From positions 25,860 to 89,859 of the IMG/VR virus record IMGVR_UViG_2912649904_000001: DNA of 64,000 nt. One strand, written 5' to 3'. Below, piece by piece: positions 1 to 64,000 of the stretch. The stretch comes from a virus. Its lineage: Duplodnaviria > Caudoviricetes. A program made the position numbers and the translations under genes. The notes below the pieces were generated by a model. That model saw only the letters and a program-made list of their open reading frames with translations. It did not search any database and was not told the origin of the DNA. The stretch's first letter is position 1. Every line of letters begins with the position of its first letter.

Positions 1-3
1 TCC

Positions 4-867
4 TCAGCGGATCTGGACGTTGACCGCGCACACGGTGCACGTCGTACCGACGACGAAGGTGCGCTCGATCAGCACGCGGCGGTCGTTCGTGCGGATGTTC
101 ACGGACGGGCCGGGCCGGTCGGGGGTAGTCACGGACGGGCCGCGGCGGATGACGAGCGGGCCGGTGATGTAGAGCCAAGCCGTACCTGGGTCGGCGGGGG
201 TTCCGCCGGGCCCGGTGTTCTCCGCCGAGTAACCGGCGCCGATCACCACGCAGTTGCCAGCCAGCGTGCTCAGTGCGCCCGTCGCCGGGTTCTCAAGCGC
301 GAGGTCGCAACAGCCGAGCAAGGCGGCGGCCGAGGCCGGGATGTGGATGACGCCGACACCGCCGTACGACTCCGCGAGGCAGCCCTCCAGCGCGGCGACG
401 CCCTGAGAGACGGTCAGCGGCCCGCCGTCGGGTGTGAGGTCGATGGCGTAGCGGGTCAGCTTCCTCCGCCAGAACGCGGCCTCAAGCGCCTTCTGTTCAC
501 CGAGGGCAAGAGTCGCTTCGGCGTGTTCGCGGGCCTCTTCGTACGACCAGCCGATCGTCGAGCACTCGGCACCCGCGTACAGCGTGATCGGCTCGGCGTA
601 CTCGGTCTCGGGGCGGCAGAACTGCTTGGAGCCCGGAGACTCGTCCCCCGGCGATTCATCGCCTGGTGACTCGTCTCCTGGCGACTCGTCCAGGCACGGG
701 TCCGTCCAGGACCGGACGGGGCAGCAGCCGAGCGCCAGCCACTCGACCCCGAGCAGCTCGTGCTCGTCAGCGACGTCACGCACGTCCGTACACGGGGTGG
801 TGAGGATGCCGTGTGGCAAGGGCGTCCCGTCGATCGCTTCGACCTGCTTCCGCAGTCCTGCGGCCAC
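4..867 (-). CDS. Putative virion structural protein downstream of major capsid
   Basis: GTG start with AAGGAG RBS, directly follows the capsid gene; Cys/beta-rich. Confidence 0.55.
   Translation of the reverse strand: MAAGLRKQVEAIDGTPLPHGILTTPCTDVRDVADEHELLGVEWLALGCCPVRSWTDPCLDESPGDESPGDESPGDESPGSKQFCRPETEYAEPITLYAGAECSTIGWSYEEAREHAEATLALGEQKALEAAFWRRKLTRYAIDLTPDGGPLTVSQGVAALEGCLAESYGGVGVIHIPASAAALLGCCDLALENPATGALSTLAGNCVVIGAGYSAENTGPGGTPADPGTAWLYITGPLVIRRGPSVTTPDRPGPSVNIRTNDRRVLIERTFVVGTTCTVCAVNVQIR
631..690 (-). repeat. 4 x 15-bp degenerate tandem repeat encoding DESPG
   Basis: Protein reads DESPGDESPGDESPGDESPG. Confidence 0.9.
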
Positions 868-945
868 GTGCTCAGCTCCTTCGGTATGGGGCGGTGGGCC
901 GGCGCCACCCGAAGCACCGGCCCACCGCGGTCTGGGTGCTGGACG

Positions 946-2580
946 TCAGGAGGCGTCGCAGACCATGAGCGACTGTGCTCCGGTCTCACCGGTCGGGCAG
1001 ACGGGCACGGTGACGGCGCGGGTGTCCACTGAGCGATCCACGAGGGCGACGCATTCCTCTGCGAAAAGTGCGGTGTAGTCGTTCGTGGAGAACTTCGTGC
1101 TGTCGTGGACGACGCCGAGGTTGACCTCTTCGCCACGGCCGATCTGGAGCTGACCGGAGGGGTACATGAGGAACGTGACCTCGTCCGGCCATTCCACAGC
1201 GGCGGCCGGCCCGCCGATGTCGGCGGGGACGGCCGGGGTGAGGCCGCGGGCCCACTGCACCATCACGCCGAGCGGCGTGAACATGTCCTGCACCATCTGC
1301 GGATCGACCTGATCGGTCGTCACGCCGTTGCGGCGTGCGAGGTCGGCCAGGAAGAGGTTCCGGGACCACCACGGGAACACGACCTCGATGGCCGTGCTCT
1401 CGCACAGGCTGTGACGCTCGATCATGTCGGCGGCCTGGAGGGCGACCGCTGCGTACACGGCGGACAGGGCGCCCATCGTCGGCGGGAGGGCGACGGGCGT
1501 TGCGCCGGCGAGCGCCTGCTGGAACAGGGCCTGCCTGATCCTGATCTCGTGCGCGACCATGGTGTTCCTGAGGTACCAGGCGACCAGCTCCGGGAAGTGG
1601 CGCTGCGTCAGGATGCCCGCCTCAAGGCACACGCCGACGGCGTCACATCGGACCTCGACCGGGTCCGGGCAAGGGATCTTGAAGCAGGGCTTCGTCGCGC
1701 CGGAGATGTCGTCGGCTTCAGTGTGGATCCACGTCATCGAGGCGACGTCGAGGCTCGGGGTCTTGTAGTAGCGCAGTCCACCACGGGCGAGCTGGATCTC
1801 GGGGGCGTCCCACAGCATGTCAGGGCACGCCACATCGAGCAGGTCGTAAACCGTCTCGGAGGGCGCGCACCAGCCGCCGGACGCGATGAGGTCCTGCTGC
1901 GGCAGTCGCCGCTGGTTCGCCGCCTGGATGGCCACGGTGGTGCCCTCCGGCGCGCTGCTGGAGTCCGTGACGATCAAGTCGTGGGTGTACGGGTGCCGGT
2001 AGGAGATGACCTGCCCGACGCCTCCACCGGCGGTCTTGAGCGCGTTGGCGCGAGAGATGATCCCGGCGGTGATGTCGCCGAAGTCGAGCGCGGCGCCCGG
2101 AGTGTAGCCGGGCACGTCGACCGCCGCGGTGATGCTGGTGGTCGGCGCGGGGGGTTCGGGCAGTACGCGCGGCTGGCGGCGCCGCACACCGGACAGGTTC
2201 AGGGCCGGCCGCTGCGCGATGGCGGCGCTGACCGTCTTCACCTGCTCCGGCTCGGGCTCCGGCTCGGCCGCCGCGGTGGCGGTGTCGTCGGCGGGCTCCT
2301 CGTCGGCGGGCTCCTCGGGCTGAGCATCGCCGCCCCTCACCTGCGCGGCGAGCGAGTCGATCTCCGCAGCGGCCTTCTCGGCCGCCTTTCGGCGTGCGGC
2401 CTGCTCGGTGCGGATACCGTCGACCGTCGTGGCGAGGGACCGAAGGGACTCAAGGTCCTTGGTCGTGACGCTGGTGGACTGCGACTTGGCGTCGAACGCT
2501 GCCACGGCGCCCTCAAGCGCTTCGTTCAGCTCGTCGTCCGACAGTGCGGTGACGTCTTCGGGGATCTCGAACTCAGCCAT
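946..2580 (-). CDS. Major capsid protein with N-terminal scaffold-like coiled region
   Basis: Acidic coiled N-terminus, then ASGGWCAPSETVYD...RGG motif typical of actinophage capsids; follows the protease. Confidence 0.85.
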   Translation of the reverse strand: MAEFEIPEDVTALSDDELNEALEGAVAAFDAKSQSTSVTTKDLESLRSLATTVDGIRTEQAARRKAAEKAAAEIDSLAAQVRGGDAQPEEPADEEPADDTATAAAEPEPEPEQVKTVSAAIAQRPALNLSGVRRRQPRVLPEPPAPTTSITAAVDVPGYTPGAALDFGDITAGIISRANALKTAGGGVGQVISYRHPYTHDLIVTDSSSAPEGTTVAIQAANQRRLPQQDLIASGGWCAPSETVYDLLDVACPDMLWDAPEIQLARGGLRYYKTPSLDVASMTWIHTEADDISGATKPCFKIPCPDPVEVRCDAVGVCLEAGILTQRHFPELVAWYLRNTMVAHEIRIRQALFQQALAGATPVALPPTMGALSAVYAAVALQAADMIERHSLCESTAIEVVFPWWSRNLFLADLARRNGVTTDQVDPQMVQDMFTPLGVMVQWARGLTPAVPADIGGPAAAVEWPDEVTFLMYPSGQLQIGRGEEVNLGVVHDSTKFSTNDYTALFAEECVALVDRSVDTRAVTVPVCPTGETGAQSLMVCDAS

Positions 2581-2727
2581 GAAAGCCGGGCCTCCGGTGT
2601 CGCTTCGTGGAGTGCCCGGCCCAGAACCAGCGGCTTTGCGGGGCGGCCCGGCAATGGCCGGACGGCCGCCCCGCATCAGTTTAGCCCGAACCGTTCACGC
2701 TGCTCGGGCATGTGTCAAGCCGCGCTG

Positions 2728-2955
2728 TCAGGCGCGGTTGACGGTCTTCGTCGTCGTGCTCGTCGTCCTGGCGGTGGTGTTCGCCGAGGCGCTGGTGGTG
2801 CTGTCGCCCGGCTTGGCCTTCGGCCTCACGGACGAGCCTTTGTAGCGCTTCGATACTGCGTTCGCGGTCGGCTGTGACCCGGAAGTGAACACGACCTTCC
2901 CGGCCTCGGTGACAACCTCGAACTGTTCGCGCTTCCCCTTGCAGGCACAGGGCAT
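2728..2955 (-). CDS. Small head-module protein (MPCACK...)
   Basis: Start overlaps upstream stop; N-terminal CxC. Confidence 0.6.
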   Translation of the reverse strand: MPCACKGKREQFEVVTEAGKVVFTSGSQPTANAVSKRYKGSSVRPKAKPGDSTTSASANTTARTTSTTTKTVNRA

Positions 2956-5900
2956 CAGACGGCTCCTTCCTTCTCGACGTGCCCGGCGGCGATCTCCTCG
3001 CGGGCCGGGGCGATAACAGATGCGGCGAGCCGGGCCGCCTCGTCGCGGGCGGCTTCCTCGCGCTGCTCCTGGCGGCGGTCCATCGCGGTCAGGAGCGCGT
3101 CGACGAACGGGACGCTGGACAGCAGTGACCTGGCGACCTGGTCAACGTCGCCGCTCGCCGCCGGGCGGTGCCCGGACATGTCCGGGCCGGTGTCCGGACG
3201 CTGCCCGGCGATGCCAGGAGTCGTGCGTGCGGACATGTCCGGAACGGTGTCCGAGGTGTCCAGGACAGCGGCGGCGGCCGACGCCGCGAGGGCAAGGTTC
3301 GAGCGCTCGGCGACCGCGGTTGCGAGCAGTGGCGAGGAGTGGCCGGGGACGGGCACGGACAGCACGGCACGGAGCTGCCACCGGCCGCCGCGCTGCTTCA
3401 TGTGGTAGCTCGGCTGGCACGCCGCAAACACGTTCCGATCCCACTCGGACAGCCAGGGGGCGGCGGCGCCGCTGAACCACATGCCCCTGCTGTTCATGCC
3501 GACCGTGATGATCGCGGCGACGGTTCGGGTGTCGTCGAACTGGCAGGCAGCCGACTCGCATTCGGCCCCGTCCCTGTGATGCGGAGCGTTCATGGTGAAC
3601 GCCCCGGCCTTGACCATCCTGCCGTTGTCGAGCTTGAACCTGGCCCGCAGGAAATGCGTCGTGTCGATGCGTCCCAGAGACTCGATCGTCAGGTTCTTCC
3701 CGGGGTACCCGGCGTGCGGCTCACCGGCCTGCGCGACCCAGCCGTAGACCCGCCCGTTCGCGTAGTGCACCCCACCCGAACCAGGGGGCAGTTCCTCGGC
3801 GGTGGGCTCACGGAACCAGGCGGCGGGCATCGGATCGGCCTCACGCATCGCGGACCAGGCCGACGCCTCCAGCTCGCTAATCGACGCCATCGCCTCGTCG
3901 CCGTTGTCGCCGTTGCCGTCGCCGTCGTCACCGATCCACGGCGGCACGATCGACGGGTCGTCGTACGCCTTCGCGATCCGCTCGTACAGCGTCTCGACTC
4001 GGCCGCGTACGGCCTCGCGGTCGTCCTCAGGCAGGTCAACACCGCCCCGGCCGCCCTGGAGCACAGCAGCGATCGCGTACACCCCTGCCGGGATGACCTC
4101 CAGGTGGTCGTCGACGACATCGGCGAACGGCAGCTTGTACGCGGCTGCCGTCGCCGGGTCGGCGTCGTCGTCGCGGTACAGGAACCCCGAGGCGAGCTTG
4201 TCGGCGTCGACCTCGTCTCCGTCGGTCGCCCACGCCAGGATCGCCTTCTGCGCGGCGGGGCCGTCCCACTTCCGGTCAGGGTCGGCGTGCACCGGCAGTT
4301 CGAGGTCACCGGACACCGACGCGGCCAGCTCGGCGCCCTCGTTGGCGGGGCCGATATACAGGCCGCGCGCCAGACGCACGAGCCGCCCCGCCTTCACCGC
4401 CCGCGCGAGGTGCCCGCGCGCGGTCTCCATGCGGATACCGAGTGCCTTAGCGACCTCGCGCGCACCGACCGGCACAGGGGCTGCCTTCACGTAGTTCACG
4501 ATCCGCAGGTGCGCCGCAGACGGCCCGGACCCGGCGGCCAGCGCGTACTCGCCGTCGTCGGCCGGTGCTTCGGCCGGTAGGTCGTCGAGGACGATGCGAG
4601 CCTGGGCGTACGCGGGCATCGCGACGAGGGTCGCGCCACGCAGCCGCGCCCGGGTCACCCGCAGCAGCAGATCTCCGCTGTGCTCGGAGTGCAGGACAAC
4701 CCCGTCCGGGCTGTCCGGGTCACCAGCCCCGGCGGTGAGGATGCCTGCCGGGCCGAGCGCAGCCCGTACTGCGGCCGCCGGTACCCGACCGTTGCGGCCA
4801 GTGATCAGCTGCGTGCCAGTCGCAGTGCGGGAGAGCGCGGCACCGGAGGCGGTCCACTGGGCGGTCGCCGTCGCGGTGATCGACCACGACCCGTCGTCGA
4901 GGCGGAGGAACGACGCGGACGGCAGCGACGCGGCGAACAGCACGACCTCGTCGTCTGGCTCGTCGACTCGTTCACTGCTGTTGTCGACGAACTCCACCGA
5001 GACATCGTCGAGGTCGACCGAGACGCCCAGTGGTGCCTTCTCTTCGAGCAACATCAGGGCGTCGGCACCGGCCGGTCGCCCCGGGTAGATGACGCCGGTT
5101 CCGGTGATGCGGTCGCCGTCTCGGCCGATGGTCTGGATGGACCCGGCCAGCTCGGCGCCTTCGTGGCCCATCAGCATCTCGTCGGCGTGCTGGAGCGGCC
5201 ACGGCCCCGCGCCGTCCCAGTACAGGCTGTTGGGACGGAACACGCGGCCGTCGCCGGTCTGCTGGTTTTCGAAGGCGAGGGCGGTGTCATCGGGTGTGGA
5301 CCAGGGGCGCGCCGCGGGGCCCTGCCCGGTCTCTTGGTCGTCCATGGGGTCCTCCTTGTCCTGGTCGAGTGGGATGTCGGTGTGCTCTCCAGCGAAGGCG
5401 ACGCGCAAGCGGTCGAAGCGGACCGGGCCGAGGCGTTCGTTCATCGCCGACAGCAGGGCGGGGCTGCGCGAGTAGGCAGCGCACACGTGGGGCTGCCACG
5501 GCGAGTGCTGGGCGGGCAGCTCGGGCTGCCGGTGCATGCCCTCCAGGGCGTACGACGCGGCCTGCCGGGCGGCGTCGAGGCCAGGGCCGTCCACTTCCCG
5601 GTCGTCGCCGACGGACCACACCCAACAGGGGTCGTCGCCATCCGCGTTCCACTGGTTCGCGCCGAATGCCCGCCCTGCGAAGGCTTCCAGGTCGGCGCTG
5701 ATGGAGCGGAGCCGGTCGACGAGGTCGGAGCGGTGCTCCTCGTCCCAGTCGGCGGCCTCGCCCAGATAGACCAGCGTCAGGTGCAGCTCGCGGGCGGGTT
5801 CGGCGCCGGGTGCGGCGAGCGCGAGACGTTCGGCGTCCTCTTCGGTCGGTACCAGGGCGATCATGGCGCCCGTCTGCGCCCCGGCGGCGGCGGTCACGTC

Positions 5901-6743
5901 TGGCATCACGCGGTTCTCCCTTGGGATTGAAACTCCGGCCGGTGAGGCGCCTTGAGATTCCAAGGCGGCTGTCTGCTGCTCGGGGGCGATACCGAGGCGG
6001 CATCGGCAGTTCACGACAAGGGAAGCCGGGGCAGTCGGGTCGCCGGGGGCCTGCATCTGTACGCCGCCGACGGTGAACGTCTCATCGAGGAGGCGGAGTT
6101 GCCCGTCCACCTGATCGTGGGAGTCGCGTACGCGGACGTTGTTCCGGGTGATCCACTGCTTGACCAGTGCCCGGCCCGGGCCGGTGGTGGCGCGGGCGGC
6201 TTCCAGCGTCGCGGTGTTCCAGGCGCGGGTCGCTTCGGTCGCAGCGACGCGGTGTTCTCGGCCGGGACCGAGCTGCGCACGGTCGCGGGCGAAGGCGTCG
6301 CGGAGGCGGGCGCGGAGCTGGTCGATGGTCTCCCCGGCGTCGAGCCCTGCGGCGAGTTCGCGGCGGGTGGCGTCGGCCAGGCGGTCGCCGACGGCGCGCA
6401 GCAGGTGCTCGGTCGTCTCGGCGTACTGGCCAAGCCCGTCGGGCAGGGTGCCGTTGTCGTACCGGCCGGGCAGATCGTCCCAGCCGTCGGGGAGTTCGGC
6501 GTCGGCATCTTCGGCTGCCGCGGTGGCAGCGGTTTCGGCGAGCCTCAGCAGGCGCCGCACGAGGCCGGTCACGTGGCTGTGCCACATGCGGGCGATGCGG
6601 CCGACGGAGAACCGTGCGGCGACAAGTTCGGTGGCGTCAGCGAGGGCGTCGGCGAACTCGTCGGCGGTCGCAGTGAGTGCGGCGGCCACCGCCTTGGCGA
6701 AGTCGCGCTCTGCGGCGTCGAGTTGCGCGTTGCGGTCAGGCAC
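2955..6743 (-). CDS. Head polyprotein: MuF-like minor head domain + 2H phosphoesterase + prohead protease-like + wHTH + further domains
   Basis: KQW...VRDSH...VNCRC (MuF); HLTL and PHVC (2H motifs); GVSVDLD...ATLVAMPAY (protease-like); AREVAKALGI...LVRLARGLY (wHTH). Confidence 0.8.
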   Translation of the reverse strand: MPDRNAQLDAAERDFAKAVAAALTATADEFADALADATELVAARFSVGRIARMWHSHVTGLVRRLLRLAETAATAAAEDADAELPDGWDDLPGRYDNGTLPDGLGQYAETTEHLLRAVGDRLADATRRELAAGLDAGETIDQLRARLRDAFARDRAQLGPGREHRVAATEATRAWNTATLEAARATTGPGRALVKQWITRNNVRVRDSHDQVDGQLRLLDETFTVGGVQMQAPGDPTAPASLVVNCRCRLGIAPEQQTAALESQGASPAGVSIPRENRVMPDVTAAAGAQTGAMIALVPTEEDAERLALAAPGAEPARELHLTLVYLGEAADWDEEHRSDLVDRLRSISADLEAFAGRAFGANQWNADGDDPCWVWSVGDDREVDGPGLDAARQAASYALEGMHRQPELPAQHSPWQPHVCAAYSRSPALLSAMNERLGPVRFDRLRVAFAGEHTDIPLDQDKEDPMDDQETGQGPAARPWSTPDDTALAFENQQTGDGRVFRPNSLYWDGAGPWPLQHADEMLMGHEGAELAGSIQTIGRDGDRITGTGVIYPGRPAGADALMLLEEKAPLGVSVDLDDVSVEFVDNSSERVDEPDDEVVLFAASLPSASFLRLDDGSWSITATATAQWTASGAALSRTATGTQLITGRNGRVPAAAVRAALGPAGILTAGAGDPDSPDGVVLHSEHSGDLLLRVTRARLRGATLVAMPAYAQARIVLDDLPAEAPADDGEYALAAGSGPSAAHLRIVNYVKAAPVPVGAREVAKALGIRMETARGHLARAVKAGRLVRLARGLYIGPANEGAELAASVSGDLELPVHADPDRKWDGPAAQKAILAWATDGDEVDADKLASGFLYRDDDADPATAAAYKLPFADVVDDHLEVIPAGVYAIAAVLQGGRGGVDLPEDDREAVRGRVETLYERIAKAYDDPSIVPPWIGDDGDGNGDNGDEAMASISELEASAWSAMREADPMPAAWFREPTAEELPPGSGGVHYANGRVYGWVAQAGEPHAGYPGKNLTIESLGRIDTTHFLRARFKLDNGRMVKAGAFTMNAPHHRDGAECESAACQFDDTRTVAAIITVGMNSRGMWFSGAAAPWLSEWDRNVFAACQPSYHMKQRGGRWQLRAVLSVPVPGHSSPLLATAVAERSNLALAASAAAAVLDTSDTVPDMSARTTPGIAGQRPDTGPDMSGHRPAASGDVDQVARSLLSSVPFVDALLTAMDRRQEQREEAARDEAARLAASVIAPAREEIAAGHVEKEGAV

Positions 6744-6975
6744 GGTTGATCCTCCTCACCGGTAGCGGGCTGTCGGGGTCGTCGCAGATTTCGCACCACG
6801 TCCAGATGCCGACGGTGGCGACACCGCCGGGGCTGAGCAGCAGCAGCGGTGTGGTGATCTGCGTCCACGCCTTGCAGTCCGCGCACCAGCCCGTCACCAA
6901 AGTTCCGGCGTGCAGGGACAAGTCCCCGCCGGTTGGGGCCTGTAGCGGCAGCTGAGGGCCGCGGGGCCCGGTCAC
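6736..6975 (-). CDS. Small zinc-ribbon protein
   Basis: CADC...CEIC; GTGA-coupled to portal stop. Confidence 0.5.
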   Translation of the reverse strand: MTGPRGPQLPLQAPTGGDLSLHAGTLVTGWCADCKAWTQITTPLLLLSPGGVATVGIWTWCEICDDPDSPLPVRRINRA

Positions 6976-8708
6976 TGGGCGCCGCCGACACACGAGGTGA
7001 GGACGGTCGACACCAGCCGGTATTCGTGCTCGATGCCGGCCGCGATCAGCTCCCGGGCGTAGTTGTCGAGCGACGCGGTCAGGCACTCGACGTCGAGGCC
7101 GTAGCGGATGGCGATCTCGGGGGCGCGGGACCAGGCGCCATCGAGGAGCCGCCACTGTTCGACCTGCGTGGGCTCGACCGGGAGCAGCGTGTGCAGGCGG
7201 GCTGAGTCGACGTCGCGGGCCTTCGCGCGCTCACTGCGGGGGCAGGCGGGCGTCTTCCGCAGCTTCTCCCCGGCGGCGGTCAGCGCGCACCAGATCAGAC
7301 CGTCCGCGGCGGCGAGGAGCCCGTCACTGGCGCCAACCGTGGCCGAGGCGGGCAGGGTGTCCGGCTCTGCCTCCGTCTCGTCGACGGGCAAGTCGGGCCC
7401 GCCGGGCGCCTCCTCGGTGTCGTCGGCGTTCTCGTCCTGGTCGTCGTTGTTGGTCTGCTGCTCGGCTTCGGTGGGGGCGTCGCTGTCGTCGAAGCCGGTC
7501 TCGCGGCGGAGGGCGTCGGCGGAGATAGCGCGTCGGTCGAAGACCTGCAACGCGGTCTCCGACCTGTTCGTACGGACGCGGAGTGGGCTGGTGTCGTACC
7601 AGACGAGCCAGCGGTGCCAATCCGGATCGCCTTCGGATTCGAGAATGGGGCGGAGCCACTGCTGCGTGAGGGCGTAGGAGACCGTCCGCAGCTTCGGTTC
7701 GATGCCCAGGCGGATCGCCTCGGAGGTGAGTGCCCAGGCGCCCCAGTGGTTCACGTCGCCGAGTCCGAGCAGGATCTCGGCGGGGATCTCAAGGCCGGTC
7801 GCGAAGCGTCGCACGGCCTCTTCCCGCAGCTTGAGCGCGAGTTCGTCAAACTGCGACTCGAAGGTGATGTGCTTGAACTCGGCGATGGTGTCCGGCGGCA
7901 GCTCCAGCACGATCGGCACCGTCGCGGCGGCGCTCTCGGGGTCGCGGATCGCGGTTTCGGCGATCGTCATGAAAATCTCGATCAGGTCGTCCTCGCCTGA
8001 TCCCTGCTGCTGTGACGACGGGAACCGTGTGCCCTTGGGGACGAGGAGCAGTCCCCGGCCGGTGATCCTGCTGCGGGCGATGGCCTTCACAGCGGCGTTG
8101 AGGAGGAGCAGTTCCTCCAGAAGCTCCAGCGACGACCTGACCGGGCTGTCGGCGTCGATGGACCGCTCGGGGTCCGGCTCCCACACGCGGAGCGCCACCG
8201 GCCCGTCGGGGTCCATCGTGTCGGGGTCGCCCTCGGGGATCGGGACGTCTTCGCCGTCGATCTCCGCTGTGAGCTTGCCTTGCTGCTGGCGGACCTCGCG
8301 TACGGACAGGACACGCCAGTCGTGGCCGTCTTCCGGCGCGTACGGCGAGAGGACTTCGGCGTTGGGGCGAATGACGATCCAGCCCTCGCCGGGCACGGTC
8401 AGGTGTTTCCCGAACTGACCGAGCATCTTGGCCTGTCCGTCGGCGCCTCCGGCGATCTGGTCGACGATCTCGGCTGCGCGGTGGCCGGCCGGGGCCGGGT
8501 CGATCGAGCCGTCATCGTCCCGCCTGCCCGCGTAGAGGCGGGCGCCGGACATGGCGTTGCCGATCCACGAGGCGGCGAACCGCACTTCGGGGACCTGGTG
8601 GTACATGTCGTAGGCGCGGTGCTGCCATGACTGGTCGCCGGAGCCTTTCCCTCGGATCTTCCTGGAGGTGTAGCGGGATGCGGCGGCGACGATCTCCTTA
8701 CGCGGCAT
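6972..8708 (-). CDS. Portal protein
   Basis: Size and position; VPEVRFAASWIGNAMS, ADSPVR, P-EILLG...NHW motifs of actinophage portals. Confidence 0.85.
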   Translation of the reverse strand: MPRKEIVAAASRYTSRKIRGKGSGDQSWQHRAYDMYHQVPEVRFAASWIGNAMSGARLYAGRRDDDGSIDPAPAGHRAAEIVDQIAGGADGQAKMLGQFGKHLTVPGEGWIVIRPNAEVLSPYAPEDGHDWRVLSVREVRQQQGKLTAEIDGEDVPIPEGDPDTMDPDGPVALRVWEPDPERSIDADSPVRSSLELLEELLLLNAAVKAIARSRITGRGLLLVPKGTRFPSSQQQGSGEDDLIEIFMTIAETAIRDPESAAATVPIVLELPPDTIAEFKHITFESQFDELALKLREEAVRRFATGLEIPAEILLGLGDVNHWGAWALTSEAIRLGIEPKLRTVSYALTQQWLRPILESEGDPDWHRWLVWYDTSPLRVRTNRSETALQVFDRRAISADALRRETGFDDSDAPTEAEQQTNNDDQDENADDTEEAPGGPDLPVDETEAEPDTLPASATVGASDGLLAAADGLIWCALTAAGEKLRKTPACPRSERAKARDVDSARLHTLLPVEPTQVEQWRLLDGAWSRAPEIAIRYGLDVECLTASLDNYARELIAAGIEHEYRLVSTVLTSCVGGAQ

Positions 8709-9046
8709 CAGCCGTCAGCCTTCCGCTCGTCGTCCCAGCGGTTGAGGAGGACGGCGGCTCCGGCGACGGCCAGCCACTCGACGCCGTGCACGAGGACCGG
8801 GGCGTCCGGCCAGGCGTCGTTCACCAGCAGCCAGGTCGCGAGGAGCGCGCCAGAGATCCACCAACCCATGCAGTAGACGCAGGAGATCAGCGTCACGACG
8901 AACGCGCGCACCTTGGCTTCGGGCTGGGCCTCGTGCCAGGCGAAGATCCGGTCACGAAGCGGATCGAGGATCGTGTCATGGACCGCGAGCTGCGTGCCGC
9001 GGTACCCGGCCAGGGCCAGGAGGGCGAGTTCGGGGAGTTGGAGCAC
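8708..9046 (-). CDS. DUF1360-like membrane protein
   Basis: YR-T-L-VHD-I-DPLR and LISCVYCMGWW motifs; hydrophobic helices. Confidence 0.75.
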   Translation of the reverse strand: MLQLPELALLALAGYRGTQLAVHDTILDPLRDRIFAWHEAQPEAKVRAFVVTLISCVYCMGWWISGALLATWLLVNDAWPDAPVLVHGVEWLAVAGAAVLLNRWDDERKADG

Positions 9047-9211
9047 TGCCGCCCCCTATGCGGAGATCATCCGGGCAACGTCAGCGGGTGATGATAGACC
9101 ACCTCGCAGACCCTCCCCCGGCGTAATTTCCGCAGGCCAGACCGCATTTTTAGATCACGCTGGAGGTGTATCGGCCCCCGGCGGGCGGAAGGCGGGGCAG
9201 CGGGGGCAAGG

Positions 9212-9475
9212 TCAGAACAGGGCCCACGCATCCTCAGCCTGACCGCGCTGCGGTGTCTCGTCATCGGAGACATCGTCAAGTTCGAGCTGATGAGCGGGCG
9301 GCGGCAGCTCGACGACGTTTAGGGAGCCGGGACACGACACCAGTGGCCCGTCCGGGGAGCGCAAAGCCCCGGGGTCGTCGTGCCGCCACAAGCGGCCCAT
9401 GGAGAGACGACCGGCGACCGGTCCTGCCGCGGTGGGTCGGCCGCAGCTCGGGCACAGGACACGGGGCAGCTTCAT
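9212..9475 (-). CDS. Small zinc-finger hypothetical protein
   Basis: CPSC...RH...CPGS pattern. Confidence 0.55.
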   Translation of the reverse strand: MKLPRVLCPSCGRPTAAGPVAGRLSMGRLWRHDDPGALRSPDGPLVSCPGSLNVVELPPPAHQLELDDVSDDETPQRGQAEDAWALF

Positions 9476-9709
9476 GGTGCCCAGTGTGGCGCGCCCAGAC
9501 AGCGGACGTACGCACTTCCCGGCCACAGCGGTCAGCCTGGATTGGCAGCCAACCTGCTACTGCTGGAGGTTGCAGGCTCGCGTGCTCGTCTCGTCGAGTA
9601 CCGAGGCAGTCGGCGGCCACCAGGCTGCCCCTGACCACGGTTCGCGCCCCTTCGTCCATACTCGTTGGCCGCCGCAGCGAGGACGGCAGGCGGCTCGTAT
9701 GCTCCAGGG

Positions 9710-10000
9710 GTGTATGAGTTCCCGCAAGACCTGGTCGAAGCGTCCCGCACCTGCCGGAAGCTGACCGCCCGCATTGACGAGCTCCCATACCGGGCAGTCA
9801 CACTCGCCGACGGGACGCCGGTGGAGCGGCGCCGCCCAGCAATCGACTACGACCAGGCGCTTGAGGACGAGTTGGCCGAGCTGCGCCGCGAACGGCTCGC
9901 CGCAGCGGTGGACGTGGTCACGCACACGTTCTGGGTGTCGGTGGACGCCGGGGACCGGACTACCGCGCGAACCGCGCTCCACGAGGCTGTTCGAAGCTGA
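9710..10000 (+). CDS. Hypothetical protein
   Basis: Protein-like composition (YEFPQDL...HTFW). Confidence 0.55.
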   Translation: MYEFPQDLVEASRTCRKLTARIDELPYRAVTLADGTPVERRRPAIDYDQALEDELAELRRERLAAAVDVVTHTFWVSVDAGDRTTARTALHEAVRS

Positions 10001-10170
10001 GCCGAAATTCCCCTCCCTGTCTGCGGACCTTCTGTGACGATCGATCGCAAGTCGTCAGGCTCAGGGGGTAGTTCGTTGATCACGCTCGGCGTAGTGGGCG
10101 GTGATCGCCCCCTCGATGCGTGAGCATATGGCTTTCGCGCGTTCGTCGGCGGCTCGCTACGGTCGTCGCC

Positions 10171-10983
10171 ATGGGCGAAGGGCGATGGCAAAAGCGAGGC
10201 GGGAAAGTCCTCTACGAAGGCGGGCCACAAAACCGGATCCGGCTCACTGTCGACACCGCAGTCCGGCCGGACGGGGCCACGGTGGATTATCCGTACGTCG
10301 CGGCGCCGGACTCGGTGCGTGTGCTGGCGGTGCATCAGGGGCAGGTTGCGGCGGTGACCCAGCACCACTACCTCCACGACGCGCAGATCACTGACCTGCC
10401 CGGAGGTTACGTCGACGAGGGGGAAGATCCGGCCGCTGCCGCCCTCCGGGAGCTGGAGGAGGAGACCGGTCTCCGGGCTGCCTGGCTGCACCCGCTTGGC
10501 GCGGTGGCTACTGCTCGTGCGACCAGCGCCGAGAAAGCTCACCTCTTCCTCGCGTACGGCTGTACCGAGGGGCCCGTCTCGCTGGATGCGGGCGAGTCAG
10601 TGCGTTGCTCGTGGCTGACGTGGCCAGACTTGACCGAGATTGATCTCGCAATACCGGTCGCGCTACCTCAACCCTTGGCTGACGCGGCATCGTTGGCCGC
10701 GATCGAGAGGGCACGGGCGCTGCTGCGGGCTGTGGGCGGAGACCTTCCAGCCGCCCGAGACGACCTCCCTAGCGCTGCTTCGGCGGCGTCTACGGTGGCT
10801 GCGCTCCGCTGCCCGTTCGCGGACGACCGCCTCAGCCTGGTCTGGATGGACCTGGCGGTGGGCCGGACTGCGGAGGGTGCCGCGATCCTGGCTGAGCTAA
10901 AAGGGGCGTATGACGGGCCGCGGGCGGACGGTGCGTGGCAGCACGCGGCCGACCGGTTCTCGGATCTGGCGCGGCGTTCGTAA
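10171..10983 (+). CDS. NUDIX hydrolase (ADP-ribose pyrophosphatase-like) with helical C-terminal extension
   Basis: Nudix box GGYVDEGEDPAAAALRELEEETGL. Confidence 0.9.
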   Translation: MGEGRWQKRGGKVLYEGGPQNRIRLTVDTAVRPDGATVDYPYVAAPDSVRVLAVHQGQVAAVTQHHYLHDAQITDLPGGYVDEGEDPAAAALRELEEETGLRAAWLHPLGAVATARATSAEKAHLFLAYGCTEGPVSLDAGESVRCSWLTWPDLTEIDLAIPVALPQPLADAASLAAIERARALLRAVGGDLPAARDDLPSAASAASTVAALRCPFADDRLSLVWMDLAVGRTAEGAAILAELKGAYDGPRADGAWQHAADRFSDLARRS

Positions 10984-11081
10984 GCCTGCCGCTGATCACA
11001 CCGAGGAGTATCGCCGCCCACCATCTCGGCCAGCGTCTTGCGCAGTCACGTCGATACGTCATCGCGGCAGTGTCGCATCGG

Positions 11082-12665
11082 TCACTTGCTGATGCGGCGG
11101 CCGTACAGCCCGGCGGAGGACGGTGTTTGCCGCCCGGCGGTGGGCTGCGGGGCGGTTGGGAGCGGGGCGTGGACGATCGCGCCGCGGTTCGCCTCGGGGA
11201 TCAGGCCGTACACGAGGATGCACGAGGCGTCGATCCGGCCCGGTGAGTCCGGGTCGGTCGGCTGCCAGGTCGCCCACTCGTTCTCCAGATCGGCGAACGC
11301 GCCGCGAAGGCGCACCCGGTCCTGGACCATCTGTTGCGCCACGGGCTCGGCCCTGAGCAGCTTGCCTTGCTTGGCGCGCACGGGGTCGATCAGCGGCATC
11401 AGGTGGCTCTCGGGAATGGCGCCTTCGCGTTGGAGCGTTTCCCACGACGTCTCCAGGGCGAGGACGGCCATGTCTCTGCCGAAGTTCCACTCGACGTAGA
11501 TGATCGCCGCGTTCGTCTCATAGGCGAGCAGGCAGGCTGTCTTGGACCACTCGGCCGACGACATGGGCGCCGATCGGTCGTGGGTGATCCAGACGCGCTT
11601 GTCGTCGCCGAGGAAGCCACTGACGACGCCGGCGGTGTCCCGGCCGCCGCCCGAGGGATCGATCGCGACGGCGATCTTCTGCGGCTCGACCTTCGTGGAC
11701 CCGTCCCGGATGAGCCGCAGCAGGTCGCGTGATACCAGCGCGCCTTCGGACGGCTGCGGGTCGCCCTGCGCCATGGCGTGCCAGTCCCGGACGCTGGACG
11801 TCTTCTTGACGTCCGCCCACCACGCCAGGAGCTGCTTCCGCTGCCTTGTGGGGATCTTCGGGTGCGGCAGCGGCTCCCCGTCCTGGCGGCCGAGCGGGTC
11901 GGGGCCGAACTTGCTGGGGTTGGCGATGGCGGGCAGGTGGACGACCGCCCACCGGCCGCCGTCCTCCAGGCGGCCTTCATCCTCCAGGCGCCGGCCGGAG
12001 AAGTCGTCGGGGTGCCAGCGGGTCTGGATCGCCACCACGGCGTTCCGGTCCGGCTGCAACCGCTTGAGTGCGGCCGAGCTCCACCAGTCGTGGACTTGCT
12101 CCCGCAGCCGGGCCGACTCGGCTTCGCTGCGGTCCTTGTGCGGGTCGTCGACGACGAGGAGGTTCACCGGGAAGCCGGTGAGGCCCGAGCCAATTGACAC
12201 GCTGCGGACGCCGCCGCCCTTCGTGGTGTCGTAGTCCTGCGCGGCCGACGAGCCTGCGAGGAGCGCCAGGTCGTACTCGCCGCCGTGCTCGGCGATGTAC
12301 CGGCGAATCGCCTTGCCTCGCCGCATCGCCAGGTCGTCGCTGTAGGACGTGACGGCGACACGGTCCTCGGGGTGGAGGCACAGCCACCAGAACGGAAACC
12401 ATTCGGCGACCGTCGTGCTCTTGCCGACCTGGCTCGGCGTGAACACCATCAACCGGTCGTAGTCGCCGCGCTCCAGGCCCACCAGGGCCTCGCTGATGAC
12501 CCGCAGGTGCGGGCGCATCCGGAACGAACCATCGAGGCCCCGGGCAAGGGTGACCGGGTCACGCAGGAGGTCCTGCCCGATCGCTCGCTCGGCGGCCTGG
12601 AGCCGCTGATACACCTCGGCGTCCTCCAGATGCTCAAGGCCGGTGGCGTTTATCACCGCGGTCAT
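11082..12665 (-). CDS. terL: Terminase large subunit
   Basis: Walker A-like PSQVGKST, Walker B LLVVDDP, QTRWH, nuclease IAVAIDPS. Confidence 0.95.
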   Translation of the reverse strand: MTAVINATGLEHLEDAEVYQRLQAAERAIGQDLLRDPVTLARGLDGSFRMRPHLRVISEALVGLERGDYDRLMVFTPSQVGKSTTVAEWFPFWWLCLHPEDRVAVTSYSDDLAMRRGKAIRRYIAEHGGEYDLALLAGSSAAQDYDTTKGGGVRSVSIGSGLTGFPVNLLVVDDPHKDRSEAESARLREQVHDWWSSAALKRLQPDRNAVVAIQTRWHPDDFSGRRLEDEGRLEDGGRWAVVHLPAIANPSKFGPDPLGRQDGEPLPHPKIPTRQRKQLLAWWADVKKTSSVRDWHAMAQGDPQPSEGALVSRDLLRLIRDGSTKVEPQKIAVAIDPSGGGRDTAGVVSGFLGDDKRVWITHDRSAPMSSAEWSKTACLLAYETNAAIIYVEWNFGRDMAVLALETSWETLQREGAIPESHLMPLIDPVRAKQGKLLRAEPVAQQMVQDRVRLRGAFADLENEWATWQPTDPDSPGRIDASCILVYGLIPEANRGAIVHAPLPTAPQPTAGRQTPSSAGLYGRRISK

Positions 12666-13288
12666 GGGGTCTCGCTCTCGTCATCGTCGTCGGCGGGGCC
12701 GTCTTCCTCATCGTCGCCGTCGACCGCGCGGACGCGGCGGGACACCGACGCCGCGAGGCCAGCCAGGCGTACCCGCCGCTGCTCCGGCGGCATCTGCGCG
12801 AACTCGGCGAGCTGCACCGCGAGCGGGTTCCCGCCGGTGCCGGTGACCGCGATCGTCGCCGCCGGGTCACCGAAGAGGACGCGCCGGTGCCGCATGGCCA
12901 CGTCCAGGAGCCGGATGAAATCGCCGACGGACATCGACCCGGCGTCGAGGGTGCCGAGGCGTTGCGCCAACTTGCCCACCGCCGCGCCCAAGATCCGTGC
13001 GTCGGTCTCGGCCGCCTTGCGCCGCTCCTCGACCCAGCCGGCCTCGTACAGCCGGTCCAGGTGTCGGTCCCACGAGTCGGCGCGCTCGCGCCACCGGTAG
13101 GTCGCCGCCGCCTTCCGGACCGTCACCGGGTGAAGCTGTAGCCCCTCCGCAGCCTTCTGTAGGGTCCGCGTGCGCCCGAGATCGCGGTAGGTGACGAACT
13201 GGCCGTGCTTGCGGGCAGTCTCGTCGGGTTGCTGCTCCCAGGGGTCCAGGGTTGGACTGAGGCTGATGGGGGGCTTGTTGGCGCTCAC
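12662..13288 (-). CDS. terS: Terminase small subunit (putative)
   Basis: WEQQPDET...YRDLG-TR...W-ERA-WD HTH pattern; ATGA-coupled to terL. Confidence 0.75.
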   Translation of the reverse strand: MSANKPPISLSPTLDPWEQQPDETARKHGQFVTYRDLGRTRTLQKAAEGLQLHPVTVRKAAATYRWRERADSWDRHLDRLYEAGWVEERRKAAETDARILGAAVGKLAQRLGTLDAGSMSVGDFIRLLDVAMRHRRVLFGDPAATIAVTGTGGNPLAVQLAEFAQMPPEQRRVRLAGLAASVSRRVRAVDGDDEEDGPADDDDESETP

Positions 13289-13294
13289 GGTGGC

Positions 13295-14191
13295 CTACGC
13301 AGGGGTGTCGAGGTACTGGTTGGCCCACAGCTCCAGTGCCTTGTACCGGTGCTCTGCGGGGACATCGCCACGGGCTACAGCCTGCTGGAGGGCTTTCTCG
13401 ACGATCGCGGCGGACTTCGTGGGCATCGCGTCGGTGTGGAACAGGGTGAGGAGCGGGGCCATGCCGTGATGCTTGGGCTCCCCCGTGTCCCGGTCGAACC
13501 AGGCGTCGACGAGTTCGGCGGCGTGGTCCTTGAAGCTCTCCAGGATGAGGCCGAAGGCGGTGGCGACGTTGGTGACGTCGCTGCTCTTGGAGGCGAGGTC
13601 GAGGGCAGCCATGGTCTGGTCGTACTGGCGGAGAGCGGCGACCCAGACGGCGTCGGATGAGGAGGCGAGGCCGAGGGCGTCGCGGATGACGTCCTGGGCG
13701 TCCTTGAGGTCGTCGGGGAGGAACACGATCGCGAGGGTCTGGAAGCTCAGGTTGGCCTCGCCGAGGCTGGGGCTGTCGAGGTCGGCGAGGAGTTCCAGGG
13801 TGGCGTCGTCGAGTCCAGCGTACTGGCGGAGGTCGAGGTCTTCGATCTTCTCGTAGAGGGTCTTGAGGATCGCCAGATCGTCTTCCCCGGCGATCGAGTT
13901 GTGCGAGAGCTGGATGGCGAGGCGCTGCGACTCGGTGAGCAGGTCGGAGGTCTCTAGCCAGGTGATCTCTTCGATTCCGGCCTCGATGGCGGCCTTCGTG
14001 CGGTGGTTACCGGAGAGGACGATCCGCTCGCCGGACCCGATGTCGTGCCAGACGAACGGGGTGGAGGTCAGGGCTTCGTCGCGGCGGACGTTCGCGACGA
14101 GCTGCTGATACTGCTCGTGCCGCATGTAGCGCGCGTTCAGGTCGAGGAGCTTCAGCGAGCGGGGGTCGCCGGTGCGGATCTCGGTCTTCAC
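13295..14191 (-). CDS. ParB/Srx-like N-terminal domain protein
   Basis: NARYM...VLSGNHRTKAA...SHNSIAGED; GTGA-coupled to upstream gene. Confidence 0.85.
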   Translation of the reverse strand: MKTEIRTGDPRSLKLLDLNARYMRHEQYQQLVANVRRDEALTSTPFVWHDIGSGERIVLSGNHRTKAAIEAGIEEITWLETSDLLTESQRLAIQLSHNSIAGEDDLAILKTLYEKIEDLDLRQYAGLDDATLELLADLDSPSLGEANLSFQTLAIVFLPDDLKDAQDVIRDALGLASSSDAVWVAALRQYDQTMAALDLASKSSDVTNVATAFGLILESFKDHAAELVDAWFDRDTGEPKHHGMAPLLTLFHTDAMPTKSAAIVEKALQQAVARGDVPAEHRYKALELWANQYLDTPA

Positions 14192-15600
14192 TTCTTCACG
14201 TCCTTGCCGTATCGCTTCTTCCACTCGCGCAGGACCTCGGCGAGCGGCTTGCCAGAGAATGCGGCTCCGTACTGGAGCTGGTACTGCTGGGCGTAGTACG
14301 AGTCGGTCGGGTCGATGCCCTTCGCCCAGTCCTCCTTGAGGACGTCTTTCTGATCACGCTTCAGGAGGCGGAGCACGCCGCGGTACTTCATCGACACCGG
14401 GCGCTTCGTGAAAGCGGTGGTGGCGAGCGACTGGTAGCGGCGATGTCCGTGCCGCCAGGTGAGGAGCTGCGCTTCGCGGCTGATCGCGGCCATGACGATC
14501 AGCTTCGACAGCTTGGCGTAGCGGCTGGTGGAGACCGGGAAGTCGGACAGCATGTAGACGGTGGGCTGCTGAGGCAGGTGCGCGCCCCAGTTCCCGAGGG
14601 TCGGTGCCCACGAGTACGCGAACACGCCGACCAACTTCCCGTCGACGAGGACTGCGACGCCGAGCGATTCGGAGCCGGGGCGGATGTTGGCGTTCATGTA
14701 CGCCGAGCGGAGCGCTGCGAACTGGCCTCCGCTGAGGACGGCGAGGCTGATCCTGTCGCCGATCTCCTCGTCGCCGAGGTGAGGGCCGGGCCACGCCTCG
14801 GTCTTCTGACGGGGCTCGACCAGGCGCATCGGCCCTGAGTTCGCGTAGACGTAGATCGGGATGCCGCGGTTCGTCGTCCTGGTCCGGCCGCGCAGGAACG
14901 GCGCCATCTCGGGGACCTCCTCGTTGGTGCCGAGGAGCCAGTGGTCCCGGTCGGTGATCCGTTGGATCAGGTACTCAAGCTCGGGGTCCTCCATGATCGT
15001 GAACTCGGGCGGCGTCCACTCGAACATCTCCTCCAGCTTGGCGAAGTCGCGGACGAACGCCGCGCCGGCGCCGTGGAACGGCGGGTAGGACACGACGCCA
15101 GCGCCAGGCGGGATCTTGTCGACCCAGGTCAGGGCGTCCTCGGCGCTGTAGGAGGCAAGCTTGAGGACTTCGGCCGCTGCGGTGACCTTCGCGACGGTCT
15201 TGGCGTGCAGGTCGGGCCACTGCTGCTCGTATGCCTTGCGCATCTTCGACCAGTAGACGTGCGATTCGTTCTTGCCCATGAGCGGGGCGAGGCGCGTGCA
15301 CAGCAGCATCGTGGCGAGCTGTTCGGCCGGGGTGTCGTGGCGCTCCAGCGCCCACGGGAACTCGGCCTCGGCGGTTGGGGTGAAGACGAGCGGCATCGGG
15401 TCGTCGGCGAGGTACCGGCCGATTGCGGTCGAGTACATGAGCACGTCGCAGGAGTGGAGGTCTTTCCCCAGCGACGCGAGGGTCTTCTCGACGGTGAAGT
15501 TCCCGCAGCACACGTTGTAGACGTCGGTCACGTCGGTCCACAGGGAGACGTGCTCTCGGACGATTCGGCACATGTCGCTGGGGATCGAGCCGTGGAACAT
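14188..15600 (-). CDS. Adenine methyltransferase-fold / GNAT-like fusion (putative anti-restriction DNA-modifying enzyme)
   Basis: N-terminal VYNVCCGNFTVE...SCD and VVSYPPF; C-terminal GNAT-like pattern VAVLVDGKLVGVFAYS...VYMLSDFPV...LSKLIVMAA...LATTAF...MKYRG. Confidence 0.7.
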   Translation of the reverse strand: MFHGSIPSDMCRIVREHVSLWTDVTDVYNVCCGNFTVEKTLASLGKDLHSCDVLMYSTAIGRYLADDPMPLVFTPTAEAEFPWALERHDTPAEQLATMLLCTRLAPLMGKNESHVYWSKMRKAYEQQWPDLHAKTVAKVTAAAEVLKLASYSAEDALTWVDKIPPGAGVVSYPPFHGAGAAFVRDFAKLEEMFEWTPPEFTIMEDPELEYLIQRITDRDHWLLGTNEEVPEMAPFLRGRTRTTNRGIPIYVYANSGPMRLVEPRQKTEAWPGPHLGDEEIGDRISLAVLSGGQFAALRSAYMNANIRPGSESLGVAVLVDGKLVGVFAYSWAPTLGNWGAHLPQQPTVYMLSDFPVSTSRYAKLSKLIVMAAISREAQLLTWRHGHRRYQSLATTAFTKRPVSMKYRGVLRLLKRDQKDVLKEDWAKGIDPTDSYYAQQYQLQYGAAFSGKPLAEVLREWKKRYGKDVKK

Positions 15601-15717
15601 GGCTGGCTCCCTGGTGGTTCTGGCGGGGCCGGGCGGTGCATCCGGCCGGGCGGGGATGGTAGCCGACCAGTGACGGACCGTGTCCGCGTCGCCGCAGGCC
15701 AAGGAGGGCCTAACAAC

Positions 15718-15749
15718 GGGGAAGCCCCCCGGCTGCGGAGGGCTTCCTC
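15718..15749 (-). terminator. Hairpin just 3' of the tRNA (terminator or processing signal)
   Basis: GAAGCCC...GGGCTTC inverted repeat followed by GTTGTT on minus strand. Confidence 0.5.
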
Positions 15750-15752
15750 TTC

Positions 15753-15827
15753 TGGAGCGCCGGCCAGGATTCGCACCTGGACCTCCCGCCCGGAAGGCGG
15801 ATGTGCTGCTGTTGCTACCACCGGCGC
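15753..15827 (-). tRNA. Atypical tRNA-Gly(UCC) with encoded CCA
   Basis: Folds as GCGCCGG TG GTAGCAACAGCAGCAC A TCCGC CTTCCGG GCGGG AGGT CCAGG TGCGAAT CCTGG CCGGCGC T CCA (75 nt): perfect acceptor and T stems, anticodon TCC, U73. Confidence 0.85.
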
Positions 15828-15949
15828 ACTACGGTCGGCCGCGCCGCTGCTCAGGACGGCCGATCGCAGAGAGGGATGATACACACACTCTCAGCAATCA
15901 CATCTGCGCGCGGTGGAGGGCTGCAATCGCGGGCTGCACCTAGGCCCGG

Positions 15950-16536
15950 CTACGCCCGTCGGGCGGCGCCACCGCGTTCCCTCTTTCCGCCAGCACGGAA
16001 TCCGTGCATCGACTGCCCTTCGCGGCGGGCCGCCCGGGATGCTGACTCCCGACTCAACGCCTCGCCGCGCGAGTTCAGCAGGAGTGGACCTGCGTCGCGT
16101 CCAGCCATGGCGGCGCGGACCAGATCGTCCGCCTTGCCGGAGAGCGGGACCGCGCGCTGCCCCGGCCGCGAATATCCTCCGCAGTGGCGGTCTTCCCCTC
16201 GGGGTCGATGTCGCGGACGTCGAGGGAGAGGGCTTCGGCCAGCCGGAGTTCGCTCTCCCACATCAACGCCCACAGTGCCCGGTGCGCGGCAGGGATCGAC
16301 TCGTCGGCGATGAGGCGCCGGTACTCTTCGGGGCTCACCTCAAGTTGCGGAAGGTCGGTGCGGTGCCCCTTGCCGGGCATGCACTGGCGGGCGGCCTCGG
16401 CGGCAGCCCTGTCGTACCTCATGGCTCCGGTGTCGGGGTCGCGGTCGATCGCATCGACGGGGGCGAGGACACGGCGCGCGGCGGCGGCGCTCAGGCCCCA
16501 GCGCTGGGCGCATTCTCGGACAGTGGTCAACTCCAT
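15950..16536 (-). pseudogene. Frameshifted HTH / truncated tyrosine recombinase fusion
   Basis: Frame 1: HTH, PGKGHRTDL, HRALWALMWESELRLAEALSL; other frame continues VPLS...GPLLLNSRG...MHGFR; no catalytic Tyr box. Confidence 0.7.
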
Positions 16537-16713
16537 GAATCCGCGACCTAGACACAGGGTGTGCAGAGGTCAAGCGTTATCCACGGGGGTGGGGTGGCCT
16601 CGAAGAACGCGGCACAAGCGGCGCAGAGGGGGCTTCTGGGCGGGGCTGTAGCCGCTCGATCGAGCAGCGTGGAGGAGGGAAGGCTGCCCGATCAGTAGCC
16701 CCGGAGACGCGCA

Positions 16714-16752
16714 GAAGGGGCCCTGACGGGCGTGTGCCGTCAGGGCCCCTTC
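16714..16752. terminator. Intrinsic terminator-like hairpin
   Basis: GAAGGGGCCCTGACGG / CCGTCAGGGCCCCTTC 16-bp stem. Confidence 0.8.
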
Positions 16753-16968
16753 GGGGCTATCGCAGTTCAGGCCACGAACAGCGTTCCCTGTTCGGCGACT
16801 TGCCGTACGGCACGAATGGGTGCCCTGTGGTGGTCGAGGTACGGGGTGAAGTCGGGGCTGTAGCCCATCGTGGGCTCCGATCTGGACGTTCGGGTGAAGA
16901 GAAGGAAAGCGTCGGGGCCGTAGGGGCTGTGTGTGCGCCCTGTACGGCCCCGGACCGGCGGCGGCTGG

Positions 16969-17895
16969 TCAGGCGCCGACGGGTTCGATGGCGTCGGCGG
17001 CGCAGTCCGGGCACTGCTGCCGGTAGGTACACGGCCTGTGCGCGCCGCGGCGACCGTTGCAGTGCACGCAGTTGCCGGGGTGGTGGGCGTGGCCTGCCAA
17101 TAGGTTCAGCGCCTCGCTGAGGGTCGAGGCACCGAGGACACGGATACCGTCGACCTCGCGGGCCTCGGGCACGTTCGCGTCCGGGACTAGGACGACCGGG
17201 GCTCCGGCGTCGGCAGCGGCCCGCACCAGGTCGCGAATGTCGCGGACCGACCGCAGCTTGCCATCCAGGCCGAGTTCCCCGATCAGCACGAGCCCGGCCA
17301 GCGCCGAAGCGGCGAGTTGCCCGGTCGCGGCGAGCACCGCGCACGCGAAAGCCAGGTCAAGGCTGCTGCCACCGGGCTCGTCGCCGAGCGCGACGACGCC
17401 CACCGTGACATTCGACTGGTTCCAGGTCAGGCCGCTGTTCACCATCCCTGCGCGCACTCGGTCGCGAGTCTCGATGCGGTTCCGCTCGCGCACCCCGAAC
17501 ACGTTGAAGTTCGGCACGCCCGGGGTGCTGGTGCCCTCCAGCCGGTACACGGTGGCCCCGGCGACGGCGAGCGCTTCGGCGCTGCCGTACGGCTCGATGG
17601 CCGGGGCGGCGTCGCCGAGGGGGCCGTACGCCTCCATGTTGCTGTCCGGGCTCAGCCCGTAGTTGTCGACGCCGCTGCGCTCGCGCAGGTGGGCAACGTG
17701 CTGGTCGACGGCCGCGCGGGCGCTGGCGGCCCACATGGTGGTGACCTCGCCGAAGGCGTCCATGGCCTCGACGCCGATCTCTTCGAGTGCGATGGCGCAC
17801 TTCGTGGCGTCGGTCGGCGCGGGGGCGACGTCCCACAGGGTGTAGCTGCTGCCTTGGTCCTGGCCGACGATGATGTACTCGCGGGTCTCGCTCAT
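16969..17895 (-). CDS. Protein with stand-alone ComM/YifB N-terminal (Lon-like, ChlI) domain
   Basis: ETRDRVRAGMVNSG...GSSLDLAFACAVLAA...IGELGLDGKLRSV...VLVPDANVPEA; no AAA+ motifs. Confidence 0.8.
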   Translation of the reverse strand: MSETREYIIVGQDQGSSYTLWDVAPAPTDATKCAIALEEIGVEAMDAFGEVTTMWAASARAAVDQHVAHLRERSGVDNYGLSPDSNMEAYGPLGDAAPAIEPYGSAEALAVAGATVYRLEGTSTPGVPNFNVFGVRERNRIETRDRVRAGMVNSGLTWNQSNVTVGVVALGDEPGGSSLDLAFACAVLAATGQLAASALAGLVLIGELGLDGKLRSVRDIRDLVRAAADAGAPVVLVPDANVPEAREVDGIRVLGASTLSEALNLLAGHAHHPGNCVHCNGRRGAHRPCTYRQQCPDCAADAIEPVGA

Positions 17896-17915
17896 GGCGT
17901 TGCCCTTCCGGCTGG

Positions 17916-18422
17916 TCACTGGGCGTCGGTGAGGTCGAAGTGCGCGCCGAGCGCTTCGATCTGCTCGGTCTGGGTGCGGCTGAGGGCGTCGCCGGGGTCG
18001 CCGCAGGTGCGGTACAGGTCGACGGCGGAGCGCAGGACACCGAGGACGCCAAGGACGTCGAGGGGTTCGAGCACGGACACGGGACCGGCCAGCGTCGTCT
18101 CGGGCGTAACCAACTCGCGCTGGACGTCGACTAGGTCGCGGCAGCGGAAGATGCGGAGGCCGTAGGCCAACTCGCCGATGCTCGACTCTTCCTCCCGGAC
18201 GTAACGGACGATTGTCCAATCCGGAGAGCGCCCAGCGGCCATGCGGAAGATGGCCTGGGCCGTGGGGTGGTCCTCGCCGAACATGGCGGCGGGGTCGTCC
18301 TCGTCGTTCCAGACGTCGAGAACTTCCCGCCATTCGCCGTCGATCAGGGCGGTGTCGGTGTCTTCAAGGTCGGCCGCGCGGACCGAGTCGGCGGTCCAGG
18401 TGGATCGGGTCGGGGTGCTCAC
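17916..18422 (-). CDS. Hypothetical protein
   Basis: GGAGG RBS before GTG; first gene after a motif A promoter. Confidence 0.65.
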   Translation of the reverse strand: MSTPTRSTWTADSVRAADLEDTDTALIDGEWREVLDVWNDEDDPAAMFGEDHPTAQAIFRMAAGRSPDWTIVRYVREEESSIGELAYGLRIFRCRDLVDVQRELVTPETTLAGPVSVLEPLDVLGVLGVLRSAVDLYRTCGDPGDALSRTQTEQIEALGAHFDLTDAQ

Positions 18423-18580
18423 GCGTTCCTCCAGTGATCTGAATGGGCGGTACGGTGGGCTCCACGTGCCGAATCGGGTTGTGAAGCCCCGCGGTTGGCG
18501 CGGCGGCCGACGGATTCCCAAGGCATTTATGCCCCGTCGGCCGCTTTGCTGTTGTTGAAGGTGGTACACACCCATTCTTC

Positions 18581-18610
18581 CCCAAGTTTACTTTGGAAAA
18601 CCAGGTTGGG
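18581..18610 (-). promoter_or_regulatory. Motif A operator/promoter, copy 1
   Basis: CCCAAGTTTACTTTGGAAAACCAGGTTGGG (+ strand). Confidence 0.75.
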
Positions 18611-18625
18611 GAAGAAAGTTGCAGG

Positions 18626-20374
18626 TCAGGCGGTCAGGGCCAGGGAGAGCGGGCCACGCCCCTCGGCGAACCGGGACAGCTCCTCGCCGGTGATCGCCTC
18701 GACCAATGCGCAGTACAGGTTCTCGGCGACGCCCGGGGTGACCGCGTTGCCGAGCTGGCGCACCTGATGCCGCTTCGAGCCCATGATCTTGTAGCCCGGC
18801 CGGAAGGCCATCGCCCGTGCGATCTCGTGGGGCTGCAACATCCTGAACAGGACGTCGTCGATGTTGAACTCGCCCTTCACCAGGGCGTATCGGTCGCGGG
18901 TCGGCAGAGCGCCGATCGGCTCGCTGAGTTCCCGGGCCCGGCCGTTGCCGTAGTACGGGACCAGCAGATGGTCAGGCGCGGCCACCAGACCGTGATGGTT
19001 ACCGCCAGCCGACACTGTGTGGAGCGGGGCGCTGACGTGCCGGGCTTTCTCCTTGTCGCCGCCGCCGCGCATGGGGATCACGAAGGGCGGCAGATGAGCG
19101 AGGGCGGTCTCCAGGCGGGCCGTCTGGGTGCGCAGCGGGTCGCCCAAACTCATGGGCTTCTTGCCGTCGCGTCCCTCACAGGGGACCAGGAAGGGCGGGA
19201 CCACGACGCCGTCGGTCTCGACTGTTGTGCGGGTCGACATCGGCCGGTCGAGGGTGACAGCCTTGTCCCGCCAGGTACCGCCGGTCGGAACGAGGAGCGG
19301 GCCGGGGGCGGCCTGCGGGGCGTCATCCACGTCTCCGAACAGCGTTTCCTGTCCGTCGTTCGCCTGCGCTCCCCAGCCCCAGAACTGGGCGAACCCGGCA
19401 CGGGTCCGCGCGATCGTGGCCGGGGCCAACCCCTCGGGGCACTCTTCCGTCTTCGGGCGGTCGCCGATCGGCGTCCCGGGTAGCGACCAGTCGATCGCGG
19501 CAGCCGCAGGGAGCACCATGGGCTCAACGACTGCGCGGCAGGCCTTGCGGGGGCACCTGTAGTCGTAGCTCTGGCGATACCTGCCCATGTCCTTGCCCGG
19601 CTTGCGGAAGACCTGGACGGCCTCAACCTTCTCGTCGCAGTCGAAGCAGAAAGCCGCCGGGCGCAGGATCCACTTGTCCCACTGGGGCGTGCGGCCGATG
19701 CTCCTGTGGATGTAGGCGACGTACAGCCGGTCTCGGCTCTGCGGGATGTGGTCGAGGCTGCGCGGGTCGACGTGCATTGAGTTGATCGCGAAGACCCACG
19801 TGGCGTAGTTCATCTTGTCGAACTCGGCCATCCAGCGGTCCCAGTCGTCCCAGTCGCGGCAGTCGATGACGTTCTCGACAACACCCGCCTTGACCAGGCC
19901 GCCTCGGGCGATCACACCGCGCAGGTACATGGGGACTTCTTCCATGAGGGCGCGCGAGCGCTCCTCTGCCGCCCGCCGCTCCTTGTCGCTCTTGAACTCG
20001 GGCTCGTCGAAGTCAATCTGACCCTGGAGCGTCTTGTCGAAGTCGCGCTTCACGCCCCGCGCCGCCGACCACTTGGGGCACTCCGGGCTGGCCCAGAAGA
20101 TGTCGCACACCGGCCAGCGTTCGACGGGGGCCCGGCGAATGTCACCCTTCCAGACCTCGCAACGCGGGTTGTTCCACGCGTGCGTCGCGAGGGCCACGTC
20201 CCAGTGGTTCGCGGCCCTGGTGACCTGGACGTTGGGGACGGCGTCCGCGCCCTGCGTGTCGCCGCCAGCTCCGCAGAACCAACTCATGACGGTGAGTTCG
20301 CTGCCGTCGTGCTTGTAGGCGCGGGCCGGTCTGCCTGCGGCCCATGCCTGGGTGGTGGAGTCGATATAGGGCAC
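18626..20374 (-). CDS. DNA (cytosine-5) methyltransferase
   Basis: FCGAGG (I), SPEC (IV), ENV (VI), PQSRDR (VIII), QLGNAV (X); Zn-finger insert. Confidence 0.92.
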   Translation of the reverse strand: MPYIDSTTQAWAAGRPARAYKHDGSELTVMSWFCGAGGDTQGADAVPNVQVTRAANHWDVALATHAWNNPRCEVWKGDIRRAPVERWPVCDIFWASPECPKWSAARGVKRDFDKTLQGQIDFDEPEFKSDKERRAAEERSRALMEEVPMYLRGVIARGGLVKAGVVENVIDCRDWDDWDRWMAEFDKMNYATWVFAINSMHVDPRSLDHIPQSRDRLYVAYIHRSIGRTPQWDKWILRPAAFCFDCDEKVEAVQVFRKPGKDMGRYRQSYDYRCPRKACRAVVEPMVLPAAAAIDWSLPGTPIGDRPKTEECPEGLAPATIARTRAGFAQFWGWGAQANDGQETLFGDVDDAPQAAPGPLLVPTGGTWRDKAVTLDRPMSTRTTVETDGVVVPPFLVPCEGRDGKKPMSLGDPLRTQTARLETALAHLPPFVIPMRGGGDKEKARHVSAPLHTVSAGGNHHGLVAAPDHLLVPYYGNGRARELSEPIGALPTRDRYALVKGEFNIDDVLFRMLQPHEIARAMAFRPGYKIMGSKRHQVRQLGNAVTPGVAENLYCALVEAITGEELSRFAEGRGPLSLALTA

Positions 20375-20480
20375 GGTGAAGCTCCTCGTGAAGCTAGGCG
20401 GTTGGCGGCCGGGCGAGCGGGGATTCCCGCCCCCTGCTCACACGGCCGGAGTGGTGAAGGTGGAACCAGTCCCATTCTCC

Positions 20481-20523
20481 CCCAAGTCAACTTTGGGTAT
20501 TCGAGTTTCCAAAGTAAAGTTGG
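20481..20523 (-). promoter_or_regulatory. Motif A, copy 2 (two inverted half copies)
   Basis: CCCAAGTCAACTTTGG...TTTCCAAAGTAAAGTTGG. Confidence 0.7.
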
Positions 20524-20557
20524 CAAAAGAATGGAAGATAATCCCAGGTCAGCGTGA

Positions 20558-21019
20558 TCACGGCAGGGAGAGCGCTGCGGCCTTGCCTAGGTCCAGCCGC
20601 CATACCCGAGTACCGTCACGGTCGGGTAGGCGCTCACTGATCGGCTCCCACACCTCGCGGTTGGTGTCGTCGAGGTACGACGTCCACTCGTTCATGTCGA
20701 GGACCGCATTCATTCCTTCGGTCTGGCCGAGGTCGTCGACGAACGTGCGGCGCTCGCCGGCCGCCATCCAGTACGCGCCGGTCGCGAACAGTGACCCGCT
20801 CCAGGTCTCGGTGAACTCGGCCCATGCGGCATCGAACGGGGCGTCGTGGTCGCAGCCGGTCAGGATGTCGCGGACCGTCGCGGCGGCTACGACAGTCATG
20901 GCGCGACCGGCTCGCTGCTGCGCTGCGTACAGCTCGCGGATCGCCTTGTCTACGGCCCGGGACAGCTCGCGGCCGTCAGGCAGCGGGTAGGCGCGGTTCT
21001 GGGAGCCGTGGGTGGCCAC
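20558..21019 (-). CDS. Hypothetical protein
   Basis: GAGGA RBS; protein-like composition. Confidence 0.65.
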   Translation of the reverse strand: MATHGSQNRAYPLPDGRELSRAVDKAIRELYAAQQRAGRAMTVVAAATVRDILTGCDHDAPFDAAWAEFTETWSGSLFATGAYWMAAGERRTFVDDLGQTEGMNAVLDMNEWTSYLDDTNREVWEPISERLPDRDGTRVWRLDLGKAAALSLP

Positions 21020-21107
21020 GTGGCGTCCTCGTTTCGTCCGGGTGGATGAAGGGGGTGCGGCCCCGGGGCGGGCACGTGGCCCGCCCCGGGGGCCAGGTAT
21101 GCGGTGG

Positions 21108-22181
21108 CTACTCGGCCGGGAAGACCAGGACGTACGCGCCGTCCACGTGCGGCGGTGTGTCGTCGCTCCAGCCGCACGCGGTCAGGTCGTCGCCGGTCGG
21201 ATTGAAGGCGAGCAGCCCGGCCAGCCGGTCGTGGACCTTCTGTGCGACGTCGCTGGGCACCGGAGTGCTCGCCTGGCCCTTGGTGTCGTCGACAAGGAAC
21301 ATCACGAACGGCTCGTCGGCGTGAGGGTCGATGACGATGCCAACCGCGTCGGGGCAGGCCGCGCGGACGTCGTCGACGAGGTACGGCACGGTCTCGGTGA
21401 GCAGCTTCCGCCGCGCGGTGATGAACCGTTCGCGGGCCTTCTCCAGTGGGCCGTCTCCGCACTCCTCGGCGCCGACGGGCGGGAACACGATGCGGTGCAG
21501 TTCGGGCAAGCCGATGTCGCGAGCCGGGCACCATCCGCCGATCTCCAGGTCGGTGTGGCCGTCACGGTGGTCGAGGGCCTTGCGCAGCACCTCGTCCGCC
21601 TCGCCCAGTGTCTCGGTGTCGAACGGGCCGTACCCGTCTTCGCCGTCGCTGTCGTCTCCGGCGGGCCAGCCGGGATGGCCGGTGGCCTCAATGTGGGCGA
21701 TGTGGCCGAGACCGTCCAGGCACAGGAGCGCCGACGTCGCCTCCGGCATCTGGGTGCGGACGATCTCCCCGGCCCGGCGGGCGGACTCGGCGAGTACCTG
21801 CTTCCACGCCTCGAACGTCGCCTTCTTCGTGTAGAACAGCGGGCCGTCTGCGACCTCGTACCAGCACCATTCCCAGCCGCCGATCCAGTAGCGGCCGTTC
21901 TCGTCGGGCTTGACGACGTTCGCGGCGCTGCCGGGCTCATCGTGGAGGCACGACCAGCGGATATGCAGCACGACCGGCACAGGGCCGTCGATGACCTTGA
22001 TCTCGTCAGTGCCGTCGTGCCCGGACCTCTCGGCCAATTCCTTGGTGTGGGCGGCGAGCTGGCGTACGGCGTCCAGCGTGAGGCCGGGCGACAGCCAGCC
22101 GTTCCAGCGGTTCGCCAGGTCGACCAGCGCGGGGTAAATGTGCTCGTCGTCCACGCAGACGAACGTCTCGGTGTAGCCCAT
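21108..22181 (-). CDS. Hypothetical protein (N-domain paralogous to 22271-22723)
   Basis: YPA-VD...GW-P...IGG-WCWY shared with neighbour. Confidence 0.7.
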   Translation of the reverse strand: MGYTETFVCVDDEHIYPALVDLANRWNGWLSPGLTLDAVRQLAAHTKELAERSGHDGTDEIKVIDGPVPVVLHIRWSCLHDEPGSAANVVKPDENGRYWIGGWEWCWYEVADGPLFYTKKATFEAWKQVLAESARRAGEIVRTQMPEATSALLCLDGLGHIAHIEATGHPGWPAGDDSDGEDGYGPFDTETLGEADEVLRKALDHRDGHTDLEIGGWCPARDIGLPELHRIVFPPVGAEECGDGPLEKARERFITARRKLLTETVPYLVDDVRAACPDAVGIVIDPHADEPFVMFLVDDTKGQASTPVPSDVAQKVHDRLAGLLAFNPTGDDLTACGWSDDTPPHVDGAYVLVFPAE

Positions 22182-22270
22182 GACAGGGCTCCCTTCAAGT
22201 GTGAAGTGTTCGCGGTTGTCTGCCGGGCGAGCGGGGATTCCCGCCCCACGCCCGTCCGGCTGCGCCCCGG

Positions 22271-22723
22271 CTACCGCTCAGGGCGGAAGGGGATCTGCGG
22301 GTGGATGCCGTCGGGACCGATCGCGTACCAGCACCACGGGAACCCGCCGATCGCGTACAGCGGTTCGCCCTGGTACTCCGGGTCGTAGTCCCCGCCGTCC
22401 TCGCGGTGGTAGCGGGGCGTGACGATCGTGGTGGCGCCGTCGACGCCCTTGACGGCGATGTCCATCCAGGAGATGACAACGACGAGGCTCCACGGGTCCT
22501 CGTCGACCTCGCCGTCGATGAAGTCGATGGCGTCGATGACGTGGACGGTGTCGATCGCGTCGTGCCCGAATTCGGCTGCGGCGGCCTGGGTGTTGGCGGC
22601 CAGTTCGCGGACGGTGTCCAGGTCGAAGTACGGGCGGACCCAGCCCTCGTCGTGGCGCTCGTCGGCGTCGACGCAGGCCGGGTACTTGTCGGTGTAGTTG
22701 TTGCTGACCATCACGCGGTGCAC
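22271..22723 (-). CDS. Hypothetical protein
   Basis: AAGGGAG RBS; paralog of neighbour N-domain. Confidence 0.7.
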   Translation of the reverse strand: MHRVMVSNNYTDKYPACVDADERHDEGWVRPYFDLDTVRELAANTQAAAAEFGHDAIDTVHVIDAIDFIDGEVDEDPWSLVVVISWMDIAVKGVDGATTIVTPRYHREDGGDYDPEYQGEPLYAIGGFPWCWYAIGPDGIHPQIPFRPER

Positions 22724-22798
22724 GGTGGTCTCCCTTCGGTCATGGGTCGGGCCGGGCGCGCACTGGTCGTGTGCGTCCGGCCCGGGGTGGGTGATTGG

Positions 22799-23236
22799 TC
22801 AGAACTCGAACAGCGCGGGCGGCGCCTGCGGCGGCTGGACTGCTGCGGCGCCCAGTTCGGGCACCTCCTGGCCGGTCTGCTCCGTCCACCACTTCGCGAA
22901 GTGCGTGCGGTGGCACCAGTTGCCGGGCTTGCTGAGCTTGTCGAAGCACAGCAGCACGACCGGCACCTCCAGGTCGTTCGCGCCCGCGATGGCCGTCAGC
23001 TCCTCGCGGATGGCGTCGATGCCCCGCTCGTTCAGCAGCCGCCGGTAGATGAACTCGTACGCGTCCTCGGACTCGATCTTGAGCAGGGACCGTGTGGGCG
23101 TCACAGAGCGCGCGATTCCGCCGAGTTGGTAGGAGAGGGGGAAGCGGGGGTGACCGACCGTGGTACGCACCGGTGTGCCCATGTGCGGGGCGAATTCCTG
23201 GTACGTGCAGGTGGCCAGCTTGATCTGTTCGGTCAC
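22799..23236 (-). CDS. DUF488-like protein
   Basis: P-R-LL...Y...L...VVLLCFD...WCHR motif. Confidence 0.65.
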   Translation of the reverse strand: MTEQIKLATCTYQEFAPHMGTPVRTTVGHPRFPLSYQLGGIARSVTPTRSLLKIESEDAYEFIYRRLLNERGIDAIREELTAIAGANDLEVPVVLLCFDKLSKPGNWCHRTHFAKWWTEQTGQEVPELGAAAVQPPQAPPALFEF

Positions 23237-23294
23237 GTTGATCTCTTTCTGTTGTGCCATCCCGGCCGGGCCAGGCTGGCCCGGCCGGGGGACG

Positions 23295-23519
23295 TTAGCC
23301 GCGGCAGACGCAGGTCTCCTTGGATTCGGAGGGCGTGCCGTAGAGCCGGTTGGAGAGCCGAAGGATGCGGCTCGTGAGTTGACACAGGTCGGAGTTCTCG
23401 TCCTTCTTCTCCTGGCCGGTGAGGGTTTCGCGGAGCCAGGGGAGGAGAAGCCGCATTTCCTCGCCGGTGAGGACGAAGAGGTCACCTTCTTGAACTGCCC
23501 TGGTGGTCTCGCTGTCCAT
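23295..23519 (-). CDS. Small hypothetical protein
   Basis: AAGGGA RBS; first gene after motif B. Confidence 0.55.
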   Translation of the reverse strand: MDSETTRAVQEGDLFVLTGEEMRLLLPWLRETLTGQEKKDENSDLCQLTSRILRLSNRLYGTPSESKETCVCRG

Positions 23520-23547
23520 GGGACTTCCCTTGGGTGAGGTAGTGGGT

Positions 23548-23579
23548 GCAAGATCAACTCTATTGGGTACCCACTATCT
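23548..23579 (-). promoter_or_regulatory. Motif B operator/promoter, copy 1
   Basis: GCAAGATCAACTCTATTGGGTACCCACTATCT, identical to 26153-26184. Confidence 0.8.
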
Positions 23580-23613
23580 CGATCAGGGGAACGGCCCTGA
23601 AAAGCCGGGAAGT

Positions 23614-24441
23614 TTAGGCCGCCGCGAACAGGTCGAGCTGGCGCGGCTGCCGCATGTGCCACTCATGGGTCCTCAGCGGGCCGCCCGGGTAACCGGGCAG
23701 GAACAGCAGGCACGTGCGGATGCTCGTCCCGCATACCGCGAACGAGTCGTCGGGCAACTTCTGGATGTCGCCGCCGACTTCGTCGACCATCTCGCGGAAC
23801 TCCACGGTGGCCTTGTCGCTCCACCACATCAGCCCTTGGCTCATGATCGAGACGAGGATCGAGTTCTCGCCCATGAACCCGATCGCGTGCTTGATGTGGT
23901 CGAGCCCGTTGGCGAAGGGCGGGTTCATCACGAGCCGCTCGAACGGCTCCTCGTAGTCCAGCGGGTCGGCGGCCAGGAAGTCGCCGTGCACCACGCGCCG
24001 CGCGTCGCCCTGCTCGCGCAGGATCTCCACTCGCCGGGAGTCGATCTCGAAGGCGTCGACGATGCCGCCGCGCCGGGCGATCTCGCCAGCCATCGCACCG
24101 GAGCCAGCCGACGGCTCTAGGACCGTCATCCCGGCGTAGATCCCGGCCAGGTCGCAGACCTGCATCACCAGGGCCGGCGGAGTCGGGAACCATCCCTGCT
24201 CATACTTCGACGGGTAGTCGTTCGCTGCGAGGCACTGCCGCATGAACTCCTCGATGCGGTACGGGTAGACGTGCGCGCGGACCGCCTTGCGGCCGTCCCA
24301 GGCGCCGCCCATCTCCTTGAGCACCTTGTTCAACTGCTCGTACACCGGCCGGTCGATCTCGAAGGGCACGCTGACCTGGTCGTCACGGATCACTGTGCGC
24401 GGGTCCGTCAGGACTCGGAGCACTTCGGTTGGGAACTGCAT
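23614..24441 (-). CDS. SAM-dependent amino (N6-adenine-type) DNA methyltransferase
   Basis: WFPTP, VLEPSAGSG, FEID, GDFL, VMNPPF; ends in QLDLF. Confidence 0.88.
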   Translation of the reverse strand: MQFPTEVLRVLTDPRTVIRDDQVSVPFEIDRPVYEQLNKVLKEMGGAWDGRKAVRAHVYPYRIEEFMRQCLAANDYPSKYEQGWFPTPPALVMQVCDLAGIYAGMTVLEPSAGSGAMAGEIARRGGIVDAFEIDSRRVEILREQGDARRVVHGDFLAADPLDYEEPFERLVMNPPFANGLDHIKHAIGFMGENSILVSIMSQGLMWWSDKATVEFREMVDEVGGDIQKLPDDSFAVCGTSIRTCLLFLPGYPGGPLRTHEWHMRQPRQLDLFAAA

Positions 24442-24512
24442 GGGGAACCTCCGCTTAGGGGGCAGCGGCCGGGGCGCGTACGCGAAGCGCCCGGCCCGAA
24501 AATGGGGGTGGG

Positions 24513-25718
24513 TCAGGCGGCGTCGGCCGCGGCCTGCGGGTTGATCTCGATGCCGCCCGCGCGGACGGCGGCGACCGCCTGGGCGTCGCGCAGGTTCTTG
24601 ATGGCCTTGGTCGTCAGGTCCCGCAGGTGCTCGATGCGCGTTCGGTAGCCGACGACGCCGCCGCCGACTCCGGCCAGCAGCAGAGCCAGTTCCTCGGGGT
24701 CGGCCGCGACCAGCTCGGACAGGATCTCGCCGGCCGTGGAGAGCTTGTCGATGCGCTTGGTCAGCCGGATGCGGTCGGCGGTGATCCGCTCGCGCTCCTC
24801 GTCGGTGACGTCGTGCGCACCGGGCAACAACTGCTGCTCGCCGCCCGGCGTCGCGGCGGCCGTCGCCTCGTCGGACAGGACGAAGAACGAGCCCTGCGAG
24901 GTTCGCCGGTCCTCCTCGCTGCGGACGGCCTGAGCGAACGCCTCCGCGTCGCGCTTGGTGGAGAAGTCGCCCCGGGTCCACTTGGCGAGGAACCGCATCT
25001 GGTTCTCGTGGCTGATGTTGGCCACGTACCAGGACACCCCGATGGGCAGGTGGCCTTTGTTGACCGCGTCCTGCAAGGGCTCGGCGAGCTTGAGCAGGTC
25101 GATGCGCCAGCCGATGTACGCGGCGGACTTGCCGGTGCCCTCGGCGACCTCATCGATGGTGTACCCGTCGTCGATGAGCTGCTGGAAGGCACCGGCCTCC
25201 TCCATCGCGGTCATGTCCGCGCGGCCGACGTTCTCCGCGACGGCCCTCATGCGGATCGTGCGGTCGCCTTGCTTGATGCCGTGCTGAACGACGGCGTCCA
25301 GCTCGGTCAGACCCGCGATCTTCGCGGCCCGCCAGCGCCGTTCGCCCATGATGAGCGTGTAGCGCTTGGTGCCCGGGTTGTATCGGACGCTCACCGGCTG
25401 CTGCTGGCCGATCAGTTTCATGGAGCCAGCCAGCTCGCTCAGCTTCGCCGGGTCGAAGTGCTTGCGGGGCTGGTCGGGGTCGGCGTCGATCCGGTCGACC
25501 GGAATCGTCTTGAGAGACGTGCGCACGTGGGCTGCGGTCGCCTCCGTCTGCTCGGCGATCGTCTCGCGGCGCTTGGCGACCTTGGTCGGCGTGACGACCT
25601 TCTTCGCCGGGGCCTTCCGTGCGGGCGCTTTGGTCGCCGCGTTCTTCGGCGCTGCCTTCTTGGGCTCGGCCTTCTTCGCCGGGGTGGCGGTGCTGGCCTC
25701 GGTGGTGGTGGCGGTCAT
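24513..25718 (-). CDS. ParB/Spo0J family protein
   Basis: DQPRKHFD, GQQQPVSVR, GERRWRA, AENVGRADM, HTH. Confidence 0.9.
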   Translation of the reverse strand: MTATTTEASTATPAKKAEPKKAAPKNAATKAPARKAPAKKVVTPTKVAKRRETIAEQTEATAAHVRTSLKTIPVDRIDADPDQPRKHFDPAKLSELAGSMKLIGQQQPVSVRYNPGTKRYTLIMGERRWRAAKIAGLTELDAVVQHGIKQGDRTIRMRAVAENVGRADMTAMEEAGAFQQLIDDGYTIDEVAEGTGKSAAYIGWRIDLLKLAEPLQDAVNKGHLPIGVSWYVANISHENQMRFLAKWTRGDFSTKRDAEAFAQAVRSEEDRRTSQGSFFVLSDEATAAATPGGEQQLLPGAHDVTDEERERITADRIRLTKRIDKLSTAGEILSELVAADPEELALLLAGVGGGVVGYRTRIEHLRDLTTKAIKNLRDAQAVAAVRAGGIEINPQAAADAA

Positions 25719-25775
25719 CGCCTGTCCTCTCGGGTATGAGGGGTTGGTCGGGTGGTGTGTGGTCTGCGCGGGCGG

Positions 25776-26117
25776 TCAGGCCCAGAGGTCCCGCAGGTAC
25801 TCCCAGGCGGAGGGACGGGGGCGGCCGAGGCCGCGCGCCGTGGCCTCCTCGTCGACCGCCGACCAGGCCCAGAAGAAGCCGGGCGTCTCGTCGTCGCTGG
25901 CCTCGCGCTCGCGGGCGACAGCCAGCAGCTCCTCGAATTGGGCGCCGGGCAGGTTCTTGACCAGGTCGCGCACGCGGCGCGCGGCGGCCTCGCCGCGCTT
26001 GTCGCAGGACTCGGTGCACGGGGTACCGGGCTCGACCTCGCAGATCAGGCACCGCTTGTTGAGGTCGGTGGCCTGTGTGTCGCGGCCGATGCTCACGAGT
26101 TCATCGAAGGTGATCAC
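25776..26117 (-). CDS. Cys-rich hypothetical protein (paralog of 26235-26537)
   Basis: TFDELV-GRDT...CxxC...C...C...TPGF-WAWSAV. Confidence 0.75.
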   Translation of the reverse strand: MITFDELVSIGRDTQATDLNKRCLICEVEPGTPCTESCDKRGEAAARRVRDLVKNLPGAQFEELLAVAREREASDDETPGFFWAWSAVDEEATARGLGRPRPSAWEYLRDLWA

Positions 26118-26152
26118 TGGGCCTTCCCTTTCTGCCGATGATGGAGGGGTGG

Positions 26153-26184
26153 GCAAGATCAACTCTATTGGGTACCCACTATCT
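26153..26184 (-). promoter_or_regulatory. Motif B, copy 2
   Basis: 32-bp identity with 23548-23579; TGGGTACCCA palindrome next to TAGAGT -10. Confidence 0.8.
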
Positions 26185-26234
26185 AGTACAGATGGTGAGC
26201 CGCGAAGATCCATGAATTTTCGCAGGTCAGAGCC

Positions 26235-26537
26235 CTATAGGACGAGAGGGACACCCCGGGCGGCGGCCTCGTCGCCGACCGCCGACCAGGCCCAGGAGAA
26301 CCCGGGCGTACTGTCGCCCTCGGCCGCCCGCTTCTGCGCGACGCGCAGCAGCTCCTCGAACTCGACGGCGGTCAGACCGGCGACCTTCAGGCGCACGGCC
26401 TGTTTCGCCTCGCCGCCGCGGTGCTCGCAGTCGACCTCGCAGGGCTCGCCGGTCTCCGCGCCGCAGTCGAGGCAGTCGTCGTCCTCGTGGTATGCCGGTG
26501 TGTCCCGCCCGACCTTCACCAGCTCGTCGAAGGTCAC
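26235..26537 (-). CDS. Cys-rich hypothetical protein (paralog of 25776-26117)
   Basis: GTGA-coupled to DUF3560 gene; same motif pattern. Confidence 0.75.
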   Translation of the reverse strand: MTFDELVKVGRDTPAYHEDDDCLDCGAETGEPCEVDCEHRGGEAKQAVRLKVAGLTAVEFEELLRVAQKRAAEGDSTPGFSWAWSAVGDEAAARGVPLVL

Positions 26538-27940
26538 GACATTTCCTCTTGCTTCGGCTCGCCCTTGGCCGGGGCGGGCACGATCGCGGCGACCTCCCCC
26601 CGACCTCGGCGGTGCTTCCACTTTCCGGTGCGCTCGTATCCGCGATCGGCCAGCAGCTCGTCCACCTGCTTCATCAGGTTCCGCGACCAGGTCGCCCGGT
26701 GGTACTTCTCTCCCTCCGGGGCGGTGATCGTCTCCGGCTTGTGGCCGGGGTGCGGCTGGCTGTTCCCGTTCAGCCACGTCAGCGTGGCCTCGCTGGCGCT
26801 CAACTCGCACTCGATCTGCACGCGCTTCGGAATCTTCGGATCGCTGCGCTTCTTCGGCGTCTTCGGCCTGGCCTTCTTCGCCTCGACCTGCGCCCGGCGG
26901 ATGTCCTCGGCCGGGGCCTGCGCCGACGCCTCGCCGGCCGACTTGGTGCCGGGCACCTTGCCGTCGGCGAGGAACGCGGCCATCGCCTTCTCCGGGCAGC
27001 GGGCGCGCACGTTCGTGTAGTCGACGGTGAAGGTGCCGACCCGGCCACCGTCGAACGTCGCGTCCTCCAGGGACATCACCTGCTTCGGTGCGAGCCGCAG
27101 GTTCCACGCGATCGACAGGCTCTTGGGGTTGACCCGCGCCACCTGGTACCACGAGCTGGTGGTGCGCACGAAGTCGCCAGGAGCGAAGTCGTCCGGCCTC
27201 CAGATCTTCACGCCGTTCGCCTCGGCCTTGGCGACGACCTCCTCCCAGTGGGTGATCTCCTCCCGCAGGTCGCGCATGATCCGACCGTCCCGGTCGGTGG
27301 GCTGCTCGTCGTCGGCGGCACCGCCGTTGCGGCGCTCGATGACGCGCAGCCCGGCCCGCAGATTCTCCAGTCTGCGCAGCGTCCGGTACGGGTCGTTGCG
27401 GTGCTGTTCGTAGGCGGCTGCGGCGTCCGCCCGGTGCTGCCAGTGGCTGGCACGGTCCGCATCCTCGAAGCTCTTGCGCATGTTGGTGTCGATGCGGGCG
27501 GCGTCGCGGCGGGCCTTCCCCTCGGAGTGGTGGCCGACGAGGATCGGCTGCCCGAACTCGAACCGGCGGGAGATGTCGTCCGCTCTCGCGCGGCGCGCGT
27601 TCGAGGAGCTGGCCGCGTTGTCGGCGTAGCCCTCGTACCGCTCGGTGCGGCCCTCGGCGCGCTCGACGCGGTCCGCTTCCGCCTCCGCGAAGGTCCGCCG
27701 CGTCCCCTCGTCGATCTCGACGTTCACAGTGTGCCCGGCCGCCTCCAGCGCCCTCGTCGCGTTCTTGATCCGCCAGGTGTCGGCCTCGTTGTCGCGGGAG
27801 CGCGGGATGCCGAGCGCGCCGATCGACGGGAACGGGCGGAACCCGTGGTTCTTGACCACCTCCCAGACGCCGTCCCCTCTCACGGAGTCGGTGATCAGGG
27901 TGCCTTCCAACCTGCTGTGCGTGATCGTGATGGTCGCCAT
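26534..27940 (-). CDS. DUF3560 domain protein
   Basis: Signature GQPILVGHHSE-K-RR. Confidence 0.85.
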   Translation of the reverse strand: MATITITHSRLEGTLITDSVRGDGVWEVVKNHGFRPFPSIGALGIPRSRDNEADTWRIKNATRALEAAGHTVNVEIDEGTRRTFAEAEADRVERAEGRTERYEGYADNAASSSNARRARADDISRRFEFGQPILVGHHSEGKARRDAARIDTNMRKSFEDADRASHWQHRADAAAAYEQHRNDPYRTLRRLENLRAGLRVIERRNGGAADDEQPTDRDGRIMRDLREEITHWEEVVAKAEANGVKIWRPDDFAPGDFVRTTSSWYQVARVNPKSLSIAWNLRLAPKQVMSLEDATFDGGRVGTFTVDYTNVRARCPEKAMAAFLADGKVPGTKSAGEASAQAPAEDIRRAQVEAKKARPKTPKKRSDPKIPKRVQIECELSASEATLTWLNGNSQPHPGHKPETITAPEGEKYHRATWSRNLMKQVDELLADRGYERTGKWKHRRGRGEVAAIVPAPAKGEPKQEEMS

Positions 27941-27974
27941 GCGGCGACCTCCTCTCTGTTCGATGGGCCGCCGG

Positions 27975-28424
27975 TCAGACGGCCCGGTTGCGGGTCACCG
28001 GCGGCCCCCACACCGCCGGCGACGTCTCGGAGTGCCAGGTGTCGGCGTGGCCGCGGCGGGCCTCGTCGTTGTCGTGGACCGAGGTCCCGCAGACGCACAC
28101 GACGACCGGCTCGGTGGACGCGTCGTCCGCGCGCTGCGCGTCGAGCCGGGCGCGGGCCTCCCGCCGCGAGTCCGCCCATTCACGGATCAGGGCGGTGCCC
28201 GCCTCACCGGCCGCGTCGCCCGGGCTCAGGCCACGCTCGATCCCGGCGAGGTAGGCGCTGGCGATCATCACCAACGCGCTGTCCCGCGTGAACTGCTCGA
28301 CCAGGTCCTCCACTTCCAGGTGCGGCCAGGTGCTGTTGAGGGCCTTCGCCGCGAGCGCGGCGATCCTGCCGGTGGCCTCGCCGAGCCGTTCGACCTCGTT
28401 GGGGGAGAGCTGCTGTCCGGGCAT
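27975..28424 (-). CDS. Hypothetical protein
   Basis: AGAGG RBS; C-terminal CxC...H. Confidence 0.6.
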   Translation of the reverse strand: MPGQQLSPNEVERLGEATGRIAALAAKALNSTWPHLEVEDLVEQFTRDSALVMIASAYLAGIERGLSPGDAAGEAGTALIREWADSRREARARLDAQRADDASTEPVVVCVCGTSVHDNDEARRGHADTWHSETSPAVWGPPVTRNRAV

Positions 28425-28488
28425 GCGCGACCTCTCTTTGGGGCGTGGTGAGGGCGGGGCCGATCGGCCCCGCCCGGTGGTCGGCTGG

Positions 28489-29118
28489 TCAGCCCGCGAG
28501 GTTCTCTTCGCCGAGGCTGGTGAGCGTCACGGCCTGGCCGCCGCGCAGATCGCCGGACGTGTCCACCACGGCCCAGCCCATATCGATGGCGTACTGGACC
28601 ATGGACCGTCGGGGGCAGGACCCGACCTCGACCTTCACTCCGTCTTCCTGGAGCGTGACGCCGTTGCGCCGGATGGCCTCCAGCACCACCCGCTCCTGAG
28701 AAGGCGTCGCCTTCCCGGCCTCGGTGCGCTCGTCTGCGGCCGGGACGTCGTCCTCGTCGACATCCAAGGTGTCGACGGCGTTGAGGAAGCGGCGCAGGCC
28801 CTCCTGCTCGGCCAGACGTGCGGCGTTGGCGACCAGGCTGGTGCTCATGCTCATCCCGTAGGAGAGCAGGGACTCCAGCGCCTCGGCCTTCTGCTTGGCC
28901 AGGCCCTCGCGGACGCCGTGACGCTCGATGCGCTGCATGAGCTGGCGCCAGGGCTTCGCGTTCGCGGAGGAGACCAGGGCGGCGTCGATGGCCATGGAGA
29001 GGTCGATCACGGCGCCCCTGCCGAGTTCGTCGGCCAACCGGGTGCGGGCCTCCTCGTCGGCCTTGAAGGCGCGCTCGGCGCGGTGGGTGAGGCAGCGAAG
29101 GGCAGTCGTGGCGTCCAT
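28489..29118 (-). CDS. Hypothetical protein with possible C-terminal winged helix
   Basis: GAAAGGA RBS; TPSQERVVLEAI...VTLTSLG. Confidence 0.6.
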   Translation of the reverse strand: MDATTALRCLTHRAERAFKADEEARTRLADELGRGAVIDLSMAIDAALVSSANAKPWRQLMQRIERHGVREGLAKQKAEALESLLSYGMSMSTSLVANAARLAEQEGLRRFLNAVDTLDVDEDDVPAADERTEAGKATPSQERVVLEAIRRNGVTLQEDGVKVEVGSCPRRSMVQYAIDMGWAVVDTSGDLRGGQAVTLTSLGEENLAG

Positions 29119-29174
29119 GGCGGGTCCTTTCGGTGGGAGGGGGCGGGGCCGGTTGGCCCCGCCGGGGAGGTAGG

Positions 29175-29441
29175 TCAGCGGACGCACTTGGACGCCATGA
29201 AGGCGTCGACGATGGCGATCGTCTGGCCCCAGGTGGCTTCCGCGTCCATGTGTTCGGTGCCGCCGTAACCGAGCCGGCCGGTGACCCGCGCCTTGGCGGG
29301 GACCTCGTCCTCCCCGGGGGGCAGGTTGACCGTCCACGAGTAGCCGCCGTGGCTGACCTCGGTGAGTGCGCCGAGGTTGGTCTGCGTCCAGTTGGTTGCG
29401 ATCCCGGCCTTGGTGAGCACTTCTGCGATCACGGCGTCCAT
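29175..29441 (-). CDS. Hypothetical protein
   Basis: GAAAGGA RBS; first gene after motif A copy 3. Confidence 0.6.
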   Translation of the reverse strand: MDAVIAEVLTKAGIATNWTQTNLGALTEVSHGGYSWTVNLPPGEDEVPAKARVTGRLGYGGTEHMDAEATWGQTIAIVDAFMASKCVR

Positions 29442-29485
29442 CTCGTGTCCTTTCGGGGTGGTTTGTTGATCTACATACATCCTTC

Positions 29486-29515
29486 CACAAGTTCACTTTG
29501 GAAAACTCATTTGGG
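29486..29515 (-). promoter_or_regulatory. Motif A, copy 3
   Basis: CACAAGTTCACTTTGGAAAACTCATTTGGG. Confidence 0.75.
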
Positions 29516-29585
29516 GGCTGAGTATTCACGGAATATCAGCGAGTTGACCTGCGGAAATACCCTTCACGCAGCCTTGATCATTCTA

Positions 29586-29607
29586 GATATTGGGTACCCA
29601 CTATCCT
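29586..29607 (+). promoter_or_regulatory. Motif B core overlapping -10 (TATCCT) of leaderless HTH gene
   Basis: GATATTGGGTACCCACTATC; -10 ends 6 nt before ATG 29614. Confidence 0.75.
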
Positions 29608-29613
29608 TCGGTT

Positions 29614-29901
29614 ATGGATCAAAGCCAGCTACCGGAGCCATACGCCTCCCTCGCCCGCCTCGCTGACGGGGAACCCACTCTCGACCAGGCCGCGGCCCTC
29701 ACCCGCGCGCTTGAGAACGTCCCCGCCCTGCAACGCTGGCTCAAGGCGCAACGCGGCCGGGTCGTCTCCGACCTCCGTCAGAACCACAGCCGCAAGGAAA
29801 TCGCGTCGCGCATCAACTGCACGCCGCAGCGCGTCAGCGACATCCTTCAAGGGCACAGCCGAGGGGCTGGCCCCCGCCGCACAGTCAGGCCCGAAGACTG
29901 A
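29614..29901 (+). CDS. Small HTH regulator
   Basis: HSRKEIASRINCTPQRVSDIL. Confidence 0.8.
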   Translation: MDQSQLPEPYASLARLADGEPTLDQAAALTRALENVPALQRWLKAQRGRVVSDLRQNHSRKEIASRINCTPQRVSDILQGHSRGAGPRRTVRPED

Positions 29902-29918
29902 CCGGCCAGTCCGCACAC

Positions 29919-29956
29919 GAAGGCGCCCCGCACACTTCCCTGTGCGGGGCGCCTTC
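29919..29956. terminator. Bidirectional terminator hairpin
   Basis: GAAGGCGCCCCGCACA / TGTGCGGGGCGCCTTC between convergent genes. Confidence 0.85.
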
Positions 29957-29971
29957 TCGTGCCGGACGCGG

Positions 29972-30418
29972 TCAGCTCCCGACGATCCGTCGAAGGTCAG
30001 CGAGGACCGGGCCAATGTCCTCGTATCCGAACTCGATGTGGCTGATCGCCTTTTCCCCCTGGTACTCGCCGTACTGATGCGAGTTCGGCGCGGTCACCAG
30101 GAGGCGACCGTCGCGCAGCTCCGCTCCCGCCCCGTCCGCATGACTGCCACTCCTCCACCACTTCTGGTAGGAGCCGTGCTCGACGATCTGCTCCAGCGCG
30201 GCGACCAGCGCGAGCGGTTCCCCGGGCGCGGCCACCGTCCTCTTGTCGACAAGTTGCCAGGCAGCGTCCCGCTCGGCGCCGGTCATCTTGCCCTGGTGGA
30301 AGTGCTTTCGCAGGTAACCGTCCATGTACTTTGCGGCGGTCACGTACGCCGATTCGCGGCGCACCTCCACCACGTACCACGGGCTCATCTGCTCGGTGGG
30401 TTCCAGTACGGCCGCCAT
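29972..30418 (-). CDS. Hypothetical protein
   Basis: AAGGAGG RBS. Confidence 0.65.
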   Translation of the reverse strand: MAAVLEPTEQMSPWYVVEVRRESAYVTAAKYMDGYLRKHFHQGKMTGAERDAAWQLVDKRTVAAPGEPLALVAALEQIVEHGSYQKWWRSGSHADGAGAELRDGRLLVTAPNSHQYGEYQGEKAISHIEFGYEDIGPVLADLRRIVGS

Positions 30419-30484
30419 GAGGGGCCTCCTTCGGTGTCAGGTGGGTTGGTGTCTGCGGTGCCTGCGTCGACGGTGAGAGGGGGG

Positions 30485-31540
30485 TCAGGTGGCGCCGAAC
30501 AGCTCAAGTTGTTCGGCGTCGTCGGGTACGGCTGGGAGAGGCGGGAGTTCCTGAGCGCGCATCGTCGTGGGCCAGGGAATCTGCGGCTTTGGCGTCGGAT
30601 GCTCGGCCTCGGCTCGCAGTTCGGCGACGAGACCGGGGTCGATGCGGTGCTCGGCGATCTCCTCAGCCGTAGGGACCCAGCCCGTGGGGATCGACCGCCC
30701 GAGCCGGTGAGTGATGCCCTGCACTGTGGCCCACACGCTGTACAGCCGGTCGTCGCGTTCCTCCCATGCGTGCTTCGCGTCCATGGCTTCGCGTAGCGCG
30801 TTTGCTTCGGCTCTCCGATTCCGGTCGTTCTCGGCGCTTGCGCGGTTCCGGCGGGCAACTTCCTCGCCATCGAGGAGAGGACGGAGCGGGCCGCGGTCCT
30901 CTTTGCGGTCCTTCACGGCTGGGGCGGGCTGCCAGCGCCGCCACAGGGTCAGCGCTTCCCGGCCGTCGGCGGTCACTGCGATCCGTCGCCCTGGACGGGT
31001 GAGGAACCCGGCCTTCAGAAGGGGCGCGAGGCGGGACTCATCGAGGGCGCGTCCAGGGCCGCCGGGCGCCAGGTAGTAGCGCAGCGCTCCGTCCGGGGCG
31101 TAGTGGAGCTGACTGGCTGCGGCGGCGGCCATCAAGTCGGCTTGGCCAGTGGACCAGTTGAGGTGTTGAGCGCGCTTCTGCTGCCGGGCGCGTTCACGGC
31201 GTTCGGCAAGGACCGTGGCGGGGACCGGGGGCGGGGGCTGCTCGCGGACCCGGTCCCCGAAGTTGGCGATGGACGTCAGCGGCCGGTCGCTCGGGTATTG
31301 CACCGAGACCCGGAAAGGGAATGGTCCGGCCGCTGCCTGCCGCTCGATGTCGTCGGCGTGGGCAGCGATCGTCTCCTCCGCGTGCCTGGTGAGGACCAGC
31401 ACGTAGGTGCCGATCCTCTCCCCGTCACGGTCGGCGCCCTCAACGCGGAAGTCCTTCCCGCGCCCCTGGGCGAGGCCAAGGCCGCGCAGGATGCGCGCGA
31501 TGGCCACGGTCGGGGAGTTGGGTTGGCTGGTCTTCGTCAT
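30485..31540 (-). CDS. Hypothetical protein ending in QLELF
   Basis: AAGGAG RBS; possible internal wHTH. Confidence 0.65.
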   Translation of the reverse strand: MTKTSQPNSPTVAIARILRGLGLAQGRGKDFRVEGADRDGERIGTYVLVLTRHAEETIAAHADDIERQAAAGPFPFRVSVQYPSDRPLTSIANFGDRVREQPPPPVPATVLAERRERARQQKRAQHLNWSTGQADLMAAAAASQLHYAPDGALRYYLAPGGPGRALDESRLAPLLKAGFLTRPGRRIAVTADGREALTLWRRWQPAPAVKDRKEDRGPLRPLLDGEEVARRNRASAENDRNRRAEANALREAMDAKHAWEERDDRLYSVWATVQGITHRLGRSIPTGWVPTAEEIAEHRIDPGLVAELRAEAEHPTPKPQIPWPTTMRAQELPPLPAVPDDAEQLELFGAT

Positions 31541-31572
31541 GGGCTGAGATCTCCTTGGACAGGCCGGGCCGG

Positions 31573-32580
31573 TCAGCGTCCGTCGTTGGCGGCCAGTTCG
31601 ATCACCAGCGGCCACCCGGCGTGCTGCGCCTCGTCAAGGGCGTTGTCGTGGGCCTCCTGGTGGTCGGGGACCACGTCGCCGTCGCGAACCATGCCGCTGG
31701 TGGCTGCGTGGAATCCGTCGACGACTTCGGCGGCCTGGTCGGCAAGGTCGTCAAGGGCGGCCTGCCGGGCGAACTCCGGTCGGAGGTCGGTCCAGAAGTA
31801 GCCGCACCCGGGCTCAGGCTTGCCCTCGAAGGAGCGAGCGGCGACCACATACACATCCACCGTTTCCTGCTCGACCATGAACCAGGCAAGGACCTTCGCC
31901 CACGCCTTCTCGGTGGTGTACTCCTCCACCAGGTACGTGAACGGGCCCTCGCCGTCGAGCCGTCCGGGACCGGCGACGGACACCGTGAAGTCGCGCGCTG
32001 TCTGCTTGTAGTCGTACGGCAGGTCGTAGAGCGGGCCCCGCTCGGCGACCTCGTCGACCCGATGGGCGGCGGGCATCTCCGGCTTCTCGGACCGCGCGGC
32101 CTTCTGGCTGGCGGCCTTGCGGGTCAGCCAGTCCAATTCGGCCGCGCCGCGCAGTTCGTTGAGGAGCTGGAGCTGCTTGCCGATGCCGAGTCCGGCCAGC
32201 GGCGCCTTAGCGTCCGGCCACACCTGGCGTGCGGCCTGGACGTAGGCGGCTCCGGCGAGGATGGTCACCTCGCGGGCGCGGTCCACGCCGAGCTTGCGGG
32301 CCTGCGCCTGGAGCAGCAGGTCCGATACCGCATCGCGGTCGCCGATGTGGGTGTCGTAAGGCTCCAGCTCGGTGTCGAGGGTGACGAGGCCATGGCGGGC
32401 GCTGAGCACGAGGACCAGGGCGTCATGCTGCTCGGCGAGCGAGGCGGCTGCTCCCCAGCAGGCGCGGAAGTACGAGCCTGTGTACAGCTCGCGTGCGGGG
32501 GCCGTGTGATCGAGCTTCTTCACGGAGCAGGCGATCACGTAGACGCGGTCGGTGCGGGACGTGGGCGGCACAGTGGCCAT
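31573..32580 (-). CDS. DUF6884-like domain fused to unknown C-terminal domain
   Basis: VIACS-KK...PARELYTGSYF...VLSARHGL...EPYD...GIGKQL. Confidence 0.75.
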   Translation of the reverse strand: MATVPPTSRTDRVYVIACSVKKLDHTAPARELYTGSYFRACWGAAASLAEQHDALVLVLSARHGLVTLDTELEPYDTHIGDRDAVSDLLLQAQARKLGVDRAREVTILAGAAYVQAARQVWPDAKAPLAGLGIGKQLQLLNELRGAAELDWLTRKAASQKAARSEKPEMPAAHRVDEVAERGPLYDLPYDYKQTARDFTVSVAGPGRLDGEGPFTYLVEEYTTEKAWAKVLAWFMVEQETVDVYVVAARSFEGKPEPGCGYFWTDLRPEFARQAALDDLADQAAEVVDGFHAATSGMVRDGDVVPDHQEAHDNALDEAQHAGWPLVIELAANDGR

Positions 32581-32712
32581 CTGGGGTCCTTTCGTCGGTG
32601 GCCGGGTGGTGTCCGGACGCTGTCCGGGCAGGTGACGCGAGGTGCGCACCGACTGTCCGGACAGCGCCCGGACACGCGTCCGGGACGTGTCCGGGGCGTG
32701 TCCGGGCGACAG

Positions 32713-33363
32713 TCAGGCCGGGGTGAGGGCGTTGACGAGGGCGCGGGCGAATTCGCCGGACACCTCGTGGCGGTGGCCGGTGATGTGGCGTCGGGCCTCG
32801 TCGCGGTCGCTGGTGTGGCGGGCGAAGCCGCACTCGCAGATCGCGACGCTCGCCGACGAGTTCCGCCGCGCGCCGCCGCCCGGCGGGTAGCGGTACCCGT
32901 CCGGCTCGGTGGTGCGGGTGCGGTGGTCGCGGGCGAACAGGCCGATCTGCGCCGTGAGGGACTGCCGAACCTGGTTGCGGTCGTCGACTACGACCAGGCC
33001 ACGTGCCCGGAGGCGGGCGGTCGCTGCCGGGGGGATGAGCCAGATGCCGCCAGTCATGACCCGCTTGATGGGGTCGTACTGGGCGTCGCGGACGGAGTCG
33101 ATGAGCAGCAGGTCGGAGCAGGTCGCGTCGGTCAGGGCCTTCGCGACGGGCAGGTGCGGCCGGAGCCGGATCGAGCGGGGGTGGCTGGTGACGTGCTCGC
33201 CGACCTGCCGGTGCGCGGTCCAGGAGATGAGCATCCCGCCGTCGGTGGTCACGTCGATGTCGAAGTTGCGGCGCACGGCCCGGCCGAGGAGCCACAGGGC
33301 CTGTCCCTCAGTGGCGTTGCCCTCGGTGGTGCCGCCGATGTGGGTGACGGTCTCGTAGAACAT
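32713..33363 (-). CDS. Hypothetical protein
   Basis: C-terminal CECG...H..H zinc motif. Confidence 0.6.
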   Translation of the reverse strand: MFYETVTHIGGTTEGNATEGQALWLLGRAVRRNFDIDVTTDGGMLISWTAHRQVGEHVTSHPRSIRLRPHLPVAKALTDATCSDLLLIDSVRDAQYDPIKRVMTGGIWLIPPAATARLRARGLVVVDDRNQVRQSLTAQIGLFARDHRTRTTEPDGYRYPPGGGARRNSSASVAICECGFARHTSDRDEARRHITGHRHEVSGEFARALVNALTPA

Positions 33364-33380
33364 GCTGGGCCCTTCGCTGG

Positions 33381-33854
33381 TCAGGCGGCGTCGGAGTAGA
33401 GGGCGTGGACCAGGTCGGCCCATCCCCGGTGAACGTCGATCAGCGCGTCGAGGGCAGCCATCGCCATCTCGTCGTTGCAGTCGTTGATGCGGTCCAGAGC
33501 GCCCAGGCGCCAGGCGCGCAGCGAGTTGGCGTGCGCGCGGGTGGTGGAGTGCGGCAGGTCCAGCGCGGGCAGTGTGGGCAATTCGCCGGTGACGGGCGCG
33601 GTGACGTAGGGGAGGAGGATCGTCGGGACGTCGGTGGCCGCCAGGCAACGGCGGGCGGCCTTCAGCGCGGCCTTGGTGGCGTCGTCGAGTTGCCCGGTGA
33701 GGTCGTCGGTCGAGTCGAGGAGCGCGGCCGAGGCGTCGTGGAGGTGGCGTGCGGCGGCCTCGTAGGCGCGGCGCTGGGGGTGGATCATGGCGCGCCCGCG
33801 TACCAGGTTGCCGAGCAGCCGGGCGCGGGTCGCTGCCTTCGCGTGTGCGTTCAC
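33381..33854 (-). CDS. Hypothetical protein
   Basis: AAGGA RBS; helical. Confidence 0.55.
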   Translation of the reverse strand: MNAHAKAATRARLLGNLVRGRAMIHPQRRAYEAAARHLHDASAALLDSTDDLTGQLDDATKAALKAARRCLAATDVPTILLPYVTAPVTGELPTLPALDLPHSTTRAHANSLRAWRLGALDRINDCNDEMAMAALDALIDVHRGWADLVHALYSDAA

Positions 33855-33879
33855 GATGCTGTCCTTCGGGTTCGAGTGG

Positions 33880-34227
33880 TCAGGCGGCGGCCATCGCGGC
33901 GGCGGCCGAGTGGTAGCAGGCGATGGAGCGCAGGCCGGCCGGGCAGTTGCAGTTGCCGGTGATGGCGGTGCGGTAGACCTCGCTGCCGTCGTCGGAGACG
34001 ACGAGGAAGATCCGGTTCGCGCGGAGGGGGATCACGGCGCCCAGCTCCAGGAGCTCGACAGCCTTGGTGACTTGCCAGCCGTGGTGTCCGCCCTGGTTGG
34101 TGCGGGCGGCGCGGTGGATCTTGCGGCGGCACTTCGGGCCGTAGCCGTCGGGGCTGGGGCGGCGCAGGATGCGGCGGCACTTGAGGCACCGGGCCGGGTG
34201 GTTCGTGGTGGTGGCTTGAGTGCTCAT
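33880..34227 (-). CDS. Zinc-finger protein (DUF6011-like + SWIM-like)
   Basis: CLKC-R-L...GYGPKC and CNC...CYH. Confidence 0.7.
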   Translation of the reverse strand: MSTQATTTNHPARCLKCRRILRRPSPDGYGPKCRRKIHRAARTNQGGHHGWQVTKAVELLELGAVIPLRANRIFLVVSDDGSEVYRTAITGNCNCPAGLRSIACYHSAAAAMAAA

Positions 34228-34279
34228 GTCGCGCCCCTTTCGCCTTACTTGGTGGTGTGGTGTGACATTCACCATCTTA

Positions 34280-34309
34280 CCCAAGTCAACTTTGGAAAAT
34301 CCATTTGGG
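34280..34309 (-). promoter_or_regulatory. Motif A, copy 4
   Basis: CCCAAGTCAACTTTGGAAAATCCATTTGGG, followed on minus strand by TAAGAT. Confidence 0.8.
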
Positions 34310-34446
34310 AAACCTGGATTGGCAAAAGGACAGCAAAGATCGGCGTGTCCGGACGCCCCCCCGGACAACCCCGGACAACCGGTCCGGACAGCACGACGCC
34401 CCGCCCTCCCACCAGGGAGAACGGGGCGTCCGGATGTGTCCGGCGG

Positions 34447-34950
34447 CTACTGCGCGGGCTCGGCCGCCGGCCGCTTGCACTGGTCGTGGCGGTCGCAGTT
34501 ACACCGCTTGCAGTCCACGCACATCTGGCCGGCCACCAGGCCGCAGGCGCCGCACCCGCCGGTCGCGTCCAGTTCGGCATCGTCGAGCGCGATACACAGG
34601 TCCACCAGCGCCTTGTGGTTGAAGCGACGCCGGGGCCTGCACTTCCCGTCGCAGAACTCCGGCCCACCCAGCAGCACCGAGTCGTCGTCAGGGTGCCCTT
34701 CGCACTGGAACGCGCACGGGTCGCCGGGCTCGACCGTGATCGTCACCGCGTGCGCCTTCAGCACGCCCTCGCCGCCGTTGTCCGCCTGCGACCGCGCCGC
34801 ATCCACCGCCGCGATGGTCTGCGGGTAGTCGTTGATCTCCTGGTTCTGTGCACGGTGCACGCCGAAGACGAGCGTCCGCAGCTCGACGTCGTCCTTGCAG
34901 TCGAACTGCTGCTCCTCGATGGCGGGGTGCTCGATGGTGACCTGATACAT
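34447..34950 (-). CDS. Cys-rich hypothetical protein
   Basis: AAGGAG RBS; several CxxC. Confidence 0.6.
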   Translation of the reverse strand: MYQVTIEHPAIEEQQFDCKDDVELRTLVFGVHRAQNQEINDYPQTIAAVDAARSQADNGGEGVLKAHAVTITVEPGDPCAFQCEGHPDDDSVLLGGPEFCDGKCRPRRRFNHKALVDLCIALDDAELDATGGCGACGLVAGQMCVDCKRCNCDRHDQCKRPAAEPAQ

Positions 34951-34987
34951 GCCGTGCTCCTTCATCGTGTTGGCTGGGGGGGGCGGG

Positions 34988-36229
34988 TCAGCAGGGGAGG
35001 GCGGGCGCGATGCGCTCGACGGCGACGATGTCCCAGGCCGCGCTCTCCACGGACATGCCGAGCGTCCAGGGCGCCCGGTAGGTGGCGTGACGGTCACCCT
35101 TGTCGACGCCGTACACCCGGGCCCAGAACTGCGGGGCGGGGGCGGCCGAGATGCCGGTGTCCAGGACGGTCAGGCGCGCGCCGTGCGCGTGGAGGATGTC
35201 GCCGGGCACCACGGACAGTCGGGGGACCTCCAGGGCGATCCGCTGGTTCCCTTCCGCGTGCAGCTCGGCCAGCGCTGCCGGGTCGGCCTGCGCGAGGTAG
35301 CGCAGGGCATCGCCGAGGTCGCGCACGGCCATGGCGTGCTCCTCGCCTGTCGGCGCCTGGGGGCCACGCAGGACGGCGGCCGAGGTGCGCGCCGCGCACT
35401 TCGCCTCGTCGACGCGGGAGGTGTCAACGAGTTCGCAGCGGTCCGCTCGCCAGGCCGAGCCTTCTTCGGTCTCGACCCAGGTGTGCGGGCCGCTGCGCAT
35501 CAGGCTCGCGACGGTGCGGGTGCCGCCGTCCGTACACACGATCCGCTCGCCCTTCTTGAACGGCTGCGGCTGGTGCAGGGGGTCCAGGTCGACGCCGCAC
35601 GCGGCGGCCTGTGCCATCGCCTTCTCGACGCTCGCGGCGTACCGGCCGTCTTCGATCTCGTGCGCGGGGCCGGTGAGCTTGTGCAGCTCGCCGTTTCGGG
35701 TGGTCAGGGCGACGGGCCAGGCGTCCGTCAGGATGGCGACGATGCCTTCGCCGGGGATCACGAGCAGGTCGCCGTCGTGGATGCCGTCGCCCTGTGAGGC
35801 GTCGTACGCCTCGGCGGTGCAGTCGAAGCGGTGCACGGCCGGGTTGGTAATGGGCGGGCGGGCGGGTTCGGGCGGGTTGGCGCCGTCCTTCTCGGCTGCC
35901 GCGAGGGCGGCCTCGCGGGAGGTGGCGCGGTCGCGTGCGTGGTCGACACAGGAGGGGCAGAAGTCGGCGACGCGGGCGGCGCGGGTCTCGTCCAGGTCGC
36001 GGGCCTTGCGCCGGTCGCACAGCGTCATCGGGGCGAACGGGTCGGCGAGGTGGGGGGCGTCGAAGTCGTCTTCGCCGTCGGTGCGGACGGCGGTGACGTC
36101 GGCGCGGGCGCGGAGGTCGGCCATGTTGGCGCGGGCCTGGTCGGCGTCGGTGACGGTGGCGCCGAGAGCGAAGGCGGCGGACGCGAGGGGGGAGGCGGAG
36201 GCCAGGCGCTCCGCGTAGGACTCGGTCAC
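34988..36229 (-). CDS. Multidomain hypothetical protein
   Basis: GAAAGG RBS; first gene after motif A copy 5. Confidence 0.65.
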   Translation of the reverse strand: MTESYAERLASASPLASAAFALGATVTDADQARANMADLRARADVTAVRTDGEDDFDAPHLADPFAPMTLCDRRKARDLDETRAARVADFCPSCVDHARDRATSREAALAAAEKDGANPPEPARPPITNPAVHRFDCTAEAYDASQGDGIHDGDLLVIPGEGIVAILTDAWPVALTTRNGELHKLTGPAHEIEDGRYAASVEKAMAQAAACGVDLDPLHQPQPFKKGERIVCTDGGTRTVASLMRSGPHTWVETEEGSAWRADRCELVDTSRVDEAKCAARTSAAVLRGPQAPTGEEHAMAVRDLGDALRYLAQADPAALAELHAEGNQRIALEVPRLSVVPGDILHAHGARLTVLDTGISAAPAPQFWARVYGVDKGDRHATYRAPWTLGMSVESAAWDIVAVERIAPALPC

Positions 36230-36275
36230 TATTCGGGCCTTTCGTGTGATGGTGGGTGGTTCACCATCAATTATA

Positions 36276-36305
36276 CCCAAGTTAACTTTGGAAAAACCAT
36301 TTGGG
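36276..36305 (-). promoter_or_regulatory. Motif A, copy 5
   Basis: CCCAAGTTAACTTTGGAAAAACCATTTGGG, followed on minus strand by TATAAT. Confidence 0.8.
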
Positions 36306-36597
36306 TTTGACGTTTTTGCAGGTCAGCGCCCTGCGAGCGGCAGCGCCTCGACCGTCACCGCAGGGCGGGGCGAGGCGGGGCGAGGCGCCGACCTGCCCGG
36401 AGTCGTCAGGTGTCGCCAAGCGCGTCGGGGTGGACCGGGCAGGGCCCGAACCCGCTGCCTTGGCTGGCGAGATGGGCGTGACGGCGCCCGCTGAAGCTGC
36501 ACGCCGCCTTCGGGTCCTCGTCGCAGAACTCGACGCACGTGCAGTCCTGCACCTCGTCGACGGACGCGCCTTCCTGGTGGGCGGCCACGGCGTGGCC

Positions 36598-37620
36598 TCA
36601 GTGGTTCGCAGCCTTGGGCACCTTGACGTCGGGCCTGTGCGCGAAGACGCACCGCGAGGAACGCAGCATCCTCTCCGTCGCCCAGCCGCGCTCCTTCATG
36701 CGCTCCGCGAGGATGTCGAGGCATGGACCGTGCCAGGGGTCGTCGCGGCGGACGGCCCGGCCGCCTTCCAGCCAGTAGAGGGCGACGCGCCCGTGGGTAC
36801 GCGGGTCGATGACGTACCCGCGAACATTCCGCTGCTCGTCGACGGGTTCGCTGATGTCGTGATGGTCAGTCAGCGTGGCGTAGGCGAGGCCACTCAGGAC
36901 CTCGCGAGCGGCTGCGACATCGGGGTCCGTCACGTGCTTGGGGGTGCAGCCCTGGGCGGTGCCTTCGTGCTGGACTACTACCCCTTCAATGGGTTGTCCG
37001 GACACATCCGGGGCGGTGCCGGTCGCGTCCGGCTCGGCATCCTCGTCGTTGTCCGTGAAGATCCGCACGGTCAGGTCGAGTTCCCCGTCGGGGGCCATCG
37101 CCAGGCGGTGGGACAGCTCAGGGAAGGCACCTTCCTTGCCGTCGGTCAGCGCGTTCACGGCGGCGCGGACGCGGTCGGCATGGTCGCGCTGGAAGGTCAT
37201 CGCGCGGCGCTCGGTGTCGCCGTTGGCGAGGGCGTCGGCGTACACCGGGTCGTGCGCGCGCAGGTAGTCCAGGGCGGCACCCAAGCGGGCAAGGGCTTCC
37301 CGCCAGTCCTGGCTGGCGGGGTCGGGGTCGGTGCGCACGCGGGCGGCAGCCTCGTTCGCCTCCTGGCGGTGGGCGGCGATGGCTTCGCGGGTGGCCGCTT
37401 CGGCGTACCGCTCACGCTCGTCGGCCATGCGGCGTGCGACGGTCACGCATACGCCGCAGAAGCGGTCGGTGGCCTCGATCTCCTCGACGGTGAGGCGCCG
37501 GATGGTGGGCCTGCCGCACAGGCCCATGCCGGTGTCGTGGGCGTAGTGGGCAAGTAGGCCCTTGCCCAGCCTGGCGGGGTGGACGTTCGCGCGCTCGTGG
37601 AGCGGACGGTTGCCGGTCAT
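36598..37620 (-). CDS. Hypothetical protein
   Basis: AAAGGA RBS; N-terminal H...C...CxxC. Confidence 0.65.
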   Translation of the reverse strand: MTGNRPLHERANVHPARLGKGLLAHYAHDTGMGLCGRPTIRRLTVEEIEATDRFCGVCVTVARRMADERERYAEAATREAIAAHRQEANEAAARVRTDPDPASQDWREALARLGAALDYLRAHDPVYADALANGDTERRAMTFQRDHADRVRAAVNALTDGKEGAFPELSHRLAMAPDGELDLTVRIFTDNDEDAEPDATGTAPDVSGQPIEGVVVQHEGTAQGCTPKHVTDPDVAAAREVLSGLAYATLTDHHDISEPVDEQRNVRGYVIDPRTHGRVALYWLEGGRAVRRDDPWHGPCLDILAERMKERGWATERMLRSSRCVFAHRPDVKVPKAANH

Positions 37621-37661
37621 TTGGGATCCTTTGGTCGGGTGGTGTGTACAGCACCATCATA

Positions 37662-37747
37662 CCCAAATGGATTTTGGAAATATCATTTGGGTGCGAGTTT
37701 TTGCAGGCCCCCGGGACACCAGCGCGTTTGCCAAAGTCGCCTTGTGG
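37662..37747. promoter_or_regulatory. Motif A copies 6 (leftward) and 7 (inverted, before HTH gene)
   Basis: CCCAAATGGATTTTGGAAATATCATTTGGG with TATGAT; TTTGCCAAAGTCGCCTTGTGG at 37727-37747. Confidence 0.7.
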
Positions 37748-37760
37748 AATGCTGGGGGGC

Positions 37761-38030
37761 ATGACCGATCGCCCGAAGGCCAAGCCCTCCCACGAGCCGA
37801 GCCAGGACCTCACTGATGCTCAGGCCGCGATGGACGAGGCGTGGAAGGTGTACGAGGAGAAGCGTCACGCCTATCGCAAGGCCATCGCCGACGAACTCCG
37901 CGCCTCTGGGATCTCGCACGCGAAGATGGCCGCGCTCACCTCGTACACCGAGGAGACCGTCCGGCACATCGCTCGGGAGTACAAGGTCCCGCCGAAGCGC
38001 AAGCCGACCGTCCGCCCCCTCAAGGACTGA
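37761..38030 (+). CDS. Small HTH regulator
   Basis: GISHAKMAALTSYTEETVRHIARE after a coiled helix. Confidence 0.75.
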   Translation: MTDRPKAKPSHEPSQDLTDAQAAMDEAWKVYEEKRHAYRKAIADELRASGISHAKMAALTSYTEETVRHIAREYKVPPKRKPTVRPLKD

Positions 38031-38283
38031 CGTCACGCCCCGCGCTTTGCCCGGTCCACCCCGCCGCCTCTCGCGCGAATGCGGGCGATCTCGACCTTGG
38101 CGCGCGCGACGACCGCAACCACGGCGACGACGCAGCCGCTCAGCAGCACCCACACGAACGCTGTCGTACCCGCCATCGTCGTCTCCTGCCTGCCGCACCT
38201 GAGGAGGCAGGAGAGTACCGCCCCAGCACACCGACGGGCCGCGCACCAACTCGTGCCCGGCCCGTCGGTGTGCCCGGGGTTGG

Positions 38284-38538
38284 TTACATATCCGGCTCAC
38301 CTGCGGTGACTGTGAAGCCCAAGGCGATGTCGACGGTGACCGGCTCCCCGCCGACGCTCGTGGTGACGCGGAGCTGGCGCGTGCCGTCCGGGCTGGGCTC
38401 CAGCTCCCACATCTCGTGGACCAGCTCGGAGGCCGGGCCGGGGATGAGTTCGCCGGACCGGGCGAGCAGGTGCGTGATCAGGCTCGCGACCTGGCGGACG
38501 GCCGGGTGCTCGGCGGCGGCTTTCGCGCGGGGACTCAT
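38284..38538 (-). CDS. Hypothetical protein
   Basis: Protein-like composition. Confidence 0.45.
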   Translation of the reverse strand: MSPRAKAAAEHPAVRQVASLITHLLARSGELIPGPASELVHEMWELEPSPDGTRQLRVTTSVGGEPVTVDIALGFTVTAGEPDM

Positions 38539-38717
38539 GGCGGGCTCACATTCTTCCGGGTGGGATTAACTTCAATTCCATTCTTTCCGAATTACCTTCC
38601 CGGCATCCGCGAATTCCTGGATTGGTTCACTTAATTCGCCGATAATGCAGGAGGGCCCACCACCGGTAATTGGTGGCGGGCCTCTGTGATGTACGGGGCA
38701 GGCGTGCGGGCTTGCGG

Positions 38718-38957
38718 CTACAGCACTCGGAACAGGAAGGCGACGAGAATCGCGGCGATCATCAGTGACCCGGCGATCTGTTGCTCGCGCGGCAGGTCGA
38801 AGAAGTTGAACCGCTTGGGCTCGATGATCTGCTCGCCGTCGGGGATGTGACCGCCGTGCTTGAGGACGCGGTGGCTGTGGCGCTCCTGCGCGAGTGCGCT
38901 GCGAGTGTGCACCGGCAGCGACGTGGTGCGGCACTGCGTGCACCGGTAGCGGTACAT
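38718..38957 (-). CDS. Small zinc-finger protein with C-terminal TM helix
   Basis: CTQC...H...H; hydrophobic tail. Confidence 0.6.
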   Translation of the reverse strand: MYRYRCTQCRTTSLPVHTRSALAQERHSHRVLKHGGHIPDGEQIIEPKRFNFFDLPREQQIAGSLMIAAILVAFLFRVL

Positions 38958-38978
38958 CGCACCCCCCTCCATTTCAGA

Positions 38979-40316
38979 TCACCCCCCATGATGCTCGATT
39001 TTCCAGGCGGACGGGCCCCTCTCGGTGTCCTGCACATACCGGTAGCCCTTCGCGATCTCCTCGCCCGTCCAGACGTCGTCTGGCGTATGGGCCCCCTCTT
39101 CTGGGGCGTTGGTGGCGTTGTTGGCGTTGGCGTTGGCACTCTCACCTGCAACAACGCCGGACCCCTGGGGGGAGCCCTGGGTGGGGGGCAACGGCGGGAA
39201 ATCGTCGCGGTGCACGCCCGGCCCGTTCCCGGCCTCTGCGCGCACCCCCGTTCGAATGGCGATGTGGGCCTCGCCGAGCACCCTCCGGACGGCCCGGGTG
39301 TCGGCCAGGGAGAGGTGCTGTCGGAGGGTGGTGAGGAGCACCCCGCGCCCCTCTCCGACGAGCCGGTGGAGAGCGTGGATTACGTCGTTGCGGGAGGGCC
39401 CGGCGGGGGTCTCGTCGGCGCCCTCGGTGGACTTCTCGTCGGCACCCTCGGTGGACTCCTCGGCCGGGTCGTCGGCGGGGCCTTCAGGCGAGCTTTCGGG
39501 GGCCTTGGCGAGATCGGCCGCAGAGGTCGTTTCGTGGGTCTTCCCGAGTCGCTTGAGCCTGCCAAGGACTCCGCCGCTGGGGGTGTCCTTGGAGTTCTCC
39601 TTGCTGGCTTTCTCCACCTTGGCGGGAGCTTCTTCCGGGTTATCGCCACCCTTGGGCTTCTCCCCCGGCTTTCTGATTTTCTGGCCCTTCTCCCCCGTGA
39701 CCTTTTCGCTCTTCTCCCCCGCCTTGTTGCCCTTCTTCTTGCCACCGGGCTCAGGGATTCGGCCGGTTCCGGCGGCGATGAGGAGCAGGAAGAGAGCGGC
39801 GGCTACGGCACCCGGGGCGGCAGGGTGCTGGGCGGGCGCGGTCGCCAGGACGTAGCCGAATGCTGCTGTGATGCCGAGGCGGGCGGGAATGCTGCCGCCC
39901 TTGCCGATGGAGCCGGTCGCCCAGGCGTAGAGAAGGACCAGGAGTAGCCGCCCGCCGCGCAGCAGGCACAGGACGCCGATGATGGCGCCGTGCCCGGCCC
40001 TGGCGAGGCCACGAAGCAGCGGAGGGCCGCCCCGGCGACCGGCGGCCACGGCGAGCGGTCCCAGTTCCTTCAGTGGCCTGACGTCGTAATAGGGGCTGAG
40101 GTCGGGGAGTGCCAGAGCGCGGCGACGCTGCTCGGGATCCTCCTCGCCGACGTCGTCCTGGTCCTCGTCGTCGGCCAGCTCGGGTTCGTCGTCCAACTCG
40201 GGCTGGGCGAGTGGCGGGACGGGGAAGGGGACGGCCACGGGCGCAGGCATGCCCCACTCCCCCGCCGCCTCGTCGTCGGGGTCGGGGACTGGGTACAGGT
40301 GCGGGGCGGTGCTCAT
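38979..40316 (-). CDS. Membrane protein with charged linker and C-terminal HTH-like domain
   Basis: About 3 hydrophobic segments; GVLLTTLRQHLSLADTRAVRRVL. Confidence 0.6.
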   Translation of the reverse strand: MSTAPHLYPVPDPDDEAAGEWGMPAPVAVPFPVPPLAQPELDDEPELADDEDQDDVGEEDPEQRRRALALPDLSPYYDVRPLKELGPLAVAAGRRGGPPLLRGLARAGHGAIIGVLCLLRGGRLLLVLLYAWATGSIGKGGSIPARLGITAAFGYVLATAPAQHPAAPGAVAAALFLLLIAAGTGRIPEPGGKKKGNKAGEKSEKVTGEKGQKIRKPGEKPKGGDNPEEAPAKVEKASKENSKDTPSGGVLGRLKRLGKTHETTSAADLAKAPESSPEGPADDPAEESTEGADEKSTEGADETPAGPSRNDVIHALHRLVGEGRGVLLTTLRQHLSLADTRAVRRVLGEAHIAIRTGVRAEAGNGPGVHRDDFPPLPPTQGSPQGSGVVAGESANANANNATNAPEEGAHTPDDVWTGEEIAKGYRYVQDTERGPSAWKIEHHGG

Positions 40317-40723
40317 CAGGCCGCCAGTTGTGCGGAGACGAGGGCGATCTTCTCCGCGAGGATGCCGAGGCCGCCGTCGGCGCTGGAAGCGATGTAGAAG
40401 AGCGGGATGCCCATCGTGACCAAGCCGCGCAAGGTCAGTTTCTTCCACGAGATGATCGCCATCATGCACAGGCCGATCGCGGGGAGGGTCAGTTCAGGGG
40501 CCACGCTGTTGACCAGTACCAGCAGGTCGTTGACGACGCCCTTCACGATGGAGAAGGGCCAGCCGGTTGCCGCGTAGGAGGCTCCGGCGAGGATGGACAG
40601 GAAGAGGGTCCATCCCCAGCCGAGAGGCTTGACCTTGCCCCCTCCGGATGTGCCAAGGATGAGAACAACGGTGAGGAAGGTGGCGAGTCCGAAGGGGCCG
40701 AGCGAGCCGATCAGGCTGTTCAT
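40316..40723 (-). CDS. Integral membrane protein (about 4 TM)
   Basis: Strongly hydrophobic; coupled to next gene. Confidence 0.75.
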   Translation of the reverse strand: MNSLIGSLGPFGLATFLTVVLILGTSGGGKVKPLGWGWTLFLSILAGASYAATGWPFSIVKGVVNDLLVLVNSVAPELTLPAIGLCMMAIISWKKLTLRGLVTMGIPLFYIASSADGGLGILAEKIALVSAQLAA

Positions 40724-40756
40724 GCGGTGTCCTTGGAGTGTGGTGGTCGGGCGGGG

Positions 40757-41620
40757 CTACAGCTCAAGGTCGGTGGAGCCGTACAGCAGGGTGCCGACGA
40801 CCATGGAGATCAGCGGGATGCGCCCAGCGAGGGCGAACAGGGGGAACCAGCCGCGGGTGCGGTTGTCGAGCGCCCAGACGCCGACGGCGACGCCGTACCA
40901 GAGACAGACGTGCCGGTCGGTCCACGAGCCGTAGGTGTGCACGAGGTACGCCGTCTCGGCGGTGAAGTACTGCGGGATGCCGAAGAAGAAGCCGGCGGCG
41001 AGTGCGGTCCCGTTGTAGAGGGCCCAGCGCTTCGGGGCTTCCAGCCCGAGCCACCACTGGATCAGGGACTGTTTCGGCGCCGGCTTGCTGTCGAGGTAGG
41101 CGGGGCGCTGGTAGACCCGGGGAGGGCCGGTGTGCTTGCGGCGCCACTTCTTGCGGAGCCACGCTGGGATGGCGCTGCCGTCTTCGGCCTCGTCCTCGTC
41201 ACTGCCGTCGGGGGCTTCGAGCTGCATCGCGCATTCCTGGCACCAGTAGGCGACGACTTCACCTGTGGTCTGGGAGTGAACCGCGTGCGGGGTGGGGTGG
41301 TCGCAATTCTTCGTGGCGGTGGCCTCTCCCCCGCCCTCGTCCTTGGTGGTGGACGTGCCGGGGACTGGGGGTTCGCCTGCGTCGAGGGGCGGCTTCTTCA
41401 GCGACCACCAGTCAGGCAGCCGGGCGGCGCCTGAACGGGGGTCCGGAACGGTGTCCGCGCTGGCCGGGGCCGTGTCCGGGCTATCCGGGGCGTTGGTGTC
41501 CGCCATGTCCGGGGCCGGGTCCGGCTGTCCGGCGTCGTCGTTCTTGGGCGCGTGGTCGGGTTCGATGCGGTCGGCGAGGTCGTTGAGGCGGCCGAGGAGG
41601 ACGCGGGGCCGGAGGTCCAT
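40757..41620 (-). CDS. Membrane protein with Zn ribbon and C-terminal TM helices
   Basis: CDH...YWCQEC; hydrophobic C-terminus. Confidence 0.7.
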   Translation of the reverse strand: MDLRPRVLLGRLNDLADRIEPDHAPKNDDAGQPDPAPDMADTNAPDSPDTAPASADTVPDPRSGAARLPDWWSLKKPPLDAGEPPVPGTSTTKDEGGGEATATKNCDHPTPHAVHSQTTGEVVAYWCQECAMQLEAPDGSDEDEAEDGSAIPAWLRKKWRRKHTGPPRVYQRPAYLDSKPAPKQSLIQWWLGLEAPKRWALYNGTALAAGFFFGIPQYFTAETAYLVHTYGSWTDRHVCLWYGVAVGVWALDNRTRGWFPLFALAGRIPLISMVVGTLLYGSTDLEL

Positions 41621-41622
41621 GG

Positions 41623-42291
41623 TCAGTTCCTTCCGTACGGCTTGAGGGCCCGGGCTGCGCGGCTGCCGAGGTCGCGGCCGTGGCCGCGGTGGCGTCGGGC
41701 GATGCTGCGCAGCACGGGCACGGCGCTGTCGGCGGGCACGATGCGGATGCCGTCGAAGATGAGCTCGCCGCCGTCGACGGGAGCGCCGTGCATGACGACG
41801 AGGGAGATGACTGGCACGCCCAGCACACGGGAGACGGTCGCGGTCTCATGGCGTAGGCCGCGCAGCCGGTCGGTGACGTCCAGGTCGCCGTGGAGGAGGC
41901 GGCCCCGCACGATGCGGACACGGCACCGGGCGTCCCAGCGCTTGGTGTCGACGGCGATGGCCACGCCCCGGGGCGACACCACGAGGTGGTCGACGTTCGC
42001 CCGGCCGGTGGGCAGCGCGAGGTCGTGGAGGACGGTCCAGCCGAGCGGGCGCAGGACGGCCAGCAGACGGCCGGTGCGTCGCTCACCCTCGGCACCGGCG
42101 GCGAACTGAGCGGCCTGAGCGGCCTGACGGCCCCGTACGGTCTGGATGCCGACCAACTCCGCGAGGCGCACGAGCGGCGTGCGGAGCTGGCGGGCGCGGG
42201 CCGCCGCCGACCGCCCGGCCCGGCCGGGGCGGCTGCCCCAGACGAGCCAGGCGAATACGGCGGCAGCCAGCAGGAGCGTGCCGATGCTCAT
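41623..42291 (-). CDS. Membrane-anchored NERD (PD-(D/E)xK) nuclease-like protein
   Basis: N-terminal TM; GAEGE, VLHDL, NVDHLVVSPRGVAIAVDTK. Confidence 0.85.
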   Translation of the reverse strand: MSIGTLLLAAAVFAWLVWGSRPGRAGRSAAARARQLRTPLVRLAELVGIQTVRGRQAAQAAQFAAGAEGERRTGRLLAVLRPLGWTVLHDLALPTGRANVDHLVVSPRGVAIAVDTKRWDARCRVRIVRGRLLHGDLDVTDRLRGLRHETATVSRVLGVPVISLVVMHGAPVDGGELIFDGIRIVPADSAVPVLRSIARRHRGHGRDLGSRAARALKPYGRN

Positions 42292-43415
42292 GACGCGGTC
42301 CGCTTCCGACGCTGGATCTCGCGGTGGACGGTGCGGCGGACGGTATCCGCCGCCGCCTTCGGGTGGACCTTGTGGACGCGGGCGAGGAAAGCGGGGTCGT
42401 CCTTGTCCATGTGCGGGTTCTGGTCGAGGGCTTCGCGGGCCATGGCGGCGATCGACGGAACGGCGAAGTCGCGCACGGCGTCCTCGTTGCCCTGGCCGCC
42501 GGACATGTCCGCGCCGTTGTCCGTGTCCTGCCCGGACGCGAGCGGGACGAGCGGCCCGGGCGGGGTGGTCGCCTGCGCGGACACGGTCCCGGACGACTGT
42601 CCGGCCGCGGTGGTCTGGGCGGGTAGAGCAGGCTCCGGGGCTGGCTCGGCCGGGGTCTGTCCGGACGCCGGGGCTGACCCGTCCGGACGCTGTCCGGGCT
42701 GGGCCGGGGCGGTCAAGGCGGCGGCCGGGGCGGTCATGAGGGCCTGCGCGGTCTGGTACTCCGGGCCGCCGACTGCGCGCCGGTACGCCTCGCCGCGGTA
42801 TAGGCGGCGCAGCTTCTCGCCAAGCAGCGCGCGGCCGGCCGCCTCCTGCTCCTGGGCGACGACCCAGTTCGTGACGCCCTTGGACAGCTTCACCTGCGTA
42901 CGGCGCAGCAACAGCGCCCAGAAGCCCTTGGAGAGAAGGTCGACGACGGCACCGACGGCACCGACCCACGGGAGACCGTTGCTGTAGCCGTAGACGAACA
43001 CGGCTCCCATGCCGATGACCAGGGCGACCCATCCAGCGATGCGGGCGGGGCGGGCGCGGTCGGGGTCGATCCGGCCGTCCAGCCACTCAAGGGCAAGGCA
43101 GCCGAGCCATGACGCGGTGAAGACCAGGCCGATCAGGTAGGCCACGAAGGGGTGCAGCAGCTCTGCGAGGAGTCCGCCGACGCTGGCCGAGGTCCCGATG
43201 AACGCGGCGACCGTGAGAAACACAGCGAGGCCGATGACGCCACGCAGAACGACGGTTTCCCAGTCCTTCGGCGGGACGGGCTCCTGAACGTAGTAGCCCT
43301 CGGTGTGGGTGGACTCTCGCCCGTCGATGACGGTGACGACCTGCCGCTGCTTCTTCACGCGGCGGTACTTCACGCCGGGCTCCTGGTACTGCGGGGCGTC
43401 GGGATTCTCGGGCAT
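42288..43415 (-). CDS. Spd-like 4-TM protein with low-complexity linker and C-terminal putative DNA-binding domain
   Basis: Four TM helices, helical segment, P/A/T linker, basic ADTVRRTVHRE helix. Confidence 0.65.
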   Translation of the reverse strand: MPENPDAPQYQEPGVKYRRVKKQRQVVTVIDGRESTHTEGYYVQEPVPPKDWETVVLRGVIGLAVFLTVAAFIGTSASVGGLLAELLHPFVAYLIGLVFTASWLGCLALEWLDGRIDPDRARPARIAGWVALVIGMGAVFVYGYSNGLPWVGAVGAVVDLLSKGFWALLLRRTQVKLSKGVTNWVVAQEQEAAGRALLGEKLRRLYRGEAYRRAVGGPEYQTAQALMTAPAAALTAPAQPGQRPDGSAPASGQTPAEPAPEPALPAQTTAAGQSSGTVSAQATTPPGPLVPLASGQDTDNGADMSGGQGNEDAVRDFAVPSIAAMAREALDQNPHMDKDDPAFLARVHKVHPKAAADTVRRTVHREIQRRKRTAS

Positions 43416-43880
43416 CGGGATGCCTTTCAGGGGGGCGACATGGAGGGGAAGGCCGGGCCCGCCTTCGGGCAGCGGGCCCGGCCTGTGGTGCAGGCCGCAG
43501 AGGGGCGGCCGTTCCCCAACGCGTGCTCCAGCCGCCGCTACTTGGGCGGGTCGGAGTGCTTCTGCGTGGGGCGCTTCTCGGGCGGGTAGTAGCCGCCGCG
43601 GTCCGGGTCGTAGACGGTGGCGTGCCGGTCCTCCGCCCGTGCGGGATCCCGGGTTGGCATGTCCTTGGGCAGCGGGCTCACGAGTCGCCCCCCGTCCCGT
43701 GGGCGCCGAGGGCTTCCACAGCGGCGACAGCGGCCCTGGTGAGACCAACGACCTGCTCTCCGCTGGTGGTCGCGGGCCGGCCGAGCATCCCGGCCTGGCA
43801 GTTCGCCTCGATGGCGTGGGACAGGCGGACGACGGCGCCGATCGCCGCGTAGACCGCGGGTCCGGGGTTCTCGACGTTAT

Positions 43881-44069
43881 TCACTTGCCCCACCTGGCCT
43901 TGGCGGTGTCGGCGGCGCGGGCCTTGGTCAGCCCGGACTGGATGCGTGCCTCTGTCGCACGGTCCTCCCGCTCCTCGGGGGTGCCGTAGTCGGCAGCGCA
44001 CTGCGCGAGGAGGTCCGCGGCGGACTGTCCCGGCTGGGTCTCTACCTTGTCGCGCTTGAAGAGAGCCAT
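43881..44069 (-). CDS. Small hypothetical protein
   Basis: MALFKRDK...; coupled start/stop. Confidence 0.45.
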   Translation of the reverse strand: MALFKRDKVETQPGQSAADLLAQCAADYGTPEEREDRATEARIQSGLTKARAADTAKARWGK

Positions 44070-44401
44070 CAGACGGCACCCGCCCGCGTGGACAGGGAGG
44101 CGAGGACGCCGCGAAGGCGGATCGCGTACTCGCCGCGGGTGATGCCGCCGGTGTGGCTGGGGGCAACGGTCAGGGCCGTGCGCGAGACGTGCGCGGCATC
44201 GCTGCCGATGCGGCGGCCGCACACCTTGTACGCCTCAGCGCCGACGCTGACCAGCAGTGCATCCTGCTCCAGCAGTGCCGTGGGCCGTGTCGTCGTGAAG
44301 TGGGCGGCGACCTCGGCCAGGACGAGGGCGACCTTTTCGGTGTGCTCGGGCTGGACGGAGGTATGGCCGTCCGCCGGAATCAGATCAGTAGAGTGGCCCA
44401 T
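44069..44401 (-). CDS. Hypothetical protein (plasmid transfer-operon-like first gene)
   Basis: AGGAG RBS; TRGEYAIRLR; divergent from HTH gene. Confidence 0.55.
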   Translation of the reverse strand: MGHSTDLIPADGHTSVQPEHTEKVALVLAEVAAHFTTTRPTALLEQDALLVSVGAEAYKVCGRRIGSDAAHVSRTALTVAPSHTGGITRGEYAIRLRGVLASLSTRAGAV

Positions 44402-44593
44402 TGCGTCAACTCCTGTAGTGGCAGGGCTTGGCGTTCCCGGCACCGTGTGCGACCGCGGAGCCAGGGTTGTGGCGGCCCGGTATGCGACTACCGGGCCGTC
44501 ACTTTCGGTTTGTCCCGGCTTTGCGTGCGACCGCGCGGCTGGGGCTGATGAAGTTGTGATGCGACGATGACGGTGCGTCAACACCGCCGAACG

Positions 44594-44607
44594 ATAGGCT
44601 AGCCTAT
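44594..44607. promoter_or_regulatory. Palindromic operator C
   Basis: Perfect palindrome ATAGGCTAGCCTAT between divergent genes. Confidence 0.65.
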
Positions 44608-44646
44608 TGCTCTCCGGCGGTGCTACACACCCGGAGAGGGGCGACT

Positions 44647-44973
44647 GTGGCCAGTTCGAACAACGAGGAGGTACAGCGAGTGAGAGCCGCGATTGCCGCC
44701 CTGTTCGAGGAGGACACGCCAGAGGAACGCTTCATCCGACTCACCCGCCTGCTCACCGACTGGCCGGAGCTGCACGCACAGGTGCGGCAGATGCGTCAGG
44801 CGACCGGGGACGATCTGCACGACAACGGCATGACGTACAAGGAGATCGGCGCACTGATCGATGTCACGGAGGGCCGTGCGAGGCACATCGCCAAGGGCAT
44901 CGTGCGCCCGGTGCGCGACAACGCGAAGGCGAAGAGGAAATCCGGCGAAAAGCCCGAGGCGGCTGGCGAGTAG
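44647..44973 (+). CDS. Small HTH regulator (paralog of 29614-29901)
   Basis: LTRLLTDWPEL...GMTYKEIGALIDVTEGRARHIAKG. Confidence 0.8.
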   Translation: MASSNNEEVQRVRAAIAALFEEDTPEERFIRLTRLLTDWPELHAQVRQMRQATGDDLHDNGMTYKEIGALIDVTEGRARHIAKGIVRPVRDNAKAKRKSGEKPEAAGE

Positions 44974-45468
44974 CGGCCGGGCGCCGTGGACAGCCGGCCG
45001 GCCGCGTCGCGGATACCGGATGGCCCGCGGGGGCGGGGATATCGGGCGGGCGCGACAGGGCGACCGGGACTGAGCATGCAGCGGCCCCCGCTCCGGGGAC
45101 TCCAGGGCGGGGGCCGCTGCTATGTGGTCACCGTCGGCCATTGCCGCCGCGCGACCGGTCGTTGACTTCCTTCACCTTCTCCGAGACCGTCTTGCCATCC
45201 TGGGAGCCGTGCGGGTCTCCCGGGTTCTGAGGGGCGTTACTGGGGGCGTGGTTCACGGTCACTCTCCCGCTCCTGCGACTGGGGTTGGGGTTGGGGTGTT
45301 GTGCGTGCCCCCGGCGGGGTTGCGACCCACCCGCCGGAGGCGTTGCGCGGCCCGCAGACGGCGCCGGCCGTTAGTGGCCATCCGGTGCCGCCCCATGGAT
45401 GCGGGCATGACCGATACGTGCAGAAGCCTGTCCTGCGACTGGCTATGCACCTCGATCCAGCAGCTCTA

Positions 45469-45486
45469 AGGTGTACTAGTACACCT
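45469..45486. promoter_or_regulatory. GntR-type palindromic operator
   Basis: Perfect palindrome AGGTGTACTAGTACACCT upstream of GntR. Confidence 0.75.
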
Positions 45487-45533
45487 GTCGGTGTCAATCC
45501 TGTCGCCGATAGTCACGAGGAACGGAGGAGGGT

Positions 45534-46262
45534 GTGGCACAAGAGGAGAAGGCGAAGTACCTGCAGATCGCCGAGGAGATCATCGAGCGGATCGAGTCTG
45601 GTGAACTCACGCCGGGCGATCACGTGCCGTCGGTCCGGGACATCATCGCCGCGCACCAGGTGGGCGCGGCGACTGCGGGCAAGGTGCCGGGGGTTCTGCG
45701 GCAGCGCGGCTACGCCGAGACAGTACGAGGCGTGGGCACCGTCGTCCGCGCCCGCCGCACTGTCGTGCCGGGCTCGGAGCGGCTGACCCGGTTGCAGACC
45801 AACACGAGCCTCGGGCCGGACGAGCGGGTCGAGATTCTGGCGCTGCGCCGCGAACCGGCAGAGCAGGAAGTCGCGGACGGGCTCGGCATCGAGCTGGGTG
45901 ACCAGGTGGGGCTCAGGCGGCGCCGCTACCTGGACAAGGCCGGAGTTGTCACCGTCTCGTCGACGTGGGTGGCGGGTGCTGTCGTGGACGCGGCGCCCGC
46001 CTTCCTTGAGCCGTCGCCGCTGCCGAGGATGACGTTCGGGCTCATCGAGGAGGCCACCGGGCGTCGCGTCTCGCGGCGGCGGGACACTCACGACATCCGC
46101 CCGGCCCCTGCCGACATCGCCGGGCACATGGGAGTCGACAAGGGCACCCTGCTCCTAACGGTGATCAACCACTACTGGGACCAGTTCGGCGAACCGACTG
46201 AGTTCGCGATCGACTACGTCGGCCCCGGTCGATCGCTGTCGACGGAGTACGCCGTCGACTGA
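45534..46262 (+). CDS. GntR/HutC family repressor with UTRA domain (KorSA/TraR-like)
   Basis: KYLQIAEEI...SGEL-PGD-VPS...RGVGTVV plus UTRA-like C-domain. Confidence 0.92.
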   Translation: MAQEEKAKYLQIAEEIIERIESGELTPGDHVPSVRDIIAAHQVGAATAGKVPGVLRQRGYAETVRGVGTVVRARRTVVPGSERLTRLQTNTSLGPDERVEILALRREPAEQEVADGLGIELGDQVGLRRRRYLDKAGVVTVSSTWVAGAVVDAAPAFLEPSPLPRMTFGLIEEATGRRVSRRRDTHDIRPAPADIAGHMGVDKGTLLLTVINHYWDQFGEPTEFAIDYVGPGRSLSTEYAVD

Positions 46263-46303
46263 ACTCCTGGTCCGCGTGCAGCACCGCGACTATGTGCACA
46301 GTT

Positions 46304-46340
46304 CGGCCCCCTTCCCCGCTGGTCGCTGAGAAGGGGGCCG
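46304..46340. terminator. Bidirectional terminator hairpin
   Basis: CGGCCCCCTTC / GAAGGGGGCCG between convergent genes. Confidence 0.75.
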
Positions 46341-46403
46341 AGTTGCGGGTCCGGACACTGTCCACGAGTCCTGTCCGGACGATGTCCGTGCTGGTAGCGG
46401 GGG

Positions 46404-46964
46404 CTATCGGCGTCCGGCCGCGAAGAGGGCGGCGACGCCGATCACGGCCCGGTGCAACGCCTGGTCAATGAGCGCGGGGGCGCCCGGGTCGTTGACGAGC
46501 CAGCCGCTCTTACCTGCCTTGTGCGCGGCGCGGACGACGAGCGGGGCGCCGTCCTCGGCGGTCTCGGGCCAGTGCCCGGCGCAGCGGTCGATGACGTAGT
46601 GCGACCCGCCGGACAGGGCGAGGGCCAGGCCCGCGCGCCGCCAGTCCAGGCCGAGGCGCAGGTATCGGTCGGCGGCCAGCAGTGCGAGGGCCTGCGCGGC
46701 GGTGTATGAACCGACGTGCCGTGCGCAGACGAGGGCGCCGTCGCGCCCGTCGTTGCCCTTGGCGACAGCGTCAGCATCGCGCTGGAGGATGTAGTCACCG
46801 ATCTCGTGCGCTGCCATTAAGGCGACGTACGCGGCTCCGGCGCGGGCGCCGGGCGACGCGGCTCCGGTGACGCGGGCGGGGAGGTGGACGACGGCAGTGC
46901 GGGCTGCTCCGGCCGCCGTACGGGACGCGGTGCGGGCGGCGCGGCGGGCGGGATCGAGGTTCAT
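46404..46964 (-). CDS. DUF3307-like membrane protein
   Basis: AHEIGDYILQ, H-Y, SHYVIDR, DQALH; AAGGAG RBS; frame stays open upstream. Confidence 0.7.
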   Translation of the reverse strand: MNLDPARRAARTASRTAAGAARTAVVHLPARVTGAASPGARAGAAYVALMAAHEIGDYILQRDADAVAKGNDGRDGALVCARHVGSYTAAQALALLAADRYLRLGLDWRRAGLALALSGGSHYVIDRCAGHWPETAEDGAPLVVRAAHKAGKSGWLVNDPGAPALIDQALHRAVIGVAALFAAGRR

Positions 46965-47425
46965 CGTGAGGCTCCTTCGGAGAGGGTGCGGGCAGGGACC
47001 CGGGCGGCGGAGGCGGCTGGGGCTCGGTGGACAGGAATAGTTGGGTGCCGCCACGTCGTCGTCGCGCACGGTGCGGCTCCCTTCGGTGTCGGGGTCCAGC
47101 CTTGCGGGGCGTCGGCTGGCGTTGTGCCCAGGACTGGGCAGTACGGAAGTGGGACAGCTCACGGACAGCGGCGGCGGGGTGGGCTGGCCGTCCGGGGTGG
47201 TGCGGGCCTGTTCGATCGCGGCGAACGCTTCGGAGAGGGCGTCTCCGGCCAGGCTGCGAGGCACGGTGGCCCGGTACTCGACCCGGACACCGTCCAGGAC
47301 AGGTTCGACGCGTGTACGGACGATGTCCGAGCCAGTCGGGCCGGGGACGTCGTCGCAGAGCGGCGGCATGTCCGGACGGTCGTCGACGATATTGTCCGAG
47401 CTGTCCGGACTGTGTCCGGGGCGGG

Positions 47426-48016
47426 TCACTGCTCGCTGCCCGCTTCGTTCAGAGTCGACCCGGCCGGGGGCGTCTGCTGTCGCATCGGCTCGGCGTCGGG
47501 CACGGTCACGATCGGCACGCCGGAGGTGAGCTTCGGGTCGGGCGGCTGCGCGGCCTGGTCGTGGACGAGAGGCGGGCAGGCGGGCGGTTGGTTCCACATG
47601 GGGTGCTCGGGGCGCAGCAGGACGTACGCCACGTCCAAGAGGCGGGCCGCCGTGCTGTCGGCGGCCTCGCGGCTGACCGAGTACGGAGCGCACCGCGTGA
47701 GCGCATACGCCAGCTCGGCGACGGCTAGGGGCCGTACGCCGTCGGCGGGCCGCAGCGCCTCGTCCCACTGGAAGTCGCAGCGCTGGCAGGAGCGTTCCAG
47801 CCGCTCGGGCAACGGACCGCGCATCTTAGTGCGGCCGTTGTAGTCCCACAGGCCGCGCGGCGACTCCGGCCGGTAGCGGGTGAACGCTTCGTTGTAGGAA
47901 CACTTGGTGCACACGGTCAACTCGCCGGAGTACGGCGGCAGTTCGCTGCCGAGCTGCTGCTCGCCGACCTCTTCCGGGAGCCGCTTCCTGGTCGCGGTGG
48001 TGGTGTCGTGGTTCAC
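47426..48016 (-). CDS. Zinc-ribbon hypothetical protein
   Basis: CTKC...CQRC-F-W. Confidence 0.55.
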   Translation of the reverse strand: MNHDTTTATRKRLPEEVGEQQLGSELPPYSGELTVCTKCSYNEAFTRYRPESPRGLWDYNGRTKMRGPLPERLERSCQRCDFQWDEALRPADGVRPLAVAELAYALTRCAPYSVSREAADSTAARLLDVAYVLLRPEHPMWNQPPACPPLVHDQAAQPPDPKLTSGVPIVTVPDAEPMRQQTPPAGSTLNEAGSEQ

Positions 48017-48299
48017 GGGACGTGCCCTTCGAGTCGGGTCTGATGGGTCCGTGCGGGTCACGCCGCGCCCGCGCGGGAGACGGGGATGGTAGGGCCTTCA
48101 GCTATCCCCGGCCCCGCGCCATGCCCACCCTCGGCGGTAGGCGGGAACGGGGGTGCTGAGGGACTGTTCGGCTCGGTCGCGACCGTGGCCATGCCGTCGA
48201 GCGCGAAGGCTTCTCGCCCGCCGCGAGGCGTGGCCGAGCAGGTGCGCGCGGCCTGCCGCACCGACCCCGCAGTGGCGACGGCCAGCAGCACAGCCACGG

Positions 48300-48776
48300 T
48301 TACAGCGGGTCCTCGCCGTTCTCGTCGACTTCGCGGCGGGCGCGCTGCTCGGCGGCGATCTCCGAGGCGGAGGCAACGGCGAGGTTGTACATGGTGGTGA
48401 CGGCGTCGCCGATGTCGCGGCAGTCGGGCCGGTCGCCGTGCTCGGCGAGGACCGTGAACAGGGCGTGCGCGGTGTCCTGGTCCTGGTTGGACCATGCCGT
48501 CATGAACCGTGCGGCGAACCGCACGGGCGGTGGAAGGTCGTCGGACGAGCCCTCGCGGCCGTCCGGGGCTTCGACGTAGATCCCGAACGTGCAGTCCGGG
48601 CCGTGGTCGCGGCGGATGCCGTGCGTGGCGGTCTCGGCGAGGGAGCCGAGGAGCGCGTACGTCGAGGCGGGGCCGTCGTTGACGATCGGCTGGAGGAGGT
48701 CCAGGCCAGCCTGGTGGTCGCCTGCGACGCCGTGCGCGACTGCTTCGAGGATGGTCTTGGGGTCCGGGGCGGGCAT
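48300..48776 (-). CDS. Hypothetical protein (paralog of 52875-53321)
   Basis: FAAR-TA-N-DQDT-AL shared. Confidence 0.7.
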   Translation of the reverse strand: MPAPDPKTILEAVAHGVAGDHQAGLDLLQPIVNDGPASTYALLGSLAETATHGIRRDHGPDCTFGIYVEAPDGREGSSDDLPPPVRFAARFMTAWSNQDQDTAHALFTVLAEHGDRPDCRDIGDAVTTMYNLAVASASEIAAEQRARREVDENGEDPL

Positions 48777-48867
48777 CGGTGCGTGCCTCCTGCGTGTGGG
48801 CTGGGATGATCCGGCGGAGGGTGGCCGCTCCCGATTCGGGCGGGAGCGGCCACCTGTACGAGGTGGG

Positions 48868-49665
48868 TCAGAACGCGGCGGCGGTCATTTCGCGGCCCAG
48901 GGCCTCGCCAACGGCCTGCACCAGGTAACCGCGTGCCTCGTCGTGCATGTCCTTGTGGAACGCGAAGTGCACCCGCACGATCGGCTGTTCACCAGCTGCC
49001 CACGTCAACGAGTGCCCGTCGGGCTGGAGTCCGTCCGCGTCGAGCTGGGCAGCCCACGCAGCAGGATCGGCGGCAGCGTCCGGGTCTTCGACCGCGGCCA
49101 CCGGCTCGTCGGCAGTCTCGGCGTGGAAGTGCGAGCCCGGCTCGGTGATGGCGGGCAGCTCCGCCGCGCAGTCGTTGCAGCGGCGGGACTTCACCCAGCC
49201 GGCCGGGCTGCGGTACTCGCCGGTCACGTCCCACGACTCATGTCGGCAGTCCGGCGTGGGACTGCACTGGTCGTCGTGGCCGATGCGACGCTCGCACGTG
49301 AACGGGGCACTGACGCGTCCGAGTTCGGCGCCGCAGCACAGGTACTCGCCGACCTGCACGCCAGCAGGGCAGGCCGCGGTGTGGGGCACCGCGTGCCCTT
49401 CCGCGTCGCATACGACGGTCACCTCCGGGACGAGCTGCCCGGAGGCGGCCAGCGCGGCGGCGATGACGACCAGGTCGGCGACATCGCCGGGGAGGTCGAC
49501 GCTTCCTCCGCCCGGCGTGGTGACGCCGCAGTCGCCGAGGTCGTTGGCGACGGCCCACACCGCGCCCGTGGGGTGCCGCAGGATCTCCAGCGGCCGTTCG
49601 GTGTCGCCGGTCCATCCGGCGCGTTCAAGTGCCTCGACGACAGCGAGGCGCGAGTTCCAGGTCAT
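48868..49665 (-). CDS. Hypothetical protein
   Basis: AAGGGA RBS; Cys/His-rich centre. Confidence 0.6.
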   Translation of the reverse strand: MTWNSRLAVVEALERAGWTGDTERPLEILRHPTGAVWAVANDLGDCGVTTPGGGSVDLPGDVADLVVIAAALAASGQLVPEVTVVCDAEGHAVPHTAACPAGVQVGEYLCCGAELGRVSAPFTCERRIGHDDQCSPTPDCRHESWDVTGEYRSPAGWVKSRRCNDCAAELPAITEPGSHFHAETADEPVAAVEDPDAAADPAAWAAQLDADGLQPDGHSLTWAAGEQPIVRVHFAFHKDMHDEARGYLVQAVGEALGREMTAAAF

Positions 49666-49684
49666 CAGGAGGGTTCCCTTCAGG

Positions 49685-50131
49685 TCAGAAGCACAGGTCA
49701 CAGGTGCAGTGGACGCGGAACAGGCGCTCGGTGCCCTGCTCGTCGCGGCGGAAGCAGGACCGGCACGCGGACATCGGCCAGTGGCCGACGGGACCGGACG
49801 TCGGGCAGTCGGGACAGCCGTTCGGCCGCGGGTCGCGGTCGCGGGTCGTGGCGACCTCGTCACGGGTCAGGGCGGGAACTTCGTACGCGGTGCTCATGGC
49901 GGTGATCTCCAGGTCTCCGAGCGGCTGCCCGGCGTCGATGTGGTCGTGAAGCTGGCGGATTCGCGTGATGGCACCGCCGCGGTCGCCGCGGCCGCTGAGC
50001 GCGCGGCGCGAGGCGGCCGGGATCTGGAACCAGCAGCCCGCGCACAGGTACAGGCGGGACGGCTTCGGCGTGCGGCAGGACCGGCAGAGGCTCCCGGTGT
50101 ACGCGCCGCGCGGTGTACGGGAGGCGGCCAT
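49685..50131 (-). CDS. Zinc-finger hypothetical protein
   Basis: CRSC...LC-CW; several CxxC. Confidence 0.5.
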   Translation of the reverse strand: MAASRTPRGAYTGSLCRSCRTPKPSRLYLCAGCWFQIPAASRRALSGRGDRGGAITRIRQLHDHIDAGQPLGDLEITAMSTAYEVPALTRDEVATTRDRDPRPNGCPDCPTSGPVGHWPMSACRSCFRRDEQGTERLFRVHCTCDLCF

Positions 50132-50315
50132 CAGGCGTTGGCCGGGACGAACGGCTTCTTGCCGACGCCGTCGCAGCGGGCACCGGTCGAGAACCCGGCC
50201 GCGGTCATGCCGTAGTGCCATCCGATCAGGCCCTTGCGGGTGAGGTGGAACGTACGGGGCGAGCACTTCGGGCACTCCCCGCGCGGTTTCGGCACGCCGC
50301 TGCTGGTCTTGGTCG

Positions 50316-50762
50316 TCATCGTGTTGGTTCTCCTTCGGGATCGTGCGGCGGGGCCGGGTGCCCCTGCCGCAGGTTCGAGGGGTGGCGGTTGCCGATCGCC
50401 AGCGCCCGGGTCACAGCCCGACCGCCGAATCGAGCGGTCGCCGCGTCGTGGCCACGCGCCTTGAGGAAGCGCAGCACTTCACCGGGCTCAACACCCTCCG
50501 GCACCGGCTGGGCCGGGCGGCGGGCCGCAGTGCCACACAGCAGGCACCCGTTCTCGGCCCCTGGTTCGACGGGGCCGCCGGGGTGCCGCGTGCAGCGGTT
50601 CGCTGGAGCGCGCTTGCCCTGCGCCTGCTTCACGAGCTGGTGCGCGCGATGCAGCTCAGCCTCCAGTTCCGCGAGCGTCGCGTCGGTCACGTCGTTCCGG
50701 GAGGTGAACGCGGTGATCTCCCGCAACGCCTGGCCGATCGCGGGCAAGTAGTCAGGGTTCAC
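50316..50762 (-). CDS. Hypothetical protein coupled to replication gene
   Basis: GTGA overlap; CTRH...CLLC. Confidence 0.6.
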   Translation of the reverse strand: MNPDYLPAIGQALREITAFTSRNDVTDATLAELEAELHRAHQLVKQAQGKRAPANRCTRHPGGPVEPGAENGCLLCGTAARRPAQPVPEGVEPGEVLRFLKARGHDAATARFGGRAVTRALAIGNRHPSNLRQGHPAPPHDPEGEPTR

Positions 50763-51796
50763 CCGTTGCTCACCGCTTCCAGGGCGCGCCTCTGCTCCTC
50801 AGCCGCCATGAGGCAGTCCGGGCAGCAGTCGACGTTGCGCAGCCGGTACTCGCGTCCGCAGCCGCAGACCCGCAGCAAGGCTGTGGGGTCCTCCTGGGGC
50901 CACTGGACGTGTTCCACAGGCTTCCTGGGGGCTCCCTGTCCGCCGGTCAGCGGGAGCAAGAACGCGCCCTGGACGGGCTTTTGCCGGGCTTCCTTCGCCG
51001 CTTTGGCGTCGTCCATGACGCAACGGCCGCAGACCTCGCGGTCGGGCCGCACGATCGTGCCTTTTTGGCAGCGAGGGCAACGACGCACGTCCTGCGCCTG
51101 CCGCGCAGGGGAGGCGTCCTCGGTCTTGTTGGGGGAATCGTCGTCTTCTCGCGCGCCCGCGCCAGCCTCAGCTTGAGGCACTACATCAGCCAACTCTTGG
51201 GTTCTCTCCTGGGTAACCCGTGGGGTGTTCGGGCCGCAGAGGCCCGAACCATTCGGGCCGCAGAGGCCCGAACCCATAGGGGCCGCAGAGGCCCGAACCG
51301 CTTCTTCTTCAGTTCGGGCCACAGCGGCCCGAACTTCGGCCCCGTCAGAGTTCGGGCCGCTGTGGCCCGAACTCTCGTCGGGCGTCTCGGCGTCTTCGGT
51401 CTTGCGAGGGCGAGCTGTCGACTTGAGGTAGTCAGCGGCGCCCGACCAGTTCGGCCACGGGCAGGTCAGCGTCACGTAGACCGTGGGGCGGCCGCGTCGG
51501 CGTTCTCCGATGGTGGCAACCACACCGGCGACGATCGCGGCCTCCAGGTACCTCCGGGCGTCCTTCTCGCGGCATCCGGCCGCCTTCGCGATGTCCTGGA
51601 TGCGGATCGGTTTGCCGTCGTTGAAACGGAGTTGACCGCTGGTGGACGCCATCGCTCGGAGCGCGTACAGCATCGTGAGGAAACCGCCCTTGAGCGGCCG
51701 GGGCATCTCCCGCGTCCAGTGCCAAGCCAGCCTGTTCCCGAACTCGTGCGGCGGGCAGCCGGAAGCACGCTCCGGCTGCTGCTGCTCGTTGGTCAC
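50759..51796 (-). CDS. Replication initiator (wHTH, lambda O-like organisation)
   Basis: IQDIAKAAGCREKDARRYL...GRPTVY followed by iteron-coded linker. Confidence 0.75.
   Translation of the reverse strand: MTNEQQQPERASGCPPHEFGNRLAWHWTREMPRPLKGGFLTMLYALRAMASTSGQLRFNDGKPIRIQDIAKAAGCREKDARRYLEAAIVAGVVATIGERRRGRPTVYVTLTCPWPNWSGAADYLKSTARPRKTEDAETPDESSGHSGPNSDGAEVRAAVARTEEEAVRASAAPMGSGLCGPNGSGLCGPNTPRVTQERTQELADVVPQAEAGAGAREDDDSPNKTEDASPARQAQDVRRCPRCQKGTIVRPDREVCGRCVMDDAKAAKEARQKPVQGAFLLPLTGGQGAPRKPVEHVQWPQEDPTALLRVCGCGREYRLRNVDCCPDCLMAAEEQRRALEAVSNG
51227..51374. repeat. Five palindromic iterons (putative ori)
   Basis: TTCGGGCC-N5-GGCCCGAA repeats at about 51227, 51252, 51280 (partial), 51311, 51348. 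Confidence 0.85.
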
Positions 51797-51932
51797 GGCG
51801 TCTCTTCTCGGTCGTGCAGTCGGGTGGTGGACCAGCGGCTTGCCCGTGGTCAGGTGATCACTATGAGTGCAACTTTAATCTTTGGCAAGTGTGGCAATGT
51901 TCGCCAGATTGGTCACGGGTTACACTCTTGCC

Positions 51933-52148
51933 ATGACCGCTGCTCAGGACCCAGCCGTCCCGGAACTCCAGCCCGACGGCGTCCAGAACTTGCCGCTCAC
52001 GCATGCCCGCGCCCAGCTCACAACGCTGATCGAGGACGCCCGAGAACGGAACGTGGTGACCGCCCTGACTGTGCGCGGACGCCGTCGTATCTGCCTCGTC
52101 ACGCCCGAGTTCTACGAGCGCGCCAAGAAGGCTCTCGGCGAGAGCTGA
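51933..52148 (+). CDS. Orphan Phd/YefM-like DNA-binding protein
   Basis: LTHARAQLTTLIEDA...LTVRGR...LVTPEFYE; TACACT -10 6 nt before ATG. Confidence 0.7.
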   Translation: MTAAQDPAVPELQPDGVQNLPLTHARAQLTTLIEDARERNVVTALTVRGRRRICLVTPEFYERAKKALGES

Positions 52149-52156
52149 CCGGGCGC

Positions 52157-52462
52157 TCACGGACGGCCCCGAGCCTTGCGTCGGTACGCGGACATGTCCG
52201 CGACACCGGGCGGCAGGACAGGAGGGACGGGTCGGCCGTGCCGAGGCATCGGGCCCGGACACGTCGCCACGTGCGGCTTGTGCAGCCTCTCCCAGCGCAT
52301 GACGGGCAGTTCGTCCGTCGGGCGGCGGGACACCCACGTGCCCGTCCCGTTTCGGTAGACCGCGGTGTTCCCTTCGACGTCCGGTTCGATGTCGACGGCC
52401 AGGCGCTTCCCGGCCTCGGTGGTGGTCCACAGCACCAGTCGGCGGCATTTCGGGCACTGCAT
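52157..52462 (-). CDS. Zinc-binding hypothetical protein
   Basis: CPKC-R-VLW...G...D-EP...PHVATC. Confidence 0.6.
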   Translation of the reverse strand: MQCPKCRRLVLWTTTEAGKRLAVDIEPDVEGNTAVYRNGTGTWVSRRPTDELPVMRWERLHKPHVATCPGPMPRHGRPVPPVLPPGVADMSAYRRKARGRP

Positions 52463-52638
52463 GGTTTCTCCTCTCGCGCGCGGGGTCGAGACCGCGCCGC
52501 CCCGCAGCGGTGGGGACGGCACGGCCAGAGGGCGTGGCGGTCAGTCCACGACGATGTCGACCACCACGGCCAGGAGGAGCAGCAGCGCCAGCACGAGCGC
52601 GACCGTCACCGCTATGCGCAGCGCCCGGCCTCCGGCGC

Positions 52639-52878
52639 TCACTTGCGGTTCTTTCGCCCGCCCAAGCGGGACCGGAGCGTGACGTTCGCTTCAAGAAGCA
52701 GCGCCCGGGTCAGCCCGTACGACAGGCCGTGCTCGATGCCCAACTCCCGGATCGAGGCGCCCCCGTCGTACTTCCTCGCGAGGGTCTTCCGCATCGACTC
52801 GCGCTCCCCACCCCGCAGCCGGGGCCGGTACTCGGTGTCCTGGCGCGTCTTGCACTTCACCGTCGGGTCGGTGGTCAT
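52639..52878 (-). CDS. Small HTH protein
   Basis: YDGGASIRELGIEHGLSYG-R-LL-A-V-LR. Confidence 0.75.
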   Translation of the reverse strand: MTTDPTVKCKTRQDTEYRPRLRGGERESMRKTLARKYDGGASIRELGIEHGLSYGLTRALLLEANVTLRSRLGGRKNRK

Positions 52879-53321
52879 CCATCGTTCCTCTCGTGTCGAT
52901 CCTTCTGCGCGGCGCGAGCATCGAGCCCGGCCGCGTAGGTCACCAGCTCCCGCAAGGAGCCGGACCGTTCGCGCCGAGCCGCCCGGAAGGCGGCCACGAC
53001 CAAGGCGGTGACGGTGTCCTGGTCGCCGTTGGCGTGAGCGGTCACCAGCCGGGCGGCGAACAGCCGCTCCGGCCGACCTTCTGCGTCGCCAAGGTCGTCC
53101 AACACCCACACCTCGCCCAGACCGCTGTCGGGCGGCCCGTACAAGGCGAGGAGGGCATGAACTGCGGTGTACGCGAACACCCGGCACGCGGAGAGCACGT
53201 CGAACAGGTCGCCTCGCTCGGCGAGTTCACCGACTGCTGCGGTGACGCCGTCCACGTCCCCAGCGCGGGCAGCGTCAACGGCCGTCCGCGCCAGGTGAGT
53301 CAGCAGTCCAGGGCTCAGCAC
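52875..53321 (-). CDS. Hypothetical protein (paralog of 48300-48776)
   Basis: FAARLVTAHANGDQDTVTAL. Confidence 0.65.
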   Translation of the reverse strand: MLSPGLLTHLARTAVDAARAGDVDGVTAAVGELAERGDLFDVLSACRVFAYTAVHALLALYGPPDSGLGEVWVLDDLGDAEGRPERLFAARLVTAHANGDQDTVTALVVAAFRAARRERSGSLRELVTYAAGLDARAAQKDRHERNDG

Positions 53322-53543
53322 GCCTTCAGCTCCCTCTGCGCCCGGTACGCGGCTGCCGCGTCCTGCTGCTGCTCGGCCAGCGCGGCTTCGGCGCACACCT
53401 TGTGTGCCGGGGACCGCTGCGAGTCGCGCAGGTTCGTGGGCCGACCGCAGTAGCGGCACGGCTTCGCCTGCTGGTGCCAGTGGTCAGACGACGACCACAC
53501 GAGCAACCCGCTTGGCGGCAGCGCCGGTTGAGGCGCCGCCGGT

Positions 53544-53885
53544 CTACGCTGCCGCGCTGGCACGGGCCCGCTCCTCGCGTTCCCGGCGGCGCCGCCGCTC
53601 TGCCTCGAGGCGGGCCTGGCGGATCATCTCGGCCCGCTCGCGCTCGTCGAGGCCGCCCCACACGCCGTAGTCCTCGCGGTAAGTCATGGCGTGCGTGAGG
53701 CATTGGTCGCGTACGAGGCACCGGTTACAGAACGTCTTGGCGTACTGCACGTCGAGTTCGATCGGTGCACCGGACGTGCCAGCCGGGAAGAACAGGGCGG
53801 TCGGCTCCCCGGCGCAGGCCGCGTCTTGGGTCCAGTGGTACGGGCGGGGAAGGTTGTCGGGGGCATAGCGGCTCGGTCGCGGCAT
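53544..53885 (-). CDS. WhiB family transcription factor
   Basis: W-DAAC...LFFP...C-RC-V-C...GVWGG. Confidence 0.95.
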   Translation of the reverse strand: MPRPSRYAPDNLPRPYHWTQDAACAGEPTALFFPAGTSGAPIELDVQYAKTFCNRCLVRDQCLTHAMTYREDYGVWGGLDERERAEMIRQARLEAERRRRREREERARASAAA

Positions 53886-54165
53886 CGTCGGCAACTCCTT
53901 GCTCATCGTTCGGTGTCCGGACACGTCCGTGCGCGTGTCCTCGCAGGTCAACGCCCTCGTCTGTGAAGCAGCCCCCGTATGTCCGGATTACCGTCCGGGG
54001 CATGTCCGGGACGTGTCTGCGACCCGCAGTGCTGTGTCCCGCGTAGGGGCCGGTGAAGGCCCTGGCCGAGGGAGCCGGCCCCGACGAACACCGACCCCCA
54101 CAAGCCGGTCGCGCGGACAACCGCGTCGGCGGACGCCTCGCATGTCAGGAGGACTTCGAGCAACA

Positions 54166-54390
54166 TCACGAGTCCCCGGCGCCCGCTTCACGCCAGCGGG
54201 TCACGGTCCGGTCGGCGACGCCGAGCCGCTGGGCGATGACCGACCCCGACATGCCCGCCTCGGTCATCTCCCGGCATGCGTACTTCTGCTCTTCCTCGGT
54301 CAAGGCCGGGCACGGCCCCCGGCCCGACAGGGCCCGCTCGACCGCGATGAGGTCGATGCCGCGGTGCCACGTCGAGCCGGGGAACATCAC
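54166..54390 (-). CDS. Small HTH protein
   Basis: GMSGSVIAQRLGVADRTVTRWR. Confidence 0.7.
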   Translation of the reverse strand: MMFPGSTWHRGIDLIAVERALSGRGPCPALTEEEQKYACREMTEAGMSGSVIAQRLGVADRTVTRWREAGAGDS

Positions 54391-54743
54391 GCGAGCCCTC
54401 CCTCTCGCATGACGCGGTCGGCGAGGTGCCCACCGGCGACACAGCACGGGTAGCCGCACGTCGGCCTCACATTGCCCTCCGGGGCCCGGCCGTGGTGCCA
54501 GCGGAACGACAGCCGGTACGCGGTGTCGACCTGACACTGGTGCGCGACCACCGGAGTTCCCCGGGCTCCAGTCGCACCGGTCCAGTGCAGATGACCGCCC
54601 TCGACCTCGATCGTCCGGTCGGCGAACATCTCCTCCAGCGACGCGTAGCGCTTCCGGGGCGTCGGTGTGTGCACGGGCGTTGCTGGCGCGCCCGGCTGCA
54701 CCGAGGCCGCAGCCGCGTCGAGCGCTGCCGTGTCTCCGGTCAT
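54387..54743 (-). CDS. Degenerate HNH/His-Cys-like protein
   Basis: HWTGA...AYR-S...R-TC-CV-HL. Confidence 0.55.
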   Translation of the reverse strand: MTGDTAALDAAAASVQPGAPATPVHTPTPRKRYASLEEMFADRTIEVEGGHLHWTGATGARGTPVVAHQCQVDTAYRLSFRWHHGRAPEGNVRPTCGYPCCVAGGHLADRVMREGGLA

Positions 54744-55276
54744 GGCGTCACCTCGCTGTTCGGCTCGGCCCGGTACAGGTGGATGACCGCGCCCTGTACG
54801 TCCAGGACGTCGGAGACGGCCCCGTGGTCGGTGACGTACCGCTTCTCCAGGCGGCGGTAGCCGACCAGCAGCGCGTCGTCCTGGTACCCGCCGGCCGTCG
54901 TGATGGCGTCCTCCGTGCTGCGCGCGAGCTTGGAGAGGTCGGGCATCACGGCAGGGCGGGCGGGGGCGGACGGCTTGAGGACCCCGGCGTTCCGGCCGGT
55001 GCCGTAGTGGTTCTTGGGCCGGGTGAAGGAGAACACCATGGCCGCTTCCAGCGGGCCGGTCAGCGGGCGCCAGTCGCGGTGCCGGGCGATCTCCTGACGC
55101 ATCGCCCACACCACGGCTTCACGCCACGGCTTGACGTGCTTGGAGGACTCCAGCATCCGACCCTTGCCGATGTGCTTCTTCGAGCCCTGCGGCGCCGGGA
55201 GCCCGTACACCTTCACGCTCAGCACCGGCCCGGGCCCGGGCCGCGTCTCGTCCTTGAACAGGGCCGTACTGGTCAT
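54740..55276 (-). CDS. rusA: RusA-like Holliday junction resolvase
   Basis: GLPAPQGSK, PDLSKLARSTEDAIT, QDDA. Confidence 0.88.
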   Translation of the reverse strand: MTSTALFKDETRPGPGPVLSVKVYGLPAPQGSKKHIGKGRMLESSKHVKPWREAVVWAMRQEIARHRDWRPLTGPLEAAMVFSFTRPKNHYGTGRNAGVLKPSAPARPAVMPDLSKLARSTEDAITTAGGYQDDALLVGYRRLEKRYVTDHGAVSDVLDVQGAVIHLYRAEPNSEVTP

Positions 55277-55956
55277 CGCGCGTCACCGCCCATCAAGCCG
55301 TGGGGCAGCGCGGGGGCGTCCCGGAAGCCGGTGAGTACCAGCCGGTCGACGTCCGAGACATGGCAGTTCGCTTCGGCCTCCAGCCACCGGCCGGACAGCT
55401 CGGCGACGTCGAGGCCGGTGTCCGTGGTGACCTGGTCCATCAAGACCGTGACCGACTTCTCCAGATGCCAGCCGACGACGACGACGCTCGCGGTCCGCGC
55501 TTGCTTGTCGACCTCCAGCACCTCAACCGGCGTCGTGAACCGCTCGTCGTCGAGGGCCGCGAGGTACGTGCGTCCGAGTTCGGTGATCGCGGGCAGCAGG
55601 TTGATCGTCTGCACCAGACCCCGCACCCGGAGTTGCGCGGTCAGTGTCCCGTCGTCCTGGGCCTCACCGCCGTTGGCGAGAGCGCGCAGCAGCGCTTCGG
55701 CGGCCGCGTCGACGGGCATCTCCCTGGCGAGGCGGGTCACCCGAATCTGCGCCGCCCGCCACGCTGCGGTGTGCTTCGTGGTGGCCGCCGAGCACGGGCA
55801 TCCGTAGACCGTCTTCTTGTGGTCCTGCGGGGTGAGACCAACGCACTTCAGCAGGCTGTTCCGGCCACGGCAGCACAAGTCCTCGGTGCAGCAATGGCAG
55901 TTGGGGCAGTCCTTCTTGGCGGGTCGGACGTACTCCGGCCCGAACGTCTCATGCAT
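55273..55956 (-). CDS. Cys-rich hypothetical protein
   Basis: ATGA-coupled; Cys cluster. Confidence 0.55.
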   Translation of the reverse strand: MHETFGPEYVRPAKKDCPNCHCCTEDLCCRGRNSLLKCVGLTPQDHKKTVYGCPCSAATTKHTAAWRAAQIRVTRLAREMPVDAAAEALLRALANGGEAQDDGTLTAQLRVRGLVQTINLLPAITELGRTYLAALDDERFTTPVEVLEVDKQARTASVVVVGWHLEKSVTVLMDQVTTDTGLDVAELSGRWLEAEANCHVSDVDRLVLTGFRDAPALPHGLMGGDAR

Positions 55957-56189
55957 CGTCGTTGTCCTTCTTCGTCGTCGCCTTGCACACGCGGCATCGG
56001 CGGACGCCACCGGCGTCGAAGCTGTGAGGGGTGTCCCGGCCTTCGACCGGGCAGGGTGCCCAGACCGGGTCGGTGCGAAGCCCGGCCCGGGGCGGGTCGG
56101 TGCGGCGCTGCCCGGGCGGCGGCCACGAGCGGACCGCCGCCGCGATCGTTCCGCCACCGACGGCGATGGTGGCCAGATATAGGACGTGC

Positions 56190-56921
56190 TCACTCACCGG
56201 CCCGCACCCCCGACCGCATCGGCGGGATCAGCGGCCAGTCCGTACGGACAGTCGCCGCCCGGTGCTCCTTGCCCGGGGTCGACGCGAAGTGGATGCGCAA
56301 GCTCTCCTGCTGGTCGGCGGCCCAACGCACCTGCTGCTCGTGCAGTTCGATGAGGGGGACGCGGGTCAGCCACCGGTACCGGTGGGCGATCTTCCAGGTG
56401 ACGCCGCAAGCGGCGACCGCGTCCGCGCTGGAGTCGTGTGCGGCATACAGCGGCACCACGTAGTGACGGCACAGGTCGTCCAGACGACGCCCGCCCGGCC
56501 GGTACCTGTCGACGTGCCGGTCCAGGACCTTCGGGTCGAGGACGAGGGGCGCCGATCGCGCGAACAGGCCGCGTACACCGTGGCGTTCCGCTTCGGCCTC
56601 CAGCATCGTCAGGTCGAACACCGCGTTCATCACGACCACCGGCAGGCCCTCGTCGACCAAGCCGGCGACAGCGTCGACGATCTCGCTGACTACGGCCCCG
56701 GCCGGGCGGCCCGCAGCGCGGGCCGCCTCGGTGGTGTAGCCGTGAACTGCCGTCGCCCCGGCGGGAATCTCGACGCCCGGGTCAGCGATCCACGTGCGCC
56801 TCTCGGTGGGACGGCCACCGCCGTAACGGACGACGGCGGCCGTCACGATCCGGTCGGTCTCGGGGTCGATCCCGGTCGTCTCCAGATCGAGCCCAACGAA
56901 CGGCTTCCGATGCCACGTCAC
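56190..56921 (-). CDS. DEDDh 3'-5' exonuclease (DnaQ-like)
   Basis: DLETTG, NAVFD, AHDSSADA. Confidence 0.92.
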   Translation of the reverse strand: MTWHRKPFVGLDLETTGIDPETDRIVTAAVVRYGGGRPTERRTWIADPGVEIPAGATAVHGYTTEAARAAGRPAGAVVSEIVDAVAGLVDEGLPVVVMNAVFDLTMLEAEAERHGVRGLFARSAPLVLDPKVLDRHVDRYRPGGRRLDDLCRHYVVPLYAAHDSSADAVAACGVTWKIAHRYRWLTRVPLIELHEQQVRWAADQQESLRIHFASTPGKEHRAATVRTDWPLIPPMRSGVRAGE

Positions 56922-57928
56922 CGGCGGTCCCCCTTCCCGGTGCGGCGAGCCTTGCGGCTGCCTGAACGCTTCGGCTGCACCCGCTTGCGGGGCAGCGTCG
57001 CGACCCTCTTCGGCTCCTGCGACCCTTCAGCCACCGCGTGTGCCACCTCGGCGTCTGCGAGGGCCTGGGCGTCCTCATCAGGGGCGTGGAGAACCTGCGC
57101 CTGCCCGGCGTCTCCGGCGTCATCGGCTCGGCCGAGCTGCACCAGCTCGGCCGACATGGGCACGACCTTGTGCAGACGGCGCAGCGCCGACTTCGACCAC
57201 ATCGCGTCGAAGTCCGTGTGCCAGAACGAATCGTTCTTCCCGGACTCCTTGGCCCGCTTGTACGCGGCGCTGTACTCGTCGCGAATGTCCTCGGCGTCCT
57301 CGCGGGACAGGATCACGACCTGCGAGCGGGCGCCCGAGGTCATCCAGCAGAACGCGTACGCCAGGATCGGCTTCCCGCGTTCCTCGCGGGACAGCTCCAA
57401 CGCAGGCTTGTGCGTGAAGTCGAGCGGCGCGGGGGCGGTGGGCTCGAAGTTCCACTCATCCCCGGCGTGGATCAGGCCGACGTGCACCGAGCCGACACGG
57501 CCGGAGCGGTACATCAGGTCGACGTAGCCCTGGTACATCGGCACGAACACGGCCAGCTTGCCCTCACGGCGGATCACCGCGTGACGGCCGTTCGGGATCA
57601 ACCCGAACCTGGCGCACGTCAGCAACGCCTGGAGGAGGCTGGCGGGGGTGCAGGACGCCAGGCCGGGCAGGACCGCCCGCACGGCGGAGAAGAACGCCCC
57701 GGTGTCGACGTGGGACGGCAGCGCCTTCGTGAAGTGGGCGCCGTACCGCTCCAGCCAGGCCAGGACGGCGTCGGTGGTCTCCCCGCCGTCCTGACGCTCG
57801 GCGGCGTGCAGCTCCTCCGGGGTGCCGCCGTCGACGGTCTCGGCTGCCCTCACCGGCTGTGGCTTCTTCGGCGCCTTGGCCTCGACTGTTGCCGCGCGGA
57901 CGCGGTCCTTCAGCGTGGTCGTTGTCAT
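56918..57928 (-). CDS. recT: RecT family single-strand annealing protein
   Basis: CTPASLL-A...GL-P, YQGYVDLMYRSG, W-TDFDAM-KSALRRL-K. Confidence 0.92.
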   Translation of the reverse strand: MTTTTLKDRVRAATVEAKAPKKPQPVRAAETVDGGTPEELHAAERQDGGETTDAVLAWLERYGAHFTKALPSHVDTGAFFSAVRAVLPGLASCTPASLLQALLTCARFGLIPNGRHAVIRREGKLAVFVPMYQGYVDLMYRSGRVGSVHVGLIHAGDEWNFEPTAPAPLDFTHKPALELSREERGKPILAYAFCWMTSGARSQVVILSREDAEDIRDEYSAAYKRAKESGKNDSFWHTDFDAMWSKSALRRLHKVVPMSAELVQLGRADDAGDAGQAQVLHAPDEDAQALADAEVAHAVAEGSQEPKRVATLPRKRVQPKRSGSRKARRTGKGDRR

Positions 57929-57930
57929 CG

Positions 57931-58980
57931 TCAGACTCCCTTCGCGGGCACGCGTAGGACACGAGCGCGGTGCTCGTCGTAGATCTCGGGGTGGTCGACC
58001 TTGAGCCCCTCGGTGTCGATGGCCTCGACCATGTGCGTGTACTTGGCGGCCAGTTCGGGGTGCGCCTCGCGGAACTTCTTCGACGCGAAGGTGCCGTTGG
58101 CCTTCCACGACCAGGCCGCTTTGCCGCCCGCCTGGGCGACCTCGTTCTCACCGGTCAGCAGACGCATCTCGTTCTCAACGAGACGCAGGTCGGCGGCGAG
58201 GGCCTTCTCCTGCTCTTTGAGGTCAGCCCGCCGGGCGCGCAGTTCCTTCGCCTTGACGACGTCGATCTCGGCGATTGTCTGAGCCTTCACCGACCAGAGC
58301 TTGGCCAGCAGGTTGGTCGTCGCCTCGTAGCCGTCGGCGGGCGGCTCGAAGCCCTCTACGACGTGCCGCTGGTACCAACTGCCGCAGTAGTCGACGAGGT
58401 AGCCGATCATCTCCTCGTCGCGTTCCAGGCGGGACCAGCGGATCGTGTTGCCGCCGACGAGCGCGGCCACGTAGCCGTGAGACCAGCCGCCGACGGCCAT
58501 GTACCAGTGGCACTGGATCGCCGGGGCGTCCGGGATCTTGCCGTCCTCCCAGTCGTCGATCTGGTACGCGGAGCGGTTCTTGCACTCCAGCGGACCGGAG
58601 ACTTGGCCGGTCTCATCGAGGGCGTATCGGTCGACGTTGGCGAGCATCCACGACCGGTTGACGTTCACGAGCGTGCCTGGCGGCATCACGACCGGGATTC
58701 CGGACCGCTTCGTGAACATGCGGGCGATGAAACCCTCGATCTCCGTGCCGATCTCGGCGGCCTCCGAGCTCACCTCGTCGGGGCGGCCGTGCTTGGCCTC
58801 GAAGACGTGGCGCGGGCTCGTGTACTTGCCCCCGCCGAGCCCGAGGATCGCTGCGACGTCGCTGCCGCCGATCCCGGCCCGGCGGGTGGCCTCCCACTCC
58901 TCGCGGGACGCGTCAGCGGGCAGCAGCAGCCGCGCCGTGGGCGCCTCAACGCGGGCGGCGGGTTCGATGATCGTGGTCAC
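57931..58980 (-). CDS. YqaJ-like viral recombinase exonuclease
   Basis: W-RRAGIGGSDVAAILG, LANVD, LECK, QCHWY. Confidence 0.92.
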   Translation of the reverse strand: MTTIIEPAARVEAPTARLLLPADASREEWEATRRAGIGGSDVAAILGLGGGKYTSPRHVFEAKHGRPDEVSSEAAEIGTEIEGFIARMFTKRSGIPVVMPPGTLVNVNRSWMLANVDRYALDETGQVSGPLECKNRSAYQIDDWEDGKIPDAPAIQCHWYMAVGGWSHGYVAALVGGNTIRWSRLERDEEMIGYLVDYCGSWYQRHVVEGFEPPADGYEATTNLLAKLWSVKAQTIAEIDVVKAKELRARRADLKEQEKALAADLRLVENEMRLLTGENEVAQAGGKAAWSWKANGTFASKKFREAHPELAAKYTHMVEAIDTEGLKVDHPEIYDEHRARVLRVPAKGV

Positions 58981-59208
58981 GCGGGGTCCTTCCGGAAGGA
59001 GTTGAGGCGGCGGTCGGCGGCTAGGGCCTCGATCTCGGCGGCGAGCCGGGTCGGGTCCTCGCTGGTCCACGCCGCGGTGGCCAGGTCCGCGCCCGATTCC
59101 AGGGCGGCGGCGGTCTGTCCGAGCACGGCCAGGAAGCGCTCGGGGTGCTCGCTCTTGGCGACCCGCTTCCGCGCCACGTCGGCGGGCGGGCGCAGGTCGC
59201 GCGGCAGG

Positions 59209-60072
59209 TCACGCATGAGCCCTCGCCTCCCGGCGGCAGGTGCCGCAGCGCAGGCTGACGAACTCGCCGTCGCGCCCGCGGTAGTCGACCCAGCCGCCGT
59301 CGCACTTGGTGCAGGCGTCGCGGGCGGCGGCCAGCTCGGGCAGGTAGCGGGCAGCGTCGCGGAGCGTCATGCGCGTCTCGCGGGCGGTGCGCTCCTCCTC
59401 GACGCGGCGCCCGGCCTCGCCGTAGCCGCCCAGTTCCAGGAACCGGGACGCGTCACGGGCGCTCGCGGATCGCAGTACCAGCGCGAGGGCATTCAGCAGG
59501 GCAACCGGCTCGTCGTACTCGCCGTCGCCGACCTCGTCGAGGTCGGCGTGATCGCGCAAGGCGTCCAGAGCGAGCTTCCTGTCACGCAGGTACTCGGCGA
59601 GCACCGAGGTGTACGTGTCGACGTGGCCGCACGGGTTGTCCCACTTGTCGACGGTGTACCAGTCACCGTCCTCGTGGAAGCGTTGCGGGACCGCCGAGCC
59701 GCGGGGGCCTCCGCAGCGCGGGCACTCGGCCGACAGGACGATGGAGCGGACGCTCACGCCGACGTAGCCGCTGCCCGTGCCCCGGTCGCACACCCGGTAC
59801 GTCATGGACGTCGGCCTCGGCGCGGGCTTGGGCAGGCCGGCCGTGTACCGAACCCACACCGCGGTGCCGTCCTCGTGCCTGGCGTCGTACGCCTCAAACG
59901 TCCCGGCCGGGGCGTAAGCGGGCATCCGCTCAGCACGAGGGATGCGCCGCGCAGCGCCACGTCCCGCTTCGGTCGACGCGTAGACACCGGCGAGGACCCA
60001 GCCGCCGCGTGCGGCACGTGCCGCACGGACGACGTCGCTGTGCTTGGTCAGCGTGCGCCTGGTGCTGGTCAT
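59209..60072 (-). CDS. Zinc-finger hypothetical protein
   Basis: CPRCGGPRG...WDNPCGH. Confidence 0.6.
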   Translation of the reverse strand: MTSTRRTLTKHSDVVRAARAARGGWVLAGVYASTEAGRGAARRIPRAERMPAYAPAGTFEAYDARHEDGTAVWVRYTAGLPKPAPRPTSMTYRVCDRGTGSGYVGVSVRSIVLSAECPRCGGPRGSAVPQRFHEDGDWYTVDKWDNPCGHVDTYTSVLAEYLRDRKLALDALRDHADLDEVGDGEYDEPVALLNALALVLRSASARDASRFLELGGYGEAGRRVEEERTARETRMTLRDAARYLPELAAARDACTKCDGGWVDYRGRDGEFVSLRCGTCRREARAHA

Positions 60073-60301
60073 CAGCGGCCACCGCCGCTCTGGCCGGTCC
60101 GCTGCCGGGGAAAGGCCACCAGGGCGCGGCGCAAGAGCCGGTTCGCGGGGTGCCGCAGCCGGGAGCAGTGCGGGCAGGTGAGCGGGTCGTGCGGGCAGCT
60201 AGGGTTGCCGTTCAAGGTTCCTCGATTCGTCGTGGTTGAGGTGCCTGGTGATCCGGGGGCGGTGTCGGCCCTGCACGGCCTGCCGTCCCGGGGTCGCCGC
60301 T

Positions 60302-60592
60302 CTAGGAGGCGGCGCGCTGGCGTCGCCGCCCGGAGGGACGGAGCGCCGCCAGTTCAGGCGTCGGGGGGATCTGCACCGGCTCGTCGAAAAGGCCGGGCGG
60401 GATGACGGTGAACATCGCCTGGATCAGGGCGAGTTCGCACTCGCAGAACGACGGCTGCTGGCCGATCTTCTGGTGCGGGAGGCGCTTGATGTTGTCCTCA
60501 AGGAAACGCCGATTGCACTTCAGCTTCTGGGCCGCTTCGTTGTAGTCGTAGTTCCGCACGCTCGTGCAGCGGCAGTAGGCCCGGCCCGTCAT
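60302..60592 (-). CDS. Excisionase-like HTH protein
   Basis: YDYNEAAQKLKC...LPHQKIG-F; ATGA-coupled to Cro-like gene. Confidence 0.65.
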   Translation of the reverse strand: MTGRAYCRCTSVRNYDYNEAAQKLKCNRRFLEDNIKRLPHQKIGQQPSFCECELALIQAMFTVIPPGLFDEPVQIPPTPELAALRPSGRRRQRAAS

Positions 60593-60864
60593 GCCGGGAC
60601 CTTCTCGCCGTGGTGGTGCGGCGAGAGCGCCGTGGCGGCCGGGCGCGAGATCCGGCCGGTCACCAAGTCGTCGATGTCGATGCCGTAGGCGTCGGCGACC
60701 GCGAAAAGAGTCGCCACGGTCGGTACGGTGCGGCCCGCGATGAGCCGAGAGATAGTCGACTCGCGTACGCCCGCGCGCTGGGCGATGGCGTGGTGCGTGA
60801 GGTCGCCGACCGATTCCGCTTTCTTGGTCAGCACGTCCGCGCAGAAGCGCAGCGTCGTGGCCAT
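60589..60864 (-). CDS. Cro-like XRE regulator
   Basis: IAQRAGVRESTISRLIAG-TVP; divergent from repressor. Confidence 0.85.
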   Translation of the reverse strand: MATTLRFCADVLTKKAESVGDLTHHAIAQRAGVRESTISRLIAGRTVPTVATLFAVADAYGIDIDDLVTGRISRPAATALSPHHHGEKVPA

Positions 60865-60879
60865 GAAACCCTCCAAAGG

Positions 60880-61103
60880 TCATGCATGCGTGCACGTCGT
60901 GCATGCATGCACAGACTAGACGGCATGCATGCGTGCACGCAAGTAGACACGAAGGGGCCATCTGGCGCGACTTTCAAGGTCGACTGCGCCGGTGCACCCG
61001 CCTCCAGCCTGGGCGTACTCATGATCTGCGGCCCGACCTGGAAACATGCACGCATGCACGCTATTCCCTTGGGCATGCATGCGCGCTAGCCTCCGAAGCA
61101 TGC
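60880..61103. promoter_or_regulatory. Immunity control region with TGCA/GCATGC-rich operator clusters
   Basis: CATGCATGCGTGCAC at 60881 and 60924; further related copies at 60899-60911 and 61045-61103. Confidence 0.75.
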
Positions 61104-61588
61104 GGAGTATGGAAAACCACCCCCAAGCACCAGGGGAGACACCCTCGGCGCGATTCGGCGCACTCGTCACCGACCTGGCCACCAAGGCCGGATATGACCT
61201 CTCCCCAAGGGCCGGTGGCAAGGCGGCACTTGCCAGGGACATTGGCAGCATGAGTGCGTCCGCTGTCAGCCGCATGATCGATGGCAAAACCCTCCCGATG
61301 CCTCACCAGCTCGAAGGCATCGCCCAGGCGCTGCACGTGGACGTGAGGACACTCCTCGTGACTGCCGGAGTAATTTCAGACAAAAGCTGGCCAAAAGACG
61401 AAAATTCGCAGGTACGCTCTGTTACTCAACAGTCACAGCCGATCTCCCCAGAGGATGCGGCAAATGCCTGGGGCATCACCGACCTCGGCATCCGCAGCAT
61501 GCTCATCGGCAGCATCCAGCAGGCGATCCGTCTGCAAGCTGAGGTCGACGGCCGCCGAGACACCGGGAGGGAGGCAGCAAGGGGGTAA
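61100..61588 (+). CDS. CI-like XRE immunity repressor
   Basis: KAALARDIGSMSASAVSRMIDGKTLP; TAGCCT -10 suggests leaderless start. Confidence 0.85.
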   Translation: MRSMENHPQAPGETPSARFGALVTDLATKAGYDLSPRAGGKAALARDIGSMSASAVSRMIDGKTLPMPHQLEGIAQALHVDVRTLLVTAGVISDKSWPKDENSQVRSVTQQSQPISPEDAANAWGITDLGIRSMLIGSIQQAIRLQAEVDGRRDTGREAARG

Positions 61589-61595
61589 CACCGGC

Positions 61596-62174
61596 ATGGC
61601 ACTCAGGACGATCATCGCTGCCGTCAGCGGACTCGTCACAGGAATCACCATCACGATCGCAGCCACCGACAGAATTCCCACGAACACGGTCGACAACCTC
61701 GCCTTCGCTATCGCCGTCCGGGTCGCGCCCATTACCTGTGCCCTGCTCATCGGGCACGCAGCGCTGCGGAAGTGGCTCGACGACTACACCGTCCAGGTCC
61801 GCGGCGTTTTCAGGGACGCCTCCCCTGACCAGACGTCGACCGCCGCCCAGACCGGTGTCGGCATCAGCCTGTCGAATCGTCGCTCTCCCACCGACGCCGA
61901 ACGGGTCAACGCTCTGACCGCCTGCCTGGCAGAGACGCAGGTTCAACTGCACGGCGAGCAGAAGAAGAACGACAACCTCCAGGCCGAGTTCGACGAACTG
62001 GTCGAGGACTACAACCGCCTCGTCACCGACGCCCTTCAACGAGCTGCGGACCGATTCGAGAACAAGCCCGCCGATCCGGCCCGGCGCTGCGTTGCGCGAA
62101 GAGCAGCATCCGGGCCGGTCGTCTCCATCACCACTCAGCGACCTGCCGAAGCGATCGAGCCGCGCGTGACCTGA
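61596..62174 (+). CDS. 2-TM membrane protein with coiled coil, co-oriented with repressor
   Basis: Two hydrophobic helices then heptad region; 7 bp after repressor stop. Confidence 0.65.
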   Translation: MALRTIIAAVSGLVTGITITIAATDRIPTNTVDNLAFAIAVRVAPITCALLIGHAALRKWLDDYTVQVRGVFRDASPDQTSTAAQTGVGISLSNRRSPTDAERVNALTACLAETQVQLHGEQKKNDNLQAEFDELVEDYNRLVTDALQRAADRFENKPADPARRCVARRAASGPVVSITTQRPAEAIEPRVT

Positions 62175-62179
62175 CCGCT

Positions 62180-64000
62180 CTACTCGACCGGCGAGTCCTC
62201 GGCGAAGCCCCCGCCGACGGACAGCGCCGGATGCGCGGCACAGGCCGCCAGCGCTTCCTCCCGCGCCCTTGCGAACGATTCCTGGACCTTCTCCAGATCG
62301 ACTCCCCACGCCTCGGCCCGGGTCAGTGCCGCGATACCGTCCTCGTGTCGCACGCGCGAGACCGCGTCCTTCTCGGTGTACCGCTCCTCCCACTCCCACA
62401 CCCACCGGGCCGCGACGTCCTCCAGGTCCACGCCAGTGCGCAACTCCGACCCGTCGGCGTTGTAGAGCGCCCCTCCCCACCAGACCCGGGCACGGCCGGG
62501 CATCCCCTCCCTGACGTCCTTGAGTCCGTTGGTCTGCTGGCGGCGCCACCAGTCGGCCGCCATCGTCTCGACGCGCACGGTGTCATCGGGGTGATCGATC
62601 TGCCACTGGTCGGCGACCGCCTTCGCATCGCCCCGCTTCCAGAACGCCTCGACGTGGGTGGAGAACTCGCCGTCGAAGTGCACGACGTGCACACGACTGC
62701 GGTCACCGGTGGCCGCGTCCGCCGCCAGGACCTCGTCGACGACACCGGGCCCGCCCCGGCCCAACGACCGGTCGATGATGTCCATAGCCGCATCGTCCGC
62801 CTCGGGCAGCAAGTGCCCGTACGTGTCCGAGGTCGTCTTGATGGACTCGTGCCCCAACCGGCGCTGCACGTACGTCAGTCCGCGCCCTTCCGACAGCAGT
62901 ACGGCCGCATGGCTGTGCCTCAGGTCGTGTGGCGTCGGCCGCTTCTGCCGTGACAGGAGCCCTTGCGCTTTGGCCCGCTTCACCGCGCGCTGCCACCGGC
63001 CATGGAACGTCGAGTAGTGCAGCCGCTGGCCCTGCTCCCCCGTGAAGTACAGCCGCGTGGGGTGCTCTCGGTCGTCGCCGCCGAGCTCGTTCGCCGCCTC
63101 CACTACGCCCCAGGACACGCGGATTGTGCGTCGACTGCGCTTGGACTTCGGGATGCCGACCTTGTAGCCGCCCGCCCCGTCCCGTTTCCACGCCCGCTTT
63201 ACCTTGATCTTCGGCTCGGCGGTGTCCCAGTCGATCAGGCACTCAGGTGCCAGGCACGTTACTTCGGACCATCGCATGCCGGTGCCGTACTTCACCTGCG
63301 CGAGGAGCTGGTCGCTGCGGCGCTCAAGGCAGGAGATGACACCCGCGACCTCATCCGGCGTCAGGAACTCCACATCCTCGCCGTCTTCCCCACCGTCATC
63401 GTCCGCGCGCGGCAGCCGCGTGCCCTCGCAGGGGTTGCGGGCCCGCAGCGGCGGCTCCGCCTTCACGGCCTCGTCGAGGATGTTGCTCAGCAGCCCATGC
63501 AGGTTGCGGATCGTCTTCGGAGACATGGGCCGCAGCTTGCCGGTGCCCGTCTTCGGCACCTGCCCGCGGTGCACCTTCGTCTTCTCCAACTTCCGTACCC
63601 ACGCCCGCACGGTGTCCTTGCTGAAGTGCTCCGTGCTGCGCACGTCGCACTCGCCGAACGTCGGGTGCACGTATCGGTCGAGGTCGCGGAAGCACGCCTG
63701 CCGGTAGTGCTCCTCAATGCCGGTCTTGTTCTCGACGAGGTTGGTCGCGAACTCCCGGAAGCGGTAACGCTTCTCGTCAGGATCGGCGGCGTTCTGGTCG
63801 ACGTAGCCCTGGCCCTTGACCCACCCGGCCGGCCACTGCTGCCCGGCCTCGTCCACCGCGTCCTTGAACACTCCGGCCGAGGTCTCGTCGTCGAAACGCT
63901 CACCTTGCCAGTCACCGTCACGGGCGCCGCCAGCACGCCACTTCACGCGGTAACTGGTCACCTCACCATGCTTGTTCTTCAGCGGTTGCACGTAGGCCAT
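62180..64000 (-). CDS. int: Tyrosine integrase with long C-terminal extension
   Basis: TGMRWSE, PKS, HDLRH, LGH, TYGH catalytic motifs. Confidence 0.95.
   Translation of the reverse strand: MAYVQPLKNKHGEVTSYRVKWRAGGARDGDWQGERFDDETSAGVFKDAVDEAGQQWPAGWVKGQGYVDQNAADPDEKRYRFREFATNLVENKTGIEEHYRQACFRDLDRYVHPTFGECDVRSTEHFSKDTVRAWVRKLEKTKVHRGQVPKTGTGKLRPMSPKTIRNLHGLLSNILDEAVKAEPPLRARNPCEGTRLPRADDDGGEDGEDVEFLTPDEVAGVISCLERRSDQLLAQVKYGTGMRWSEVTCLAPECLIDWDTAEPKIKVKRAWKRDGAGGYKVGIPKSKRSRRTIRVSWGVVEAANELGGDDREHPTRLYFTGEQGQRLHYSTFHGRWQRAVKRAKAQGLLSRQKRPTPHDLRHSHAAVLLSEGRGLTYVQRRLGHESIKTTSDTYGHLLPEADDAAMDIIDRSLGRGGPGVVDEVLAADAATGDRSRVHVVHFDGEFSTHVEAFWKRGDAKAVADQWQIDHPDDTVRVETMAADWWRRQQTNGLKDVREGMPGRARVWWGGALYNADGSELRTGVDLEDVAARWVWEWEERYTEKDAVSRVRHEDGIAALTRAEAWGVDLEKVQESFARAREEALAACAAHPALSVGGGFAEDSPVE

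What the first reader, a model, noticed from the sequence alone, without database searches (positions are those of the whole stretch)
11082..15827. Candidate Gly-tRNA-dependent DNA hypermodification module with its own donor tRNA, coupled to packaging
Seen: on one strand, atypical tRNA-Gly, 152 bp, MTase-fold/GNAT-like fusion, GTGA-coupled ParB-like gene, 6 bp, terS, ATGA-coupled terL. Established: GNAT-fold enzymes (Fem ligases, L/F transferase) use aminoacyl-tRNA as donor. Phage Mu Mom is GNAT-fold, late expressed, and makes N6-carbamoylmethyl-adenine, a glycinamide adduct; from memory, Gly-tRNA was recently reported as its donor. Inference: the phage supplies a ribosome-shunted tRNA-Gly so the fusion enzyme can glycylate DNA bases at packaging for anti-restriction, with the ParB-like protein as loader or adaptor. 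I know of no described system where a dedicated tRNA accompanies such an enzyme.
Basis: partly seen in the sequence, partly recalled or inferred. Interest (0 to 1): 0.93.

Follow-up and report, generated by a model that had tools for sequence, protein, structure and literature searches.

The report
Prophage glycine-tRNA paired with DNA-modifying enzyme
A Streptomyces-type prophage carries an off-standard glycine tRNA gene directly in front of a two-domain enzyme (a methylase-like fold without its catalytic residue, joined to an acyltransferase fold) and a ParB-like partner. This set recurs in many distant phages, so the tRNA probably hands glycine to nucleic acid rather than to ribosomes, although no experiment has tested that.

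Summary

The tRNA keeps the GlyRS identity set but has a UGC T-loop and no GG in its D-loop. The host already has canonical tRNA-Gly for all three anticodons.

Comparative evidence:
- In 162 homologue loci, every typed tRNA is Gly (87 Gly, 5 untyped, 0 other).
- 27 of 35 protein clusters (60% identity) have a tRNA-Gly-like gene nearby, 21 of them directly upstream.
- Among 92 unique copies, G1-C2-G3, U73 and C35-C36 are nearly invariant, while the wobble base, U33 and the T and D loops drift.
- The ParB-like gene accompanies the fusion in 161 of 161 loci.

The C-domain is a GNAT fold, and Mu Mom is the top structural match, tied with other GNATs and with no sequence homology. The Dam-like domain lacks the catalytic Asp/Asn in 161 of 161 proteins.

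The best reading is a Mom-like, Gly-tRNA-dependent adenine modification with a private donor tRNA. The chemistry is untested. Eight clusters lack the tRNA, and terminase linkage is only partial.

I found no published description. This scan flagged the same module earlier in other genomes.

The parts
15753..15827 (-). tRNA-Gly(UCC)-like gene with encoded CCA. It has G1-C72, C2-G71, G3-C70, U73, C35 and C36. The T-loop reads UGC instead of UUC, the D-loop has no GG, and the D-stem has one bulged A.
   Evidence: ARAGORN; Rfam 43.5 bits; own covariance model R1, 84.5 bits; sequence read.
15720..15747 (-). 12-bp G+C-rich hairpin directly after the tRNA, followed by CCGUUGUU. It could be a terminator or a processing hairpin; that is inference.
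   Evidence: RNA fold of 15601-15860. The consensus terminator scan did not call it.
14776..15600 (-). N-terminal domain of the fusion (residues 1-275). It is a Dam-like class I methyltransferase fold, with motif IV reading S-Y-P-P-F, so no Asp/Asn/Ser precedes PP.
   Evidence: PF22555 1.8e-100. VIA-align: DpnM Z 12.4 with 202 aligned, T4 Dam Z 12.4 with 188, E. coli Dam Z 12.3 with 193, tied with Erm/KsgA at Z about 13 with 142 aligned. Motif counts.
14188..14775 (-). C-terminal domain of the fusion (residues 276-470). It is a GNAT fold of family PF22559. No Q/R-x-x-G-x-G/A motif follows strand beta-4.
   Evidence: PF22559 1.2e-56; domain model pLDDT 92.9; Mom 8bv8_B ranks first at Z 10.9 in both VIA searches; motif search.
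13295..14191 (-). ParB/Srx-like partner gene, whose GTG start overlaps the fusion's stop (an alternative GTG lies at 14224). It has an invariant SGNHR motif and a C-terminal half with no known family.
   Evidence: phrog_7405 9e-61 and several ParB-like PHROGs. Atlas neighbours carry PF02195. Alignment A5. A homologue follows the fusion in 157 of 161 loci and lies elsewhere in the locus in the other 4.
12662..13288 (-). Terminase small subunit.
   Evidence: phrog_6299 6.4e-19; 6-bp gap to the ParB-like stop.
11082..12665 (-). Terminase large subunit.
   Evidence: phrog_38 9.8e-77; ATGA overlap with terS.

Best explanation
This is a three-part phage module for modifying nucleic acid. It resembles phage Mu's Mom in working principle but is built from different parts.

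Step 1 (inferred): the prophage transcribes a private tRNA-Gly. The host glycyl-tRNA synthetase can still charge it, because the glycine identity set is kept. It is a poor substrate for EF-Tu and the ribosome, because the T-loop, D-loop, U33 and wobble base are off-consensus.

Step 2 (inferred): the GNAT domain of the fusion protein takes the glycyl group from this tRNA, or from host Gly-tRNA in lineages without their own tRNA.

Step 3 (inferred): the Dam-derived domain has lost the catalytic Asp/Asn of motif IV but keeps the PPF adenine pocket. It binds DNA and presents a flipped adenine, whose N6 is glycylated. As in Mu, the adduct may rearrange to carbamoylmethyl-adenine.

Step 4 (inferred): the always-present ParB-like protein recruits or spreads the enzyme on phage DNA.

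The likely benefit is protection of phage DNA from host nucleases. The anatomy, the conservation of the gene set and the folds are shown here. The donor, the target, the product and the timing are not.
For: (1) Linkage. ARAGORN on 162 non-duplicate homologue loci (1,145,511 bases) found 87 tRNA-Gly, 5 with odd anticodon loops and 0 of any other identity. With the covariance model R1, 94 of 162 loci have the tRNA within 500 nt upstream on the same strand (median gap 100 nt). Seven have it elsewhere within about 3 kb, 58 have none, 2 have too little upstream DNA and 1 is truncated. At 60% protein identity that is 21 + 6 of 35 clusters. On the protein tree the tRNA-bearing state sits on both halves, with tRNA-less lineages nested inside (quick tree).

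(2) The tRNA is real. The cloverleaf is 97.7% paired, 17 of 21 pairs show changes on both sides, and 0 of 500 shuffles reach the covariation score.

(3) Selection pattern in 92 unique copies:
- GCG at positions 1-3: 92 of 92.
- CGC at 70-72: 90 of 92.
- U73: 91 of 92.
- NCC anticodon: 90 of 92, with a free wobble base (UCC 51, CCC 24, ACC 13, GCC 2).
- U33: 60 of 92, against 54 of 56 host tRNAs.
- TTC in the T-loop: 63 of 92 (TGC in 15), against 54 of 56.
- GG in the D-loop: 40 of 92, against 56 of 56.
The conserved positions are the published bacterial glycine identity set (Giege and Eriani 2023, PMC9976931, passages read).

(4) TGC in place of TTC in the T-loop is the hallmark of the Staphylococcus non-proteogenic tRNA-Gly genes that feed Fem transferases (PMC7826273, abstract and passages read). 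The window's tRNA has it.

(5) The host has canonical tRNA-Gly GCC, UCC and CCC, so the prophage copy adds no decoding capacity.

(6) The C-domain is a GNAT fold. Mu Mom (8bv8_B) ranks first of 48,161 representative chains (Z 10.9, rmsd 3.6, 153 aligned; the next is 10.2).

(7) Mom transfers glycine from Gly-tRNA(Gly) to N6 of adenine in dsDNA and probably reads the acceptor end (PMC13219725, sections 10 and 14).

(8) The Dam-like domain has FPPF (111), YPPF (47) or HPPF (3) in 161 of 161 proteins, never D/N/S-PP-Y/F/W.

(9) The ParB-like gene is present in 161 of 161 loci.
Against: - There is no sequence-level relation to Mom. Pfam PF25680 is not hit even at E up to 10, and hhalign against Mu Mom gives probability 0.4%.
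- Mom's first rank is within 1 Z unit of ordinary acetyl-CoA GNATs. The fold therefore says GNAT, not which donor.
- 8 of 35 clusters lack any nearby tRNA-like gene, including 47 Streptomyces loci. Whole-genome scans of five of those genomes found no R1 match within about 180 kb of the locus, but only 150 candidates per genome were scored.
- The best Z values for the N-domain belong to rRNA adenine methyltransferases (ErmE 13.2, KsgA 12.7), tied with Dam enzymes. An RNA adenine target is therefore not excluded.
- The inter-domain geometry of the full model is uncertain (pTM 0.57).
- A hairpin separates the tRNA from the enzyme gene, so co-transcription is not shown.
- No expression, charging or chemical data exist for this family.
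Confidence: 0.6

Rival explanations
1. The nucleic-acid target is RNA, or the tRNA itself is the substrate. The Dam/Erm-like domain would bind an RNA adenine, for example in the linked tRNA or in host tRNA or rRNA. The GNAT domain would acylate it, or would acetylate the glycyl group on Gly-tRNA(Gly) as TacT-type toxins do.
For: The best Z values for the N-domain are rRNA adenine methyltransferases (ErmE 13.2, Erm38 12.9, KsgA 12.7). GNAT toxins that act on Gly-tRNA(Gly) read U73 and G71 (PMC9976931, passage in section 91), and both are invariant here.
Against: Dam-family enzymes give by far the longest alignments (188-203 residues against about 142), and Pfam files the domain as Dam-like. The obligate ParB-like partner and the frequent terminase neighbourhood point to DNA. 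8 of 35 clusters work without a linked tRNA, which does not fit a dedicated substrate. No toxin-antitoxin layout was seen.
Confidence: 0.12
2. This is an ordinary anti-restriction adenine methyltransferase, as NCBI names it, with an accessory GNAT domain. The tRNA-Gly is a normal phage tRNA for translation that happens to sit beside it.
For: Source names on homologues read 'putative antirestriction adenine methyltransferase'. The fold is a class I methyltransferase. Phages often carry tRNAs.
Against: The catalytic D/N/S of motif IV is missing in 161 of 161 proteins. Only Gly tRNAs occur, always at the same place, in loci from 31% to 73% G+C. The wobble base is free, including ACC in 13 of 92, and U33, the T-loop and the D-loop are often off-consensus. 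The host already decodes all Gly codons.
Confidence: 0.08
3. The tRNA-like element is a cis-acting RNA signal for the operon, not a donor. It could be an RNase P/RNase Z processing site that defines or stabilises the mRNA 5' end, or a sensor of glycine charging.
For: Its position directly upstream of the gene on the same strand is fixed (median gap 100 nt). In the tRNA-less Streptomyces clade, the same place holds a conserved promoter-like block and a covarying hairpin.
Against: A processing signal would not need C35-C36, U73 and G1-C2-G3 to be kept in 90 to 92 of 92 copies. In 7 loci the tRNA lies 1.6-2.7 kb away, downstream, or on the other strand. In the window a strong hairpin separates the tRNA from the gene.
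Confidence: 0.08
4. Glycine from the tRNA is transferred to a protein or small molecule, as Fem and L/F transferases do. The target could be the ParB-like partner or a capsid or packaging protein. The Dam-like domain would serve only as a DNA anchor.
For: Most aminoacyl-tRNA-dependent GNAT-type transferases known act on peptides, proteins or lipids (PMC13219725, Discussion, legend of Fig. 5). The partner protein is always present.
Against: The conserved PPF adenine pocket in a Dam-like fold suggests that a flipped base is the acceptor. The best structural match is the one GNAT known to act on DNA.
Confidence: 0.07

Closest known systems
Mom of bacteriophage Mu (Pfam PF25680; PDB 8bv8; Silva et al., Nat Commun 2026, PMC13219725)
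   Same: Both are phage-encoded GNAT-fold domains. Mom is the top structural match (Z 10.9). The proposed chemistry is the same: glycyl transfer from Gly-tRNA(Gly) to adenine N6 in DNA. The presumed anti-restriction role is the same.
   Different: No sequence homology is detectable. Here the GNAT is fused to a Dam-like domain, whereas Mom carries an HTH-like insertion. There is an obligate ParB-like partner and usually a private tRNA-Gly gene. By contrast, 43 Mu-type Mom loci and 8 actinobacterial PF25680 loci (3 above the cut-off) held no tRNA gene, and Mu scavenges host tRNA (PMC13219725, section 10).
Non-proteogenic tRNA-Gly of Staphylococcus with the Fem transferases FmhB, FemA and FemB (PMC7826273)
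   Same: Both are extra tRNA-Gly genes that keep GlyRS charging but carry TGC/TGT instead of TTC in the T-loop, together with D/T-arm peculiarities. In Staphylococcus they serve a non-ribosomal glycyl transferase while escaping EF-Tu. The window's tRNA has the TGC T-loop and a D-loop without GG.
   Different: The Staphylococcus genes are chromosomal and the acceptor is a peptidoglycan precursor. Here the tRNA is virus-borne, sits beside its presumed enzyme, and the acceptor is presumably nucleic acid. That paper states that such tRNAs had been detected only in S. aureus and S. epidermidis. EF-Tu avoidance is not tested here.
Dam / D12-class N6-adenine DNA methyltransferases (E. coli Dam, T4 Dam, DpnM)
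   Same: The fold and the inserted helical domain match (Z 12.3-12.4 over 188-202 residues). The order of motifs matches, and hhalign places the PPF motif on Dam's DPPY, although that alignment is not significant.
   Different: Motif IV is F/Y/H-PPF in 161 of 161 proteins. There is no PF02086 match. Methyl transfer is therefore doubtful, and the domain is probably a base-presenting module.
ParB/Srx N-terminal domain proteins of phages (PF02195; ParB-methyltransferase fusions, phrog_498)
   Same: The N-terminal half matches ParB-like PHROGs and has an invariant SGNHR motif.
   Different: No Pfam match reaches threshold. The C-terminal half has no known family. Its role here is unknown.

Membership tests
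Mom family (PF25680) | Match to the Pfam Mom model | tested here: not met
   hmmscan of the C-domain at E up to 10 returns only PF22559. Mu Mom itself scores 2.4e-75 on PF25680.
Mom family (PF25680) | Profile-level sequence similarity to Mu Mom | tested here: not met
   hhalign of A3 (33 sequences) against Mu Mom: probability 0.4%, E 0.16.
Mom family (PF25680) | GNAT fold | tested here: met
   Domain model pLDDT 92.9. 8bv8_B Z 10.9, rmsd 3.6, 153 aligned, first rank but tied with other GNATs.
Mom family (PF25680) | Essential residues R111 and S124, and the HTH-like insertion | tested here: inconclusive
   No reliable residue-level alignment was obtained. The only hhalign stretch is not significant.
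Mom family (PF25680) | Transfers glycine from Gly-tRNA(Gly) to N6-adenine of dsDNA | not testable with these tools
   Needs biochemistry.
Dam / D12-class DNA adenine methyltransferase | Class I methyltransferase fold with a Dam-type inserted domain | tested here: met
   PF22555 1e-99. DpnM, T4 Dam and E. coli Dam at Z 12.3-12.4 over 188-202 residues.
Dam / D12-class DNA adenine methyltransferase | Catalytic motif IV (D/N/S)-P-P-(Y/F/W) | tested here: not met
   FPPF 111, YPPF 47 and HPPF 3 of 161 proteins. The window has S-Y-P-P-F.
Dam / D12-class DNA adenine methyltransferase | SAM binding and methyl transfer | not testable with these tools
   Only motif-level reading is possible. G33 and D52 are invariant in A1.
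tRNA (RF00005), glycine acceptor | Cloverleaf supported by covariation, and a score above Rfam's gathering cut-off | tested here: met
   43.5 bits against 29. 97.7% of cells are paired and 0 of 500 shuffles reach the covariation score.
tRNA (RF00005), glycine acceptor | Bacterial glycine identity set (G1-C72, C2-G71, U73, C35, C36) | tested here: met
   Present in the window's tRNA and kept in 90 to 92 of 92 unique copies. The identity set is taken from PMC9976931.
tRNA (RF00005), glycine acceptor | Universal elbow nucleotides G18-G19 and U54-U55-C56 | tested here: not met
   The window's D-loop is AACAGCA and its T-loop is UGCGAAU. 54 of 56 host tRNAs have TTC and 56 of 56 have GG.
Non-proteogenic tRNA-Gly (Staphylococcus type) | TGC/TGT instead of TTC in the T-loop | tested here: met
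   The window has TGC. 15 of 92 family copies have TGC and 29 of 92 are not TTC.
Non-proteogenic tRNA-Gly (Staphylococcus type) | Weak binding to EF-Tu and the ribosome, and preferential use by a transferase | not testable with these tools
   Needs binding and kinetic assays.
ParB/Srx N-terminal domain (PF02195) | Match to the family model and the conserved GxxR-type motif | tested here: inconclusive
   No Pfam hit at E up to 10. However, there are ParB-like PHROG hits from 5e-12 to 5e-4, Atlas neighbours with PF02195 in 29-74% of members, and SGNHR is invariant in 18 of 18 sequences.
Fem / L-F aminoacyl-tRNA transferases | Structural similarity of the GNAT domain | tested here: inconclusive
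   These are not among the 50 rows shown in either VIA search. A family that is not listed is not excluded.

The most novel reading that the evidence does not exclude
A virus-encoded tRNA-Gly that has been released from translation serves as a private glycyl carrier for a three-part DNA-hypermodification machine. The machine consists of a Dam-derived adenine-presenting domain, a GNAT aminoacyl-transferase domain and a ParB-like spreader. The arrangement would be ancestral to a phage gene family found in Actinomycetota, Bacillota, Chloroflexota, Synergistota-type and Dormiibacterota-type genomes. It would be the first viral tRNA whose job is DNA chemistry rather than decoding, and the adduct may differ from Mu's.
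Probability: 0.45. Interest if true: 0.92.

Novelty: new variant of a known kind. Interest (0 to 1): 0.85.

Why it matters
tRNA-dependent DNA modification is known from a single enzyme, Mu Mom, which scavenges host tRNA. If this reading is right, three things follow.

- A second, unrelated enzyme family does similar chemistry, and it is widespread. At least 292 of the 185,579 species genomes scanned encode a relative, as do 119 viral contigs.
- Phage tRNA genes, usually explained by codon usage or by escape from tRNA-cleaving defences, can instead be cofactor genes.
- The Staphylococcus solution of a translation-insulated tRNA-Gly pool has been reinvented by viruses.

The idea is directly testable, because cultured relatives exist: Mycobacterium phage Megabear and its kin, and Gordonia phages Soos and Clawz. 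It also predicts unrecognised modified bases in actinophage DNA, which would affect sequencing, cloning and restriction mapping of these phages.

Tried and rejected
- Sequence search of the fusion and of its profile against PDB chains found nothing at E up to 1 or 10.
- NCBIfam has no family for the fusion.
- Foldseek on the two-domain model gave mixed GNAT and methyltransferase hits, with Mom only at rank 23. I therefore folded the C-domain alone.
- Fem and L/F transferases did not appear among the 50 rows shown by either VIA search. This is not evidence against similarity.
- hhalign of A1 against E. coli Dam is not significant (probability 0.2%). It only places PPF on DPPY.
- Idea that the hairpin in the tRNA-less Streptomyces clade is an acceptor-stem minihelix mimic: rejected. 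The helix continues two pairs beyond the would-be G1-C72, leaving no free NCCA end. It more likely corresponds to the leader or terminator hairpin that follows the tRNA in other lineages.
- The terminator and promoter consensus scan found nothing in 15400-16300.
- Whole-record scans of five tRNA-less viral contigs gave one weak R1 match (36.5 bits) about 30 kb from the gene in one complete contig, and none in the other four, which are 18-86% complete.
- Stand-alone GNAT-phage-like proteins: 28 short proteins were found, many on short contigs or named 'partial' by their source, so no clear solo form is shown.
- Sequencing runs: no RNA holder is listed, and only two DNA runs hold a small share (0.07 and 0.05).
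- Literature searches for this family or for a phage tRNA linked to DNA modification found only the Mom papers. Iyer et al. 2017 (PMC5512222, passages read) describes other phage GNATs with no tRNA link.
They could show whether fused forms or tRNA neighbours were seen there.
- The tree is the quick tree. The careful search did not finish.

Full report
**What is there.** The window is about 70% G+C. It lies in a 7.9-Mb single-contig genome.

The region is part of an integrated prophage:
- Capsid, portal and terminase genes lie on the minus strand below 15.8 kb.
- RecT and YqaJ recombination genes are also present.
- A tyrosine integrase sits at the window's right end.
- A host tRNA-Leu gene lies about 100 bases beyond that end.

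- tRNA-Gly(UCC) lies at 15753-15827.
- 152 bp separate it from the ATG at 15600 of a 470-aa protein.
- A GTG at 14191 overlaps that protein's TGA stop.
- 6 bp separate the ParB-like stop from the terS start.
- terS and terL overlap as ATGA.

Pfam splits the 470-aa protein into PF22555 'DAM-like-phage1' (1e-99) and PF22559 'GNAT-phage-like' (1e-55).

**The tRNA is off-standard and redundant.**
- Its T-loop reads U-G-C-G-A-A-U.
- Its D-loop (AACAGCA) has no GG.
- It has an extra A in the D-stem.
- The host genome has canonical tRNA-Gly genes for GCC, UCC and CCC, all with GG in the D-loop and TTC in the T-loop.

TGC or TGT in place of TTC is the mark of the Staphylococcus non-proteogenic tRNA-Gly genes. 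Those tRNAs bind EF-Tu and ribosomes poorly and feed the Fem transferases (PMC7826273, abstract and passages).

**Is the pairing more than chance?** I collected homologues of the fusion:
- 15 phage records;
- 80 of 119 viral-contig relatives;
- 80 of 292 relatives found in the 185,579-species genome collection.

After I dropped five loci fetched twice (L003-L007), 162 loci remained, and some viral and genome loci are still the same DNA, so I also give counts per protein cluster.

ARAGORN found 92 tRNA genes in these 1.15 Mb: 87 Gly, 5 with irregular anticodon loops, and none of any other identity.

I built a covariance model from 61 of these sequences (A2). It included a by-eye candidate in Gordonia phage Soos that ARAGORN had missed. 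The cloverleaf pairs in 97.7% of cells, and 0 of 500 shuffles reach its covariation score. The model found further copies.

Result by locus:

| State | Loci (of 162) |
|---|---|
| tRNA within 500 nt upstream, same strand | 94 |
| tRNA elsewhere within about 3 kb | 7 |
| none | 58 |
| too little upstream DNA | 2 |
| truncated | 1 |

Result by protein cluster:

| Identity level | Clusters | Upstream | Near | None |
|---|---|---|---|---|
| 60% | 35 | 21 | 6 | 8 |
| 80% | 50 | 32 | 6 | 11 |

One further cluster at the 80% level has too little upstream DNA. The loci range from 31% to 73% G+C. By record title they come from Streptomyces, Actinomadura, Kitasatospora, Nakamurella, Bacillaceae, Oscillospiraceae, Selenomonadaceae, Synergistaceae, Chloroflexota and Dormiibacterota.

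In Mycobacterium phage Megabear the depositors annotated the tRNA-Gly so that it overlaps the start of their gene 70.

On a quick maximum-likelihood tree the tRNA-bearing state lies on both halves. tRNA-less lineages are nested among tRNA-bearing ones, which fits an old linkage with several losses (the careful search did not finish).

**What is conserved in the tRNA.** Counts are for 92 unique copies against 56 host tRNAs.

| Feature | Linked copies | Host tRNAs |
|---|---|---|
| GCG at positions 1-3 | 92/92 | not counted |
| CGC at 70-72 | 90/92 | not counted |
| U73 | 91/92 | not counted |
| NCC anticodon | 90/92 | not counted |
| U33 | 60/92 | 54/56 |
| Purine at 37 | 68/92 | 54/56 |
| TTC in the T-loop | 63/92 | 54/56 |
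| GG in the D-loop interval (simple positional parse) | 40/92 | 56/56 |

- The wobble base is free: UCC 51, CCC 24, ACC 13, GCC 2.
- The kept positions are the published bacterial glycine identity set: U73, G1-C72, C2-G71, C35 and C36 (PMC9976931, section on glycine identity).
- This pattern is what one expects of an RNA that must be charged by GlyRS but need not decode.
- From my own recall, not from a call, A34 in a bacterial tRNA-Gly is otherwise unknown.

**The enzyme.**

C-domain (GNAT):
- The C-domain folded alone (pLDDT 92.9) is a GNAT.
- In a search of 48,161 representative chains, Mu Mom (8bv8_B) ranks first (Z 10.9, rmsd 3.6, 153 aligned).
- There is no sequence-level link to Mom.
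- The acetyl-CoA loop motif Q/R-x-x-G-x-G/A is absent from the C-domain in 141 of 161 proteins and sits at inconsistent places in the rest. This is weak evidence.

N-domain (Dam-like):
- The N-domain is a class I methyltransferase fold.
- Dam-family enzymes give the longest alignments, tied in Z with rRNA adenine methyltransferases.
- Motif IV is FPPF, YPPF or HPPF in 161 of 161 proteins. The residue that normally contacts N6 during methyl transfer is therefore gone, while the aromatic adenine pocket remains.
- I infer a base-presenting role. This may stand in for the HTH-like insertion that Mom needs (PMC13219725, section 13 passage).

**The partner.**
- A homologue of the ParB-like gene follows the fusion directly in 157 of 161 loci and lies elsewhere in the locus in the other 4.
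- It has an invariant SGNHR motif in a ParB/Srx-like N-terminal half.
- Its C-terminal half has no known family.
- Its role as loader or spreader is inference only.

**Points against the reading, or limiting it.**
- Eight clusters lack the tRNA. The largest is 47 Streptomyces loci. In place of the tRNA they carry a conserved promoter-like block and a covarying hairpin.
- In five of those genomes, no match to the model lies within about 180 kb of the locus. Only 150 candidates per genome were scored.
- These lineages presumably use host Gly-tRNA, as Mu does. The private tRNA would then be an enhancer, not a requirement.
- The terminase neighbourhood holds in the window, but by homology to the window's own terminase genes it holds in only 16 of 35 clusters.
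- An RNA target, a protein target, or a purely regulatory role for the tRNA-like element cannot be excluded from sequence alone.

**Controls.**
- 43 Mu-type Mom loci (85-100% identical to Mu Mom, 199 kb) held no tRNA gene.
- 8 actinobacterial loci hitting PF25680 (3 above the cut-off, from 401 genomes) also held none.
- PF22559 is sporadic: 2 of 401 sampled Actinomycetota genomes, counting the window's own.

**Novelty.**
- Six literature searches found no description of this family or of a phage tRNA serving DNA modification.
- The Mom paper states that Mu scavenges host tRNA (section 10).
- The Staphylococcus paper states that extra non-proteogenic tRNAs were known only from two staphylococci.
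- This scan had already flagged and followed up the same module in three other genomes. Those notes are not independent evidence. They gave me the Pfam accession of Mom and the PDB code, which I then tested myself.

**Verdict.** The Mom-like mechanism is the best-supported reading (about 0.6) and remains untested.

Noticed in passing
L068 cluster loci (e.g. L119, L125, L164: about 2840-3000): In the 47 tRNA-less Streptomyces loci, the place of the tRNA is taken by a conserved promoter-like block (AGATAGGTGACAT...TGTTAGGTTCC) and a G+C-rich hairpin with compensatory changes. The upstream gene ends in a conserved C-terminal motif that, by recall alone, resembles DUF488.
   Followed up: partly
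L027 2771-2922, L092 2772-2923, L047 1478-1626, L040 2761-2924: There are two tandem tRNA-Gly-like genes upstream of the fusion. In L027 and L092 they have different anticodons (CCC then ACC).
   Followed up: no
window 18626-20374 (-): The same prophage has a second DNA methyltransferase of the C5-cytosine type (PF00145, phrog_116). The phage may therefore carry more than one DNA modification.
   Followed up: no
window 24513-25718 (-): A second, larger ParB-like protein (phrog_3264, 2.8e-35) lies in the early region, distinct from the one beside the fusion.
   Followed up: no
window 2955-6743 (-): A 1262-aa protein combines portal/head-morphogenesis matches (phrog_859, phrog_2468) with a stretch matching phage 'RNA ligase' families (phrog_2659). 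It looks like a large multidomain capsid-associated protein.
   Followed up: no
window 62180-64000 (-) and just beyond the right end: A tyrosine integrase (PF00589) sits next to a host tRNA-Leu(UAA) gene at genome position 2816154, about 100 bases past the window. This is probably the prophage's right border and attachment site.
   Followed up: partly
L002 5821-5894 (Gordonia phage Soos): A tRNA-Gly(CCC)-like gene with C33 and a degenerate T-arm is not annotated in the record and was missed by ARAGORN. The covariance model finds it at 57.3 bits.
   Followed up: yes
window 31573-32649 (-): A DUF6884 protein (4e-30) of unknown role lies in the prophage's early region.
   Followed up: no
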